From: Somniosus microcephalus
Taxonomy: Eukaryota
Length of the DNA stretch: 64,000 nucleotides
Assembly: GCA_052327205.1 (NCBI GenBank)
Contig: CM126219.1
Coordinates: forward strand, 51,398,001-51,462,000
Direction: 5' to 3'
Part shown: piece after piece, positions 1-64,000 of the stretch
How positions within the stretch are numbered: the first letter of the stretch is position 1
How the letters are laid out: each line of letters opens with the position of its first letter
Made by a program: the position numbers and the translations under genes
The notes under the pieces: model-generated
The model's database searches: none
Told to the model about the DNA's origin: nothing
What the model saw: only the letters and a program-made list of their open reading frames with translations

Positions 1-397
1 CGATCGCAATCCCTGATAAGAGCCGCGGTGAAACGCGCGAGCGGGTAAGCCAGAGCCCGGGAGGGAGCGAGCAAGAGCCGCGCGAGCGGGTGAGCCAGAG
101 GCCGGGGGCCGCTTTCAAGTGTGAGGCGCAGCCGGGCCATCGATCGCATCCGCTGATAAGGCCCGCACTCGGCCTGAAAGTCAGCGTCGGGGAACGGGTG
201 ATAACCGCCATTGAAGTGGGCGGAGAGCGCCGAGAAGCGCGGGAAAACCGCCATCGAAGTGGGCGGGGAGAGCGAGAAGCGCGGGAAAGCCGCCATTTTT
301 CGCGGGGAAACCGCTGAAGAAGAAGGAAGAAGCGGGAAACCGCCATCTTGGAAATTATTAAGAATTTCAGGAAAGTAATAAGATTTTTCAAAAAGGC

Positions 398-670
398 TGG
401 TGTGTTCTCAAGAAGAGAGGGAAAATAAGTATAAGTACAGCAATACTTGTGGTGTTCTCAAGAAGAGAGAAGAAAATTAATTAGAATTTTCAGAAACAAG
501 AAATAAGTAAAGCAATACTTGTGGTGTTCTCAAGAAGAGAGAAGAAAATTAATTAGAATTTTCAGAAACAAGAAATAAGTAAAGCAATACTGGTGGTGTT
601 CTCAAGAAGAGAAGAAAATTAATAATAAGTAAAGAAATACTTGTGCTGTTCTCGGAAAGAGAAGAAGATG
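398..670 (+). repeat. 72-bp tandem repeat in the element leader (2 full copies plus 3 partial)
   Basis: CAATACTTGTGGTGTTCTCAAGAAGAGAGAAGAAAATTAATTAGAATTTTCAGAAACAAGAAATAAGTAAAG at 441 and 513; partial copies near 398, 585 and 635. Confidence 0.9.
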
Positions 671-3622
671 CCTAAGCGAGGAAATATTAATGATTTTAAT
701 GCTGAAATAGAAGACAGGGCCACGTATGGGGAACGCATAGGAATATATTGCGTAGCCATATACGCCAAGGCAATAACTTTGTTAAATTCGATGGGAGCAA
801 AAACATACGGGCTCTTGAAACATCTAATAGCACCAGTTAAACCAGTGGACCAGACCTTCGAAGAGAGCGTAGCAGTGCTGAAGGATCACTTGAACCCCAC
901 ACCGTTGATACTGGCTGAACGATTTAAATTTTACGCCAGAACCCAGAGGCAAGATGAAAGCAATGCGGAATACTTAGTCGAACTGCGTAAGCTAGCGAAA
1001 TACTGCCAGTTTGGAGGGAATTTGACAGAGGCGCTGCGGGACAAGTTCGTATGCGGCTTGGCCAAAGAAGGAACGCAGAAGCGACTTCTGGAAGAAAACG
1101 ACCTCACACTGGACAGGGCTGTCCTCATAGCTTCATCGCACGAAGCCGCAGCGAAAGGGGCGGCGGAAATGCAGCTAAAGGCGGCGGCACTCGGGGTGGA
1201 CCAAATGACTGCAAGCATTTCCAAATGCTACCGTTGTGGAAAGACAACGCACGACCAGAGTCAGTGCTGGTTTAAGAATCAAGAGTGCAGGAAATGTGGC
1301 AAACTGGGTCACATCGCGAAGGTATGCAGGTCCAGAAAGAAGACCAACAAACAAAGGAAGCCACCACCACAAGAAAAGTACAACAAGGTGCATCAGGTGG
1401 CTGAAAAGAGTTCAGACGAACAAAATTCAGACTCAGACCCAAACAGCCAGGAGTTGGATAGTCTGAGAATCCACAATGTGGGTAAAGTAACTGATCTACA
1501 GACGATCTGGGTCACACTAAAAATAGCTGGAGTCCAAGTACGAATGGAGCTGGACACGGGATCAGCTGTATCAGTCATCAACCAAAAGGACTACCACCGA
1601 CTATTCTCTCACATACCCTTAAGAAATACCAAGTTCGTATTACAGACATACACGGGGCATCGCGTATACCCCATGGGGAAGATAAGAGTCAAGGTGAGAG
1701 ATAGGGGTAAAGTACACCCAAGAATGAATTTGTACGTACTACCTGAGGGAGGACCACCACTTCTAGGACGGGAGTGGATCAAGAAAATAGACATGGAATG
1801 GCACTACCGACAAGCAATGACGAGTGAGGACTCGGTGCAGACAAGCAGCTCAGACTCTGAGCCGGAAGACGATAAGTCCAGCTTATGTATGAAAAACAAG
1901 GTTAACATTAACTCACGGACTAAGGTTGGAAAATCGATGGCGTGCATAAAGACAGAGAATTCTGAGTCTGTTCAAGCTACAGACATATGCATTACGGAGG
2001 AACACCGGGCTCGAACTCAACGCTATTTCAAAGTACAACAACAATTAGAACAATTAAGTTACCGCCTCGTACAAGAGATGAAAACAATGAAAAAGTTCTA
2101 TGACACCGAATGGGAGAGTCTGGAAAGACAACAGAACCTACTGGCTCAAGCAGAGAGCGACCATAGAGCCATCGTGACCAATTACCGATCACATCTCCCT
2201 GATGATGTTCAGGGGTTAGAATATTTGCATGATCTAGAGATACAGCAGAAGGGCAAATCACGCTGCACTGAGGATTTTGTTCTGCAATTAGAGACGGAGC
2301 TAGTGCAGGCAAAGTTAAGAGAAGTTGAATCACAGGGTGCTCTTAAGGAGATGCAGAAACAAATCTTGGACATGGAAAAGAGAAACGCTTCTTTACCTGA
2401 TGAGAATAATGTGGCCATGTTGCAAGAGGAGCTTATAGGGGCGAAACTGAAAGAAGCTAAGCAAAGGATGTTGGAACTTGAAACGCAGAACCAAATCAGC
2501 GGTAATCAGCTATGTCAAGCAGAGAAGGAGTGCAAGGGTCTACATGAGAAGGTGCAATATCTCTCAGCCCAAAATAAGGGACTACTCACTCAGTTAAATG
2601 AAAGTAAACGGGAAATGGCTGAGATGGACTGCAAGAATAAAGAAGAGTTGATGGCAGTGAGACTTCGAGAGGCAGATAGCATAGCAGCCTTGGCTGAACT
2701 CCAACAGGAAATTGCGAAAGAAACAAATGAAGAGGAATCTTCAGGAAGCCAGGATTTTATTCCAGTTCTTCTCTACGACTCCTTACAAGCAGAGTGCGAG
2801 AAGTTGAAAAAACAGTATGAACAGGCCCAGACTACAATTCTGGAGGGGGTTAACTCAGCAACCTCCGAAAAGCTAGTTTCGTTGGAAGTATATGAGCAAC
2901 TAAAGGTTGAACATGAGCAAGAAGTCCAAAGGCTGCAGGAAATTCTTGAGGAGCTCAGGGCCAAGACAGACTCATCGGTAGAAGTTCCATACATAGATGA
3001 GGATGTAGAGGTGAAAGACATGGCAGAACTCATAAAAATATGGAAGGAAGCCCAAGACAAATATGAGGCGGCAATTACCGAGGTTGACCGACTTGAAGAA
3101 CAGTTTCAACTGGGAATGGGCCCTGAACATGAGCTAGAGAGCATCGAGGCGCAACTTCTCCAAGCACTGGAAGCCAAAGTACAAGAGGAAGAGAAGATGA
3201 AAGCATTGGAGAAAATGATGGATGAAATGGAGGAGTACGCTGAATTACGTCCAGGGGAACAGGAGAATGGGGAAACAGCTACTTCAGTAGAAGGATTAAA
3301 TAGCCTGATAACGAAATCCCTGAAGGAAGGGAAAGGATTGAACGCACAAATGAGGCCAGGAGGGAAGGAAGGGCAGACATCCGAGGAAGAGCAGGATGAA
3401 TATGATTGCTTGAAGAAGGGTTTTGACCTGTTGAGTGACACCGAATGTTATGAGGATGTGGTCTGCCCAAATTGTGATGGGAACTCCCAAAGTGCTGAAA
3501 TCCTGAGGAAGCACTTAAGGTCTAAGGAACATAGAGAGTTGGTGGCGCTACAGATGGCAGCCGGGAAAAGAGCTCGGAGAGTTTCAAAAAGGCAGAAAAG
3601 AAAAAGAAGAAGCAGAAAATAA
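668..3622 (+). CDS. gag: Gag-protease fused in frame to ~600 aa of largely host-derived coiled-coil and zinc-finger sequence (984 aa from ATG 668)
   Basis: Uninterrupted ORF. Gag motif [11 protein letters not shown]...LRDKFVCGL, two CCHC knuckles ([28 protein letters not shown]) and protease ELDTGS...LLGREW. Homology to the 61769-62860 Gag-Pro ends at about 1804. Confidence 0.9.
   Translation: [984 protein letters not shown]
1997..2134 (+). other. STK10: Captured STK10(LOK)/SLK coiled-coil fragment
   Basis: [46 protein letters not shown] resembles recalled STK10 [46 protein letters not shown]. Confidence 0.7.
2135..2212 (+). other. Captured C-terminal fragment of an ANKRD24/RAI14/UACA-family protein
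   Basis: [19 protein letters not shown].DDVQ resembles the recalled family C-terminal motif (ANKRD24 ...[26 protein letters not shown]); short match. Confidence 0.5.
2270..2716 (+). other. EVI5: Captured EVI5/EVI5L C-terminal coiled-coil fragment with internal deletion
   Basis: [48 protein letters not shown] and [24 protein letters not shown] are near-verbatim recalled EVI5 motifs. Confidence 0.88.
2720..3115 (+). other. ANKRD24: Captured ANKRD24-like central coiled-coil fragment
   Basis: [25 protein letters not shown] resembles recalled ANKRD24 [44 protein letters not shown] resembles non-mammalian ANKRD24 as I recall it. End boundary approximate. Confidence 0.62.
3443..3619 (+). other. 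DNAJC21: Captured DNAJC21-like C2H2 (JAZ/U1-type) zinc finger and basic tail
   Basis: [34 protein letters not shown] resembles recalled [35 protein letters not shown]. The tail [11 protein letters not shown] resembles KLSKKQKKKKQ. Confidence 0.68.
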
Positions 3623-3890
3623 TAACTGTTTAAAATATTATTACTTCTACTACCTCAGTCCGAACACTACGAAAGGTGCTAAATTTGTAAAAAAAAATCC
3701 AGGGACATTATCAAGACAGCCAGTGGGTTGTATAAGTCCGCACTGCTGGTTCAACAGGACGAAAGTACAAGCTGTTAAAAAAAAAAAAAAAAAAAAGCTA
3801 TGGAGGATGCTGTCTGGAACGAATTAATACCAGAGACTGAATTTATGAACTGTTCCCACAGAGACTGAACCTGTAAACTGATTCCACTGA

Positions 3891-3995
3891 GAGTATGTTT
3901 GTAAACTGTTATATGACGTTGACTCCATTGAGAGTATATCTGTAAATTGTTATATGACGTTGACTCCATCGAGAGTATATCTGCAAACTGTTTAT
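3891..3995 (+). repeat. 41-bp tandem repeat (~2.5 copies) in the 3' untranslated region
   Basis: GAGTAT.T.TGTAAA.TGTTATATGACGTTGACTCCAT.GA at 3891 and 3932, partial at 3973. Confidence 0.85.
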
Positions 3996-4056
3996 ATAAA
4001 GTTGAAGATTGTATGTTTAACGGGATTCTGTAAGTAATAAGCTAGGAAGGGAGGAG

Positions 4057-4309
4057 TGTTGTGTATGTAACCGTTTACCTTTAAGGGAACTATAGAATGT
4101 AACCGTTCGCCTTTAAGAGCACTACTTTAGGGTGGCACTATCTATTGGCTCATGTATACTGTAATACCGATAGTGACCACACCAGTATATAAGGGTTGTG
4201 ATACGTTAACTAGGGCAGAATCGCCCGAGCCGCTGAATAGTAAAGACGTGTTTTATTCTGTTAACAGTGGAGTCTGTGATTATTTATAATACAACCCACA
4301 GACTTAACA
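4057..4309 (+). repeat. 3' LTR of the chimeric Gypsy element
   Basis: Begins TGTT directly after the PPT and ends AACA. TATATAA box near 4186 and AGTAAA polyA-like signal. Core motif shared with the LTRs at 58715 and 63365. Confidence 0.85.
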
Positions 4310-7300
4310 CATATGACAGATGTCAGGTTGAGAATACAAGTGAGAATCAAGCTGAATATAGAAAGTTCAGAGGGGAAGTGAAAAAGAAAATAAGAGGGGC
4401 AAAGAGAGAGTATGAGAATAGACTGGCAGCTAACATAAAAGGGAATTTAAAAAGTCTTCTACAGACATATTATAAATAATAAACGGGTAGTAAGAAAAGG
4501 GGTGGGGCTGACTAGGGATGAAAAAGGAGACCTACACATGGAGGCAGAGGGCATGGCGGAGGTACTAGATATGTACTTTGCCTCTGTCTTCACCAAGGAA
4601 GAAGATGCTGCCAAAGTCATAGTGAAAGAGGAGGTAGTGGAGTTACTGGATGGGCTAAAAATTGATAAAGAGGAGGTACTAGAAAGGCTGTCTGAGCTTA
4701 AATTTGATAAGTCACCAGGACCGGATGGGATGCATACTAGGATGCTGAGGGAGGTTAAGGAGGAAATCACAGAGGCACTGGCCATAATATTCCAATCCTC
4801 CTTAGAAATGGGGGTGGTGCCAGAGGACTGGAGAATTGCAAATGTTACACACTTGTTCAAAAAAGGGTGTAAGGATAAACCCAGCAACTATAGGCCAGTC
4901 AGTTTAACCTCGGTGGTGGGAAGCTTTTGGAAATGATAATCAGGGACAAAGTTAATGGTCACTTGGACAAGTGTGGATTAATTAAGGAAGGCCAGCATGG
5001 ATTTGTTAAAGGCAAATCATGTTTAACTAACTTGATCAAGTTTTTTGATGAGGAGAGAGGGTTGATGTGGGCAATGCGGTTGACGTGGTGTATATGGACT
5101 TCCAAAAGGCGTTTGATAAAGTGCCAGCAAAGTTGAAGCACATGGAATAAAAGGGGCAGTGGCAGCATGGATATGAAATTGGCTGAGTGACAGGAAACTG
5201 AGAGTAGTGGTGAACGGTTGTTTTTCGGACTGGAGGAAGGTATACAGTGGTGTTCCCCAGGGGTCAGTACTAGGACCACTGCTTTTCTTGATATATATTA
5301 ATGACTTGGACTTGGGAATACAGGGCACAATTTCAAAATTTGCAGATGACACAAAACTTGGAGGTATAGTGAACAGTGAGGAGGATAGTGATAGACTTCA
5401 GGAAGACATAGACAGGTTGGTGAAATGGGCGGACACGTGGCAGATTAAATTTAACGCAGAAAAGTGCAAAGTGATACATTTTGGTAGGACAAATGAGGAG
5501 AGACAATATAAACTAAAGGGTACAATCCTAAAGCGGGTGCATGAACAGAGATACCTGGGGGTATATGTGCACAAATCGTTGAAGGTGGTAGTGCAAGTTG
5601 AGAAAGAAGTTAAAAAAGCATACGGGATCCTGGGCTTCATAAATAGAGGTACAGAGTACAAAAGCAAGGAAGCTATGATGAACCTGTATAAAACACTGGT
5701 TCGGCCTCAACTGGAGTATTATGTCCAATTCTGGGCACTGCACTTTAGGAAGGATTTGAAGGCCTTAGAGAAGGTGTAGAAAAGATTTATGAAAATGATT
5801 CCAGGGATGAAGGACTTCAGTTACGTGGATAGACTAGAGAAGCTGGCGTTGTTCTCCTTAGAGCAGAGAAGGTTGAGAGGAGATTTGATAGAGGTGTTCA
5901 AAATCATGAGGGGTCTCGACAGAGTAGAGAGAGAAAAACTGTTCCAATTGGTGGAAGGGTCGAGAACCAGAGGACGCAGAGTCAAGGGCCGCGATTTCGC
6001 CTACCTCAGTGGGTCCGGTGCGGCCAGGGTCAGTGGCGGGGTGTGACCCCGCTGCTGGCCCCAGCCCGCTCTGCAGAGTGATCTTACGTTGATTGGGCTT
6101 GTTAAGCCTGCCCAGCGTGTTTCCTGGCCAATTGAAGGAAGCGGGTCTGATGATGTCACTTGTTGACGCGTCATCAGCTGGTTTCCTTAAAGGGACCATA
6201 CGCAAAGTTATTTTGACATTTGCGTTGTCAGTGTTCTACAGCATTGAGGTGCTGCAAACACTGACAAGCACTGCACAGAGGTGCATGGCTGCACCCAGGC
6301 TCTCCCATGACTCCCTCCATATGCTTAAGGAGGGAGTCACAGCACGCAGAGAAGTGCTCTTCCTTTCCCATGGGCGGAAGACACTTCCACAAGAGATCAA
6401 TGCAGCCTGGTTGTACAATGCACAGGAGACACAAGCAGGGATGTGGTCAGGAGGACCAAGCTGCAATAGTGCAAACCTTTCAAGGATCTCAGTAGATCAC
6501 AAAACATTACTGCAAAGCCACACTCAACCTCATCTTGCTGTGCCACTCATCAAATCCCCATCACTCTGCCTTCCCTACCCTACTCCTGCACATCCTTACT
6601 CACACCAACTTACCTTGTACCTCCACCCATCCCTCTCGTTCCCCATCTCACTAGCCACCCCTCACACTCAGCCTCATCCTAGTCCAATCATACCAACTAA
6701 CAACACACAAGGGTAGGCACTTGGGTGTTTTAGCCAATGTTCATGTGAAGTTTCTGTTAATGTGCTGTCAAACATTGAAATCTTTATTTTCAATACTTTG
6801 CCTTCTTGGACAGATTTGTGTGCACCTTTGGAAGTGGCTTAGTGAGTTGCAGTGAATGGTGAGACATAATGGTATGCCCTGCAATGGCGATGAGTGTGAA
6901 AGGAATGGCTTGGGCATTGTAGGGATGCTTTATGGTGTTGGTGTGGGGTGGTGCCAACCTGGCACATCATGTGGCAGCCAGTGTGTACAGCGCTAAGTGA
7001 AGTAAATCTGGCCATGGTGAGGCCATCCCTGGCGTCCCAGGCAGCAATGTGGTCGGGCGACGATGCCCTGTGTCCTGTGCAGAATCAGGTGATTGCGGAG
7101 AAGGTTGGTGTTGTTGTTGGTGCTGCTGGTGTGCCTGGTGCTGCTCATGTTGGGACTCATCTTGGTGGGATTCAGAGGACCAAGGTGAGATAGTTTCAAG
7201 TGCACTGATGCTGATGTAATAGATGGCAGGTGAAGTTGAGATGACAGAAGCAAATCTGTCAATGGTCAGAGAGGTTGTTCCAATGAGTTGGCACTGGATA

Positions 7301-8040
7301 GAGAGTTGGCTCCAAACACTTGCAAACTGCATAAAGCTCAATCTGTCTTCCAAATGCGGTAAGCAACCGTTTCTGACCTTGGAAAGTGAACAGCTGTGAG
7401 ATGGGAGCTTTTATACCACTTTTGCAGCTGTCAATTAATCAAATAATTCAATGCTGAATCCACTCATGACCTACTGAGCTGATGTGATCCCTGAGCAGCG
7501 TATAACCCGTGGGGGAGCTCATAAAATTGAAAGGTAAGCTTAAAATAGTATTTAAGTGCCTCTTAACAATCTCGTAATGATCTAAATTGCCTCCCCTGTT
7601 GCTTGGCGTCAGGTCTGTTCAGCGCTGACAGACCCAACATCTGGGAGATTAGCATGGAGGCGGGTTGACAGCGGGTTCCCTACCCGCTGTCAAAAAAACA
7701 TTTCACCACCCGACCCACCACCGATCACACCCGCAGACCCCCCGACAAATTCCCCACAAGGTGATTGGCAAAGGAACCAAAGGCGACATGAGAAAATCTT
7801 TTTTACGCAGCGAGTGGTTAGGATCTGGAATGCACTGCCTCAAGGGGTGGTGGAGGCAAACGCAATCATGGCTTTCTAAAGGGAATTGGATAAGTACCTG
7901 AGGGAAAAAAAATTGCAGGGCTACGGGAAAGAATGGGAGAGTGGGACTAGCTGAAGTGCTCTTGCAGAGAGCCAGCACAGGCTTGACAGGCCAAATGGCC
8001 TCCTTCTGTGCTGTAACCATTATATGATTCTATGATTCTA
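4310..8040 (+). mobile_element. CR1 LINE ORF2 (RT) and 3' end, decayed, split by an insertion at 5986-7756
   Basis: KSPGPDG, NYRPVSLTS, GVPQGSVLGP and KFADDTK motifs. RTRGRRVK|VIGKG continues across the insert. (ATTCTATG)n tail at 8020-8040. Confidence 0.93.
5986..7756. mobile_element. Internally deleted PIF/Harbinger derivative
   Basis: Begins GGGCCGCGATTT, flanked by CAA on both sides. Myb/SANT remnant on + (AAPRLSHDSLHMLKEGVTARREVLF) and convergent Q-rich transposase N-terminal remnant on -, the same layout as 28517-32711. Right TIR degraded. Confidence 0.75.
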
Positions 8041-8761
8041 ACACTCAGATTTATTTCTAGAGGGATTCAATTGAAAAGTAGAAAACTTGTATCGAACCTT
8101 GGCTAGACCACACTTCGTACAATTCTGGTCGCCATATTATAAAAAGGATATAGAAGCACTGCAGAGGGTGCAAAAAAGATTTACAAGGATGATACCAGAA
8201 ATTCGAGGGTATACCTATCAGGAAAGGATGAATAGGCTGGGTCTCTTTTCTCTTGAAAAAAGCAGGCTGAGGGGTGACCTAATAGAAGTCTTTAAAATTA
8301 TGAAAGGTTTTGATAGAGTGAATACAGAGAGAATGTTTCCACTTGTGGGGAAGAGCAAAACTAGAGGCCATCAATATAAGATAGTCACCAAGAAATCCAA
8401 TAGGGAATTCAGAAGGTACTTCTTTACCCAGAGAGTGATGAGAATGTGGCACTCGCTACCACAGGGAGTGGTTGAAGTGAATAGTGTAGATGCATTTAAG
8501 GGGAGGCTAGACAAGCATATGAGGGAGAAGGGAATAGAGGGTTATGCTGATAGATTTAGATGAAGAAAGACAGGAGGAGGCGCGAGTGGAGCATAAACAC
8601 CAGCATGGGCTGGTTGGGCCGAATGGACTCTAGTATTTTCCATGTTGTTATAAATGTTTCTGTGTACCCTGGGCTGGAGTTTCTGCTAGGTTGCGCTGTT
8701 TGGCACGGACTGTTGGGCCGAATGGCCTGTTTCTGTGCTGTATATCCTATGTAACCCTATG
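8041..8761 (+). mobile_element. CR1 LINE 3' fragment
   Basis: LQRVQKRFTRMIP...RLRGDLIEVFKI...FFTQRV ORF2 C-terminus and CR1 3' UTR GGCCGAATGGCCTGTTTCTG. Confidence 0.9.
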
Positions 8762-9819
8762 ACTACACTGTAAAAGTACTTAATTAGCTGGAAATTTGGG
8801 ACATCCTGAGGCCAACTGAGCTATATAAATGCAAGTTTTTTTTTATGTTCAACAATCTCTTGCCAAATTCCAAGGACGGTATGAACAAACTAAAATTAAC
8901 CTTCAGAATCATGTCATGAGAAAAATAACACATGGAAATAAAAGTCACATTCAGTTATATAGAAAATGAAGCTCCTTTAAAACTTAAAAAGCATCTTGTT
9001 CACACAAAACTGGTCAAAATCATTTACTAATTATATTGGGGTACAGTACTCAGTTTCTTAGTAAAGTAAAAAAAACTCAAAAGCTCTAAAATGTGCCTAT
9101 TAGTGTCCTTATGCCTAGAAAAGGCTTAATTTTTAGAGCCTCCTCGAAGGACTGGCGCAATTAGCAGGAACTCGCAATGGTGATTAATTCGATCTGGGGG
9201 CATGGCCAGTTTTGTGGGCAGAGCCAGCTTCTAGCGTGATGTCTTTTCAACTGGTGCAAAAGATCCCTGGAAACGCGATTTGCGCTGAATGTAATTTGTG
9301 CTTAGAATTCCTCAAACTTTGGCGCTGGTTTGCTCAGTTTTGGGTGAATTGCGCTGATAAAACAGTGCAACCTTGCAGAAACTCCCGCCCAGGGTATACA
9401 GAAACATTTATAACAACATGGAAAATACGAGAGTCCATTGGCTGATAGAATGGGATCCTCATAGAAATGGAGGCGAGGGAATGGGTGGTGGAGCAGATAA
9501 TGAAAGTATGGAATCAGTAGGGGAAGGAGCATCTCAGTAACAGAGTCCTCCATCTGAGAGAGACAGAAGGGCAGCACAGGAGAAATATGCATGTTCTACC
9601 AAACTCACGGGGTTATAAAAATTGTAGCTGATGATCTTTTCCCCACTTTTAACCTGTGAAATATTAGATCATTATAGAGTTCATTGCCTCTCCGTTTCTG
9701 AGCGCACAGGGGGCTCTGTTTAACTGCCGGCCGCTCCATTTACGAAGCGTCCAATGGTTGAAAATGGCAGGGATTGAGCAGCCACCCCTTGCACGCCCAA
9801 GGCCAGCCTGATGCAAGTT

Positions 9820-10900
9820 TCAAATCAAATCAAATCAAATCAAATCAACTTTTATTGTCATTGTTAGTGCACAAGTACAGTACAACGAAATGTAGGCTTG
9901 CGGCTCCCGAGAGTGTACATTTGGATTAAGACATTTAAACATTCAACATACATTTGGCTTGTAGTATCTATATATATAAACGAGTCGATCTGTCTGTCTG
10001 TCCTTCTGTCCTCGGGTGTGCGTCTGTCCGGCTATGCGCTCGAAAGTTATAGAGCGTACCTACGCGCGCGTTACCTCCGAAGAAAGCTTACAGTTCCGGG
10101 ACGGTCGTAAGCGTATTTACTTTTCGGTCGGACGAAAATTGTTCGCGCCTTATGCAAAAAACCTTCAAAATTAAACTCATTATCTGCTACTTAGCATTGA
10201 TTGACTGACGTCAAGGTTCGACCAATCCTGTGCCGTCACGATTGACCAATCCTACAGTACAGTCCCCTGATGGTTGGCCAATCGGTGTGTGTGTGTGGGC
10301 GGGACTAATCGTTTTCATCTCAGGGATCTGGCAGCCATTGTTTCACTGCCATTACTTTAGCTTCCAGCTCAAACTACTTTGATCATCCAGCTTTGAAAAA
10401 GTTAGTATCTCTTTTAAAAATAACATAAGATTTACCAAAAACGTTTTATAAGTACTTTCACTTTCATCTTTCAAGGTATTAAAAGGTAGAAATGTTGCCC
10501 GGCAGCAGATTGAGAGAGGGACACAGACAGGGCCCAAAAGCCTGGGACTCGATTTAAAATGTTGCCCGGCAGCAGAGTCACAGAGGGACAAAGAGAGGCC
10601 CCAAAGCCTGGCACTCGATTTAAACCGCCCGGCCCAAAACAGCCCTGGCAAAGCTGGGCTCCCCCAGCTAGTATTAACATAAATATGACCATAATAAAGT
10701 GCATTGGCAGATGTGCAGGCTTTAGAGTTTATTTGTGGAGTTCAGTAGGATGACAGCCCTGGGAAAGAAGCTGTTCCTAAATCTGGTCGTACGGGTGCGA
10801 ATGCATCTGTAGCGTCTCCCAGATGGTAGGAGGGTGAACAGACTGTGGCTGGGGTGGGTAGGGTCTTTGATGATGGACCGTGACCTCCGTAGACAGCGTT
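9820..10900 (-). mobile_element. Rex1/Babar-type LINE 3' fragment, interrupted by a Helitron
   Basis: IIKDPTHPSHSLFTLLPSGRRYR...RFRNSFFPRA C-terminus; AATAAA followed by (ATTTG)n tail on the minus strand. Confidence 0.8.
9967..10671 (+). mobile_element. Non-autonomous Helitron (705 bp)
   Basis: A|TCTATATATATAAA 5' end followed by (CTGT)n; 3' hairpin GCCCTGGC-AAA-GCTGGGC (10642-10659) then CTAG|T; AT target site, no TSD. Confidence 0.85.
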
Positions 10901-11454
10901 TAAGTGGGTGCACAGCCCAGCCGCCTAAAACAGATGGGAGGCTGCTTACAAATGCAAATCTAGGACATCATTTGTCATTTTCAAGTACAAATATGCAGAG
11001 GATAAAGGCACCACTGGAGGCCACTCCAAAAATGGCCTACAATCTTTTTTCGGGAGAATTTGGAATGCCTCTTCAAAGGACTGTTGAATACATATGTGAT
11101 TACACAATTCTCTCAAACACTACAATTATTGTGAAAAGGACATTGACGCATCTGAGAGGGCTCAGAGTAGAGCATGATTCCTGCACTCAATGTGGAACCA
11201 AATAAGTTAACTAAATTGTGCATGTAGGAAGAGAGGCTGGGAATAGTGGGCTGGGGGCGTTGAAATCTATGAAATAATATCAGGCATTTATAGGAAATTC
11301 CTTTGCTGTTTTAACAAAGGTGTTAACCTCTGAACTAATGGATCCATTAAAATAGTTCATAGAGGAATTTCATACAAGCGCAATTTCAACAGCAGAATAA
11401 TTAAACTGTTGAGAAGCCTTTTTCTAACGGACCTCTACCTAAAGTAATTAATAT

Positions 11455-11845
11455 CACAATTTTAAAATACCCATCCTTGTTTTCAAATTCCTCCATGGAC
11501 ACGCCCCTCCCTATCTTTGTAACCTCCTCCAGCCCCACAACCCTCCGCGATATCTGTCCTCCTCCAATTCTGGCCTCTTGCGCCTCCCCAATTTTCTTCA
11601 CTCCACCATTTGCGGCTGTGCTTTCAGCTGCCTCGGCCCTAAGCTCTGGAATTCCCTCCCTAAATGTCTCTGCCTCTTTACCTCTCTCTCCTCCTTTAAG
11701 ACGCTCCTTAAAACCTACCTCTCATCTGCCCTAATATCTCCTTATCTAGTTTGTGTCAAATTCTATTTGATAATGCTCCTGTGAAGTGCCTTGGGATGTT
11801 TTATTACATTAAAGGTGCTATATAAATACAAGTTGTTGTTGTTGT
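11455..11845 (+). mobile_element. L2 LINE 3' end
   Basis: AFSCLGPKLWNSLP...SSFKTLLKTYL and tail AAAGGTGCTATATAAATACAAG(TTG)n. Confidence 0.85.
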
Positions 11846-12722
11846 GTTGATTAACTCATTTGGAAAGAAGCTGGATAAATATCTAGATTTAAAAAGGATT
11901 ATAGGAGTGTGTTGTTATTTTATGTCACAGTACAACATTTGCTGGGAGCCACGGTCGTAATCATCAGAGACGCTCAAAGTAAAAATGGTCTTGGTGAATA
12001 ATTCATACCTTTTTGTTTGAAAAACCCTCAAAAAGCAACAATGCTAAGTACTTTTTAAAGGTTGCGTACGCTGTGGATGATTTGGTTCTAATCCTATTTG
12101 GACCACTGAAATTTCATCTGTGGAATTCAATCATTCAAGACTGACATTATGTTAAATTGATAACTTAAGTTTTTCATCATGTCCAGAGCCCAGACTCATG
12201 AAAATTGTACATGATCAGTCAGAAAGAGCAGGCTCAATGGACCAAATGCATTATTAATTATGTGATGATTTCTTATCAACTCATCCTCACCACATTTGGA
12301 TGACAGTGATTGGCCAAGTAAAGTTAACTGATTGAATGGCCTGTCAGAATAGACCCAATGGTCTGTCAGAATAGACCCACTAACAGTGGTCCTAGACTGG
12401 TAACTTTTGACTTTTGAGTGGTAGTTGCATGTTTAAATCCCAGATTTAATTGCATTAATAGAGTTTCCTATTCCAGCAGGCCACCCTGCCAGGGAGTTGA
12501 CCAAGTTTGGACCATTCTGCTTTCTTGACCAACAAAGACAACTAAAAATATTGGGATTGGGAGAGGAAAGAACAAGAAGGAAAATAAAATAAACTAAAAA
12601 CAGATTGGAATCTTACTTGTCAATCACAGTATTAGTCTGCACACAGAAAGGACTGTATGTGGGAGTAATAGCTATATAATTAGAGGAGTGGGTGCAATTG
12701 TTCATTCTGTATAAAAGACATT

Positions 12723-13112
12723 GGGGGAAAAATTGAGTCGTGCCCCCTTTGGGGCGCTAACATCGCCGAGGCACTACTTTTAGTGCCCCGGAAAAATTAG
12801 CGCTCCTGCAGCCGAAATTGAATGGTAGCGCCCCAAGAGGGAAGCGAGGTACTACTGGAAGCGCCCCACCTCCCTCTTGAGGCGCTGTGAGGGAATATCG
12901 CGGCGATATGTGCTGCAGCGCCACGTCGCGCCACGGTATTGCAGGCCTTCCTCCCCTTCTTAAAGGATAGGGGCCTTGCGCAGCGCGACCCGGGGCCCAG
13001 CTGGGCCACCGGGATCAGAGTGCTGGCAAAATAGCTCGGCACTCGAGAGAAGTGCATTAATAGAGTTTCCTATGCGCTAATGGGAGGCGCAAAGCAACCG
13101 AATTTTTCTCCC
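12723..13112. mobile_element. MITE (Harbinger-like)
   Basis: Imperfect TIR GGGGGAAAAATT...AATTTTTCTCCC around a CpG-rich non-coding interior. Confidence 0.6.
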
Positions 13113-14163
13113 TTTGTGAATAAAAATTGATCATTGAGAACACTCAAGACTTTTTATACAAATAAGTGTTATGTTTGAACATATTTGAACTTCTGCCGAG
13201 CAGACTTCCACCCTAATAAGCTGCCTATTAATCCTGAATTTTACAACAAAGGCACAGACTGAAGCTCAGAAAGAGAAGATGAAAAGATAACTTAGACATT
13301 GGTGAAAATGTAGAACTGACTGCCCTGGGAGGTGGTGGAAATGAATTGTTTTGGCAAAGTCAAGAATACATATTTTGCAGAAAAAGGGATTAAGGAATAT
13401 GAGAGAGAGAGCAGTGTAAGACATGTTGGAATTTTGGGACTGGTCTGGTGGATCACAATGGTCCCATCTGTTCGAGTCGATTTCTATGCACCAATGTCTT
13501 CCCGTGTCCAAAATCAGGTGAATCACCTAAAATTTAAATGTTTCCTTTTAACAGTTTGTTGCAGATAATAATTAACAACAACTTGCATTTATATAGTGCC
13601 TTTAATGTAGAAATACAAGGTGCTTCACAGAGGCATTATCAAAAAAAAGCCAGGACCACAAAGAGAAAACTGAAGTTTAATGAAGAGTTAATGTTGTGAA
13701 GTCAGTTGTAGGAAAAGGAAATGATAGCCTCCTGTAACTATAAAAAGATAGGGGAAGTCGTCTACTGAAGGCTGTAAACATACAATGCTGCTTAAAAAAA
13801 TCGACATCAAGGACTGAATTGTTCAATAAGCTTTATAGATTGCCCACTACAATATTTTACCGAGGAGGCTTATGATCAAACAAACCTCTGGAAGAAATAA
13901 TAATTGAGCATTCAAGAAAGGGCAGAAAAGTATGTTGAATCTGTATGAAGTTTTAGTGATTACAAACTGTGAGCAGGATGTCATTCCCAGGTTACCCTGG
14001 TCATCATGTAGGTGTTCTGTATATACTTGTGGAGGTGCTGATTTCAGTGAATTCTCCCTTGGGTAATATGCTAGTCTGTCAAAATCAACCATGCTCTCAG
14101 GGACACAATTATCTGCTTATGAACAGGAGTAGGCCTCTTGGCTCATCGAGCCTATCACTTAAT

Positions 14164-14934
14164 GGCCCAGAAATTCGGGTCTCCACGGGTGAGTACGCAC
14201 GGGGTACTCACCCGTAGGCCCAATGGAAGTGCCGGTTTCCTGCATGCACTGCGCATGCGCGGGAAACCGGCACTTCCGTTCCCCTGAACGAAGGGGTTCA
14301 GAGATCGAACGCGTGCGCAGGAGAGGCTGTGCGTGCGCATCAAACTTCGTTTTTTTTTACAGGTTTTCCCGGGAAGGTAAGCCTGCAGAATTTAGAAATG
14401 TGAAAAGCAGGCGTTAGGCCTGTTTTTTACAAGGTAAGCGGTGAATTAATTAAAATTAAAACATTTCTTCCACAGGTTTATTATTTTTAAATACTTTAAA
14501 GCAAGGTAAGTTTATTTTTAGCGCCGTTAGAAAATAAAATTATTTTTTTCAAAAATGTATATTGTTTAAAATAGTTATTTCATTTAATTTATAGTTTATT
14601 TAAAAAATGTGATTTAAAAAAAAATGTATTTGAAGATTTAGTGATGGTTTGTAAGAAGAAAGGGCCCGTAGTATTTCTAACTTTGACAGCACTTCCTGTC
14701 AGACTTATGAATGGAGCATTCCCTGCTCCGATTGGCTCCCCATGGCCCACGTGATCCCAGGGGATGCTTCGAACTAACTGCACCCCTGGGATACGCAAGC
14801 ACAGCGTGCCGGCAGCTGGACCAGGCCCAGGATCGGAATTCCACGGGGGCCCAGAGCTCAACGGCCGGCGGGCTAGGTAAGTGCAGATCGGGGGCTTGCA
14901 CCCGCGGGAAGCCCCCGACCTGAATTTCTGGGCC
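14164..14934 (+). mobile_element. ~770-bp MITE, family A
   Basis: TIR GGCCCAGAAATTC, 3-bp TSD AAT; homologous copies at 20142 and 54055. Confidence 0.88.
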
Positions 14935-15114
14935 AATATTATCCTTATTTCTCAAATAATTTTCTGTCTTCCTTTTAGACACTTAAGTTGATTCTGCATC
15001 TCTGGGGTAAAAATTCATCTTGGCCTGTATTCAGCCCCAGACTCAGCACTGCGCACGGGGTTAACAATTCTGGTTGGACGTGTTTCTGGAGGTTTGATCG
15101 CGTGACATTTGTTC

Positions 15115-15368
15115 CAATAGGGAATTGAGAAGAACCTTCTTTAGCCAGAAAGTGGTGAGAATGTGGAACTCGCTACTGCAGGGTGTAATTGAGGCGAAGA
15201 GTATAGGTGCATTTAAGGGGAAGCTAGATAAGCATATGAGCGAGAAGGGAATAGAGGGTTAGGCTGATAGAGTTAGATGAGGAAGGATGGGAGGAGGCTC
15301 GAGTGGAGCATAAACACCAACATGGACTGGTTGGGCAAATGGCCTGTTTCTGTGCTTAATATTCTATC
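15115..15368 (+). mobile_element. CR1 3' fragment
   Basis: Same 3' end as the 8400-8750 copy (GTGGTGAGAATGTGGAACTCGCTA...TGGCCTGTTTCTGTGC). Confidence 0.85.
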
Positions 15369-15587
15369 TACTCACATGGCATTTGACCATGTGAAACTGT
15401 AAATTCTTGAAGAAAATATTCATTGCAGATATATTAAATATTTTATCATCATTCTCCATTACATCCCTTTGTCATCCTCTTTTAGACTCTCACTTCTTCC
15501 CCGACTGTCCTCTTGCATAATGGTACTGGAAGAAATACATGCTCTTATGTGCAACTCTACTCATTTCCATTTCCCCCTACACTCATC

Positions 15588-15890
15588 TGACGGAGGGGAG
15601 CAGGCAGAGATCGGCGGACCCCCTCATAGGACTGCTCCTGGGCCTGGCCAAAGTGGCCATTAACTGGTCCAGGCAACAGGCGGTCGAGGGGGTCGTTCAG
15701 CCCGATTGCCTGCCTCTCTACCATGGCCATGTTCGCGCCTGGGTGGCCCTGGAGATGGAGCACACGGTGTCCGCCGGTACGCTCGAGGCCTTCCGCGACC
15801 AGTGGGCGCCGCGGGGACTGGAGTGCATCATCACCCCGGCCAATCAAATTTTAATTTAAGTTGTTAAGTTTTATTCAAAGTTTTATTAGT
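15588..15890 (+). mobile_element. Tx1/L1-type LINE ORF2 C-terminal fragment
   Basis: LLLGLAKVAINWSRQQAV...VALEMEH...LEAFRDQWAP is typical of the Tx1 ORF2 end; GC-rich block in an AT-rich context. Confidence 0.7.
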
Positions 15891-18139
15891 TACAGATTAT
15901 TTGTTTAACCACCCAAAACCAGAAGAGTACAGTCATCTGATCGCCATTTTGACTGCTTTTGAAGTTTCCTGCATTCTTCCCAATTAACCTTTCTTGAAGC
16001 TCCTTTTCCTTTCTTATTTTACAATCAATTGTCTCGTTGATTAATTTAGGACCTTTTTTTTACTCTAGCCTTGCTAATTTAATGAGGTATTCGACCTGTG
16101 TTCTTATGTATGTCTTTGAAGGTATTCTATTTGTCCTGTGCTGAGGTGTTAATAAATTAGTCCCCCAGTCAATCTATTTTAGCTCTTCCCCCATAACTTG
16201 CTTTTTGGCATTTTTAAAATTGTAAACCTGACACACACAAACCTCACTATTCTCAACTGCCATTTAAAAAAAAATCTTCACAGCTTTCCCCTACAAGATA
16301 TTTCCAAACCTTTGCTTCAACTATTGTAGACCAACTCTTTTACATATGCACTTTCATTTAACATGTTTTGGGTTTGTGACTTAACATGTTATGACTTATC
16401 ATTTGCTGGAATCCTGCTGGGATTACACTGTCCATTTTTATTTTCTCAAATTGTGAATAATCATATTCACATGGATCCTACGTTAGATTAAGGATTTAAA
16501 GTGTGAAAAGATATTTTCACTAATCTAATCTTTAATTATTTTGTTTCCTCTCTCATAGGATTGTTAAAATGAATAGATGCTAATGACAGGGACAGAGGGA
16601 GAGTCACAAAGTGCACCAGCTTTTTAGCAGATCGCTGAAGTAGCTGAACTTCAATGCTCCACACCACTGTGGAGTTGCTGAAGCCGGGAGGATAGAGTTG
16701 CCTTTCAGGTCAAGTTTTTAGTCTACAGGCATTCAAATTTGAACACCATCTCAACTGGTGAAAACCTCCACAAATGTTTCTCAAAAAATTTGGCTTCATC
16801 ACAAGCCAGCAGAGCAGAACCTTGGCACGAAAAGTACATTGGCGTGTAGCCTCGAACCGCGAATACAAAGTACTTTTCTGCCAGGGGCGGCTAGCTGCCG
16901 TGCTCGAGCAATCACTTCCATTCCAGGAGACTCCTGGACAATCCGGGAGGGTTGGAAACCCCCGGCTGTACAAGCAGCGCATGCTCGAACCAAGAGGCCC
17001 GAGGAACGATGGAAACTGGTTCTCGGGCCTTGTCAACATATTCAGGTCGAGCTGCTGGCACTGGGCGTGCCTCCACAAGCAGCTCACTCAAGTGAAGACA
17101 GAAATTTTGGGACGCCTGCCTCATCGGCAGTGGTCCACAGGTAAGTCCCAAAAGGGAGGTTGGAGGGAGGGAGGGAGGGAGGGGGTGGCGATCGTGATGC
17201 TTGTGGAGTAGGGCAAGCATTCCTGCTTCTTCTGGCTTGACAGAAACGATTTTAAAATACTAATTCTGAAACTTACCTTTTTTTTGGTGCCCAAAGGGGC
17301 CTCCAAAGAATCCTGAGTAGAGCAGGCCCACCTCCTTGACTAATTTCAGCAAGGGATCCTTCAACATATCCAAGGGGCCTACCACCGCCTGTTTTAGATG
17401 TCCACCCAGGGTGACTAAAAAATGGGCCACATGAATTTGGCAGTGGGCTCAACGCCTGCCCGCTTTGGGTGCTGGCCATTCCACTGTTAAATTGGTATGC
17501 TTTGCACCCAGCTTACACCCAAAAATCGGGCACAATGCATACCAATTTCTACCCCGTGACTCCAAGGACAGCATTCCACAAACTCACAACCTCATGCAGA
17601 ATTTTTTTCTAGATTTGCGTTTCGCTAATTCAGTTCAAATTTTCTATTATGACCCCTCGTTCTGGATTCCCATACTGGAGGGAATAACCATTCCCCATCC
17701 ATCCTGTCAATTCCTTTTAATAGTTCAAACATTTCAATCAGATCACCCATTAACCTTATAATTCCCAGAGACTATAACCCAATTTTACTCAGTCAATCAT
17801 CATAGCAAATTCTTCATGCTTTATTCCTGTACTTTCTCCAACATCAATACATCCTTTCTATAGATGGGGAATGATTCTTCCCTCCAGTAGAAATCTAGAA
17901 CAAGACCAAATAATGTTAAATTAGAATTCAGCAACTTAAAAGCAAATCTAGATAAATAAATTCTGCACACAAAGGCTTGTAAGAATGTGAAATGTAATCT
18001 CCAGTATTTCCTTTCAAAACTGATCAGCATGCTCCAAATGAGGTCTGACATATAAGCTGTATAACAATAGTAGTGCTTCATTGCTTTTATATTCTCTACC
18101 TCTCGTGATGAAGCTGTCGACAGTGTACCTGTAGAAGCT

Positions 18140-18860
18140 GACCCTCTGAGGATGATGTTGCCAAGGTGAGGAAGAGGAGGGGCCCAAGGATAGAACCTTG
18201 GGGAACTCCAGAGATGTTGGTGCAGGGTCGGAAGCGAAAACCAAGACAGGGCAGTCCCACTGAGCTGGAAAATGGAGGGGAGACATTGCAGGAGGATGGT
18301 ATGGTCGACTGCGTTAAAGGCTGGAGAGAAGTTGAGGAGGATAAGGAGTGATAGTGCACCATAGTAACAGTCACAGAAGATGCCATTTGTGACTTTGGTT
18401 AGAGCCATTTTGGTGCTGTGGTTGAGGCAGAAACCTGATTGGAGAGATTCAAACATGGAGTTGTGGGAAATTTGGACGTGGATTTGGGAGGCAATAATGC
18501 GTTCTAATACTTTGGAGAGGAAAGGAAGATAGAAAATAGGTAGTAGTTAGCAAGGACAAAGAGGTCAGGGGTTTGAGGAGAGGGTTGATGCTGGGGTTTT
18601 GAAAGGGAACCATCTACAATCAGTTAGCATGGGTGCCAGGAAAGGAAGTTGGGTGGACAGCCTTTTAATGGGAATGGGGTCAAGGGAGCAGCAGGTGGGT
18701 CTCATGAATGAGATAAGCTTGGAGAGGGCATGAAGGGAGATAGGAGAGAAACTAGAGTGATTATATAGTTCAGGGCTAGGGTGGGGGAGATTTAGCTTGG
18801 TGGGAAAGGGGAAGGAAGGGAAGCAGCAGAGGCAGGTGAACGGATGCCACACTTGATTCA
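18140..18860 (-). mobile_element. Decayed L2 RT fragment, with a decayed CR1 remnant adjacent at 17820-18110
   Basis: QSGF...HSTKMALTKVTN...AFNAVDHTILL, GVPQGSILGPLLF and CSLDPIP motifs. Confidence 0.8.
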
Positions 18861-20141
18861 TCCATGAGTGGGATTCATTCCTTTTGTACAATCCTTTTGA
18901 CAGACTCCTTTAGAAATGGCTACGCCTGAATTATTGACCAGCGTGCAGTTCAAACCAATGCGGCAGCTTGACTCGAAATAAAAGTAAAACTGAGCCACTT
19001 TGAAAAGAAAAAGAATTTTCTGATGCTGAGGTAAATGGAAACCAATTACTTGTCGGCTAAATGTATAGTAATAACCACTTTAGAAAGACAATATTTACAT
19101 AATTGTTCAGTTCAAAGAAGTTGCTATCTTTCCACCTTTCAGTAAAAGGCGCTTCTTACCCTGTCAGATTTAGCAGGATCAGCTCATTTAAATATTGAAT
19201 GACGACTGGGAGCGCAACTCCTATGTAACAGGGAGTAAATGGCCATGGAGGAGAGGAAGCTTGTTGCTGCAGCATTTTAAAACCCGCAGCAACATAAGGT
19301 TGCAGCAGCTTCGGGAGCGATAGCAGGTAAGTGGTATGCTTTCTCCTCCAGAATGTGCTTGACAAGAGCGTTGTTCTGCAGTGATTTCTTACCAAAGCAT
19401 TCCTTTGGGCTTTCTCAAGACTTCTTCATGGTTTCCACATCACACACTGGTGGATCGCAAGGATGAGCTCTGGCAAGTTGTGGCAGAAGAAGGCATGCCC
19501 AGAATCTTGCAGATTCTCCTGCATGAGATTCACCAGTGAAGAGACCGCCTCCTGGGTTTGCAGGAAAGGATAACACCAATGATAGTCACCAGAGCCACTT
19601 AGAGGAAGGTAGCAGTGATACTGAATAACATTTCTCTCAGACTGGTGCCAGAAGTTGTTTAATGAGCTGATGAGGACCTTGGTGAGCTGCAGGCACAAGT
19701 TGCCACATGGGGTGATGATATATTGGCAGTAATGGAGTCCTGGCTCAAACAAGGGTAGGAATAGGAACTTAACATTCCTGACCTACAGCTCAGTGTAGCT
19801 TGATTTGAGACTCAAACATGGTGATGGATTTTGGAGAATGTCAGGCACCTGTCTGATCAAAAAACGGCATTAGAAGATTTTTTTTTATTCACAGGATGTG
19901 AGCGTCGCTGGCAGAGTCAGCATTTATTGCCCATCCCTAATTGCCTTTGAGAAAGTGGTGGTTAGCTGTCTTCTTGAACTGATTGCTGAATGTACTCAAG
20001 TTTTTATTTATTTCATCAGGCTGGTTTTGTTCCAGGCAACCCCATCTTTGGTGAACACTGTCTGAATGGTTCTGTAAATGAAAAAAAAAATTGAAGAAGC
20101 TGGACAATTTTTTTGTTTGCTTCTATGGCCAAATAGAGAAT

Positions 20142-20907
20142 GGGCCAGAACTTCGGGTCCCCACGGGTGAGTACACACTGGGTACTCGCGCGTAGGCCCA
20201 ACGAAAGTGCCGGTTTTGTGCATGCACTGCGCATGCGCGGGAAACCGGAACTTCCGTTCCCTTAAAGGAAGGGGTTCACAGGTCGAATGCGTGCGCCGGA
20301 GAGGCAGCGCGTACGCCTGGAACTTCCAGTTTTTTTGCAGGTTTCTCCGGGAGGGTAAGTCTCCAGGAGCTATGCTTTTAAAAAGCAGTCACAAGGCCTG
20401 CTTTTAACAAGGTAAGTGGTGAATTAAGTAAAATTAAAACATTTTTTCCACAGGTTTATTATTTTTAAATACTTTAAAGAAAGGTAAGTTTATTTTTAGC
20501 CCCATTAGAAACTGTAATTAATTTTCTCAAAAATTTAAATTATTATTTAAATAGTTATTTTATGTAATTTATAGTTATTTTAAAAATGTGATTAAAAAAA
20601 AATTATTTGAAGTTTTAGTTTTAGTTATGTTTTGGGGCTGAATTGTATTCCTAGATTTGACAGCTCTTCCTGTCAAATCTATGAATACGGATTCCCTGCT
20701 ACCATTGGCTCTCCATGGCCCACGTGCTCCCAGGGGACGCATCGAACTAACTGCACCCCTGGGATACGCAAGCACTGCGCACCGGCAATTGGAGCAGGCC
20801 CAGGATCGGAATCCCACGCGGGCCCACAGCACAACGGCCGGCGCACTAGGTAAGTGCAGGTCGGAGGCTTGCACCCGCGGGGAGCCTCCGACCCGAATTT
20901 CTGGGCC
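20142..20907 (+). mobile_element. MITE family A copy
   Basis: Colinear with 14164-14934; TIRs GGGCCAGAACTTC / GAATTTCTGGGCC. Confidence 0.88.
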
Positions 20908-20931
20908 ATTAATGTCTTCTCTAAGTATAAT

Positions 20932-21671
20932 GGCCCAGAAATTCCGTTCACAGGCCTCCCGCGGGCGGAGGGCTGCGATCTGGAAAAATCTGCGCCAAGA
21001 CCGGAGGGCTCCCGGGAGGCGCAGAGTTTCATTCCTGGGCCTCTCCAAACTGCCGGTGCGCAGGGCCCACGTATCCCAGATGCGCAGGCGGTTTGTAGTG
21101 TCCCTGGGATCACGTGGGCCATGGGGAACCAATCAGAGAAGGGAATCTCCATTCATACATTCCTGTCAAATATATGAATGGAGATCACCCCCAAAACATA
21201 GTAAAACATAAATGAATTTTTAAAAAAATCACATTTTTAAAATGACTTGAAATTACATAAATTAACTATTTTAAACAAAAATTTAAATTTTTGAAAAAAA
21301 TAATTAAAGTTTTTAATGGGGCTAAAAATAAACTTACCTTTCTTTAAAGTAGTTTTAAATGATAAATCAGTGGAAACATTTTTAAAACTTTTTTCAACTC
21401 TTATCCTGGTAAAGCAGGCCTTACGCCTGATTTTACCAGGCGCAAGAATTGTGAGTGTTTTCTGCGGGCGGAGGGTCTCCAAAAAGCGGAACTCTCTGCC
21501 CACAGAGGCCCTGCTCCAGGCCACCGGAGGATCTGTCAAGAGCATTCTTGACAGATTGGAAATGCCAGTTTCCAGCGCATGCGCAGTGCATGCCTGAAAC
21601 CGGCATTTCCAATGTCCCTACGGGTGAGTACACAGCGCGTACACATCCGTAGGGATCGGAATTTCTGCCCC
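20932..21671 (-). mobile_element. MITE, related subfamily, inverted orientation
   Basis: TIR GGCCCAGAAATTCC / GGAATTTCTGCCCC; shares internal motifs with family A in reverse complement. Confidence 0.82.
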
Positions 21672-21982
21672 AGTAGTTGCTAAAGTTGGCCACTAGTTAG
21701 CCACTGGTACCCTGGTCTGGGCAGCCTTCCTGATTGCCTGCTTGCAGAGAAAGGAGTTCTGGGTGGTCATGCTCCATTATGGCAGAAACCAGTTAGAGGC
21801 GCCTCCAGCCAACCTGAGCAAATCTGAGTGAAAAAAGTGATATATATGTAGAAGATTCCTCAGTGAATATCTGGTCTGATTTCCCTCATATCTTAAATGT
21901 AGTTTGCAGTGTGCTGAGAGAGTTACAGTTAAGAAAAGGGTAGAGTCTTCCACATCTGTGTATACAGTAGGCAAATTATCCT

Positions 21983-23115
21983 AAATAACAACAGAAAATG
22001 CTGGAATAACTCAGCAGGCCAGGCAACATCCGTGGAGAGAAAATAGAGTCAACATTTCGAGTCAAACTCTTTGCCAAGACTGGAAAGGCACAGGAAATGA
22101 AATAGATTGAGAGGCCAGGCTGGGAGAGAACAAAAGAGAAGTGAAGAGACATTAAGAGGTATTCAAAACGAGACGAGATGGTGATAGGACTAGTGGAGAC
22201 AAAAGACGGCTCTCGATTAGGTGTGAAATGTGCTGGCAGAATGGGAGACAGCTGCCATGTGGGAGAGAAAAAAAAAAGGGGGGAGGAAAAGGGCCAAAAC
22301 AAAGGTGGGGATAAAAAATAAGTAAAAATGTAACCTGCCCTTATACCTCCCCCCTTCCCACTGTCCAGGGCCCCAAACACCCCTTTCAGGTGAAACAGCG
22401 ATTTACTTGTACTTCTTGCAATCTAGTATACTGTATTCACTGCTCACGATGTGGTCTCCTCTACATTGGGGAGACCAAACGCAGATTGGGTGACCGCTTT
22501 GCGGAACACCTCCGTTCAGTCCGTAAGTGTGACCCCGAGCTTCCGGTCGCCTGTCATTTTAATTCACTGCTCCATTCCCACTCAGACCTCACTGTACTTG
22601 GGCTCTTGCATTGTTCCACGGAAGCTCAGCGTAAACTCGAGGAACAGCACCTCATCTTCCGATTAAGCACTTTACAGCCTTCTGGACTCAATATCAAGTT
22701 CAACAATTTCAGATCATAACCTCGGCCCCTATTATATTTTTACTTATTTTTTATCCCCACCTTTGTTTTGGCCCTTTTCCTCCCCCCCTTTTTTTTCTCT
22801 CTCCCACATGGCAGCTGTCTCTCACTCTGCCAGCACATTTCACACCTAATCTAGAGCCGTCTTTTGTCTCCACCAGTCCTATCACCATCTCGTCTCATTT
22901 TTAATACCTCTTAATGTCTCTTCACTTCTCTTTTGTTCTCTCCCAGCCTGGCCTCTCAATCTATTTCATTTCCTGTGCCTTTCCAGTCTTGACAAAGAGT
23001 TTGACTCGAAACGTTGACTCTATTTTCTCTCCACGGATGTTGCCTGGCCTGCTGAGTTATTCCAGCATTTTCTGTTGTTATTTCGGATTTCCAGCATCCG
23101 CAGTATTTTGCTATC
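21983..23115 (+). mobile_element. Penelope-like element (GIY-YIG 3' fragment) with inverted upstream pLTR and 14-bp TSD
   Basis: NLVYCIHCSRCGLLYIGETKRRLGDRFAEH. 21983-22328 is the reverse complement of 22738-23083. TSD AGGCAAATTATCCT at 21969-21982 and 23116-23129. Confidence 0.92.
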
Positions 23116-24503
23116 AGGCAAATTATCCTGTTTGATGATTGAAGTTATTTCATGGTTAGCAACAGGTTCTAAGAATGTGATACAATAGATGGTGATTGTG
23201 AGACATTTACTGACTGCTTTTGTGTTGCAGGTGCAGGAGCCACCACAGTCTACCCCTACTGTGTTGCTAATTTTAAATTTCTACCAGGATGTTTGAGCCT
23301 AAATATCTGTGTAAAATGTTATTTTAGTAATGAATAGTGCACAGGGCTACATTTCAACTCTGCCGAGTCTTCTTGGTTGAATTGCTCGAACTTCCTGTTG
23401 ATGGCTACCTGGATTTCACAGTTTACAGTATTAACAGCCCAAATTAGAGTCATGATTCTTTTTGTAAATCAGTTAGCACGAAACAGGTTGCAGGCGGAAA
23501 CAACTGTTAGGAGGGTCAATGTCCACATCAATTTGAGGCTAATAGTTGCTAGGAGCACAGAAGGACTTGATGTGCAGTTATACTATCCCTTTTGCATCCA
23601 TGTGGAGCTGTTACTACTTCATAAGAATGCAGAAGTGACAGTATAACATAAGAATCAAATCTCTACCCTGCGCCAGAGGAGAACGATGTGAGCTTCCCTC
23701 AGAGGTCCCCTTACACCTCCTGGGTTTTAAAGGTGTCATGCATCGTATAAGATGGACCTTAGGGAGTCTGTCAAGCCCCTTGGACATTTAGAAACTGCAG
23801 CAGTGTTTATTTAAATGTTGTAAGTGTGTGGAGACTTTGGGACCAAAGCTCTCACATCCTCAAAACACCACAACCATGGACAATTTCACACCAGGCTGCT
23901 CTGTCACTACATCCCATGCATACCCGTACCACAGCTGGAGTCAGTCATGGTGCAGTGTACAATTCAAAGTCTTGCCATGTTCAAATCTGTCACAATCTTC
24001 ACACATCAAAGCATAAAACATATCGTAGGAGCATGATGCACAGCTGATTGCTTGTTCCAATATCCCTGCTTCAGCAAGCGATGGCTAACTTCACAAATTA
24101 TGCACGTGCTGCATGGCTTGTATGCCTACCGTAATATAAATTATAATGATCACTTTATGAAAATTAACATTACAGGCGATCTCCTATTGTAACTTGCCAA
24201 TGAATTCTACTACAGAATTATTTTAAAGAACAGTTATGAATTTCAATAGATGCAGAAAATCTGATGGCAGAAACTTTATTCACTTGACAACAGTAGTTTT
24301 TGATTCTGTAGCTTTCTATGTCACATTCAAACTGCTGGCAAATCCCTGTAACAGTCCCCTCCCTTGACAACATAAGAAAATAATGGAATCTAGCTATCTT
24401 TGTTGCTCCTGGTAATAAACTATGTTTCCTTTTGCAGTGCACAGGTTCCAGGTCACGGACATCATCTCATCTCAGATAATTTGTTGTAAGGTTGAATTCC
24501 AGA

Positions 24504-25570
24504 GTGTCCGTTCCATTTCCCGCACTTTGGCTCTCACCCCTTCCCCTCACTCCCAGAACTACAATAGGGTTCCCCTTGTCCTCACCTTTCACCCCCACCA
24601 GCCTCCACATTCAACGGATCATCTTCCGCCATTTCTGCCACCTCCAGCATGATCCCACCACCAAACATATCTTCCCCTCCTCTTTCAGCATTCCGAAGGG
24701 ACCATTCCCTCCGAGACACCCTGGTCCACTCCTCAATCACCCCCAACACCCTCTCCCCTTCCCACGGCACCTTCCCATGCAAACACAGGAGATGCAGAAC
24801 CTGCCCTTTTACCTCTTCCCTTCCCACTGTCCAGGTCCCCAAACACTCCTTCCAGGTGAAACAGCGATTTACTTGTACTTCTTGCAATTTAGTATACTGT
24901 ATTCGCTGCTCATGATGCGGTCTTCTCTACATTGGGGAGACTAAACGCAGATTGGGTGACCACTTTGCGGAACATCTCCATTCAGTCTGTAAGCATGACT
25001 CCGAGCTTCCGGTTGCCTGTCACTTTAATTCTCCGCTCCACTCCCACTCTGACCTCTCTGTCCTTGGCCTCTTACACTGTTCCAACGAAGCTCAAAGTAA
25101 GCTCGAGGAACAGCACCTCATCTTTCGATTAGGCACTTTACAGCCTTCTGGACTCAACATCGAGTTCAACAATTTCAGACCATAACCTCTGCCCATATTT
25201 TTTCACATGGCAGCTGTTGATGTTTCTGCCATTCCCATTTACACCTCTTTTAGACCCATCTTTTGTTTCTTTACTTGTTCCATTACCATCTCCTTTTGCA
25301 TTGTACCATCATCCCTTTTGTCATTTAATCACTCCTGCCTTCCACCCGATCACAGATCTTCCCGTTTGTTCTTTCCTCCCCTCCCCCTTTCCCTGCCTTT
25401 GCACCTACTTAAAATCTGTTACATCTCTAACTTTTTCCAGTTCTGACAAAAGGTCATCGACCTGAAACATTAACTTGGTTTCTCTCTCCATGGATGCTGT
25501 CTGACCTGTTGAGTATTTCCAGTATTTTCTGTTTCTATTTCAGATTTCCAGCATCCGCAGTGTTTTGATT
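24504..25570 (+). mobile_element. Penelope-like element 3' fragment
   Basis: RVPLVLTFHP, AFRRDHSLRDTLV, CxxxxCxxC linker and GIY-YIG with a stop; candidate TSD TTGAATTC(C/T)AGA. Confidence 0.9.
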
Positions 25571-27150
25571 TTGAATTCTAGATTATTGCCACATCATTCA
25601 AAATGTTCATTAGGAAACAATGGTGAAATTACATAGAATTAAATAGACTATACAGCACAGAAAAGGCCATTTGGCCCAACCAGTCCATGCTGATGTTTAT
25701 GCTCCATTCAAGCCTCCTCCCATTCTTCCTCATTTGAAATTGTGAGATAGAATGGTTCCTGGGTAGGATACCAGATAGTCCAGTCATCTGACTATTTGAT
25801 TTTGCATGTTATGATAGCTTTGAGACAATGAGGTTTGTTAAGTTTGATTCTGAGCATTTCTCATCATTGCGCTAGGATGGCTTTCATTTGATTATAGCTC
25901 GTTAGGCCAAACCTTAACGCACGAAGTTGAGGAATGAGTCAGAGGACCTCTTTCCCCCTTCTATCTCTCTAATCAAAGAGACACCCAAAAAGACTCCTGG
26001 CTGATTTACAAATGGTTACAACTTGTAAGAGAGGAAGATATGACCAGTTACCTTGAGCTTGAACTAGCTTGGAAGTGAGTTTTGGTCAAGAACAGAGGTA
26101 GAGTTGCATTTTATTTATTTTTATATATGAGGAGTATTAGGCAATATATGAAAACTCTGTTCTGTTCATGCATATCTTATATGTAAAGTAAATCAGTTTT
26201 TTGGTTTACAGACTTATGTCATCTTGATAGAGTGCTTTTCAGTTCAGTGATATTACAGTAGTCAGTACACGCAACAAGGGTTTAATCTTATAATCCGCGG
26301 GTCATGCTATACTTTAGCGAGCTATTGGGCAATAAAAGAGCATTCTGGATCATAGAGGATGTAAAGTTTACTTAAGGGACTAACCAGTGGTACTGAATTT
26401 AAGAGAATATCTAGAGCAGATCAGTGACATTTTTAGCAATCAGGCATCACTGATTGACAAGATGGGGAGAGTTAACTAGACATTCGTCATTTCCAGCTGG
26501 TTAAAAGTCAGAAATGGTTAAAGTTTTTGTATAGATGCTTAAATAACTGGTTTGTGCTGATATTCTTACTGCTGCAAGTTGGCCCATGCATTAGTCAGTG
26601 ACCATGCATCAGGCCAGATTTTGCTGGAGTGGGACATCTTGTGGCATGCCCTGTTATTTAGACTTCTTGCATGTTTAGGTTTTAAAATTGTTTGCCCACA
26701 AAGTGGCTGGAAGTGCGAGCTGATAACGGTGCAGCGAGGGCAACAGGGCCTCTGGGATCTTGGTGAACATCAGGTCAAACAGTGTATCGCCTTTCGGATT
26801 GAGAAATAAACAGAGAAATAAATAGACTGAGAAGGAGGGTGAATTAGAGTGGGTGAATTCAATGTCAAATCAGATACAGAAAGAGAAATAATGAGAGGGA
26901 AAGAAAGATTGGATTAAGAGAGAGAGAGAGAGAAAAAAGCCAGAAAGGAAAGTAAGAAAAAAAAAGTAAAAATTAAAAAATTGACATTTTTAAAATCTCC
27001 TAAAATAATTCTCAACCAGAAGGAATGAGACTCCACACTTATTATGGCTTACTTTCTGGGTAAGAGAGGTTGATTGGCAGTCATTAACAATTGTCACATC
27101 ATTAAAAGGGTACTTAAGCTATTAATTACAAGACCTAAAGTCCTGTGGTG

Positions 27151-27709
27151 TGTATGCAGTCATGCACTTGGAATTTACGCTCGAGCGAACGAATGGACGA
27201 ATGGAGGTATGAATGATTAAATAAATGCCAGTTGGACTGGCGTGTACGGATTCTTGGTTTATTGAATGTTTGCAGTTTGTACTGTAAATATTATTGATTT
27301 ACCTGTAAAATTTATTGTTGTATTATATTGTTGACCATAACTGGTCAATGAATGTAATGGATTTACTATGTAATTGTTGAGTTGTATAAATGTTGTTGTA
27401 TTTGAATGTTAAAATTTAAAAAAAAAAGGGAAAAAGAGGATAACAGGTTTTACCAAGTAAAAATGAGGTGTTACTAGATTGCTAGTAGGACTGATATGTA
27501 TTGTTTTTTACTATGGGTACTTGTATTGTTGACATTGTATTTGTCTGGAAAAAAAATGTATTATTCTATCTTGTATTGTTAATTTTAAAGCTGATTTTTG
27601 TTAAGGTTAGCTTTATTGTGGTTAATGAATGTAATGGATTTATTATGAAGTTGATGTATTGTAATAAGTATTACCAGATTTAAATAAAAGATTTGAAATG
27701 CAAAAAAAA
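27151..27709 (+). mobile_element. 5'-truncated polyadenylated LINE (L1/Tx1-like) 3' end
   Basis: 14-bp TSD AAAGTCCTGTGGTG (27137-27150; 27710-27723), AATAAA at about 27683, poly(A) tail, T-rich 3' UTR. Confidence 0.8.
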
Positions 27710-27895
27710 AAAGTCCTGTGGTGAGTTTAATGGGTAATTAATGTGTAAATGAAACAACTTATGCTGTTTTCGTGAAGCTAATGACTGCCAATCCTATGAA
27801 AGAGCAATGCAAACTGCTTAGCACTGTGGGAAGAATTATACCCCAGGGTTATCTGCCCGTCAGCACAGGAGATACCCCCCAAACAGGGTCTACAG

Positions 27896-28465
27896 TACGC
27901 CAGCTCATTAAATATATTTAAGAGGGAATTAGATATATTTCTACGGGCAAAAGGGGTTAAGGGTTACGGAGAGAAGGCGGGGACGGGATACTGAATTAAA
28001 GGATCAGCCATGATCTCATTGAATGGCGGAGCAGGCACGAAGGGCCGAATGGCCTACTCCTGCTCCTATCTTCTATGTATCTATGTATCTATGTACAGAC
28101 ACAGGGCCAGCTACCTCAACATGTCTGAGCAGCAGTGCCAAAGGCGGCTCCGACTTTCGTGAGAGGTAAGGATAAGGGGTAAGCCATTTAGGACAGAGAT
28201 GAGGAGGAATTTCTTCACCCAGAGAGTGGTGAACCTGTGGAATTCTCTGCCACACAGGGCAGTTGAGGCCAATTCATTAAATATATTCAAGAAGGAGTTG
28301 GAAATATTTCTTGAGGCTAAAGGGATCAAGGGATATGGGGAGAAAGCAGGGACAGGGTACTGAATTTGGATGATCAGCCATGATCTCATTAAATGGTGGA
28401 GCAGGCTCGAGGGGCCGAATGGCCTACTCCTGCTCCTATTTTCTATCTTTCTATATTGCTATGTA
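27896..28465 (+). mobile_element. Two short CR1 3' fragments (27896-28092, 28169-28465) interleaved with a Harbinger-derived piece
   Basis: GGCCGAATGGCCTACTCCTGCTCCTA 3' UTRs with microsatellite tails; first fragment flanked by TACAG. Confidence 0.85.
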
Positions 28466-28992
28466 AGCCCAGCACAGTTTTCCAATTAATTCTATGACTG
28501 GGGCTGTCGACACCATGGGCTGGATTTTCATTGGGCTGTGGAGGCGGGATTGGAGGCATGTGGGGGGTTAAAGTTGCATAAACTGGCGGGCGGGCCGAAG
28601 CCCGCCTCCATCCCACCTCCAAGAGGCAGGAAAGGCCGTTAAGGCCCTTAACAACCACTAAATTGGCTCTATAATGCCATTTTAAAAGGCCTTTGTGAGT
28701 TTAACCCTTTTCCCACGTGAAACACGCCTGTTCTGAAACACGACGGTGAAACCTGGCGGGAGCACAAGTGGATTGCTGACTATCAGCTGCAGGTCAACCA
28801 TTAAAGAGATTTGATCAGCCATCATTTGCAGGTGGCAGGACTTAGTTGTCTCAGGTCTGGGGGAACTTTTAGAAGGCATAACCACAGCTGTGGAAGTTTG
28901 GAGCTTGACACCCATCTCCAGTGTGACCTCCTGGGAAACCCCTCTCACCACCTTCACACAGCGCTTCCTCAACTGAGACATATACCAGAAGC

Positions 28993-30252
28993 ATGGGAGC
29001 CATTTATTTCCTTCCCTTCTGGGCATTAGATGAGGAAGAAGAGCAGCTGCGGCACCAGCAGAACCAGGAACAACAGCAGCACCAACAGGAGCAGCACCAA
29101 CAGGAGCACCAAGCTGCTGATCACCCACCTGAAGCTGCACAGGCCAGAAGGGGCCAGCACATGGAAGCCCGTCAGCGCAGGAGATACCCCCCAAACAGGG
29201 TCTACAGACACAGGGTCAGCTACCTCAACATGTCTGAGCAGCAGTGCCAAAGGCGGCTCTGACTTTCGTGAGAGGTAGTGGGTGACATCTGCGCAATGCT
29301 GCAACAACATCTGCAGGTCAAAGGATCAGGTGGACAACCCTTACCAGTGGCCATCAAAGTCACCACCGCACTCAGCATTTTTGCCTCAGGCTCATTCCAG
29401 GGATCAGCAGCAGACATCAGCGGCATCTCCCAGGCGGCCGCACACACTTGCATCACGCAGGCAACCGATGCCCTCTTTGCCATCGCGCACAATCACATCC
29501 ATTTCACGAAGGATCAAGCAAGTATCACGGCGCGTGCGGTTGGATTAGCTAATCTGGCAGGATTTCCAAGGGTGCAGGGCGTCGTTGACTACACACATGT
29601 GGCCCTTAAGGCACCCCATTGCAATCCAGGTATTTTTGTCAATCGCAAGGGCTTCCACTCCCTTAAAGTTCAGCTGGTGTCAGACCACAAGAAGGAAATT
29701 TTGCATGTTTGTGCTGAGTACCCTGGCAGTTGCCATGACTCCTTCATACTGCGCCAGTCTAGTGTGCCTCCACTCTTTAGTCCGCCAGACCAACTTAACA
29801 GATGGCTACTTGGAGACAAGGGCTATCCCCTGAGGACGTGGCTAATGACGCCGTTGAGGAGACCAGCCAACAAAGCTGAGGAGCGCTACAACTCCAGCCA
29901 CATGTCCACCAGATCCATTATCGAGCAAACCATTGGTTTGCTGAAGATGCGCTTCAGATGCCTGGATAGATCAGGTGGAGCCCTGCAGTACTCAGCAGCC
30001 AGGGTCTCCAGAATGGTCGTGGTTTGCTGTGCACTTCACAACATGGCACAGTGTCGTGGCTTGCAGATTCCTGAGGACCAAGTAGCTCCTCACTTATCCT
30101 CCTCAGATGAGGAGGAGGAGGAGAAGGAGGAGGAGGAGGAGGAGAGCGAAAACGAACATCTTGCAGAGGCCCATCAACCAGCGGCAGCTGTATGCAAGAA
30201 CATAGCTGCCCGGGATGCAAGGTATGCACTCATCTTTGCCAGATTTGCTTAG
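28993..30252 (+). pseudogene. Harbinger (HARBI1-like) DDE transposase with one in-frame stop at 29260-29262
   Basis: [32 protein letters not shown] and [15 protein letters not shown] motifs; the 28993 and 29278 ORFs are in the same frame. Confidence 0.92.
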
Positions 30253-30509
30253 CCTAGCCAATCAAGGACTTTTGCCTCGCATCTTCTTACCTGAGCATCG
30301 ACAATGGCCAAGAACCAGCTGACTCCTAGCAATTTGACCACCATAATGACAATTCCAAGTAATCCTAAGCCCTCAATGTGAAAGTCCCATTTGCGAAATG
30401 ACACACACCATAACTACAGCAGTAGCCATCAGATTTTTTATTAACATTATTGATCTGATGGCTTTTTCACATAAAACATCAAATTTCACCCAAGTGACTA
30501 CCCTTGTGA

Positions 30510-32432
30510 CTATTTGTGCAGTATCTTTCTCTTACGCGTGCTCCTACGTGGTGCTTCCCCTGCGGCTTTAGCAGATGTGGAGGCCCCTTGCTCACTTTCC
30601 TGCTGCTCCTGTCTCGACACCTTTAGTGGGCGTCCTCTGGGGTTGCGAACCTGTGAGGGCTCGTCAACAGTCTGCTGCTCCTGTGGCTGTGCAGGGATTG
30701 AGACGCCGATCTCAGCTGGGTGTGGACTCTGGTGGGGCTCTGACCGAGGGCTCTGCAGTGGCATGGACGTGTGAGCGCTTGGAGAGGAGCCCCCACTTCC
30801 TTGATGTCTGCCACCAACTTCCCCCTCATGGATCAGGTCCCCCTCAGCGCTTGCAAGTGGCTTGGGAGCACCTTGCTGCACATCAGGGGGCCACGGGGAC
30901 CCATATCTGTACTGGCAATCCTACTCAGAAGGACTTCCATGAAGGTCTGGTTTCTCTGCTCAATAGATGCCCATTGCTCCTCCAGAGATGTCATTCTATT
31001 CTGAGCACTCACCATGTTTTCTGCACTCTGGCGACTTATCACCTCCATGGAGTTTGCTATCCTTTCCATGGTGATGCGTTCATGCGCCAATGGCTCTATA
31101 AAGGCTCTGCTCATGTTCGCTATGGACTCCTCCATTCGCTCCACACTCGCAGCGACCCTGGAGACAAAACCTGCCAGAGACTCCTGCATCTATTCCTGAA
31201 GTTCCAGCACTGCTGATCTTGTGGATTGACCCAGAGGCAGAGGGTCGACATGCAGCTGAGCCGAGCTGGCAGAGTCCTGCGCCCTCTGACGAGGACTCTC
31301 CACTGCTGTCCCTGTCTCCCCAATCTGCTAATGCTCACTTGTGAGCTGTGATACACCAGGTGACAACACTACTCTATGTCCCGAAGGTCCCACCGAGGTG
31401 TGAGTGTCTGCGCTGGTGCTGGGTGCGCTGAATTCTGCTGACGCTGCGCCCTCAGAGGTTGTAGCTTCCTCTGAGGAGTCTGGAAGCTCAGGCTCTTCCA
31501 CCTGGACAGTGGGGACAGGGGCCCTCGATGGTCCTTTGGGGGAGTAAAGGAAAGAGTTAGAGATGTGAGGTCAAGGTTACATACACATTGCATATTGCAG
31601 ATGATCATAGGTCCATCTGTTAGAGCTTCAGAATCATTATCAGCGACTCATACAATGTCAATAAGTGAGATGTAAAACTATTCTGTCACCAGCTTGCTGT
31701 GATGCACCCATCTGTCTGTCCCCCACTTACGCAGCTTCTTCCACTCCGACGATTTCCAGGATCGCCTCCTCCCAGGGGGTGAGCTGGGCTACTGAGGGTG
31801 GCCCTCCTCCTGTCCTGGCTCTTTCCCTTTTATTGTGAGCTCTCTTTTCCTGCAATGAGGGAGAAAAGTGGAGGTTGAGTGAGAATGAAGGAGTGAGTGT
31901 AGAGATTCCATAGCATAGATACTTAGAAGGAGATAAAGATGGAGTGAGGTGGCAAGACCAAGGGCCCTCCCTGTGTGTTGTCAGTTGTTTTCATAGCATC
32001 ACAGTGATAGGGAGTGTGAGGGCTGCATAGTCGAATAGTTAGGTGAATATGAGCATAGAGAGAAAGGGGTGGGTAAGGGTGCATGGGATGTCAGTGTCAA
32101 GTGGGATGTGGAGGAAGAGATTGCTAAAGCTGAGTGCTGGTGAGGAAAGGAAATGGGGATCAGATTGAGGGTGATGGGAAATGCATACTAACTTTTCCAG
32201 TACGCACAAGGTCATGAAATCTCTTCCTGCACTGTATCCAGGTTCTGCGGGTAACCGTTAATGAGTTGACCTCCTCTGCCACTTGCAGCCACACAGCCTT
32301 GGTCTGCTGGGGAGGCTTCTTCCTCCCTGATGAAGGGAAGAGCACCTCCTTATGAGGTCTAGCTCCCTCAACCAGAGCCTGCAGGGCAACGTCGTCGAAC
32401 CTGGGAGCAGCCCTAGGTCTGTCGCTGGCCAT
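30510..32432 (-). pseudogene. Harbinger Myb/SANT-like DNA-binding gene, spliced (exons ~32432-32194, 31849-31690, 31533-30510), disrupted
   Basis: RAAPRF...W..VA..VN...RTWIQCRKRFHDL, GT-AG introns, EKRAHNKRERARTGGG in exon 2, basic C-terminus PRRSTRKRK. Confidence 0.8.
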
Positions 32433-33507
32433 TGTGACTCCAGGTTCCTCTAACAGTAAATGCCAAAAGGTTGGCAGCCTGCAGAAGAAGCAAGGCTTGT
32501 TGCAGATATTAAATGCCGCAGCAATTATGACATCATATTATGTGACTTTCTGACTGGAAAAACTCATTTGCCAAGGGTTCCCACATGCTGGAACTCAATT
32601 GGACAATTAAGTTAAAATAGTATCAATCTCCCACATCGATTTATATTCGTGTGGATAACACGAAATGCGGATTTCACGACACCAACCTGCCCCTGAATGA
32701 AAATCCAGCCCCATGGGTTCCATTATACAGCAGACACTGATGTCTGTTTTCAACATAGTGCGAGGTCAGATTGATAGAGCCATAATGCAGGTCTTCAATG
32801 ACTTTGTTGCTGCCCAGCAATTTGCTCCCATGTTGTCTCGCTAGACATGCTATGGGAGTGCCCAATAGCAGGGAAATGATAGGATGATGGAACAGTTTTT
32901 CAAGGTGACACCACATCAGTCTCACTTAGCGGCCCTGCTCAAATAATCTGCAATGTGCCAGATGAAATGCAGGTCTAGCCAGCAACTGTGAGCCAACACA
33001 AGAAGCACTAGACCACGTCCTTCCCGAGAGGTACGCACTGACAAGCAATAGCCAACACACCTCCTCTTCACACTGGGCAATCACTAAGTAGGAGCATTAG
33101 GGAAGACAGCAGAAGACATATACCAGACACTCTCACAAAGGGGAAACACTGAGGTATGGCACATTAAGCACAAATACACTTTACAATATCAGGAAGAATA
33201 AAATAGTTCCTGAGGTTCTTTGTACTGAGAGTTCACTTAGGATGGAGCTGAATAAGAAAGAAAAGGAATGGACTGGTATCCATGGTAGTTGATGTAAGGC
33301 AGACAGATCTGGTGGGATTAATGTATTGGTCCACTTTATTGGGTCCATGTGTACTTCGTCAATTGTGCATTTGGCAAAACAGACAGTTAAGTGTATGTCC
33401 TATCGATTGGAACCTGCCTTAAGATTCTTGCTATCGGCAATGGGCATGTCCTCCTGTGCCAAAAGGCTGCACCTGAACCTCTTCTTCTGCATGCTCTATG
33501 GCAATGC

Positions 33508-34815
33508 TTTTTTTTTCATTGATGGGATCTGGGCGTCGCTGGCTAGGCCTGCATTTAGTGCCCATCCCTAATTGCCCTTGAGAAGATGGTGGTGAGCCGC
33601 CTTCTTGAACCGCTGCAGTCCATATGGTGTAGGTACACCCACAATGCTGTTAGGAAGGGAGTTCCAGGATTTTGGCCCAGCGACAGTGAAGGAACGGCGA
33701 TACAGGTCCAAGTCAGGATGGTGTGTGGCTTGGAGGGGAACTTGTAGGTGGTGATGTTCCCATGCGTCTGCTGCCCTTGTCCTTCTAAGTGGTAGAGGTC
33801 GCGGGTTTGGAAGGTGCTGTTGAAGGAGCTTTGGCAAGTTGCTGCAGTGCATCTTGTAGATGGTACACACTGCAGCCACAGTGCGCCGGTGGTGGAGGGA
33901 ATGAATGTTGAAGGTGGTGGATGGAGTGCCAATCAAGCGGGCTGCTTTATCCTGAATGGTGTTGAGCTTGTTGAGTGTTGTTGGAGCTGCACTCATCCAG
34001 GCAAGTGGAGAGTATTCCATCACACTCCTGACTTGTGCCTTGTAGATGGTGGAAAGGCTTTGGGGAGTCAGGAGGTGAGACACTCGCCGCAGAATTCCCA
34101 GCCTCTGGCCTGCTCTTGTAGCCACAGTATTTATATGGCTGGTCCAGTTCAGTTTCTGATCAATGGTAACCCTCAGGATGTTGATAGTGGGGGATTCAGT
34201 GATGGTAATGCCATTGAATGCCAGTGTTGTAGCTGTACTGGAACAGCTTGGCTAGGGGCGCAGCTAGTTCTGGAGCACAAGTCTTCAGTACTATTGCCGG
34301 AATGTTGTCAGGGCCCATAGCCTTTGCAGTATCCAGTGTCTTCAGCCGTTTCTTGACATCACGTGGAGTGAATTGAATGGGCTGAAGACTGGCATCTGTG
34401 ATGCTGGGGACCTCAGGAGGAGGCCGAGATGGATCATCCACTCGGCACTTCTGGCTGAAGATAGTTGCAAATGCTTCAGCCTTGTCTTTTGCACTCACGT
34501 GCTGGGCTCCACCATCATTGAGGATGGGGATATTTTTGGAGCCTCCTCCTCCTGTTAACTGTTTAATTGTCCACCACCACTAACGACTGGATGTGGCAGG
34601 ACTGCAGAGCTTTGATTTGATCCGATGGTTGTGAGATCGCTTAGCTCTGTCTATCGCATGTTGCTTCCGTTGTTTGGCATGCAAGTAGTCCTGTGTTGTA
34701 GCCTCACCAGGTTGACACCTCATTTTTCGGTATGCCTGGTGCTGTTCCCGGCATGCTTTCCTGCACTCTTCGTTAAACCAGGGTTGACCTCCTGGCTTGA
34801 TGGTAATGGTAATGT
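33508..34815 (-). mobile_element. CR1/L2-group (Crack/L2B-like) LINE, internally deleted 3' part
   Basis: KAMGPDNIP, RAGQRLGILRR, IYKAQVRSVMEY and WNSLP motifs; the RT core is missing. Same family at 45730 and, as a tail only, at 19885. Confidence 0.85.
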
Positions 34816-36833
34816 ATGCCAAAGTTGTGGAATAAGAAACAGACTACATTCATCTTGGACACCTTGGTGGGGCTATACTGCAACACTTCCTGGCATCTGA
34901 ACCTTTGTTTCAACATTCCAATTGATTGTTCAACCAGGATCTTGGTGATCTTGTAATATCTCTCCAGAACTCTTGTTTATGGCAGGTAGTGGGGGGGCGG
35001 GGGTGGGGGGGTGGCTGGGCGCTGGGGCCAGTGGGGGTGTGGGGGGAGGGCTCGGAGAGAGGGACATATCAGAATATAAGTCTAGTCCTTTCAAATAATG
35101 GTAGCACAATAGTAACAAAGGAGTCATGAGCGCCACCAGGATAGTGGACAATCACGTGCATAATTTTGTGCCTATGGCAACAGACCAGTGGCATCTTCAT
35201 GAAGGAAGCCTTTTCTGTTTATGAAGACTGTGAGTTTGAGGCCAGTAAAGCTATGTGCATGCATCAGTAATGCTTTGCATTCTGGCAAAGCCTGTGACAT
35301 GAAAAATGTGTAATGTTCCCTCATGCTATCGGCTTTTCATGGGGAAGTGGCTGAGGAAGTCAGTCCAAGCAACAGTGGCTTTATATTACTTCACATTTAG
35401 ATTGATGCCATGGAAAGTGTAGCTGTGCAGGGTGAAGCAGGTAATTTTGCAGGAATGTGTTTTACTTTATATTGGTAACAGCATCTCCACTTGTAAGAAG
35501 AGCAGTGCGTGCACGTTATCAGCCTCAGGAAGGTCAGGGTAAAACATTTGGGACATCAAAGTACATTTTCACACGATGCTCATACAAAGCATTTCCCTGA
35601 ATGAATGGTGTGTACAAAAAGGAACTGGCTTATTTTAGATAACTAGGCTTTTTTGGGGCAGATGAAACATGCATGGGAAGGATGGCTGTGCATGTAACAA
35701 AACTTTGTTGAGGAGCGCAGTGAGCTAAATTGGTGGCTCCGTAGCCATTAGATTGGTAAACAGTTTACAAGACAAACAAACTGAGTTGTTATTGTTGAAA
35801 TTACAGATGCATGGCTGCAAATAGCTGGTAGACAAAAGAGGGAAGAAAGTATGGAATATTCCGTTAAGATAGGTTTAGTGGGCAAGCAGGGAGTAGCTCT
35901 ATTAGTAAGAAAGGACGCGACAGCTATTGAAAAGGTGGAAATATCAGTAGAAGGTGAGATGGCAGAAGGAATTGATTCTGAAATTAGTAATAAGGGAAAT
36001 AGAGCAATAGCTAGCAACTATTATCTAACTTCATGGTAACTAGGGGACAGAAAATTGTTTATTATAATCTGACCTAATTCATAACTCATTGATAAGACCA
36101 TGTTTGGACTATTGTTTGTGAAGGCAGGGGGTCTAGAATGAACCCAAAATTGATGCATTGAGATTCAGAGTTTAAACACTAAGATCTGATGATGACTGTA
36201 GACTAAAGTAGATTTTACTCTTTGGACACTTGCTGGGCATCTGACAGGCATAACATACCTCAGGTAGGCTGTGCCTGAAAGGAACAACTGCCCTTGTGTT
36301 TGCTTGGTCGAGAGGAATGGCAGGTGCAGACCTGCCCCCTGATGAGGTTGCGCACCTATCAAACTAGGAGAGGCCTGCTGCTGTGCTCCTGGCTACTGAC
36401 ATCAGGGCCTGAAGATAGTCTTGTGGGTGGGCGGGGTGGGAGGGTACCTTTCTAGCAGTCTTCTTCAACCTTTGGGCTACCCCTAGACCGCACCCCACCC
36501 CAACCCCCATGGACGCACCCACAGACTTTTCAGTCTGGGCACAAGCTGAAATACCAGCATTCCTCAGGTGCCACCCACCCCCCCGCACCCACAATGCATG
36601 TGAGCATAGCAAGATGTGGGAGCTGTCCTGTTTGCCTCAGTAACCTCGTAATGCTAGGCCTGTGCTTACTGTAGATCCAGGCCCAATTAGGTATCCTGGA
36701 ATAAATGCAAGCCCAGTTAGGTATCCTGGAAAGGTCCCTGGGAATCCCGAGGCAAGCAGGCGGAGACTTAAGTAATGGGTTGCACCTCCATTTTCCTGTT
36801 CCATGCACCTGGGGAACTCTAATTCTATTATAT

Positions 36834-39400
36834 TAAGAACATAAGAACATAAAAAGTAGGAGCAGGAGTAGGCCATACAGCCCCTCGGGCCTGCTCCGCC
36901 ATTCAATAGGATCATGGCTGATCCGAACCTAGACTCACGTCCACTTCCCTGCCTGCTCCCCGTAACCCCTAATTCCCTTATCAGCTAGGAAACTGTCTAT
37001 CTCCGTTTTAAATTTATTTAATGTCGCAGCTTCCACAGCTCTCTGAGGTAGCAAATTCCATAGATTTACTACCCTCTGAGTGAAGAAGTTTCTCCTCATC
37101 TCAGTTTTGAAAGGGCAGCCCCTTATTCTAAGATTATGCCCCCTAGTTCTAGTCTCACCCATCAGTGGAAACATCCTCACCGCATCCACCCGATCAAGCC
37201 CCCTCACAATCTTATGTTTCGATAAGATCGCCTCTCATTCTTCTGAATTCCAATGAGTAGAGGCCCAACCTACTCAACCTTTCCTCATAAGTCAACCCCC
37301 TCATCTCCGGAATCAACCGAGTGAACCTTCTCTGAACTGCCTCGAGAGCAAGTATATCTATTCTTAAATATGGAAACCAAAACTGTACGCAATATTCCAG
37401 GTGTGGCCTCACCAGTACCCTGTATAACTGAAGCAAGACTTCCCTGCTTTTATACGCCATCCCCCTTGCAATAAAAGCCAAGATTCCATTGGCCTTCCTG
37501 ATCACCTGCTGTACCTGCATACTAACCTTCTGTGTTTCATGCACCAGGACCCCCAGACCCCTTTGTACTGTAGCACTTTGCAGTTTCTCTCCATTTAGAT
37601 AATAACTTGCTCTTTGATTTTTTTTCTGCCAAAGTTCATAACCTCACACTTTCCAACATTATATTCCATCTGCCAAATCTCTGCCCACTCACTTAGCCTG
37701 TCTATGTCCTTTTGCAGGTTTTTTATGCCCTCCTCACTCACTGCTTTCCCTCCCATCTTTGTATCGTCGGCAAACTTGGATACGTTGCACTCGGTCCCTT
37801 CCTCCAAATCGTTAATATAGATTGTAAAGAGTTGGGGTCCCAGCACTGACCCCTGCGGAACACCACTAGTCACTGATTGCCAACCCGAGAATGAACCATT
37901 TACCCCAACTCTCTGTTTTCTGTTAGATAGCCAATCTTCCACCCATGCCAGTATATTACCCCCAATCCCGTGATTTTTTATCTTGTGCAGTAATCTTTTG
38001 TGTGGCACCTTGTCAAATTCCTTTTGGAAGTCCAAATACACCACATCCACTGGTTCCCCTTTATCCACCCTGTTTATTACGTCCTCAAAGAATTCGAGCA
38101 AATTTGTCAAACATGACTTGCCCTTCATAAAACCATGCTGACTCTGTCCGATTAAATTATGCTTATCCAAATGTCCTGTTACTGTTTCCTTAGTAATGGA
38201 CTCCAACATTTTACCAACCACAGATGTTAGGCTAGCTGGTCTATAGTTTCCAGCCTTTTGTCTACTTCCCTTTTTAAATAAGAGCGTTACATTAGCAGTT
38301 TTCCAATCTGCTGGGACCTTTCCTGAATCCAGGGAGTTTTGGAAAATTACCACTAATGCATCCACAATCCCTACTGCTACTTCTCTCAAGACCCTAGGAT
38401 GTAAGCCATCAGGTCCAGAGGATTTATCCGCCTTTAGTCCCATTATCTTACCGAGTACCACCTCCTTAGTGATTTTAATCATGTTTAGCTCCTCCCCCCC
38501 TATAGCCCCCTTTTTGTTCAGTGTTCTGATATTTTTAGTGTCCTCTACTGTAAAGACTGATACAAAATATTTGTTCACCGTTTTTGCCATCTCCATGTTC
38601 CCCACCACTAATTTCCCGGTCTCGTCCTCTAAAGGACCAACATTCACTTTAGCCACCCTTTTTCTTTTTATATAACTGTAGAAACTCTTGCAATCTTTTT
38701 TTATAATTTTTGCTAGTTTACTTTCATAATCTATCTTCCCTTTCTTAATTCATCTTTTAGTTATTCTTTGCTGGCTTTTAAATGCTTCCCAATCTTCTAT
38801 CCTCCCACTAGATTTGGCTACTTTATATGCCCTTGTTTTCAGTCGGATACTATCCTTTATTACTTTACTTAGCCACAGATGGCTGTTTTTTCTTTTATGC
38901 CCCTTTTTCCTCAGTGGAATATATTTTTCTTGAAAGTTGTGAAATATCTCCTTAAATGTACACCACTGCTCATGTACCGTCTTACACTTTAATCTATTTT
39001 CCCAGTCCACTTTAGTCAACTCTGCTCTCATACCTTCATTGTCTCCTTTATTTAAGCTTAGTACGCTGGTTTGAGATCCAACTCTCTCACCCTCCAACTG
39101 AATTTGGAATTCAACCATGTTATGGTCACTCATTCCAAGGGGATCCTTTACTAGGACATTTTTAATTAATCCTGTCTCATTACACAGGACCAGATCTAAG
39201 ATTGCCTGCCCCCTGGTTGGTTCAGTAACATACTGCTCAAGAAACCCATCCCTAATGCACTCTATGAACTCTTCCTCAAGGCTATCCTGCCCAATTTGAT
39301 TTGTCCAGTGAATATGAAAGTTAAAATCCCCCATGATTATAGCTGTTCCCTTATTACAAGCCCCAACTATTTCCTGATTTATACTCTGACCAACAGAGTC
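36834..39400 (-). mobile_element. CR1 LINE, 5'-truncated ORF2 with frameshifts
   Basis: MGDFN and SDH endonuclease motifs, RT motifs GVPQGSVLGP / FADDTK, (TTCTTATG)n tail. Confidence 0.95.
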
Positions 39401-39559
39401 TTATGAGAAAACAGAAGGCTGGGAAAAGAAATTATCTGTGTCATCAAAATGATAAGAGTATCGACAAGATAGAAGATGAAAATTATTTTACCCTGCCTTT
39501 GTTACTCCTTGATTTGACTATTCCAAAGCACCCCTGGGTGGTCTCCCATCTTCCACCCT

Positions 39560-40002
39560 CCATAAACTGCCCGTCTCCTAACTCGCACCAAGTCCCATCC
39601 ACCCATCACCCCTGTGCTCGCTGACCTACATAGGCTTCCGGTTGAGCAATGCATCCATTTTAAAATTTTCATCCTTATTCTCAAAACCCTCCATGGCCTC
39701 GCCCCTCCCTCTCTCTGTAACCTCCTCCAGCCCTACAACCCTCCGAGATATCTGTGCTCCTCTTGCCTCTTACGCATCCCCGATTTGAATCACTCCACCA
39801 TTGGTGGCCGTACATTCAGCTGTCTAAGCCCGAAGCTCTGGAATTCGCTCCCTTTAAGTTGCTCCTTAAAACCTCCCTCTGTGACTCTCACCTATCCTAA
39901 TATCTCAGTGTCAAATTTTGTTTGATAAGGTTCGTGTGAAACGCCTTTGGTCATTTTACTACGTTAAAGGCGCTATATAAATGCAAATTGTTGTTGCTGT
40001 TG
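39560..40002 (+). mobile_element. L2 LINE 3' end
   Basis: PITPVLADLHRLPV...FKI...GGRTFS...KLWNSLP and GGCGCTATATAAATGCAA(TTG)n tail. Confidence 0.88.
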
Positions 40003-40893
40003 TAATCACAGAAGTAGAGAATATGCCAGAAATTTAGCAAATTTCGAATGAGACGAGCAGGTTGAACTTTTTTTGTTGTTGGAGTTTTTTTAGGGTGTTG
40101 TGTCCATTTCCCGAGTCTTGGGAAGAGACCGGGAGAAGTCCTGTACAATTTCAGGGCCACAATGTTTATCATTTACAGTTTTTAAGTTGCTCCATTTTAA
40201 AGATAAATTTTGCACGGCTCTGTTCCTCACAGAATGGGAGCAGCTACCCCGAGTCTCTGATTCATGCTCCGATTGAGCAAAACGCCCTTTAGTATTTTAG
40301 GGTTTAAGTTCAAGCAATACACAACCTAACAGAAGCTTCAGTGCAAATTCAAATGTGAAGGACAATGGAAGGCCTTATCTCTAGCAGGCCATTTAGAAAA
40401 GTGGTCTTGGATGTGAAACATGAAGCCATTAAAAAAACTGAGGCTGTGGCCTCATACTTGTCACAAGTTTCAATTCCAGGGGAGATTAACGTTCCTCCTT
40501 GAAAGACACTTTCAGGATGAGCAACGCGCTCTTTTGAGAATTATAATACATCCGACAGCTTGTTGATTGCTCTTGTGATTTCTGCTACATTAAAACAGAA
40601 CTGTAACTTCCCTAAACATTGCTACTATCCACTCTAATGTGAAGAAATAAAACCTACGGGTGGAAGTACCCCAAAGTACAGTACAGTTCCTCTTGTCACT
40701 GTCAGTTTTCCAGCTAAAATGAGAGATAACAAGCTTGTAGTGACAATTGGCCCATTCATGTAACTCACTGACACAAACTAAATTATACTTCACAAGAGCA
40801 AACTTTGTGAAAGAATCATCCAGGTTTTAAACTGCACCGAAGGTTAAATATGTTGTTCTGTTTCATTAATGTAAGGGATGTTAACAGCTCCAT

Positions 40894-41355
40894 CCATAAA
40901 CCAGCAAGGAGTCAACACCTTCAGGAGAAGAGGGTCATCAGCCCTGGAAATATACCCCAACAAGGAGTCAACACCTTCAGGAGAAGAGGGTCATCAGCCC
41001 TGGAAACATACCCCAACAAGGAGTCAACACCTTCAGGAGAAGAGGGTCATCAGCCCTGGAAACATACCCCAACAAGGAGTCAACACCTTCAGGAGAAGAG
41101 GATCATCAGCCCTGGAAATATACCCCAACAAGGAGTCAACACCTTCAGGAGAAGAGGGTCATCAGCCCTGGAAACATACCCCAACAAGGAGTCAACACCT
41201 TCAGGAGAAGAGGATCATCAGCCCTGGAAATATACCCCAACAAGGAGTCAACACCTTCAGGAGAAGAGGATCATCAGCCCTGGAAATATATCCCAACAAG
41301 GAGTCAACACCTTCAGGATAACCATAAACCAGCAAGGAGTCAACACCTTCAGGAA
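40894..41355. repeat. 56-bp minisatellite (7 full units plus partials)
   Basis: CAAGGAGTCAACACCTTCAGGAGAAGAGG(G/A)TCATCAGCCCTGGAAA(T/C)ATACCCCAA at 40905, 40961, 41017 ... 41297. Confidence 0.97.
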
Positions 41356-41932
41356 AAGAGGGCCACCAGTCCTAGAATCATACTGCAGTAATGCAAGATA
41401 TAACCTAGAACGCCTATACATGCTTCAGGACAATGAGGTAGCTGAGAGACAAATCCAACAAGTAGGAAAACACTCATGGTGGTGGGAGACAGTATATAAT
41501 GCAGGCCAGCATCTGTGGTACCGCTTGTTATCTGAATCTTTAATTGTTGCTCAGATTGTGATACTGGGGGTTTTGCTCATTTTATAACACCTCTAAGCCA
41601 ATAGACTGAAATGAGAAGATAGACATGAAATGACAGCTTTATTAAGGGGATGATAATAGTGATGTATCAGAAGAAGTTCTTCTCCCTCAAGTTGGAGAGT
41701 GTTGAAATATGATGAAGTAACCATTTTTATAACATTGAAATATAATGAAATAACTATTTTAAATCACTGCTGGATGACCTCAGAGGGCCTTAACCTCGTC
41801 AACTGTTAGATAACCTTGTTACAAAAGCAAAATACTGCAGACGTGGGAAATCTAAAATAAAAAGAGAAAATGCTGGAAATACTCAGCAGGTGAGGCAGCA
41901 TCTGTGGAGAGAGAAACAGAGTTAACGTTTCA

Positions 41933-44900
41933 GGTCATAGAGTCATAGAGTCATAGAGTTATACAGCACAGATAGAGGCCCTTCGGCCCATCGTGTCCGT
42001 GCCGGCCATCAAGCCCTGTCTAATCTAATCCCATATTCCAGCATTTGGTCCGTAGCCTTGTATGTTATGGCATTTCAAGTGCTCATCCAAATGCTTCTTC
42101 AATGTTGTGAGGGTTCCTGCCTCCACAATCCTTTCAGGCAGTGAGTTCCAGACTCCAACCACCCTCTGGGTGAAAAAGTTCTTTCTCAAATCCCCTCTAA
42201 ACCTCCCGCCCTTTACCTTGAATCTATGCCCCATAGTTATTGACCCTTCTACTAAGGGAAAAAGCTCCTCAGTATCCATCCTATCTATGCCCCTCATAAT
42301 TTTGTACACCTCAATCATGTCCCCCCTCAGCCTCCTCTGCTCCAAGGAAAACAAACTCAATCTGCCCAGTCTCTCTTCATAGCTGAAGCGCTCCAGCCCT
42401 GGTAACATCCTCGTGAATCTCCTCTGCACCCTCTCCAAAGCGATCACATCCTTCCTGTAGTGTGGCGACCAGAACTGCACACAGTATTCCAGCTGTGGCC
42501 TAACCAGTGTTTTATACAGCTCCATCATAACCTCCTTGCTCTTATATTCTATGCCTCGGCTAATGAAGGCAAGTATCCCATATGCCTTTTTTACCACCTT
42601 ATCCACCTGTTCCGCCGCCTTCAGGGATCTGTGTACTTGCACACCCAGATCCCTCTGCACCTCCGTCTTGCCTAGGGTCTTACCATTCATTCTGTATTCC
42701 CTTGCCTTGTTAGTCCCCCCAAAGTGCATCACCTCGCACTTTTCCGGGTTAAATTCCATTTGCCACTGTTCCGCCCATCTGACCAACCCATCTATATCGT
42801 CCTGCAGACTGAGGCTACCCTCCTCGCTATTTACCACCCTACCAATTTTTGTATCATCCGCGAACTTACTGATCATACCTTTTACATTCATATCCAAGTC
42901 ATTAATGTAGACCACAAACAGCAAGGGACCCAGCACCGATCCCTGTGGCACCCCACTGGCCACAGGCTTCCAGTCACAAAAATAACCTTCGACCATCACC
43001 CTCTGCCTTCTGCCACTAAGCCAGTTTTGTATCCAATGTGCCAAGGCACCCTGGATTCCATGGGCTCTTACCTTCTTGGCCAGTCTCCTGTGCGGGACTT
43101 TATCGAAGGCCTTACTGAAATCCATGTATACCACATCCACTGCGTTACCCTCATCCACACACCTAGTCACCCCCTCAAAAAATTCAATCAAATTAGTCAG
43201 GCATGATCTTCCCTTGACAAAGCCATGTTGACTATCCCTGATTAATCCTTGTCTCTCCAAGTGGAGACTAATTTTGTCCCTCAGAATTTTTTCTAATAAT
43301 TTTCCTACCACTGATGTTAGGCTCACTGGCCTGTAGTTCCCCGGTTTTTCCCTACTTCCCTTCTTGAATAATGGTACTACATTAGCGGTTCTCCAGTCCT
43401 CTGGCACATCCCCTGTGGCCAGAGAGGTCCTGAATATATGTGTTAGAGCCCCCGCAATCTCTTCCTTTGCCTCACACAACAGCCTGGGATACATTTCATC
43501 CGGGCCTGGGGATTTATCCATTTTTAGGCCTGCTAAAACCGCCAATACCTCCTCCCTCTCGATGTTAATATGTTCAAGCATATCACAGTCCCCCGCCCTA
43601 TTTCTATGTCTACACCGTCCTCCTCCATAGTGAAAACAGACGAAAAAAATTCATTTAGAACCCCTCCTACATCTTCCGGCTCCACACACAGATTGCCACT
43701 TTTGTCCCTAATGGGCCCTATTTTTTCCCTAGTTATCCTCTTACCCTTAATATACTTATAAAACATCTTAGGATTTTCCTTTATTTTGCTCGCCAGTGTT
43801 ATTTCATGGCCCCTCCTTGATCTCCTAATTTCTTTTTTAAGTATCCCCCTGCACTTTTTGTACTCCTCTAGGGCTTCCTCTGTCTTTAGCCTTTTGTATC
43901 TGCCAAAAGCCCTCCTTTTTTTCCTAATCCATTCTCGTATATCCCCTGACATCCAAGGTTCCCTGTGGTTTTTGGAACCACCCTTGACCTTTACGGGAAC
44001 ATGTTGCCATTGTATGATCTCAATCTCCCTTCTGAAAGCCTCCCATTGCTCCGATGCGGATTTTCCTACAAGTAGCTGATCCCAGTCCATTTTGGCCAGA
44101 TCCTGCCTTATCCTATTAAAATCGGCCTTCCCCCAATTTAGAACCTTTATTTCCGGCCCATCCCTGTCCTTTTCCATGACCACCTTAAATCTTACCATAT
44201 TATGGTCACTGTCACCAAAGTGCTCACCTACTAGCACTTTTTCCACTTGGCTGGCCACATTCCCTAGAATTAGGTCCAGTACTGCCCCCTCTCTTGTAGG
44301 ACTTTCTACATGCTGGCTCAAAAAGCTCTCCTGGATGCACTTTTAGAATTGCACACCCTCTGAGCCTTTCACACTTTGACTATCCCAGTTAATATTGGGG
44401 AAGTTGAAATCCCCCATTATTATTACCCTATTATTTGCACATTTCTCTGAGATTTGCCTACATATCTGTTCCTCTATCTCCCCCTGACTGTTTGGAGGCC
44501 TATAGTACACTCCCAGCAAAGTGCTTGCCCCCTTTTTGTTTTTAAGCTCCACCCATATGGCCTCATTAGAGGAACCTGCTAATATATCATCCCTCCTTAC
44601 TGCAGTAATTGACTCCTTAATTAATATTGCGACACCCCCTCCTCTTTTACCTCCCCCTCTGTCTCGCCTGAAGATTCTGTACCCCGGAATATTGAGCTGC
44701 CAGTCTTGCCCCTCCCTCAACCATGTCTCCGTGATAGCCACAATATCATACTCCCATGTGTTTATCAACACCTTCAGTTCATCCACCTTATTTGCAAGAC
44801 TCCTTGCATTAAAATAGATGCCATCCAGCCTTGCCCTTATATATTTGCCCTGTCTACCAAGCTGACTTGTTTTTTTCTCGATAATTGGCAGCACATCACC

Positions 44901-45519
44901 CCCTATTTCAGCTCCCCTCTGTATCCCATCCCCCTGCCAAGTTAGTTTAAACCCCCCCCAACAGTGCTAGCAAACCTCCCCGCAAGGATATTTGTCCCGC
45001 TCTGGTTCAGGTGCAACCCGTCCGACTTGTACAAGTCCCACCTTTCCCAGAAGCAGGCCCAGTGATCCAGGAAACTAAAACCCTCCCTCCTACACCAACT
45101 CTTTAGCCATGCATTCATCTGCACTATCCTCCTATTCCTATACTCACTAGCACGTGGCACTGGGAGTAATCCAGAGATTACAACCTTTGAGGTCCTGCCC
45201 TTTAATCTGTTACCTAGCTCCCTAAATTCTTGATGCAGGACCTCATCCCCCTTCCTACCCATATCGTTGGTCCCAATGTGAACCACGACCTCTGCCTGCT
45301 CACCCTCCCCCTTAAGAATGTCCTGTAGCCGCTCAGTGACATCCGTGACCCTGGCCCCAGGGGGGCAACAAACCATCCTGGAGTCACGTTTGCGGCCACA
45401 GAAACGCCTATCTGTTCCCCTTACGATAGAATCCCCTACCACTATTGCTCTCCCACTCTTTTTCCTCCCTTCCTGAGCAGCAGAAGCATCCCTGGTGCCA
45501 GGAAACTGGCTGCTGCTGC
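41933..45519 (-). mobile_element. CR1 LINE with partial ORF1 (SGNH esterase) and frameshifted ORF2 (APE endonuclease + RT), inserted into a Penelope 3' remnant (41820-41932, 45520-45640)
   Basis: VGDSIVRG...HIGTND...DGLHL (ORF1); YFNARSL, ITETWL, MGDFN (EN); full RT; (CTCTATGA)n tail. Confidence 0.95.
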
Positions 45520-45729
45520 CTTCATCAGAACTGGAAAAAGTTAGCGCTGTAAGGGCAGGGAAAGGGGGGAGGGGAGGAAAGAACAAGAGGGAATTTCCAT
45601 GATAGTGTGGAAGGTAGGAGAGATTAAATGACAAAAAGTATGAATAAAAAAATTAAGTAAAAAAGCAGATTTTTCAAGAGAATCTGGGAACTGCTATTGT
45701 GTGATTGACTCCACACCCACCCTGTACAT

Positions 45730-46615
45730 TTTTTTATTCATTCCTGGGATGTGGGCGTCACTGGCCAGGCCAGCTTTTATTGCCCATCCCTAATTGGCCT
45801 TGAGAAGGTGGTGGTGAGCTGCCTTCTTGAACCGCTGCAGTCCTCGTGGTGAAGGTACTCCCCCAGTGCTGTTAGGGAGTTCTAGGATTTTGACCCAGTG
45901 ACGAATAAGGAACAGAGATATATTTCCAAGTCAGGATGGTGTGTAACTTGGAGGGGAACTTCGAGGCGGTGGTGTTCCCATGAGCCTGCTGCCCTTGTCC
46001 TTCTAGGTGGTAGAGGTTGTGGATTTGGGAGGTGCTGCTGAAGAAGCCTTGGCGAGTTGCTGCAGTGCATCTTGTAGATGGGACACATTGCAGCCACGGT
46101 GCGCCGGTGGTGGAGGGAGTGAATGTTTAAGGTGGTGGATGGGGTGCCAATCAAGCAGGCTGCTTTGTCCTGGATGGTGTTGAGCTCCTTGAATGTTGTT
46201 GCAGCTGCACTCATCCAGGCAAGTGGAGAGGATTCCATCACACTCCTTACTTGTGCCTTGTAGATGGTGGAAAGGCTTTGGAGTCAGGAGGTGAGACACT
46301 CGCCGCAGAATACCCAGCCTCTGACCTGCTCTGGTAGCCACATTATTTATGTGGGTGGCCCAGTTAAGTTTCTGGTCACTGGTGACCCCCAGGATGCTAA
46401 TTGTGGGGGATTCGATGATGGTAATGCCATTGAATGTCAAGGGACGGTGGTTAGACTCTCAGTTGTTGGAGATAGTCATTGCCTGGCACTTGTGTGACGC
46501 AAATGTTACCTGCCACTTATCAGCCCAAGCCTGAATGTCATCCAGGTCTTGCTGCATTCGGGCATGGACTGCTTAATTATCTGAAGAGTTGCGAATAGAA
46601 CTGAACACTGTGCAA
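45730..46615 (-). mobile_element. CR1/L2-group LINE 3' fragment (same family as 33508)
   Basis: ILGVT.DQKLNW..HI...RAGQRLGILRR; shared 3' end CCCATCCCTAATTG. Confidence 0.88.
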
Positions 46616-46700
46616 GAACACAAGCAAGAAGTAATTAAAAACAAAAGCAAAATGCTGTGGATGCTGGAAATCTGAAATAAAAACAGAAAATGCTGGAAAC

Positions 46701-47172
46701 TGTGTCAGCTGTGGCTCAGTTGGTAGCACAATCGCCTCTGAGTCAGAAGGTTGTGGGTTCAAGTCCCACTCCAGGAACTTGAGCACAAAAAGCTAGTCTG
46801 ACACTCCAGTGCAGTGCTGAGGGAGTGCTGCACTGTCGGAGGTGCCGTCTTTCGGCTGAGATGTTAAACCGAGGCCCTGTCTGCTCTCTCAGGTCGACAT
46901 ATAAGATCCCATGGCACGATTTCGAAGAAGAGCAGCGGAGTTACCCCTGGAGTCCTGACCAATATTTATCCCTCAAACAACATAACAAAAACAGATTATC
47001 TGGTCATTATCACATTGCTGTTTGTGGGAGCTTGCTGTACGCAAATTGGCTGCCGCGTTTCCCACATTACAACAGTGCCTACACTTCAAATAGTACTTCA
47101 TTGGCTGTAAAGCACTTTGAGACGTCCGGTGGTTATGAAAGGCGCTATATAAATGCAAGTCTTTCTTTCTTT
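46701..47172 (+). mobile_element. tRNA-derived DeuSINE (SacSINE1-like)
   Basis: A box TGGCTCAGTTGG, B box GGTTCAAGTCC, Deu-like core GGAGGTGCCGTCTTTCGG.TGAGA.GTTAAACCGAGGCCC, L2-type tail GGCGCTATATAAATGCAAG(TCTT)n. Confidence 0.88.
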
Positions 47173-49454
47173 AACTAGTGGAGACCAATTGGTACTTGCC
47201 TGTGTTATCTCTGGTCAAGACCACCAGGCAGGTCTGGACGTGGCATTCTTTAAGAAAGGCTGTGAAAAGGAAACTACTATTATCACCTTGGATGGCAAAA
47301 CATTGGCAAAGTGGAGATTCTGTATGAGGATACGCTTAAGGAACAATGTGATGTAAGTACTTTCCATTTTTCTGCGCAGACATGAGGACATGATGCATGT
47401 TTCCCTGAATGCATGCCTGAGTGCAGACGGTGTGAGCTTGATCTAAAAATTGAAACCAGTGCAATTAATACTTTAAAATGGGAGGCGGCAGGTAAAGATG
47501 CAAACTGTGTTTATGAAGGACCTGTGAACGAACCCAGTGACACGAACACATGAAGCTTTGTCTAAAGAGTTTCATTTCATTTGTCATCTGAATTATGTAA
47601 TTGAAGATATGTACAGTTTTATCATACAATGCTTAGAGAAATTGTACACTTTTACTAAACACAGTTGTAGAAGATTTTTAGTTGAACTCACAATGAGGCA
47701 ATGGGAACATGATAAAACAATGCACAAGCAATTAGAGGGATTAATGAATAGGCAGACAGGGCATGTTATATCAAAACAAAGAGAGTTCCTGGTTTTAATA
47801 AAAGGAAAGGCAGAAAGATTAGGACAGGTTAGGGATAACAGCAATCATTCATAACAACTGATCTCAATGGTGATTATGTATGGAGGGTTTTTACTTAAAT
47901 CAGATTCAAAAAGAGGTTAAATGGTATTATAAACAATTAGATCTGAAATTTTATATTACATAAACAAATGAGAATTTTGAAATCAGAAGGGAATATGGTT
48001 TGATGTAAGGTGAAAAGATTTGGATTGGTGTGTTATGCCAGGAAGCCTTGCAAGCAGAGTGATGTTGTTTCACAACTGATCCCTGTGATCGTGGCAATAG
48101 TATTGCTACCTGCTGATGATAAACTGATGGAGTATTGAAAGTGGAATCAATATGCTTGTTTGAGGATGATATACACGAGGAATTTGCGAACTATCTGAAG
48201 ATATTAGTGAGAGAAAAAGAAGGGTTCTGGATTGCACCAGAAAAAGTGGTACCGGACCATGCAGCTGCGGTGTGCTGTGAAGCCCATCGTTAGCTAATGG
48301 TTTCACCCTGGATAAAGAATCCCTAGTTCTACTATTGAATTCGGAAAGGACGTTGTTTATTCGGAGAGAGGAATGTATTGCACTACAACAAATAAGAAAT
48401 ACTACCTACTATATGACCGGTTTGGTGGTTAACATTTCGCCTCACACCAACCAGAATGACTAAATTGGGGATAAGATATTGGTAGCTGTTAGGGCCCACA
48501 AGTAAGCATGACCCTCCAGACAGAAGCCTTATGGGTGGTTGTAAATTTTGGCCGCAAAAGAATTATGTGTACTTAAACATTTAAAGCAAGGGCTAATTGA
48601 TGATTATCATGATTTGATTGTACCGATTAGATGCAATTTTTGTTGAGCAGTATATGTGGGTCCTTGCACCCACTTCCACTGAAGGTGTGGAGTGCTCTGG
48701 CTGGCACACAGCGGCAGGTTTCAGGTTGGCTTAGGGACTGAAGGAGAGGGCGCTGTAGGATAGGGTGTATTTGTATGATTTAGTAAAACATTTTTGTATA
48801 ACTATAATATGTGAAATTGTATGTTAAAAGCATAAAAGCCTGTATAAAATGGCGAATGGCTGAGAGAAAAGCAGGATGGGAAATTATGCCAACCTGACTG
48901 AAACTCGCTCTGTTTTCAATTACTGAAGTAATAGAATGTAATGCTAAGTTTATGGAGACTATCAGGAACATGGTATTCAGTAATGTGATGGAAAAGAGAT
49001 AAGAGAAGAGAGAGAAATGGAAGGCACCCCTCAGTGATACTGTGGCAGAGCCACTGAGGGACTCTGAACAACTGTACATAATTCCCTTTAACGATGTGTT
49101 AGCTACAGACTAAATCTGTACCATTGTATATACTGTTTGCATGTAGTGCGCGGTCCCTTTAAGAGCGCAGGCAAACGCGATGACGTCATGCCGCTAATCA
49201 CCCAAATGCGGGAAAAACGTGATGACATCATGACGCTATCCACAGGACCACCCGGCAGTCCTTGTGGAGCCTCCGACCTGTTAAGACCTGTATTCATAGT
49301 TCTCTTGCATCAATCTGTTTAAACTCGTTAGTTTGACATTAAAAACCTTTTTGATTGATTGCCTGCATCGAACTTAATCTCTAGATAGGAATTTGACCAT
49401 TCCTACATTGGTGACCCCGACTTTTGTGAACGGATTTCGCAAAAGGAACACAGC

Positions 49455-50088
49455 ATGGAGGCAAATGCCATTTCGTTGAAGCTGCCGCAGTTCTGGGAGC
49501 AACAAGCGACCTCGTGGTTCATCCAAGTTGAAGCCCAGTTCGCCCTGAGAGGCATCGTTGAGGATCAGACCCGATACTTATATGTGGTCTCCGCACTCGA
49601 CGGCTCTACTACCTCGCGGATAGTCAGTCTTCTCGAGAACCCCCCAGCAGACCGCAAGTATGAAACCCTCAAGGCGCGGTTGCTACAGGTTTTCGGGCTC
49701 ACGAAATCAGAGCGCGCCCGGGATCGGGGACTCCAAACCTTCCGAGCTGATGAGCCAAATGCTCACACTCCTCGGCTCCGAACCGGAATGCTTTCTCTTC
49801 AGAGAGTTATTCCTCAGCAAATTACCAGAGCAAGTGCAAGCGGCCTTGGCGAGATCCGAGGTCGAAGACTGCGCAGGGCTCGCTGCCGAGGCAGACAAAA
49901 TATTCGCAGTTATGCAACAGTATTGCGCTGCCACGAGACGCCCATCCCCCACAGACGCCGCCCTAGCTCCTCAGCCCGCGGGGCTGTGCTTCTACCACGT
50001 GCGGTTTGGCGCGAAGGCGAGATTTTGCCGCCCTCCCTGCAGCTTCTCTCAAAAAAAAACAACTCCGTCCAATGAAGAACGGGTCTAA
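49455..50088 (+). pseudogene. gag: gag (frameshifted)
   Basis: LKLPQFW...WFIQVEAQF, GDSKPSELM and CFYHVRFGAKARFCRPPC motifs. Confidence 0.9.
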
Positions 50089-50089
50089 C

Positions 50090-53000
50090 GGGTGCCCCGT
50101 GGCCGCGATGGCAATCGGCAATGCAGGCAAGCTGCTCTTCATCACAGATACCCTCGCCGGCCATCGGTTCCTGTGCGATACCGGAGTGCAGTGCAGCATT
50201 CTACCTGCGTCAGCTCTTGATGTACAGGCTGGGAGGCATGGCCTCCCCCTTGAAGCGGCTAATGGCGGAGCTATTCGGACCTTCGGCAGACAGCGGGTCC
50301 AGGTGTGCTTCGGCGGCCAGCGGTTTTTCTGGGAATTCGTTACGGCCAAGGTTTCGCAAGCCATTCTCGGCGCAGATTTCCTGTGTGCCAACGGCCTCCT
50401 GGTCGATGTAAGGAACCGACGGCTGATCAGCGCGGCCACGTTTCACTCTATCGCTTGCCACCGTAGTAACACCATGTCACGCACCGTCTCCTGCACTTTC
50501 CCAACTCCGAATGAGTTCGCTCGCCTGCTAGGCGAATTTCCAGACCTGACCAGGCCCACATTCTCCTCCACGGCCATGAAGCATGGTGCACTACCGGCCC
50601 CCCGGTCCACGCGCGGGCCCGGTGCCTCGAACCTGGCAAGCTAGCGGTCGCGAAGGCGGAGTTCGCAACAATGGAACGCTTAGGGATTATTCGCAGGTCG
50701 AATAGTCCCTGGTCTTCACCTTTTCACATTGTACCGAAACCTGGCGGCGGATGGCGGCCCTGCGGCGATTATCGGCGCCTAAACGACGCCACCACTCCTG
50801 ATCGGTACCCGATCCCCCACATCCAGGCCATTTGGCAGGAAACACCGTTTTTTCCAAGGTTGACCTTGTCCGAGGCTACCACCAGGTCCCGGTACACCCG
50901 CAAGATGTCCAGAAGACCGCAGTCATCACCCCTTTCGGTCTCTTCGAATTTTTAAGGATGCCGTTTGGGTTGAAGAACGCCGCCCAGGCTTTCCAGCGCT
51001 TCATGGACTCCGTGCTGCGGGACCTCAAGTTCCTTTTCATCTACTTAGACGATATCCTCATTGCCAGTCCTAATAAGGAGGAACACATCTCTTACCTTCG
51101 CACCCTCTTTCGACGCCTCAGCCAACACGGCCTGATTATCAACCCAGCCAAGTGTCAGTTTGGTCTGCACCAAATTGATTTCCTGGGATATCGCATTACC
51201 TCAGAGGGAGCGGTTCCTTTGCAAGTGAAGGTAGAGGCGGTGACATCCTTTCCACGCCCGCAGAACATAAAGGCCCTGCAGGAGTTCCTCGGGATGGTAA
51301 AATTTTACCACCGTTTCGTGCCTAAGGCAGCACTGCTCATGCAGCCCCTGTACGAGGCCCTCAAGGGCAAGTCTGGCAAGGATCCAGTGGGCTGGATGGT
51401 TGACATGGACCGGGCATTCACCGACACCAAGAGCTCCTTAACCAACGCGGCCATGCTGGCGCACCCGCTACCAGGAGCCACCATCGCCCTCACCACCGAT
51501 GCGTCAGATTACGCAATCGGCGCCGTTCAGGAGCAGTGGGTGAACGGGACGTGGCAGCTGTTGGCATTCTTCAGCCGTCAACTGCGGCGTAACGAACGGG
51601 CGTACAGTACTTTCGACAGGGAGTTACTAGCCCTTTTTCTGGCCATCCGCCATTTCCGGTTCTTGTTGGAAGGACATCCTTTCACCGCTTTCGTCGACCA
51701 TAAGCCACTGACTTTTGCATTGGCCAAGACCACCGAACCGTGGTCATCTCGACAACAATGTCAGCTGACATACATCTCCGAATTTACCACAGATATTCAG
51801 CACGTGGCCGGTAAAGACAACCTGGTGGTAGATTGCCTCTCCCACGCGACCGTGCATGCGGTCCAGCTGGGCATCGACTACGCCCTCATGGCAGCAGACC
51901 AAGTCTCAGACCCAGAGGTGCAGGCTTACCGCACCAATGCCACTAGCCTCCAGTTGGCCGACGTCAGGTTCCATTCGGCTGGTACCACGTTGCTGTGTGA
52001 CGTCTCCGTTCGGAACCCTCGCCCTATTGTGCCGGTCGCTTGGCGCCGCAAGGTGTTTGACGCCATACATGGGTTGTCACACCCAGGAATGAAGGCTTCT
52101 CAGAAGCTAATATCATCTAAGTTCGTTTGGTGGGGCAGGCATAAAGATGTCCACGACTGGGCCAACACCTGCGTGGTCTGCCAAAAGGCCAAGGTACAGT
52201 GCCACATCAAGGCTCCATTGGCCACCTTTGCAGTTCCTGAGCGACGGTTTGACCACGTTAATGTGGACCTGGTAGGACCACTTCCACCTTCCCATGGTTT
52301 TACGCACATCCTGACCATAGTAGATCGCACCACCAGATGGCCGGAGGTGGTTCCCCTGTCATCTACTACTTTGGCGGATGTGGCCAGGGCATTCATCTCT
52401 TCATGGGTCGCCCGTTTTGGAGTGCCTGCTGACATCTCTTTGGACCAGGGACCGCAGTTTTCCTCCGAACTTTGGAATGCGGTGGCTCAACGACTCGGTG
52501 TCAAGTTACACCGCACCACAGCCTACCACCCACAAGCGAACTGTCTGTGCGAACGTTTTCACAGATCGCTTAAGGCCGCACTGAGGGCCAGCCTCCAAGA
52601 CGCTGGATGGGCATACAAGCTGCCGTGGGTCATGTTGGGCCTTCGCATGGCCCCCAAGGAAGATCTTCACTCTTCTGCGGCAGAGCTCGTTTATGGTCAG
52701 CCGCTGCGAGTGCCAGGGGATTTCCTGCCAACACCAACGGAGCCATGGTCCGCCTCACGCCAGCTTATCAGTCACCAGGAAGCAGCCAGATGTTTCGCAC
52801 CGGTTCCCACATTGCATCACAGGTTTCAGGGCTCTCATGTTCCAGCGGAGCTGAAACAAGCCGACTACGTGTTCATCCACCACGATGCTCACCGGGATCC
52901 ACTCAAGGCCCCATACACTGGTCCTTTCTGCGTGTTAGTGGCAGGAGACAAAACCTTCAAGGTGGATGTCGGTGGTAAACCGGACCACATTTCGGTCGAC

Positions 53001-53227
53001 CGTTTGAAGCCAGCACACCTGGACCTTGACCGTCCCGTCGAGACCGCACAGCCACCGAGACAGGGTCGGCCGCCCACCGTCGTCACGCCAGAACAAGTGC
53101 AACCACCCGCCAGACCGCCCGCCGTCCAACAGCTTCCGCTTCGGGAATACAGGAGTCGTTCTGACAGGCTTGTCAGACCCCCTCACCGTTTGACTTTTTC
53201 TGTTAAAGACAATTCTGGGGGGGTGCA
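50090..53227 (+). pseudogene. pol: pol (PR-RT-RNaseH-IN) with frameshifts
   Basis: [29 protein letters not shown] zinc motif, DLVGP...DQG...ERFH and PYTGPF. Confidence 0.93.
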
Positions 53228-54054
53228 TGTGGCAGAGCCACTGAGGGACTCTGAACAACTGTATATAATTCCCTTTAATTATGTGTTAGCTACAGACTAA
53301 ATCTGTACCATTGTATATACTGTTTGCATGTACAGTGTGCGGTCCCTTTAAGAGCGCGGGCAAACGCGATGACGTCATGCCGCTAATCACGTGATCACCC
53401 AAACGCGGGAAAAACGTGATGACGTCATGACGCCATCCACGGGACCGCCCGGCAGTCCTCGTGCAGCCTCCGACCTGTTAAGACCTGTATTCATAGTTCT
53501 CTTGCATCAATCTGTTTAAACTCGTTAGTTTGACATTAAAAACCTTTTTGATTGATTGTCTGCGTCGAACTTAATCTCTAGATAGGAATTTGACCATTCC
53601 TACAATATCACTATAAAATGGACAGATTGTTTAGACAACATCTTGGGAAATGGTCTTTGGAAAGAGAACACCTAAAGATAAAAGGCACTTTGATATGCAC
53701 AAAGCGAGTGGGATCAACAAGGTCATAAAACATGTACTAGGTATCAGATAGCTGGTTGCAGTCACGTAGGCAAAAGAAAGGAAAGTGTATAAAGATACAG
53801 ATATTGAACACTGAAGGCAGCGTGAACCAAGTAATCAGAGTTGAAGGAGCTTCAGTCGACAGAACACAGCAAGAAACCAGAGAAGCGAGCTTCAGTTAAG
53901 AGAAAACAGCAAGAAAATAAAGAGACCACGCCACAGTCGCTCGGAAGGAATGCTGAGGCTCAAATGAACAAGACTGTGACTATCTCCTTGTTAAGTATTA
54001 CTTCTTTGTACTGGATATTTAATGCTTAATAAACCTGTTTTACTGATACACAAT

Positions 54055-54822
54055 GGCCCAGAAATTCGGGTCGGGGGCTTCCCGCGGGTGCAAGCCCCCA
54101 ATCTGCACTTACCTAGCGCGCTGGCCGTTGAGCTGTGGGCCCCATGGAATTCCAATCCGGGGCCTGGTCCAGCTGCCGGCGCGCAGTGCTTGCGTATCCC
54201 AGGGGCGCAGTTAGTTTGATGCATCCCCTGGGATCACGTGGGCCACGGGGAGCCAATCGGAGCAGGGAATGCTCCATTCATAAGTCTGACAGGAAGTGCT
54301 GTCAAGACTTAGAAATACTACGGCCCCAAAACAGCACTAAATCTTCAAATAATTTTTTTTTTTAAATCACATTTTTTAAATAAACTATAAATTACACGAA
54401 ATAACTATTTTAAACAATAATTTAAATTTTTGAAAATAATAAATTTATTTTCTAACGGGGCTAAAAATAAACTTACCTTGCTTCAAAATATTAAAAAATA
54501 ATAAACCTGTGGAAAAAATGTTTTAATTTTAATTAATTCACCACTTACCTTGTAAAAAGCAGGCCTTACGCCTGCTTTTTACATTTCTAACTTCTGCAGG
54601 CTTACCCTCCCGGGAAAACCTGTAAAAAAAAAAAACTGAAGTTCGACGCGCACGCACAGCCTCTCCTGCGCACGCGTTCGACCTCTGAACCACTTCGTTC
54701 AGTGGAACGGAAGTGCCGGTTTCCCACGCATGCGCAGTGTATGCAGGAAACCGGCACTTCCATTGGGCCTACGGGTGAGTACCCCGTGCGTACTCACCCG
54801 TGGAGATCCGAATTTCTGGGCC
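54055..54822 (-). mobile_element. MITE family A copy, inverted
   Basis: Reverse complement of 14164-14934 with high identity; TIR GGCCCAGAAATTCGG. Confidence 0.9.
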
Positions 54823-55055
54823 ATTATACCTGTACCTGTTGCGTTTGCAAAGATAATCCAGAGACCGTAAGCAGAGTTCAGTTCATGTTGCTTCTTTAAT
54901 GGCTCCCACACACACACACTTCCAGGCAAAAGCAATCGAATACCTATACACAATACAATGATAACAGCACTATCAAACTCCATGTGCTCAGGCCAAGGCA
55001 ATCAAGTACCTAGCACCAATGTCAGACATAACATTTCCTCCCCCCTCACAGGATT

Positions 55056-58000
55056 TCAAACATGAAATGTAGTGACAAAGTCCTGTAGGTGGCCATGGCG
55101 AGAACGTGTACGAACAGGCCGAGGTGTGGACTGGTGAAGTGCAGGCCGAAGTGGGGACTGCTGAGGAGCAGGCTGAGGCACAACATCTGTTTGGGGGTTG
55201 GCTGGCTGAGTCACATGTGCATCCCGCCACTCTGGGGGTAAAGCTTGGGGGTTAGGTTCGTATAATCCCGCATCAGGGGGTGCTGGCACCTTCCGAAGGC
55301 AGCTGGCATGCCACCGAGAGCCGTCAGTGAGGCAGAAAGTGGCTGGTCCAAGTTGGTGGCTGATTTGGAGAGGGGAGGACCAGGATGATGCCATCTTATT
55401 GTTGCGGTGAGGCCTGCGGACTCTGACCCAATTGGAGACTGAGATGTTGGGCGCCTTGGCCCTCTTCGACTGGTCGAAGCGGAGTTTCATCTTCTCCTGC
55501 TGTCTAGCAACTGTGGCTTGAGCCGGTGGAGCAGGGCTCTGAGCTAGCGAGGGGCGGAGCCTGCCAAGGGGCAGCATGAGCTCACGGCCTAGCATGAGGG
55601 ATGCGGATGAGACCCCTGTAGTGGAATGCTGGGAGGCTCTGGAATGCAGCAGTGTGTGGAGGAGGGCCTTGTCAAATGCACACCCCTGGGATAGGTGTGC
55701 TCTGAGGCCATTTTTCAGTGTCTGGTTAAAACGCTCCACCCCCCCATTTGATTCGGGGTGGTAGTACGCTGTGCGAATGTGACGGATGCCCTTGCTCTCA
55801 AGGTAAGAGGAGAGTTCCGAAGAGACCATTTGGGGGCCATTGTCTGTGGTGATGGCCTTTGGATACCCCCAGCGGGAGAAGAGGGACTCAAGGATATCAA
55901 TGATGACCCGAGAGGTGACGGAGCCCACGGCAGTGACCTCTGGCCATTTTGAGTGCAGGTCATAGGTCACCACTAGGAACCGTTGATGGTGAGGGACACC
56001 ATGGATCTCCCCGCAGACGTCCAGCTGCAGGTGCTCCCAGGGCTGAGAGGGCCAGGCAAGGGGTTGCAGGGGTGGGGGAGCCAGTCTTGCCACTTACAAG
56101 GCAGGCTGCACAGTCCTTGACCAGGGCCTCGATTTCCCTGTCGATACCCGGCCACCACACTAGGTCTCGGCATCATTGTTTGAGCTTCACTATGCCCAAG
56201 TGGCCCTCATGCGCCATGGATAAAACACGCGCACGAAGGGCACTTGGGACCACAGTGCAGAGCCCACGTGCAACACAGGAGTCATTCCAGCAGGAGAGCT
56301 CCTCTTTAACTCTGGAGTAGGCAGACAGTTCCTCAGGCACCTTGCGAGGCCAGCCATCTCTGATGATGGTGCACAGCTGGGAGAGGGCCGGATCCTGTTC
56401 AGAGGCTTCTTTGAGCTCCTGGAGAGAGACTGTGGTTTGGAGAGGCGTGTGCAGCATCTGGACGATATCCTGTTCCACATGTTCAGACCCGACGAGTGGG
56501 GCTGGGGCAGAGACAGTGCGGGAGAGCAGATCTGCAACAACATTGTCACGTCCTGGTGTGAACTGGAGACTGAAATTGTATTGGCGGAGGTGGTCAGACC
56601 AGCGGTGTAGACGCAGTGGTCTGTGGCCCGTGCCGGATGTCGACAGCAGGGCAGTGAGAGCCTGGTGATCGGTTCGCAGGGTGAAGGCATGGCCATACGT
56701 GTACAGGTGCCACCGCTCACATGCCCAGACGCACGCCAGCGCCTCACGCTCGCCTACTGAGTACTTCTGTTCGGTGGGGCTAAGGGCTCGTGAGGCAAAG
56801 GCGATTGGTTTCTCCACTCCATTCTGTATCTGCGATAACACCACCCCCACAGCTGCAGCGGACGCGTCGCAGGTGACGAGGGTGGGGCTGGCGACGTCAA
56901 AGTGAGTCAACACTGGAGGCGACGTGAGCTGCGATTTGAGGAGGCGAACAGCTTCTGTACAGGCTTGTGACCACACCCAGGGCTCATCCTTTTGCAGGAG
57001 CTGGCGCAGTGGAGCTGTGGTGGCTGAGTACTGGGGCAAAAACTTCAGGTAGTACCCAGTCATGCAAAGGAAGGAGGCAACCTGTGCTGCAGAGCTGGGT
57101 TCTGGGATGCTGTGAATGGCATCCACGTTTGACTGGAGTGGGGATATACCGTCAGCCGACAACCGAAACCACACATATTCGATCTCTGAAACAGCAAAGA
57201 CACACTTTTCACCATTCAGTGTGAGCTTGTGTTTTGCTAGAGCTGTGAAAACTCTGTGAAGGCATTCGTCATGAGTGGAGGTCGAGGGCCCATGCACGAC
57301 GATGTCATCCAGGTAGATGGCCACCCCAGGAATGCCCGCGAGCACAGAGGACATCACCTTTTGGAAGCAGCTGGGTGCAGAGCTAAGTCCAAGTGGCATC
57401 CTGGTGTACCGAAAGACGCCAGCATGTGTCACAAAAGCAGTGAGTTCCCTGCTGCTGGGGTGGAGGGGAACCTGTAGATAGCCCTGTCGAAGGTCCAGTT
57501 TTGAGAACAGGATGGAACCATAGAACTGCGCTGTGAATTCCTCTGACGTGGGCAGTGGATACTTGTCAGGGATTACGGCCTTATTCACTGCTCGAAGATC
57601 GACACAGACGCGTAGACCACCTGACTTTTTTGTTGCGACCACCAAGTTGGAGACCCATGGGGAGGCATCAACTTGTTTGATGATGCCGGCTTCCAGTAGC
57701 TGCTTTAGTTCAGCTGTGACCCCGTCACGGAGAGCAAGCGGGATGCGGCGCAGTGGCTGAATGACAGGGGTAATGGTGGAGTCAACCATGGGCTGGTGGG
57801 TGAAGGCAGTCAGGCAGCCCAGACCCTCGAAGAGTGCTGGCCATGTTTGGCGCCACGGTGAGGCGATGTGCAGAATCGCAGACCCGCCGGTGTCCAAGAG
57901 AGAAAAACCCAGGTCAGTGAAAAGATCCAGTCCCATCAGGTTAGCTCCTTGGCGTGCCACATGAAAACAAAAATCTGGCAAAACTTTTGTTCCATAGCGT

Positions 58001-58714
58001 ACAGTGAGGTTGACTGAGCCCACTAGTCCAATTTTCAAATTACCATACCCGCAAAGGGTAGTGGAGGGCGCAGAGAGTGGCAGGGAGCTGAAAAAGCGTT
58101 TGAATGTGTCCACATTCAGCAGTGAGACGCTGACACCGGTATCCAACAACAGCGGGATGCATACATCATTCAGGTTAATTGTGCATGACTTGAAAGCCAC
58201 TACTGGCCCAGAGCTCACGTTGTGAATTATAGTGCTTGAGGACTGAGAGTGTTCATTTGTAGCAACCGGGGCAGAGCGGCAGACATTGGCAAAGTGATTT
58301 TGTTTTCCACAATTGCGACAGGCTTGGCCGCGCGCGGGGCAATTCTGCGCTCTGGTAGCATGTGAACGAGATCTGCAGTTTCCACACTGTTGCCGCGGTA
58401 GCGCGCGTTGCTACCGTCGCGCGAGCATTACCGTGTCAGAGCTGTCGGGCCAAGGGTGCTGTCACTGGGTGTGTGTGCTAGTTTTGCTGCACATTCGGCT
58501 GCAGACTCCAATTGAAAGGCAATGTTGACTGCCTGTGACAACGGCAGATCGTCGGACTCGAGTAATAGTCTTTCAGGCACTCTCAAATTGTTTGTGTCCT
58601 CTATTAGTTGATCACGCACCATCTTATCTTGTAGTGCACCGAACTTGCATGAGCTAGCTAACCCCCTCAAATTAGCCACGTGTTGATGCACCGACTCGCC
58701 GAGGAGTTGGTGAC
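55056..58714 (-). pseudogene. pol: gag(3' part)-pol of the outer element (gag 5' part at 63557-63865)
   Basis: LLDTG, RVCVDLR, YLDD, CDAS, HEGHLG, TDNG...VERFN; RRFIFRQRH|QLLGESV rejoins across the insertion. Confidence 0.93.
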
Positions 58715-61700
58715 TGTTATGCCCGTGTATAATCAGACACAGACTGCGGAGAACGGTACAAACAGTGTTTACTCAACGTGGCTCAAACTGCAACTGATCT
58801 GTACAGATTACTACTCAACGTTATATACAGGTGTGGTCACTGCCGGTACTACAGTATACATGAGCTGTAAAAATTAGTTACCCCCCTTAAAGGTACATAC
58901 ATTACAATTCCTCCCCTTTTAGATTAACAGTACCATAACACTCATTTAACAATTAAATATCAAACTAATTACAATTAACACTTTTAACATGCAACATTAG
59001 CTGAAAATAGTCTATTTATAAATTCAGTCTTTGGGGAGGCTTCCTGATCCTTTCTGGATAGCGCCTTTCCCGAGTGTCTTGCTCTTGGTGCGGAGGCGAT
59101 TCTGGCCCCCTGTCGTCGGTTGGTTCATCAGCTTCCGATGCTACTGTTTCTGGGGTAGATGCTACCTGTACGTCGAGTTCATCACCAGGTACGTATGGGC
59201 AAGGCATGGGGTTGACTTGTTCCTGTGACTCTAGGATCTGGTCAGCATGGCGTCTCACGATGCTCTCCCCAACGTCCACTGTGTACATTAGTGGGCCCTG
59301 CCGTGTGCATATCGTTCCTGGCTGCCATTTTTCTGTTCGGTAGTTGCGGGCCAAGACTGGTTGCCCTACATTGAAGCTCCTTGTTGGCTTCTCATGGATG
59401 TGCTGGAATTGCTTACTCTCAACATCTCTTCGTACGTTTGATCTGAGCAAATCCAGGCGAGATCTTAACCTTCGGTTAAAGAACATCATGGCTGGGGCCT
59501 GGTTGGTGACTGCATGTGTCGCATTCCGGTAGGCGAACAGGAAATTGTCCACCTTGTGCTGCAGCGGAATGTTGTCATTGTACATAGCCTTTATTGCCTT
59601 CTTAAAGGTTTGTACGAACCTCTCAGCCAATCCATTTGTGGCTGGATGATACGGGGCGGATGTGTAATGCCTTACCCCATTCTTTTTCAAGAACCTCCAG
59701 AACTCTTCGGACACGAACTGTGGTCCGTTGTCGGAGCAAATCTGTTCTGGCAAGCCATTCCTGGCAAAAATGGCCCGTAGGACTGCAATAGTTTTCTCCG
59801 TGGTGGTGGAGGACATTTTGATGACCTCAGGCCATTTCGAGTGCGCATCCACGGCTATTAAAAACATTGAGTCCATGAATGGACCAGCAAAATCAATATG
59901 CACCCGTTGCCATGGAGATGAGGGCTACTCCCATGGGTGTAGAGGGGCCTGTGGTGGTGCATTTTGGACTTTCTGGCATCCTGAGCAGCTCTTGGTCAGG
60001 TTCTCGATTTGTTTACCGATTCCCGGCCACCACACATAAGCCCTGGCTAGGCTTTTCATTTTTACCCCTCCCAGATGACCCTCATGAAGCTCATTGAGCA
60101 TTCTATCCCTTAACTTGGGTCGAATTACCACGCGGGATCCACACATCAAGGTCCCCCAGCACACTGACAGCTGTTCTCTCCTTGTCGAGAATGCTTGCAA
60201 CAGTGAGTCGCCATGTGCTGGCCATCCCTTCACCTTCAAATCATATACCCGAGACAGTGTCGGGTCATTTTGGGTTTCCTTTTCAATACAAGCGTTAGTT
60301 ACCGGTCGGTTTTCAACTATAGTCGAATGGAATATTTCGACAGGATCCACTGCTGCTGCTTCCTCCACAGTAGGCAGTGGCAGGCGTGATAGCCCATCAG
60401 CATTTCCATGCTGTTTCGTGCCCTTATATTCAATCTCATAGCGGTGCGCCCCTAGAAGAAGTGACCATCTTTGTAGTCGTTGCGCAGTCATCACCGGAAC
60501 GCCCTTCTTCGGATTAAAAATGGAGACAAGAGGCTGGTGATCAGTCAGCAAGGTGAATTTCTGCCCGTGCAGATAGTGATTGAAGTTTTTCACTCCCCAC
60601 ACTAGGCTGAGGGCCTCCCTGTCAATCTGGGCGTAGTTACACTCGGCTGAGGTTAGTGATCATGACGCAAAGGCTATTGGCCTCCCTGAGCCGTCTGAGA
60701 ATTTGTGCGACAGCACCGCTCCAATGCCGTAGGGTGACGCATCACATGCCAACCGAATTGGTAATGCCGGGTTGTAATGGGCCAATACCTCTTTCGATGT
60801 GATTAGTGTTTTGCTCTTCTGGAAAGCTCGTCTACATTCATCACTCCACTTCCATGGCACCCCAGTTTGCAGTAGGGTGTTCAGTGGGTGTCGTATTGTA
60901 GACAAATTTGGCAAGAACTTATGGTAGTAGTTTACCAGCCCGAGGAACGACCTCAGTTGTGACACATTTTCCGGTGCTGGAGCCTTGACTACTGCTTCAA
61001 TCTTCTCTGGGACTTATGTAACCCCTCTTTATCGATAACGTGGCCACAATACGAGATCTGTTTTCTAAAAAGCTCGCATTTGGGGCGGTTAGCTCGGAGC
61101 CCATATTCCTGCAATCTAGTGAGCCCCTGCTCCAGGTTGGCAAGGTGATCACTGTCATTTTCGCCCATGACCAGGATATCGTCCAAATAACACTGGGTCC
61201 CTGGGATCCCTTGCAGGACTTGTTCCATTGCCCTCTGCCAAATAGCCGGAGCTGATGCTACCCCGAATACCAGCCGGTTGTATTGGTAGAGACCTTTATG
61301 GGTGTTGATTGTGAGGTATTTTTTTGATGCTTCTTCTACCTCCATTTGCAGATACGCCTGGGCCAGATCAATCTTAGTGAAGCGTTCCCCTCCAGATAGC
61401 GAGGCGAAAATATCTTCAATCCGCGGAAGTAGATATTGTACGGTGTGAAGGACCGGGTTCACTGTTACCTTAAAGTCCCCACAGATGCGAACCTTCCTTG
61501 GTTCCCCAGGCGCGTTGCTCAATGACTTTTTCTTCACAGGGATGATGGGTGTAGCCCACTCGCTCCAGTCTACCTTGGACAGTACACCTGAACGTTCCAG
61601 ACTCTCCAGCTCTGCTTTGACGGCTGGGCGGATCGCATAAGGTACCGGTCTGGCCTTAAAAAATTTTGGACTTGTGTTTTCTTCAATTTTAATCGTCGCT

Positions 61701-63556
61701 GTCATGCCTTTTAGTGTTCCGAGTCCTTGCTGGAACACTTCTTTCGCGTCAGTTAGGATCTTTGACAGTCACCCAGGTGTGACGTTGTCATCCTTTTTGT
61801 CAGCCACAGTCAGTGCCTGTATGGAATGCCAATCCAGTTGTATTTTCCGGATCCATTCACGTCCCAGTAATGGTGGTCCTCCATCTTGCAATACATACAG
61901 GTCTAGTTTTGGTGTTTCCTTACCGTTATATATAACGGTCACCCTTATTTTTCCTTTGGGGTAGACTTTTTGCCCCGTGTACGTCTTCAAAATAATTTTT
62001 GTGTCTCTCAAGGGTATGTGTGAGAATAGCCGCTCGTAGTCCCATCGGTTTATGACTCTTAGGGCTGATCCTGTGTCCAATTCCATCTTTACCTGGACTC
62101 CTGCTATCTTGAGAGTGACCCAAATGGTTCGATGATCCTCTGTTGTGATCACATTATGTAGTTTCAGACAACTCAGTTCCCTGCTTTCGGAGTCGTTATC
62201 ACTCTTTTGTTCGTCTGAACTATTCTCCGTTATCTTATGCACCTTCTTGTACTTTCCTTTGGTCGGTTTGTTATTGCTAGTTTTCTTTCCCGACCTGCAG
62301 ACTCGTGCTATGTGTCCTACTTTTCCACACTGTCTGCACACTTTGTCTTTGAACCAGCAATCATTCTGGTCGTGTGTTGTTCTGCCGCAGCGATAGCACT
62401 TCTCTGTTCCATATGACATTTCAGATAAAAGCCGTTTCTGGGTTCCTTCACTTTGAAGCCCACACACAAACTTGTCCCTTAAGGTATCTGCCAGGCCCGC
62501 TCCAAACTGGCAGTGTTTCGATAGTTTGCGCAGTTCTGTTAAATAATCAGCATTGCTTTCATCCTTATGCTGGTTCCGTTTGTGAAACTTGAATCTTTCT
62601 GCTATCAGCAGCGGTGTGGGGTTTAAATGTTCCTTTAGTATCGTTACTATGTCTTCAAAACTCTTTTCCATTGGCTTCGTTGTGGTTACTAGACTTCGCA
62701 ATAACCCATACGTCTTTGCACCCATTAAATTCAACAATACCGACGCTTTCTTGTCATCTGACACCTCATTTGCCTTGCAGTACACCTCTATTCGTTCGAC
62801 ATATATTTTCCAATCTTCGACTTCATTGTCAAATGCGGTGATACTGCCACTCTTCGGCATTTTGGGTGTGGTTTAAAATGGCGTCTCCCAATGGCTTAAA
62901 ATGGTGTCTCCCGCGCTTTCCTTCCTCCCCCGCTGCTGCCGGTTCTCGTGGCAATGGCGGCACCTCGCGGGTTTCTGCGCGTCTCTCTCTCCCTCTCTCC
63001 GACGCTGCTCGGCCCCTGAACACCGGCTGCGCCCTGTGCGCTCTGCCCTCTCGCTCTCTCCCCCGTCGACGCTGCTCGGCCCTTTGCTGTGCCGCTCGGT
63101 CGGGCTCTAACCCGCCACTGTCCGGGAAGGGTCTGCGCACTACCTGTTGCCAGCCCGTTTCGCTGGACCACCTCGACTGGAAAGCCAAGCCTAGCGCTCA
63201 ACAGCCTCCCCCGCAATTCTCGAGTCTCTGCTGGATGACTGGGCGGTTGCCCGTGGTCGACGCCCGAGTCTCTGGCCTTGACCTCCAATCCACTGATCTT
63301 CAGGAACGAATCCCCGGGAGGTGATGCAGAGTCGCAGGTAGGTTCGAACCTGCCTCGCCGCCAATGTTCCGTCCATGTATAATCAGACACAGACTGCAGA
63401 GAACGGTACAAACGGTGTTTACTCAACGTGGCTCAGACTGCAACTGATCTGTACAGATTACTACTCAACTTTATATACAGGTGTGGTCACTGCCGGTACA
63501 ACAGTATACATGAGCTGTAAAAAGTAGTTCCCCCCCTTAAAGGTACATACATTACA
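58715..63556 (-). mobile_element. Nested full-length Ty3/Gypsy provirus (LTRs 58715-58906, 63365-63556)
   Basis: 5-bp TSD GTGAC on both sides, TG...CA LTRs, PBS TGGCGGCGAGG, PPT AAAAGGGGAGGAA. Confidence 0.97.
59016..62860 (-). pseudogene. pol: gag-pol of the nested element, with several stops and a frameshift
   Basis: Gag with two CCHC knuckles, ELDTGS, RICGDFK, YLDD, CDAS, HIDFAGP...SDNG...AERFV. Confidence 0.95.
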
Positions 63557-64000
63557 GTGACGCTGTCTAAAAATGAATCGCCGCAGGAGGGCACATTGTG
63601 GGGCAGAGAAGTGTGTGCTTAACAGAGCCACAGCCTGATCATATGTTTGAATTGAGTCTGCTGTGCATAATGTCCCAAGAACACGCTGGCCCTCTGCTCC
63701 CAAGCAATTGGATAACAGTGCCTTTTTCCAAGCCGTACTCACAGTTTCTAGTCCAAGAGCAATGAGGTAGGTTTCAAAGGACTGTAACCAGCGAACCCAT
63801 GGGATCGGGGGCTCACCTGGTAGTGCAAGGAAGGGAGGAGGTGGTGGAAGAGAGATTTCAGCCATCCTTGTCGCCAAATGTTGCGTTTGCAAAGATAATC
63901 CAGAGACCGTAAGCAGAGTTCAGTTCATGTTGCTTCTTTAATGGCTCCCACACACACACACACACTTCCAGGCAAAAGCAATCGAATACCTATACACAAT

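Follow-up and report, generated by a model that had tools for sequence, protein, structure and literature searches.

How a retroelement comes to carry a long reading frame built from its own Gag and from host exons, and what keeps such a frame free of stops, are the questions raised by the 64,000-nucleotide stretch of Somniosus microcephalus DNA analysed here (the window). The stop-free frame predicted between a leader and a polypurine tract with an LTR is real. It occupies positions 668–3622 of the forward strand, encodes 984 amino acids and spans both Gag-protease and the host-derived cargo. It is preceded by a leader (1–667, +) of GC-rich short repeats, with 72-nt tandem repeats at 431–646, and followed by the polypurine tract (4045–4056, +) and the 3' LTR (4057–4309, +). 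The 5' LTR lies immediately outside the window (G000:C18:51397560-51397812) and, with a PBS-like motif, takes up the bases 440–177 upstream of the window start. Both LTRs are 253 bp long, have the form TG...CA and are identical to each other, and a 5-bp TSD surrounds the element (3' copy at 4310–4314, +). With its paired LTRs, PBS-like motif, polypurine tract and TSD, the element is a complete non-autonomous Gypsy.

The first part of the frame consists of Gag (668–1330, +), whose two CCHC knuckles (1223–1270 and 1283–1330) are matched by Pfam profiles at amino acids 186–201 (E 0.09) and 206–221 (E 5e-4), and an aspartic protease (1511–1783, +; PF13650, E 2.5e-5, amino acids 282–372). A weak C2H2 finger is matched at amino acids 921–958. 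The original prediction described Gag, knuckles and protease as intact, which holds for the knuckles and the protease; the Gag N-terminus is degenerate, as its first 35 residues carry three substitutions and have lost 4 aa relative to 7 of 30 sister copies. Retroelement homology was also predicted to end after the protease, and the Pfam search of the 984-aa ORF agrees, finding no RT, RNase H or integrase family. Non-autonomous Gag-only forms of Ty3/Gypsy with LTRs, PBS, PPT, TSD, Gag and protease are known. The shark element shares with Ty3/Gypsy the LTRs, PBS-like motif, polypurine tract, 5-bp TSD, two CCHC knuckles and protease, but differs from autonomous members in that RT, RNase H and integrase are swapped for in-frame host exons. 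A broken gag-PR-RT-RH-IN relative at 58715–63556 of the window, 56% identical over Gag-PR, indicates that the lineage is Gypsy and that the element with the 984-aa ORF is non-autonomous. Every other long transposable-element frame in the window had been described as broken; frames of 832 and 745 aa are present, and both are partial pol pieces. Related RT frames of up to 1,321 aa exist.

On sequence comparison, the cargo is made up of spliced exons from an STK10/SLK-family kinase, an ANKRD24-family gene, EVI5, optineurin and a zinc-finger gene. At the nucleotide level, the blocks are 77–98% identical to exons of the same genome, which have AG/GT borders. The STK10-, ANKRD24- and EVI5-type blocks had been predicted, and the optineurin block had been overlooked. 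The kinase block (1822–2136, +) holds three spliced exons, b, d and e, includes the start of the PKK coiled coil and is 77–87% identical to host exons at G000:C8:167.19 Mb. STK10 and SLK tie in score in the one exon tested, and STK10 is used here as a tentative name. A remnant of STK10-family exons a and b, putatively the closing part of an STK10 circle, lies out of frame at 3608–3778 (+), and it is within this remnant that the frame terminates and the 3' UTR begins.

The ANKRD24-family sequence comprises late exon Z (2147–2212, +; 92.5% nucleotide identity), which ends exactly at a splice donor, the first part of big exon X (2213–2229, +), which begins exactly at a splice acceptor, and exon X resumed (2716–3232, +), shortened in frame by 24 and 51 nt. 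These pieces, predicted as two separate ANKRD24 blocks, are rather one capture that was split later by EVI5. The block is 66% identical in amino acids to a ray protein named ankycorbin and 35% to turtle ANKRD24, and the name ANKRD24 is best read as a family-level assignment. The circularly permuted EVI5 insert (2230–2715, +) is 86–98% identical in nucleotides to host exons at G000:C3:347.97-348.01 Mb and runs from the end of exon E across a back-splice (2245/2246) into A, B/C (with 64 codons deleted), D and the remaining E; a pattern search on the acceptor side of an EVI5 exon gave no match. The optineurin-derived block (3233–3418, +) is the remnant of six exons whose linear order is kept in sister element L052.

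The host gene behind the zinc finger and its basic tail (3424–3605, +) is spliced and lies at G000:C1:4.79 Mb. The prediction of a DNAJC21 finger is borne out as far as the spliced host exon is concerned; no tool confirmed the name, which is tentative. A search for the exon that precedes the zinc-finger exon, over 24.5 kb and with two patterns, found none, and the closest J-domain exons lie 2.1 Mb off, on the wrong side. A PF21884 match on C17, considered as DNAJC21, reads as a different gene, presumably DNAJC2. Word-index protein searches with cargo residues 1–112 and 490–605 returned nothing at E<=10, the ESM Atlas gave generic coiled-coil and C2H2 leads only, all under 0.9, and the PDB had no match for the whole cargo and, for the zinc finger, gave generic fingers only. 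The blocks concerned were resolved only by way of older sister elements and the host exons. The proteins P0129–P0167, considered as similar chimeras, turned out to be EVI5 or ANKRD24-family proteins of the ordinary kind.

The order of the exons bears on the nature of the captured RNAs. In the ANKRD24-family and EVI5 pieces, the end of a downstream exon is joined exactly to the start of an upstream exon, at 2212/2213 in the former (Z donor end to X acceptor start). A third such joint, in STK10, is present in sister L037, shortened in L036 and lost from the window copy, and the reversed donor-to-upstream-acceptor joints are base-exact in all three genes. EVI5 and STK10 each enter and exit at one point, which corresponds to one full turn of a circle; in L037, STK10 entry and exit lie in exon b at the same 11–14 nt. 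By a hand count of exon sizes from translations, the five EVI5 exons amount to 226 codons or 678 nt, or 486 nt after the 64-codon deletion, which is the stretch skipped by reads of EVI5-less sisters (joint 2229>2716). The ANKRD24-family piece makes less than a full turn, and optineurin and the zinc-finger gene have linear exon order only in the part retained. Across seven elements compared, the cargo stays within the exons of the putative circles, the exons outside them having been fetched in part. Five junctions have shared stretches of 4–11 nt. Since three captures have back-splice topology, their templates were probably circular RNAs and not mRNAs; serial capture of spliced host RNAs was correctly predicted, and their identity as mRNAs does not hold for these three. 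It is very likely that host circular RNA was captured by the element.

The reversed joints could also have come from linear RNAs, either through trans-spliced or exon-repeated transcripts or through RT jumps landing on exon ends, which share short motifs, often CAG/G. The circular template is itself deduced from the element sequence, and non-colinear junctions can arise otherwise, as stated in the accessible text of Dong et al. 2016 (PMC4897178). However, a linear origin needs three precise jumps per gene and has to produce a base-exact joint in each of three genes, two of which exit exactly where they entered, with no base added or missing, and no exon from beyond the putative circles occurs in the elements examined. 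A linear origin is thus quite unlikely.

The nesting order of the captures, with templates that would be circular, is shown by sister elements. L041 is without EVI5, and L051 and L052 are without both ANKRD24 and EVI5. In sister subfamilies the cargo is unrelated and includes titin-like Ig domains (STK10 plus Ig domains in L036 and L037). An integrase C-terminal tail is kept behind the cargo in sister elements. The synonymous distance to the host drops inward, from 0.31 for STK10 and 0.28 for the zinc finger to 0.06 for ANKRD24 and 0.10 for EVI5 (0.04–0.05 for EVI5 in L035/L038). In the proposed order, an STK10-family circle would first have replaced RT-RH-IN, and optineurin and the zinc-finger gene would have been inserted within the STK10 piece in a second step. 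An ANKRD24-family circle would have followed, and last an EVI5 circle would have entered the ANKRD24 piece.

The mosaic is present in many LTR-flanked copies with TSDs. The ANKRD24 junction occurs at 4,009 genomic sites and the EVI5 junction, which marks the subfamily, at 705 (control 0 for each), which backs the predicted junctions and gives a subfamily of ~705 copies. None of three outcomes that would have spoken against the original prediction was thus encountered, namely a lack of host matches, a single copy or junctions without support. In all four copies checked, the LTR pairs are identical over 253 bp and a 5-bp TSD is present. An assembly artefact or one-off chimera is extremely unlikely given that 40 of 40 scored matches, on many contigs, span the whole 1,818-nt cargo at ~100%, that flanks and TSDs differ between copies, and that at least half of the element's words occur in each of 10 public runs, which carry three organism labels. 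RNA reads document transcription of the element at the family level, covering 30/30 bins in both RNA runs examined, which were chosen by species label. The reads are strongly sense-biased in X23 and mixed in X24, and the majority derive from sister subfamilies.

All 30 young copies fetched (the best-scoring 30 of 3,286 candidates) are open, and in 11 of these 30 a Gag segment of 105 residues (887–1201) is deleted in frame. Two of the deleted copies, L001 and L006, have TSDs and identical LTRs, and the variant without these residues still makes new insertions. Five further long-ORF relatives with different cargo are open. L035–L038 were chosen from matches with long open frames, and their openness is therefore ascertained; the frames of L041 (LTRs 98.9% identical over 174 nt) and L052 are broken.

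The in-frame mosaic has been kept, as predicted, with 0 stops in the cargo against 8.5–10 (~9) expected, and with 7/7 indels relative to L035 in frame. The cargo dN/dS is 0.94 against host exons over 485 codons (Sd 46, Nd 122) and 0.97–1.12 against L035/L038, and deletions of 24, 48, 51, 111 and 189 nt, all of them in frame, have repeatedly trimmed the modules. From the kept frame, the cargo ratio and the Gag-deleted copies, selection seems to act on the open frame and not on a scaffold or decoy protein. A domesticated Gag gene, which would be one fixed locus that has lost its LTRs and is under purifying selection on the protein, does not fit the 705 copies, the identical LTRs and the cargo ratio. 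On Gag-PR, where dN/dS is 0.14–0.48 between subfamilies, some protein-level selection acted, part of which may come by recombination from helpers; against L038, dS is 0.39 in Gag and 0.066 in the cargo.

The original prediction had proposed selection for a Gag-PR-coiled-coil-ZnF-NLS protein, serving as a particle scaffold, a helper hijacker or a decoy for host coiled-coil partners. Such selection would agree with the 984 open codons, with the low Gag-PR ratios, with a cargo dN/dS of 0.49–0.91 in older copies and with a basic C-terminal cluster in the window copy, L035, L036 and L037. It would also agree with the optineurin segment retained in L052, which we take to be an LC3-binding motif. On the other hand, the near-neutral cargo of the element's own lineage, the deletions that cut modules, the unrelated cargo of sister subfamilies and the spread of Gag-deleted copies speak against it, and selection on the fusion protein is unlikely.

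Conversely, the frame might not be selected at all, if codon-phased microhomology gives in-frame joints and the absence of stops reflects luck and copy choice. Switches between coding sequences would plausibly be biased in frame, the window was chosen for its long ORF, and the element tolerated a late change of frame close to the 3' end. However, the probability that no stop arises alongside 122 missense changes is ~1e-4, the lineage behind the latest 705-copy burst is open, and so are the five relatives with other cargo, making this explanation very unlikely.

The reading that we consider likely is that of a young, high-copy Gypsy that nested captures of circular RNAs by RT switching, with the frame kept and the cargo near-neutral. 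The element would be a very young, non-autonomous Ty3/Gypsy mobilised in trans by an RT-encoding relative, and the junctions suggest that RT would jump, inside the particle and at short shared sequences, to co-packaged host RNAs and back. In spreading lineages a single frame would stay open between the Gag start and a point ~435 nt short of the 3' LTR, with the cargo amino acids drifting almost neutrally, as shown for the lineage of the window element. The reason for the open frame is, by a slight preference, to be sought at the RNA level, where it may avoid a decay-prone 2.3-kb untranslated tail or hold the RNA at ribosomes for packaging.

LTR-mediated retroposition in animals amounts to a few to ten cases per species in the accessible text of Tan et al. 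2016 (PMC5131818), in whose main text, to the same extent, the string "circ" does not occur. As in those cases, intronless host exons stand in for some of the internal ORF sequence bounded by the LTR ends, and multi-gene chimeras, sense transcription (here at the family level) and further non-autonomous rounds of retroposition are found; the short stretches shared at switch points may correspond to the microsimilarity of those cases. The shark element differs in its three back-spliced cargoes, its five-deep in-frame nesting with Gag-PR and its hundreds to thousands of copies. In maize, the LTR element Bs1 contains exon fragments from three host genes and has been copied again with common switch points, at 1–5 copies per Zea species (PMC5131818). 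No back-splice is reported for Bs1 in the accessible part of that source, whereas the shark element holds five genes and its youngest subfamily more than 700 copies. The accessible text of Dong et al. 2016 (PMC4897178) describes circRNA-derived pseudogenes, with 33 high-confidence copies of mouse circRFWD2 in which flanking LTR sequence is enriched, and calls the mechanism mysterious. Genomic copies with reversed-order exon junctions at true splice sites are common to both systems (ANKRD24 and EVI5 in the window copy, STK10 in L037); in the shark the circles would sit in the coding region of a spreading Gypsy whose frame is open and for which intermediates are available as well as the points of entry and exit.

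How circRNAs are copied into genomes is an open question that this system makes testable, since a single lineage preserves entry, exit and intermediates three times over. The shark element would offer a mechanism for circRNA-derived pseudogenes, although its copies are far more numerous, and exon shuffling by an LTR element reaches thousands of copies in a vertebrate. In shark genomes of this kind, gene families will be overcounted because of the copies (first-look candidates numbered 16,569 for the PKK domain and 13,820 for EVI5), and element transcripts, which carry the same junctions, will mimic back-splice reads in circRNA surveys. The results point to selection on the translation of retroelement RNA, whatever protein results. 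It is reasonably plausible that packaging and reverse transcription of host circRNAs are routine in a vertebrate Gypsy clan, which would insert one turn at a time into its own frame; its thousands of copies would then form a nested, datable record of germline circRNAs, and the clan would be selected to retain them as one translated frame, from which new mosaic proteins fused to Gag might arise and affect the host.

The reading frame at window 668-3622 is open for 984 codons, as originally noted. In its product, P0001, Pfam detects zinc knuckles along with an aspartic protease and, weakly, a C2H2 finger; the same search finds no match to RT, RNase H or integrase, in agreement with the proposed loss of pol from a Gypsy element. 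The element has two identical 253-bp LTRs, the 5' one in the DNA upstream of the window and the 3' one at 4057-4309, and is completed by a PBS-like motif, a 5-bp TSD and, at 4045-4056, a PPT. The frame ends 435 nt before the 3' LTR, and a stop placed after the protease would leave ~2.3 kb untranslated. The 3' UTR holds tandem repeats of 28 and 41 nt (3831-4001), and an A-run at 3777-3796 lies within an STK10 remnant and is not a terminal poly(A) tail.

The EVI5 block of the cargo has been matched directly (E 9e-65), its best hits marking the host as a shark, and an ANKRD24/ankycorbin-family protein has been matched by phmmer; direct database searches gave no identity for the first and last blocks. 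Host exons have been fetched from the same assembly for EVI5 (contig C3), an ANKRD24-family gene (C13), an STK10/SLK-family gene (C8), optineurin (C17, where a NEMO-domain exon lies upstream) and a zinc-finger gene (C1), and the window blocks are 77–98% identical to them and lack the introns. The EVI5, ANKRD24-family and STK10/SLK-family origins claimed earlier are therefore borne out, and two names are provisional: the C8 gene is presumably STK10 rather than SLK, and the C1 gene presumably DNAJC21. On C1 (-), J-domain exons at 2.67 Mb and zinc-finger exons at 4.79 Mb are 2.1 Mb apart, and a single gene would have them in the opposite order; the region is possibly mis-scaffolded. An intronless 277-aa frame at L039:400-1230 (-), 89–98% identical in amino acids to 4–5 C-terminal STK10-family exons, looks like a processed copy. 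Searching the genome with PKK, a domain of the STK10 piece, gives 16,569 candidates, many within long frames, a route to older relatives.

At window 2212/2213, the ANKRD24 late exon runs to its donor, and the next base is the first of the big exon upstream; at 2245/2246, the last EVI5 exon likewise runs to its donor and leads directly into the first base of the exon four places upstream. In L037, a locus with a sister element, exon e of the STK10-family gene leads into exon a through a joint of this kind. The EVI5 insert splits the ANKRD24 exon without loss; it opens with the final 16 nt of exon E and closes just short of the position in that exon where it began. Its five exons (678 nt by hand count) minus a 192-nt internal deletion give 486 nt, which equals the stretch that reads of EVI5-less relatives skip. 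The L037 STK10 insert, flanked on one side by the protease linker and on the other by an integrase-like tail, has the same 11–14 nt of exon b at its start and end. Since both inserts enter and leave at the same point, they show the pattern expected of one turn round a circle; the ANKRD24 piece is a partial turn, and the optineurin and finger pieces have linear exon order only. Judged from this exon order, the captured templates were most likely circular RNAs in three cases.

Stretches of 4–11 nt are shared at the five junctions inspected and may reflect template switching of the kind modelled by Tan et al. (2016, PMC5131818), whose article describes LTR-mediated multi-gene retrocopies in animals and gives one to five copies for Bs1. 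The string "circ" is absent from its main text. For circRFWD2, Dong et al. (2016, PMC4897178) report 33 pseudogenes close to LTRs, formed by a mechanism that they describe as mysterious. The supplements of both articles may hold similar cases. The literature searched, mostly outside subscription journals, contains no report of this Gypsy family, which repeat databases, outside its scope, may hold unannotated, and no publication joining these gene names with shark.

Loci L035 and L038 carry the window's cargo with fewer deletions, L041 has ANKRD24 and lacks EVI5, and L051 and L052 have PKK, optineurin and the finger without ANKRD24 and EVI5. L036 and L037 have PKK and titin-like Ig domains; in this sister subfamily (L036:3-3137 and L037:1185-4307, both (-)), Gag-PR is followed in frame by a putative STK10-family circle, 93–100% identical to host in nucleotides, and 2–3 such domains. 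The window retains the segment that closes the STK10 circle; it is out of frame, surrounds the stop codon and extends into the 3' UTR. Synonymous distances to host exons broadly match the nesting order. This is a real Gypsy family, very young, non-autonomous and of high copy number, that arose through nested capture of RNA. Between the window (668-1800) and L038, Gag-PR dS is 0.39 and cargo dS 0.066, a disparity pointing to a 5' half swapped by recombination.

Some relatives have further peculiarities. L036 has another insert, whose match to an autophagy-receptor zinc finger is weak (E 0.0015). The EVI5-less copy (L041:721-5001 and L047:1-611, (-)), with one stop and two frameshifts, carries exons of the ANKRD24-family gene and is itself located, in antisense orientation, within an intron of that same gene. 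L051, L052 and L056 hold STK10, optineurin and zinc finger only and read their last 100 codons in differing frames; two of their motifs have 496 and 830 genome matches.

A genome search with the cargo DNA gives 3,286 first-look candidates, and all 40 scored span the whole cargo at ~100%. Thirty copies, the window's included, were fetched as the best-scoring candidates and are thus biased to the youngest; their cargo differs by 0–1 base and all are open, with ORFs of 984 (11 copies), 879 (11), 988 (7) and 980 aa (1). In the genome, a 31-mer across the EVI5 junction of this subfamily is present at 705 sites and a 28-mer across the ANKRD24 junction at 4,009 (controls 0). The predicted LTR-flanked copies were found, all four checked (three besides the window's) having identical LTRs and their own TSDs. 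In L013, a PBS-like motif directly follows the 3' LTR (tandem copy). L034 has a second LTR upstream, 81% alike, and the L006 flank resembles the protease region, which suggests insertion into older clan members.

Ten public runs under three organism labels contain at least half of the words in the cargo. In two RNA runs, X23 and X24, chosen by species label and possibly from another species than the assembly, 640-3770 receives 5,646 records out of 16.7 million and 2,964 out of 14.4 million, with 30/30 bins covered and many reads deriving from sister subfamilies. X23 strand depth is strongly one-sided (28–426 against 0.4–21), consistent with sense transcription, and X24 is mixed. X23 depth is 69 across 3160-3264, spanning this subfamily's 189-nt deletion.

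A full-type Gypsy relative at 58715-63556 (-) has 192-bp LTRs 94% alike and a gag-PR-RT-RH-IN region broken by stops, and shares 56% amino acid identity with P0001 over Gag-PR. The tail of its integrase is similar to that of L036, L037 and L052. The 150 frames scored for its RT family extend to as much as 1,321 aa, and a putative helper would be an RT-encoding relative. The window also contains a DDE_Tnp_4 transposase frame (29272-30252, (+)), two other partial Gypsy pol frames (50802-53300, (+), and 55056-58410, (-)) and MITE-like inverted arms (8622-9439; 80 nt, 94% complementary, 658 nt apart).

Selection for the protein sequence, as originally proposed, is not supported. Compared with host exons, the window cargo, scored without optineurin, has a dN/dS of 0.94 (485 codons; Sd 46, Nd 122; hand-estimated 95% range roughly 0.67–1.33), close to 1; the EVI5 junction of its subfamily occurs at 705 sites, not in a single copy. 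Six relatives' cargo gives 0.49–0.91. Gag-PR between subfamilies gives 0.14–0.48, part of which may stem from helper lineages because the window's 5' half has recombined. Nonsense changes are absent where 8.5–10 are expected given 122 missense changes, and indels keep the frame in 7/7 cases against L035 and 6/6 against L038. In 11 of the 30 young copies, 105 Gag residues are missing in frame; the two checked are proper new insertions, and RNA reads (32 and 23) show that the deletion is transcribed. Taken together, the missing nonsense changes, in-frame indels and Gag-deleted young insertions indicate that the frame is kept and its content is not. Selection most likely acts more on the open frame than on the protein, with the real caveat that the relatives were ascertained for long ORFs; L041 and L052 are broken. 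The open frame may serve to avoid RNA decay or, alternatively, may serve packaging coupled to translation.

Follow-up and report, generated by a model that had tools for sequence, protein, structure and literature searches.

A circularly permuted turn of EVI5 exons, probably copied from a circular RNA, inside a young LTR retrotransposon of Somniosus microcephalus

Introduction

Two described systems come close to the locus reported here. Pseudogenes derived from circular RNAs (circRNAs) have been found with LTR-rich flanks, and in the part of that account cited here their mechanism "remains mysterious" (Dong et al. 2016, PMC4897178). Those are pseudogene copies, whereas here the circle is carried in frame by an intact LTR element that is present in thousands of copies, both switch points can be seen, and three events are nested in one another. 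In LTR-mediated retroposition, as set out in the sections cited, host RNA replaces internal ORFs through switches at microsimilarities (Tan et al. 2016, PMC5131818), and, as at our locus, multi-gene chimeras go through further rounds as non-autonomous elements. Microsimilarity at the switch points and cargo replacing internal ORFs are both found here, but the word "circular" is absent from the main text of that paper, whereas our element has a permuted donor and a fusion that stays translated. The maize Bs1 element, a plant LTR element, also carries pieces of three unlinked host genes, with no back-splice joins in the account cited (PMC5131818).

Human EVI5 yields a circular RNA, circEVI5 (hsa_circ_0013162, 339 nt, in the sections cited of PMC8342614 and PMC13414913), which, judging by lengths, would correspond to exons D, E and F of our map (147+96+96) and differs from the 678-nt circle of exons A-E inferred here. 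A shark genome preprint describes retrocopies of OPTN and other genes flanked by LINEs or LTRs; there, as at our locus, OPTN copies without introns lie close to LTRs. Its main text is without EVI5, STK10, "circular" and Gypsy (10.1101/2024.09.09.611499). A search of freely accessible literature listings and of the papers cited above returned no account of the element or of serial circRNA capture.

The element described here unites circRNA-derived pseudogenes with LTR-mediated retroposition, and its serial, in-frame, proliferating form appears to be new. The route by which circRNAs are retrotransposed was left open earlier; here switch points, intermediates and host exons occur together in one genome for three genes, which makes a route by LTR template switching testable by sequence and RNA-seq.

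Results

A non-autonomous LTR element with host cargo

The window, a stretch of 64,000 nt (GCA_052327205.1, contig CM126219.1, positions 51,398,001 to 51,462,000 of the forward strand), contains a single ORF encoding gag, zinc knuckles, an aspartic protease, host cargo, a C2H2-like finger and a basic tail. The element and its parts are as follows, in window coordinates except for the first:

L031:4560-4812, just upstream of the window: 5' LTR of 253 nt, and primer site
668..3622, + strand: single ORF of 984 codons, gag-protease-cargo-finger-tail, no RT, RNase H or integrase
1822..2136, + strand: STK10/SLK-like piece, a big exon and then two coiled-coil exons, 77-87% to host exons on C8
2137..2229, + strand: ankycorbin-like piece, part 1, the end of exon N+1, then N+2, then the start of upstream exon N (host gene on C13)
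2230..2245, + strand: the final 16 nt of exon E of EVI5, up to the splice donor, 16/16 identical to host
2246..2715, + strand: EVI5 exon A, the 5' part of B, the 3' part of C, all of D and nt 1-80 of E, from the host exon map
2716..3243, + strand: ankycorbin-like exon N resumed from nt 18, with in-frame deletions of 24 and 51 nt
3233..3418, + strand: worn optineurin-like (OPTN) piece, collinear with host exons on C17
3424..3622, + strand: C2H2-like zinc finger and Arg/Lys tail (weak Pfam matches)
3731..3778, + strand: what is left of the opening part of the STK10/SLK-like big exon, found downstream of the later part of that exon and forming the other end of the permuted piece
4045..4314, + strand: polypurine tract, 3' LTR (4057-4309) and 5-bp target duplication CATAT

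Zinc-knuckle (CCHC) and aspartic-protease matches were found in the ORF, and tblastn with two pol proteins from the window gave no match in the element. At the same time, the hallmarks of an LTR element are present: two TG..CA LTRs, identical to each other over their 253 nt, a primer site, a polypurine tract and a target duplication. The flagged EVI5 peptide was 100% identical in all of the 150 candidates scored, out of 3,172, and 20 whole copies were taken from those 100% identical to it. In these the LTR pairs differ by 0-4 mismatches of 253, and 17 have a 5-bp target duplication, with two of the remainder forming a tandem pair and one being without a right LTR. The element is a young, dispersed, non-autonomous Ty3/Gypsy-type LTR retrotransposon. 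Relatives with pol-like sequence, whose gag is about 69% alike, lie near C8:167.21 and 167.26 Mb, both fragmented.

Within the window we also noted a gag-protease at 61769-62860 that is 70% alike to the element's own, and further pairs of LTR-like repeats, at 49041-53604 and 54837-63961, that are accompanied by ORFs for Gypsy pol or gag-protease. The element's 5' leader contains a 72-nt tandem repeat (431-646) that varies between copies.

The EVI5 piece is permuted

The initial annotation had recognised an intronless EVI5 coiled coil at 2270-2716 without the TBC domain, and both points hold: the best homologues of the piece are all shark or ray EVI5, its nucleotide identity to host exons on G000:C3 is 89-98%, and the TBC domain is absent. 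Mapping of the junctions on the host gene showed that four introns of 2-35 kb are missing and that the piece draws on five exons across 45 kb (A 135, B 141, C 159, D 147 and E 96 nt; all phase 0, with AG/GT borders), so that a single genomic exon as its source is excluded. The piece begins not at 2270 but at 2230, with the end of exon E ahead of exon A. Read in order it consists of E nt 81-96, A, the 5' part of B, the 3' part of C, D and E nt 1-80, such that the donor of E is joined to the acceptor of A exactly on the splice sites (2245/2246), while the piece ends one base short of the host-exon point where 2230 begins. It makes a single complete turn of exons A-E in circularly permuted order. 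Only exons within the inferred circle are present, with no poly(A) tail at the insert, and exons Y, Z and F gave no match in 21 element copies. The end of upstream exon Y was considered as a source of the first 16 nt and rejected, with 15/15 nt matching E versus 10/15 matching Y.

This arrangement suggests that the EVI5 piece was copied from a back-spliced circular RNA through reverse-transcriptase template switching, a reading we hold to be likely. The earlier proposal of capture at the RNA level with later deletion is supported by the exon map, with the amendment that a back-spliced circle, and not an ordinary mRNA, is the most probable template.

The in-frame deletion proposed initially is real, removing 192 nt (64 codons) between the middle of exon B and the middle of exon C, but its crossover lies at 2444-2447 and not at 2458/2459. 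The crossover falls inside an 18-nt imperfect repeat (14/18 nt; AKLREA/AELKEA), so that a repeat-to-repeat deletion stands, though not one between LREAE repeats: the LREAE/LRGAE repeats are 55 codons apart versus 64 codons lost, and one of them is wholly removed. Exon skipping or a native short isoform is likewise rejected, since the deletion ends mid-exon and the full spacing across the deleted segment is kept in 106 of 120 homologues (14 were unmatched by the motif test).

The same deletion or a larger one is present in 40/40 copies, and no undeleted EVI5-bearing copy was found among 5 candidates or these 40. A further 150 nt is gone in 5/20 copies, a form also seen in RNA. Twenty junction-chosen copies (20 of the first 22 listed E-to-A copies, two left out) have the layout in common, with a near-native start of exon A in 13 and an ORF open from start to tail in 6.

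Selection on the frame

The initial annotation had suggested a dominant-negative or interaction-only role for the coil. One could imagine, with the circle origin retained, that the coil makes Gag-protease dimerise, substituting for the lost Pol, or acts as a dominant negative on EVI5 partners, and it would fit such a role that four of the five named cargoes are coiled coils, that the family is transcribed, and that the window copy compared with the host over 161 codons has 9 synonymous and 19 non-synonymous changes (w 0.5). However, shared variants in 40 copies give w of about 0.84 for EVI5 (13 synonymous, 33 amino-acid-changing), not different from neutral (P=0.34), and 1.02 for ankycorbin, 0.67 for STK and 0.73 for OPTN, none of them significant, as against about 0.15 for gag, 0.25 for protease and about 0.40 for the tail (all P<0.01; tail P=0.003). 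Large deletions recur, among them the extra 150 nt, and sister elements have an Ig array instead. We consider a retained function of the coil unlikely, and the dominant-negative proposal is not supported.

Every fixed junction of the window copy is in frame, and the cargo of the 40 copies contains one shared stop versus about 12 expected, stop counts being lowered by the choice of 20 of these copies for identity to the window. These results suggest selection on an open frame reaching the tail, perhaps due to a function of the tail or to avoidance of early-stop decay, and not on EVI5 residues. Near-neutral EVI5 codons in a frame that is kept favour a stuffer over a dominant negative, and the EVI5 coiled coil is likely in-frame stuffer under near-neutral evolution, which repeat-mediated deletions trimmed afterwards.

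Nested cargoes

The EVI5 turn lies within the ankycorbin-like piece (named from homologue matches, the best being sharks and rays), which itself lies within a permuted STK10/SLK-like piece (named from a Pfam PKK search and a PDB match of a sister piece to STK10). In the ankycorbin-like piece, exon N+2 is joined to upstream exon N exactly on splice sites (2212/2213), and the EVI5 turn is inserted after nt 17 of exon N, which continues at nt 18 with nothing lost. TTGC is common to both sides of this insertion, with entry and exit one base off a clean TTGC crossover, and the one-base stagger puts both insertion joins in frame. Seven of the eight sampled ankycorbin-join copies are pre-EVI5 intermediates without EVI5. 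A pre-EVI5 element with the ankycorbin-like piece (L079, G000:C13:62867558-62869492) was also seen antisense in an intron of the same host gene.

The STK10/SLK-like piece is the oldest cargo. Its join, from the donor of exon P2 to the acceptor of upstream exon H, is kept by sister copies, and the window copy has the H-side remnant in its 3' UTR. Sister L188 has five STK exons (97.6-99.3%) in permuted order, with both ends in the big exon and a 14-nt overrun past one turn, and in it the STK turn replaces pol up to a tail that we take to be integrase-like. The order was permuted in 12/12 STK-join copies, three of which have the undeleted five-exon form. The Pfam PKK search of the whole genome returned 16,569 first-look candidates, which makes the STK-bearing elements a very large family. 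Among side observations, L184 has an insert of about 360 nt within exon P2, several sisters (L181 and L186 noted) have a different piece in place of the start of the STK turn, and L087 (G000:C3:354658274-354658945) is an intronless STK10/SLK-like 3' end, apparently an ordinary retrocopy.

Altogether, a back-splice join was found in three of five tested cargoes (EVI5, ankycorbin and STK), two of these three being full turns. The OPTN piece follows four host exons in collinear order, and the Ig array of sister elements (320 residues) is likewise collinear with its match, a protein of 7,323 residues (63%). This array occurs in 5/12 STK-join copies, and we presume, partly from its size, that it resembles obscurin; as a 960-nt array in frame in STK exon H it was noted in L182, L183, L184, L186, L191 and L134. 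The host source of the zinc-finger piece was not located: the gene from a PF21884 search, presumably DNAJC21-like, did not match. A PDB search with the tail gave nothing useful, and with ORF residues 380-535 a homologue search gave no match and Atlas generic coiled coils only.

Origin of the joins

The exact EVI5 E-to-A join occurs in 1,866 genome copies, the ankycorbin N+2-to-N join in 3,710 and the STK P2-to-H join in 962 sister copies, with reversed-pattern controls giving 0 in each case. A linear RNA with repeated exons, arising by trans-splicing or from a lost tandem genomic duplication, predicts the same E-to-A join and full-turn sequence and is not separated from a circle by sequence alone; consistent with such a template, no go-back joint of a native EVI5 circle was among those listed for a pair of RNA runs, of which 24% and 31% were read at a threshold of 2 in 100, enrichment of the libraries not being stated. 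The host loci, however, are without duplicated exons: each EVI5 exon is single in 200 kb of the host locus, B and C were found once (C once more for a paralogue), and the host exons of all three genes are single-copy in the regions read. Moreover, in a relative (X14, organism F, 55% read; 8 contigs) the listed pieces match only single, separate host exons. Considering that repeated-exon RNAs would be required for three unrelated genes, we regard them as an improbable source.

A backward jump of the reverse transcriptase in ordinary linear mRNA, landing on exon borders by luck, is highly improbable: template switching at short matches is habitual in the family, 1-4 nt are common at the joins and the last bases of exon E are similar to those of an upstream exon (10/15 nt), but jumps with at least the observed microhomology fall on EVI5 donor-acceptor pairs in 21 of 77,934 cases (11 of 4,518 with exon Z left out) and on ankycorbin pairs in 1 of 8,574, a chance of 2.7e-4 to 2.4e-3 and 1.2e-4, respectively (overall 1e-4 to 2e-3 per event, raised about threefold by the frame filter). 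Three such events would be needed, and the remaining mapped junctions and deletions are all mid-exon.

Copying from a back-spliced circle is the reading we retain. The introns flanking the EVI5 and ankycorbin circles have matches in common in inverted orientation only, which speaks weakly for it. Against it, inverted matches are absent from the introns flanking the STK circle and are stronger in EVI5 intron pairs other than the flanks of the circle, no native joint was listed in RNA, two of the five cargoes are collinear, and entry and exit are one base off a clean TTGC crossover.

Expression and range

At least half of the stretch was found in ten sequencing runs of three organisms, with no RNA run listed among them. 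RNA runs X23 and X24 gave 13,676 and 8,287 reads at 85% likeness, and 1,815 and 748 at 99% or more. The X23 reads are mostly sense, showing that the family is transcribed, and at 2536 about half of them have the window's letter.

Discussion

What can be read directly (permuted order, splice-site join, adjoining start and end, nesting, copy numbers and sense transcription) is consistent with the following route. Reverse transcriptase, supplied like the integrase by a helper element, would have switched onto a co-packaged EVI5 circle and off it again at one short TTGC match, and the products may survive because circles of phase-0 exons leave the ORF open to the conserved tail. More broadly, the lineage might preferentially package and reverse-transcribe host circRNAs and reuse them as frame-preserving cassettes, with the reverse transcriptase entering a circle, copying one turn and switching back; for this proposal we see an even balance, and the collinear OPTN piece and Ig array speak against universal circle capture. 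If true, the subfamilies would be a dated fossil record of germline circRNAs, showing how circRNAs become DNA.

The element combines exon permutation and multi-gene shuffling within a translated, proliferating ORF. In such genomes it can be the source of seeming "duplicates" of EVI5, STK10, ankycorbin and OPTN, in their thousands, and of back-splice reads for these genes.

Apart from the element, the window holds an unrelated 56-nt array at 40840-41377 and a DDE_Tnp_4 (Harbinger-like) nuclease ORF of 318 codons at 29296-30252.

What the first reader, a model, noticed from the sequence alone, without database searches (positions are those of the whole stretch)
58715..63556. Probable helper lineage of the chimeric element present in the same window
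Gag-Pro aligns along its length (MPKRGNI/MPKSGSI; HLNPTPL..AERFKF; TIWVTLKIAGVQV.MELDTGSA; GGPPLLGREWI.KI...WH). The LTRs share GCTCATGTATACTGT..TACCG..AGTGACCACACC.GTATATAA (about 4148-4192 vs. the minus strand of both nested LTRs). This element has RT/RH/IN exactly where the chimera has host sequence, which defines the replacement breakpoint and suggests an autonomous/parasite pair.
Basis: partly seen in the sequence, partly recalled or inferred. Interest (0 to 1): 0.7.

Follow-up and report, generated by a model that had tools for sequence, protein, structure and literature searches.

The report
Shark retrotransposon and its gene-carrying offshoot
This broken but complete jumping gene in a shark- or ray-like fish is the closest known relative, and a plausible but unproven enzyme supplier, of a neighbouring element that swapped its own copying enzymes for fused pieces of several host genes.

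Summary
Observation confirmed; the helper reading is only partly supported. Element A (58715-63556, minus) is an ordinary full-length Ty3/gypsy LTR retrotransposon nested in another gypsy. This copy is dead (three stops, a frameshift, a gag deletion), so only its family could help. Chimera C (<1-4309, plus) shares descent with A: Gag-protease 62% identical and sister to A (100/100), with homologous leader and LTR. Between about 1830 and 3800, pol is replaced by an open, in-frame mosaic of elasmobranch EVI5, ankycorbin/ANKRD24, a PKK (SLK/STK10-type) piece and a zinc finger. The split is old: synonymous sites are near saturation, and C's Gag branch is about 6 times longer than A's. Of the published helper criteria, the shared promoter region is met, identical LTR ends are not (unrelated element B matches C nearly as well), and PBS, ages and exclusivity cannot be tested. 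Precedents: wheat Cereba/Quinta and maize Bs1.

The parts
63365..63556 (-). Element A 5' LTR (192 bp)
63347..63364 (-). Element A primer-binding site, beginning TGGCGGCGAGG one base after the LTR; same general type as element B's TGGCGACAAGG. tRNA-Ser assignment is recalled, not tested
62861..63346 (-). Element A leader, homologous to C's leader
   Evidence: score 110.5 against best unrelated window 68.5 among 474 windows; 0 of 500 shuffles reach it
61772..62860 (-). Element A Gag (two CCHC knuckles) and aspartic protease; in-frame gap of about 36-41 codons near 62395-62420; followed by a stop at 61769-61771
60992..61768 (-). Element A reverse transcriptase (YLDD); frame break near 60995-61007
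   Evidence: Pfam RVT_1 E 1.8e-25
59016..61013 (-). Element A RNase H and integrase (HHCC, core), with stops at 60660-60662 and 59925-59927; ends PQRLNL-stop
58907..58920 (-). Element A polypurine tract
58715..58906 (-). Element A 3' LTR (192 bp)
58710..58714 (+). Target-site duplication GTGAC (partner at 63557-63561), inside gag of element B
1..667 (+). Chimera C leader (5' LTR and PBS lie off-window)
668..1831 (+). Chimera C Gag-protease: two CCHC knuckles and DTG active site intact; a 4-codon gap near residue 29
2036..2140 (+). PKK-domain fragment (SLK/STK10-type kinase coiled coil); score at the Pfam cut-off, gene identity not confirmed
   Evidence: PF12474 E 1.2e-5, 25.8 bits against cut-off 25
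2135..2215 (+). Fragment of the ankycorbin/ANKRD24-like C-terminus
   Evidence: matches 14 of 15 fetched ankycorbins, pairwise E 1e-10 to 5e-6
2264..2716 (+). EVI5 coiled coil with a 64-residue internal deletion between similar repeats; 81-86% identical to 16 elasmobranch EVI5 proteins
2720..3232 (+). Ankycorbin/ANKRD24-like coiled coil with several in-frame gaps; 60-75% identical to 12 elasmobranch proteins
   Evidence: E 9e-46
3440..3622 (+). C2H2-type zinc finger and basic tail ending the ORF; source gene unassigned
   Evidence: PF12756 E 2.5e-4, below cut-off; atlas hits 0.82 or lower
3777..3796 (+). A20 tract just before the return to element sequence
3805..3876 (+). Duplicated, non-coding relic of the integrase C-terminus (QRLNL-stop at 3834 and PQRLNL-stop at 3862); marks the 3' breakpoint
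4044..4056 (+). Chimera C polypurine tract
4057..4309 (+). Chimera C 3' LTR (253 bp), with the TATA-containing box 4148-4192 shared with A
54837..64000 (-). Element B, the unrelated gypsy that A is nested in (3' LTR 54837-55033; 5' LTR from about 63880, running off-window); used as control

Best explanation
C is a non-autonomous offshoot of the lineage to which A belongs. An A-like element copied host mRNAs in its particle by repeated template switching and lost RT, RNase H and almost all of integrase, between the protease-RT linker (about 1830) and the last ~16 integrase codons (about 3800). It kept leader, Gag, protease, PPT and LTRs. It has since replicated long enough for synonymous sites to approach saturation, with its fused reading frame kept open by selection, so RT and integrase must come in trans. 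The most likely supplier is an intact member of A's lineage (A's family or a near sister), co-expressed through the shared promoter box and co-packaged by compatible Gag; C may contribute Gag and protease in return. Shown: homology, sister position, both breakpoints, host origin of the EVI5 and ankycorbin pieces, open frame, dead state of this A copy. Inferred: template switching, that C is multi-copy, selection, and who helps. Split odds: common descent about 0.95; dependence on a helper about 0.85; A's own family about 0.45.
For: C+A sister group 100/100 in a careful 16-row tree and SH-aLRT 100 in a quick 47-row tree. Best database Gag-PR is 48% identical to C or 47%, against 56% (62-63% without gaps) for A. 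Leader and LTR are homologous. RL[ND]L-stop occurs 3 times in all six frames of the window: twice in C's 3' region and once at A's integrase end; 0 of 67 full-length relatives end in PQRLNL, though 11 of 67 end in RL[ND]L. Pairwise dN 0.27 against dS about 1.7. Neutral drift to the 15% protein divergence seen in the EVI5 piece left the tail stop-free in 0 of 400 simulations. B's Gag-PR is far weaker (28-40%) and D gives no hit. Deep Gag divergence is also reported for the Cereba/Quinta pair (PMC11302176).
Against: LTR ends are not identical: 10 and 9 of the 12 terminal bases match A, but 9 and 8 match unrelated B. The LTRs are only about 76% identical over 187 aligned bases. C's branch is 0.65 against A's 0.10 (relative-rate p<0.02 with 7 of 7 outgroups), which leaves room for a closer autonomous family on C's branch. 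A is 59-61% identical to its four best database relatives, hardly less than to C. Shark elements are scarce in the databases (one named cartilaginous-fish hit among 120 listed), so finding nothing closer is weak evidence. No second copy of C was seen: its tail matched 0 of 267 fetched gypsy proteins.
Confidence: 0.55

Rival explanations
1. A is a cousin only. The true helper is an unseen autonomous family that shares C's long Gag branch and LTR ends.
For: dS near saturation, with 39 of 81 fourfold sites identical; asymmetric branches; non-identical LTR ends; one window cannot show a genome's families.
Against: No closer protein in two database searches. Fast Gag evolution in the dependent partner is reported for Quinta (PMC11302176), so the long branch does not require a closer autonomous family.
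Confidence: 0.28
2. C is a single-locus product (a one-off retrocopy or a domesticated gene) that needed a helper only once.
For: Only one copy is seen; open frame and low dN/dS also fit a host gene; no relatives of the fusion.
Against: Sharp LTR ends and PPT are kept despite near-saturated divergence from A; C abuts a degraded LINE (repeat match at 4697-5987 to an RT-bearing repeat); at least three donors imply several rounds of replication (inference).
Confidence: 0.1
3. C is mobilised promiscuously by any co-expressed gypsy with the same primer type, such as B's family.
For: B's PBS type, PPT and terminal bases resemble A's and C's.
Against: B's Gag-PR is only 28-40% identical to C's; B's LTR aligns poorly to C's (score 22.5 against 97).
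Confidence: 0.07

Closest known systems
RLG_Cereba / RLG_Quinta in wheat (PMC11302176; passages and section 5 read)
   Same: Autonomous gypsy plus a derivative that keeps Gag and an extra domain but lacks RT and integrase; Gag strongly diverged; LTR promoter region conserved.
   Different: There PBS and LTR termini are identical and thousands of copies were compared. Here the termini differ, the PBS is unseen, C keeps protease, and the extra region is a traceable host-gene mosaic in a vertebrate.
Maize Bs1 (as summarised in PMC13317346 and PMC5131818; passages read; original papers not read)
   Same: LTR element holding pieces of three host genes joined into a chimeric reading frame.
   Different: Plant element with enzyme-gene fragments; C holds coiled-coil and zinc-finger pieces fused in frame behind Gag-protease, with a candidate parent lineage beside it.
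LTR-mediated retrocopies in animals (Tan et al. 2016, PMC5131818; passages read)
   Same: Internal ORFs replaced by mRNA sequence, including multi-gene cases and zebrafish examples.
   Different: Those are young retrocopies; C's pieces are 15-25% diverged from their closest shark matches yet still in one open frame. Junction microsimilarity could not be tested without host DNA.
Barley Sabrina/WHAM with BAGY2 (PMC5738225; passages read) and mouse MaLR/MERVL, ETn/MusD (passage in PMC5131818)
   Same: Gag-keeping or non-coding elements assigned to an autonomous partner on limited LTR and PBS similarity.
   Different: No multi-gene host mosaic described in the passages read.
Defective transducing retroviruses with gag-host fusions (recalled, from no call)
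   Same: Host coding pieces replace pol, are fused to gag and depend on a helper.
   Different: C is an env-less Ty3/gypsy element; nothing here suggests infectivity or transforming activity.
Aquatic-animal K02A2.6-like gypsy polyproteins, e.g. P0127 (Poecilia mexicana)
   Same: Single Gag-Pol frame, 57-68% identical to A along its length.
   Different: Intact and autonomous; outside the C+A clade.

Membership tests
Ty3/gypsy LTR retrotransposon (element A) | Paired TG...CA LTRs with target-site duplication, PBS and PPT | tested here: met
Ty3/gypsy LTR retrotransposon (element A) | Domain order PR-RT-RH-IN, no env | tested here: met
   only 109 nt between integrase stop and LTR; Ty3 and a caulimovirus-type polyprotein are the best PDB RT matches
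Autonomous element (this copy of A) | Uninterrupted Gag-Pol | tested here: not met
   three stops, one frameshift, one gag deletion
Mag lineage of gypsy | RT tree placement with named Mag, SURL or Jule references | not tested
   No named reference sequences were at hand. Two CCHC knuckles, a single ORF and short LTRs fit by recall only; PMC6238403 passages name the lineage but give no sequence criteria.
Autonomous/non-autonomous pair (criteria in PMC11302176) | Dependent partner lacks RT and integrase but keeps cis elements | tested here: met
   5' LTR and PBS unseen
Autonomous/non-autonomous pair (criteria in PMC11302176) | Identical PBS | not testable with these tools
   C's PBS lies before position 1
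Autonomous/non-autonomous pair (criteria in PMC11302176) | Identical LTR termini | tested here: not met
   10 of 12 and 9 of 12 with A; 9 and 8 with unrelated B; single decayed copies compared
Autonomous/non-autonomous pair (criteria in PMC11302176) | Conserved LTR promoter/terminator region | tested here: met
   41 of 45 around the TATA-like box and a shared AGTAAA; about 76% overall; function untested
Autonomous/non-autonomous pair (criteria in PMC11302176) | Only family in the genome with these shared features; overlapping ages; co-expression | not testable with these tools
   No eukaryotic genome collection available. True within the window; A's LTR age is unreliable.
LTR-mediated gene capture (Bs1 / Tan et al. 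type; element C) | Internal ORF replaced by intron-free host coding sequence, element sequence on both sides | tested here: met
   absence of introns inferred from continuous protein alignment
LTR-mediated gene capture (Bs1 / Tan et al. type; element C) | Microsimilarity at the switch points | not testable with these tools
   Host mRNAs not available; the EVI5 deletion lies between similar peptide repeats

The most novel reading that the evidence does not exclude
C is a long-lived, still-mobile vertebrate gypsy family in partnership with the A lineage. It supplies Gag and protease and, in the slot where pol used to be, a selected ~600-residue protein stitched from at least three host genes (EVI5, ankycorbin/ANKRD24, a PKK kinase coil, a zinc finger with a basic tail). 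Its own protease would release this protein, which could act on the host cell, for example as a coiled-coil decoy or as a particle-trafficking or nuclear-targeting factor for both partners.
Probability: 0.22. Interest if true: 0.82.

Novelty: new variant of a known kind. Interest (0 to 1): 0.5.

Why it matters
Element A alone is ordinary. Its value is as a reference that fixes both ends of the pol replacement in C and shows how old and lopsided the split is. Gag-keeping dependent gypsy families with a named partner, and multi-gene capture into one reading frame, are documented mainly in plants. A vertebrate case whose stolen mosaic stays in frame through long replication would be a direct example of exon shuffling under selection on a transposon, and it can be tested from one genome assembly and RNA-seq. 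Four literature searches listed no paper on it by title or abstract start. That library holds open-licence papers only, and Repbase and Dfam could not be checked.

Tried and rejected
Dating A by LTR divergence (K2P 0.060): rejected as an age, because the older host B has 0 substitutions in 117 bases (Fisher p 0.008). LTR termini and PPT as evidence for pairing: rejected, because B matches about as well. Deep Gag divergence as a refutation of helping: rejected on the Quinta precedent. The A20 tract as a captured mRNA tail: possible, but I saw no AATAAA in the 40 nt before it (read). Dating the capture from host-gene trees: EVI5 groups with elasmobranchs (99/97) but neither tree resolves an order, and no chimaera sequence was included. 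PDB search of the tail: 0 hits. Two atlas searches: all scores 0.82 or lower, uninformative. An ankyrin-repeat origin for residues 413-442 (10 of 29 identical): too weak to claim. The careful 47-row tree did not finish, so I built a 16-row careful tree with 14 relatives picked by hand from the 45. No tRNA genes lie in the window, so the primer tRNA is untested. The host species of the unnamed database relatives is unknown. No structure or complex prediction was run, as no binding claim is made. No supplementary files were read; Tan et al.'s Supplemental Table 8 (fish cases) may bear on novelty.

Full report
Setting. The window is repeat-rich vertebrate DNA holding LINE remnants, a DDE transposase and four gypsy-type LTR elements. 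I call them C (the chimera, from before position 1 to 4309, plus), D (49041-53604, plus), B (54837 to beyond 64000, minus) and A (58715-63556, minus; the finding). The host-gene pieces in C match sharks and rays best, so the host is probably an elasmobranch (inference).

Element A. It has two 192-bp LTRs that differ at 11 sites, a GTGAC target-site duplication, a PBS and a PPT, and it interrupts the gag of B. Pfam finds a zinc knuckle, protease, RT, RNase H and both integrase domains in gypsy order. It is 57-68% identical along its length to an intact Poecilia polyprotein. This copy is dead: stops at 61769-61771, 60660-60662 and 59925-59927, a frame break near 61000, and an in-frame gap of about 36-41 codons before the first knuckle that C and all five relatives shown fill. 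'Helper' can therefore apply only to its family.

Gag-protease of C and A align at 221 of 392 columns, E 3e-159. The LTR box matches at 41 and 40 of 45 bases, and the LTRs align over most of their length, far above shuffles and above every other part of the window. The leaders are also homologous: score 110.5, while the best unrelated tile among 474 scores 68.5. C has no RT, RNase H or integrase-core similarity.

A second breakpoint, not in the finding. After C's stop codon and an A20 tract (3777-3796), C reads QRLNL-stop at 3834 and PQRLNL-stop at 3862. A's integrase ends PPQRLNL-stop. These three are the only RL[ND]L-stop strings in the six frames of the window. None of 67 full-length database relatives ends in PQRLNL, although 11 end in RL[ND]L. 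At the DNA level the match is modest (2 and 4 of 500 shuffles reach it), but position and peptide agree. So pol was replaced between about 1830 and about 3800, with element sequence on both sides. This is the pattern described for template-switch capture (PMC5131818, passages).

What replaced pol. One frame of 984 codons runs from Gag to 3622. It holds a PKK-domain piece (E 1.2e-5, at the cut-off), a piece of the ankycorbin/ANKRD24 C-terminus, EVI5 coiled coil with a 64-residue deletion (81-86% identical to 16 elasmobranch proteins), an ankycorbin middle coil (E 9e-46; 60-75% to 12 elasmobranch proteins), and an unassigned C2H2 finger with a basic tail. A DNAJC21 resemblance of the finger is recalled only. 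Host EVI5 proteins are 89-93% identical to the Heptranchias one over the same columns, so C's piece has diverged on its own (branch 0.18). In simulation, neutral drift of that size left the 590-codon tail stop-free in 0 of 400 runs, and all junctions and gaps keep the frame. I infer selection on the fused frame, which could act on the protein or merely on translation.

How close are A and C? They are sisters with full support among the sequences I could fetch: 100/100 in a careful 16-row tree and 100 in a quick 47-row tree built from the 45 best of 267 fetched proteins. No database Gag-protease exceeds 48% identity to C (130 hits, 120 listed; best 150 of 20517 listed). But the split is deep and uneven: pS 0.67, dS about 1.7, dN 0.27; branch lengths 0.65 for C and 0.10 for A; relative-rate tests significant with 7 of 7 outgroups. 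A is about as similar to its best database relatives (59-61%) as to C (62-63%). Only one named cartilaginous-fish element appears among the 120 hits listed, so the absence of a closer relative is weak evidence.

Helper criteria. PMC11302176 (section 5) lists identical PBS, identical LTR termini, a conserved promoter/terminator region and exclusivity. PBS: not testable, C's is off-window. Termini: not met strictly; C matches A at 10 and 9 of 12 terminal bases, and unrelated B at 9 and 8. Promoter region: met in sequence. Exclusivity: true in the window, unknown in the genome. Age: A's LTR divergence (0.060) conflicts with nesting, since B, which must be older, shows 0 substitutions in 117 bases, so no age comparison stands. 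C's open frame would rarely survive 3% neutral decay (1% of 300 runs), which fits a younger insertion or continued selection. The same paper reports that Quinta's Gag has barely any DNA homology to its helper's, so deep Gag divergence does not refute the pairing.

Mechanism. Most likely an A-like ancestor captured host mRNAs in successive template switches, lost pol, and persisted as a Gag-protease-supplying dependent family copied by RT and integrase from the A lineage (0.55; 0.45 for A's own family). Rivals: an unseen closer helper (0.28), a single-locus or domesticated C (0.10), promiscuous help from B-like families (0.07).

Verdict. A is an ordinary gypsy copy. The pair works like Cereba/Quinta and C is built like Bs1, but membership as a proven helper pair is not established: one defining feature failed and others could not be tested. 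I rate it a new variant of a known kind, interest 0.5, most of it carried by the chimera. Searches listed no description of it (listings only); repeat databases and the closed contig collections were not checked.

Noticed in passing
window 54838-54954 and 63880-64000 against 58715-58906 and 63365-63556: The host element B has 0 of 117 LTR substitutions while the nested, younger A has 11 of 192, four of them within the last 11 bases. Mixed templates at insertion, gene conversion in B, or chance (p 0.008).
   Followed up: partly
window 49041-53604: Element D: a third gypsy (367 and 377 bp LTRs, K2P 0.04, PBS of another type, 832-codon pol stretch), unrelated to C by tblastn.
   Followed up: partly
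window 291, 341 and 62875: CGCCATNTT motifs (YY1-like by recall) sit just upstream of gag in both C and A; 3 of the 6 window occurrences are in these two leaders. Possible shared cis signal.
   Followed up: partly
window 3831-4005: C's 3' region has grown by tandem repeats: a 28-bp unit (2.2 copies, holding the integrase relic) and a 41-bp unit (3.1 copies). Its leader (about 352-669) and LTR U3 also hold duplications.
   Followed up: partly
window 29272-30252: DDE_Tnp_4 (Harbinger-type by recall) transposase ORF of 326 codons, within repeats at 27855-27895/29167-29207 and 28094-28168/29203-29277.
   Followed up: no
window 42025-45652 and 37212-39400: LINE copies with RT; the first has an upstream GDSL-esterase ORF (CR1/L2-type by recall).
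   Followed up: no
window 14160-14935, 20139-20910, 20929-21675 and 54052-54826: Four copies of a ~780-bp dispersed repeat (69-92% alike), in both orientations.
   Followed up: no
window 21978-23088: A 357-bp inverted repeat at 96.6% identity (21978-22333 and 22732-23088), whose spacer is repeated at 24798-25199.
   Followed up: no
window 40895-41383: Tandem array with a period of about 56 bp, open in several frames.
   Followed up: no
window 33508-34223 and 45730-46439: A ~710-bp direct repeat at 88% identity, next to the LINE ORF1.
   Followed up: no
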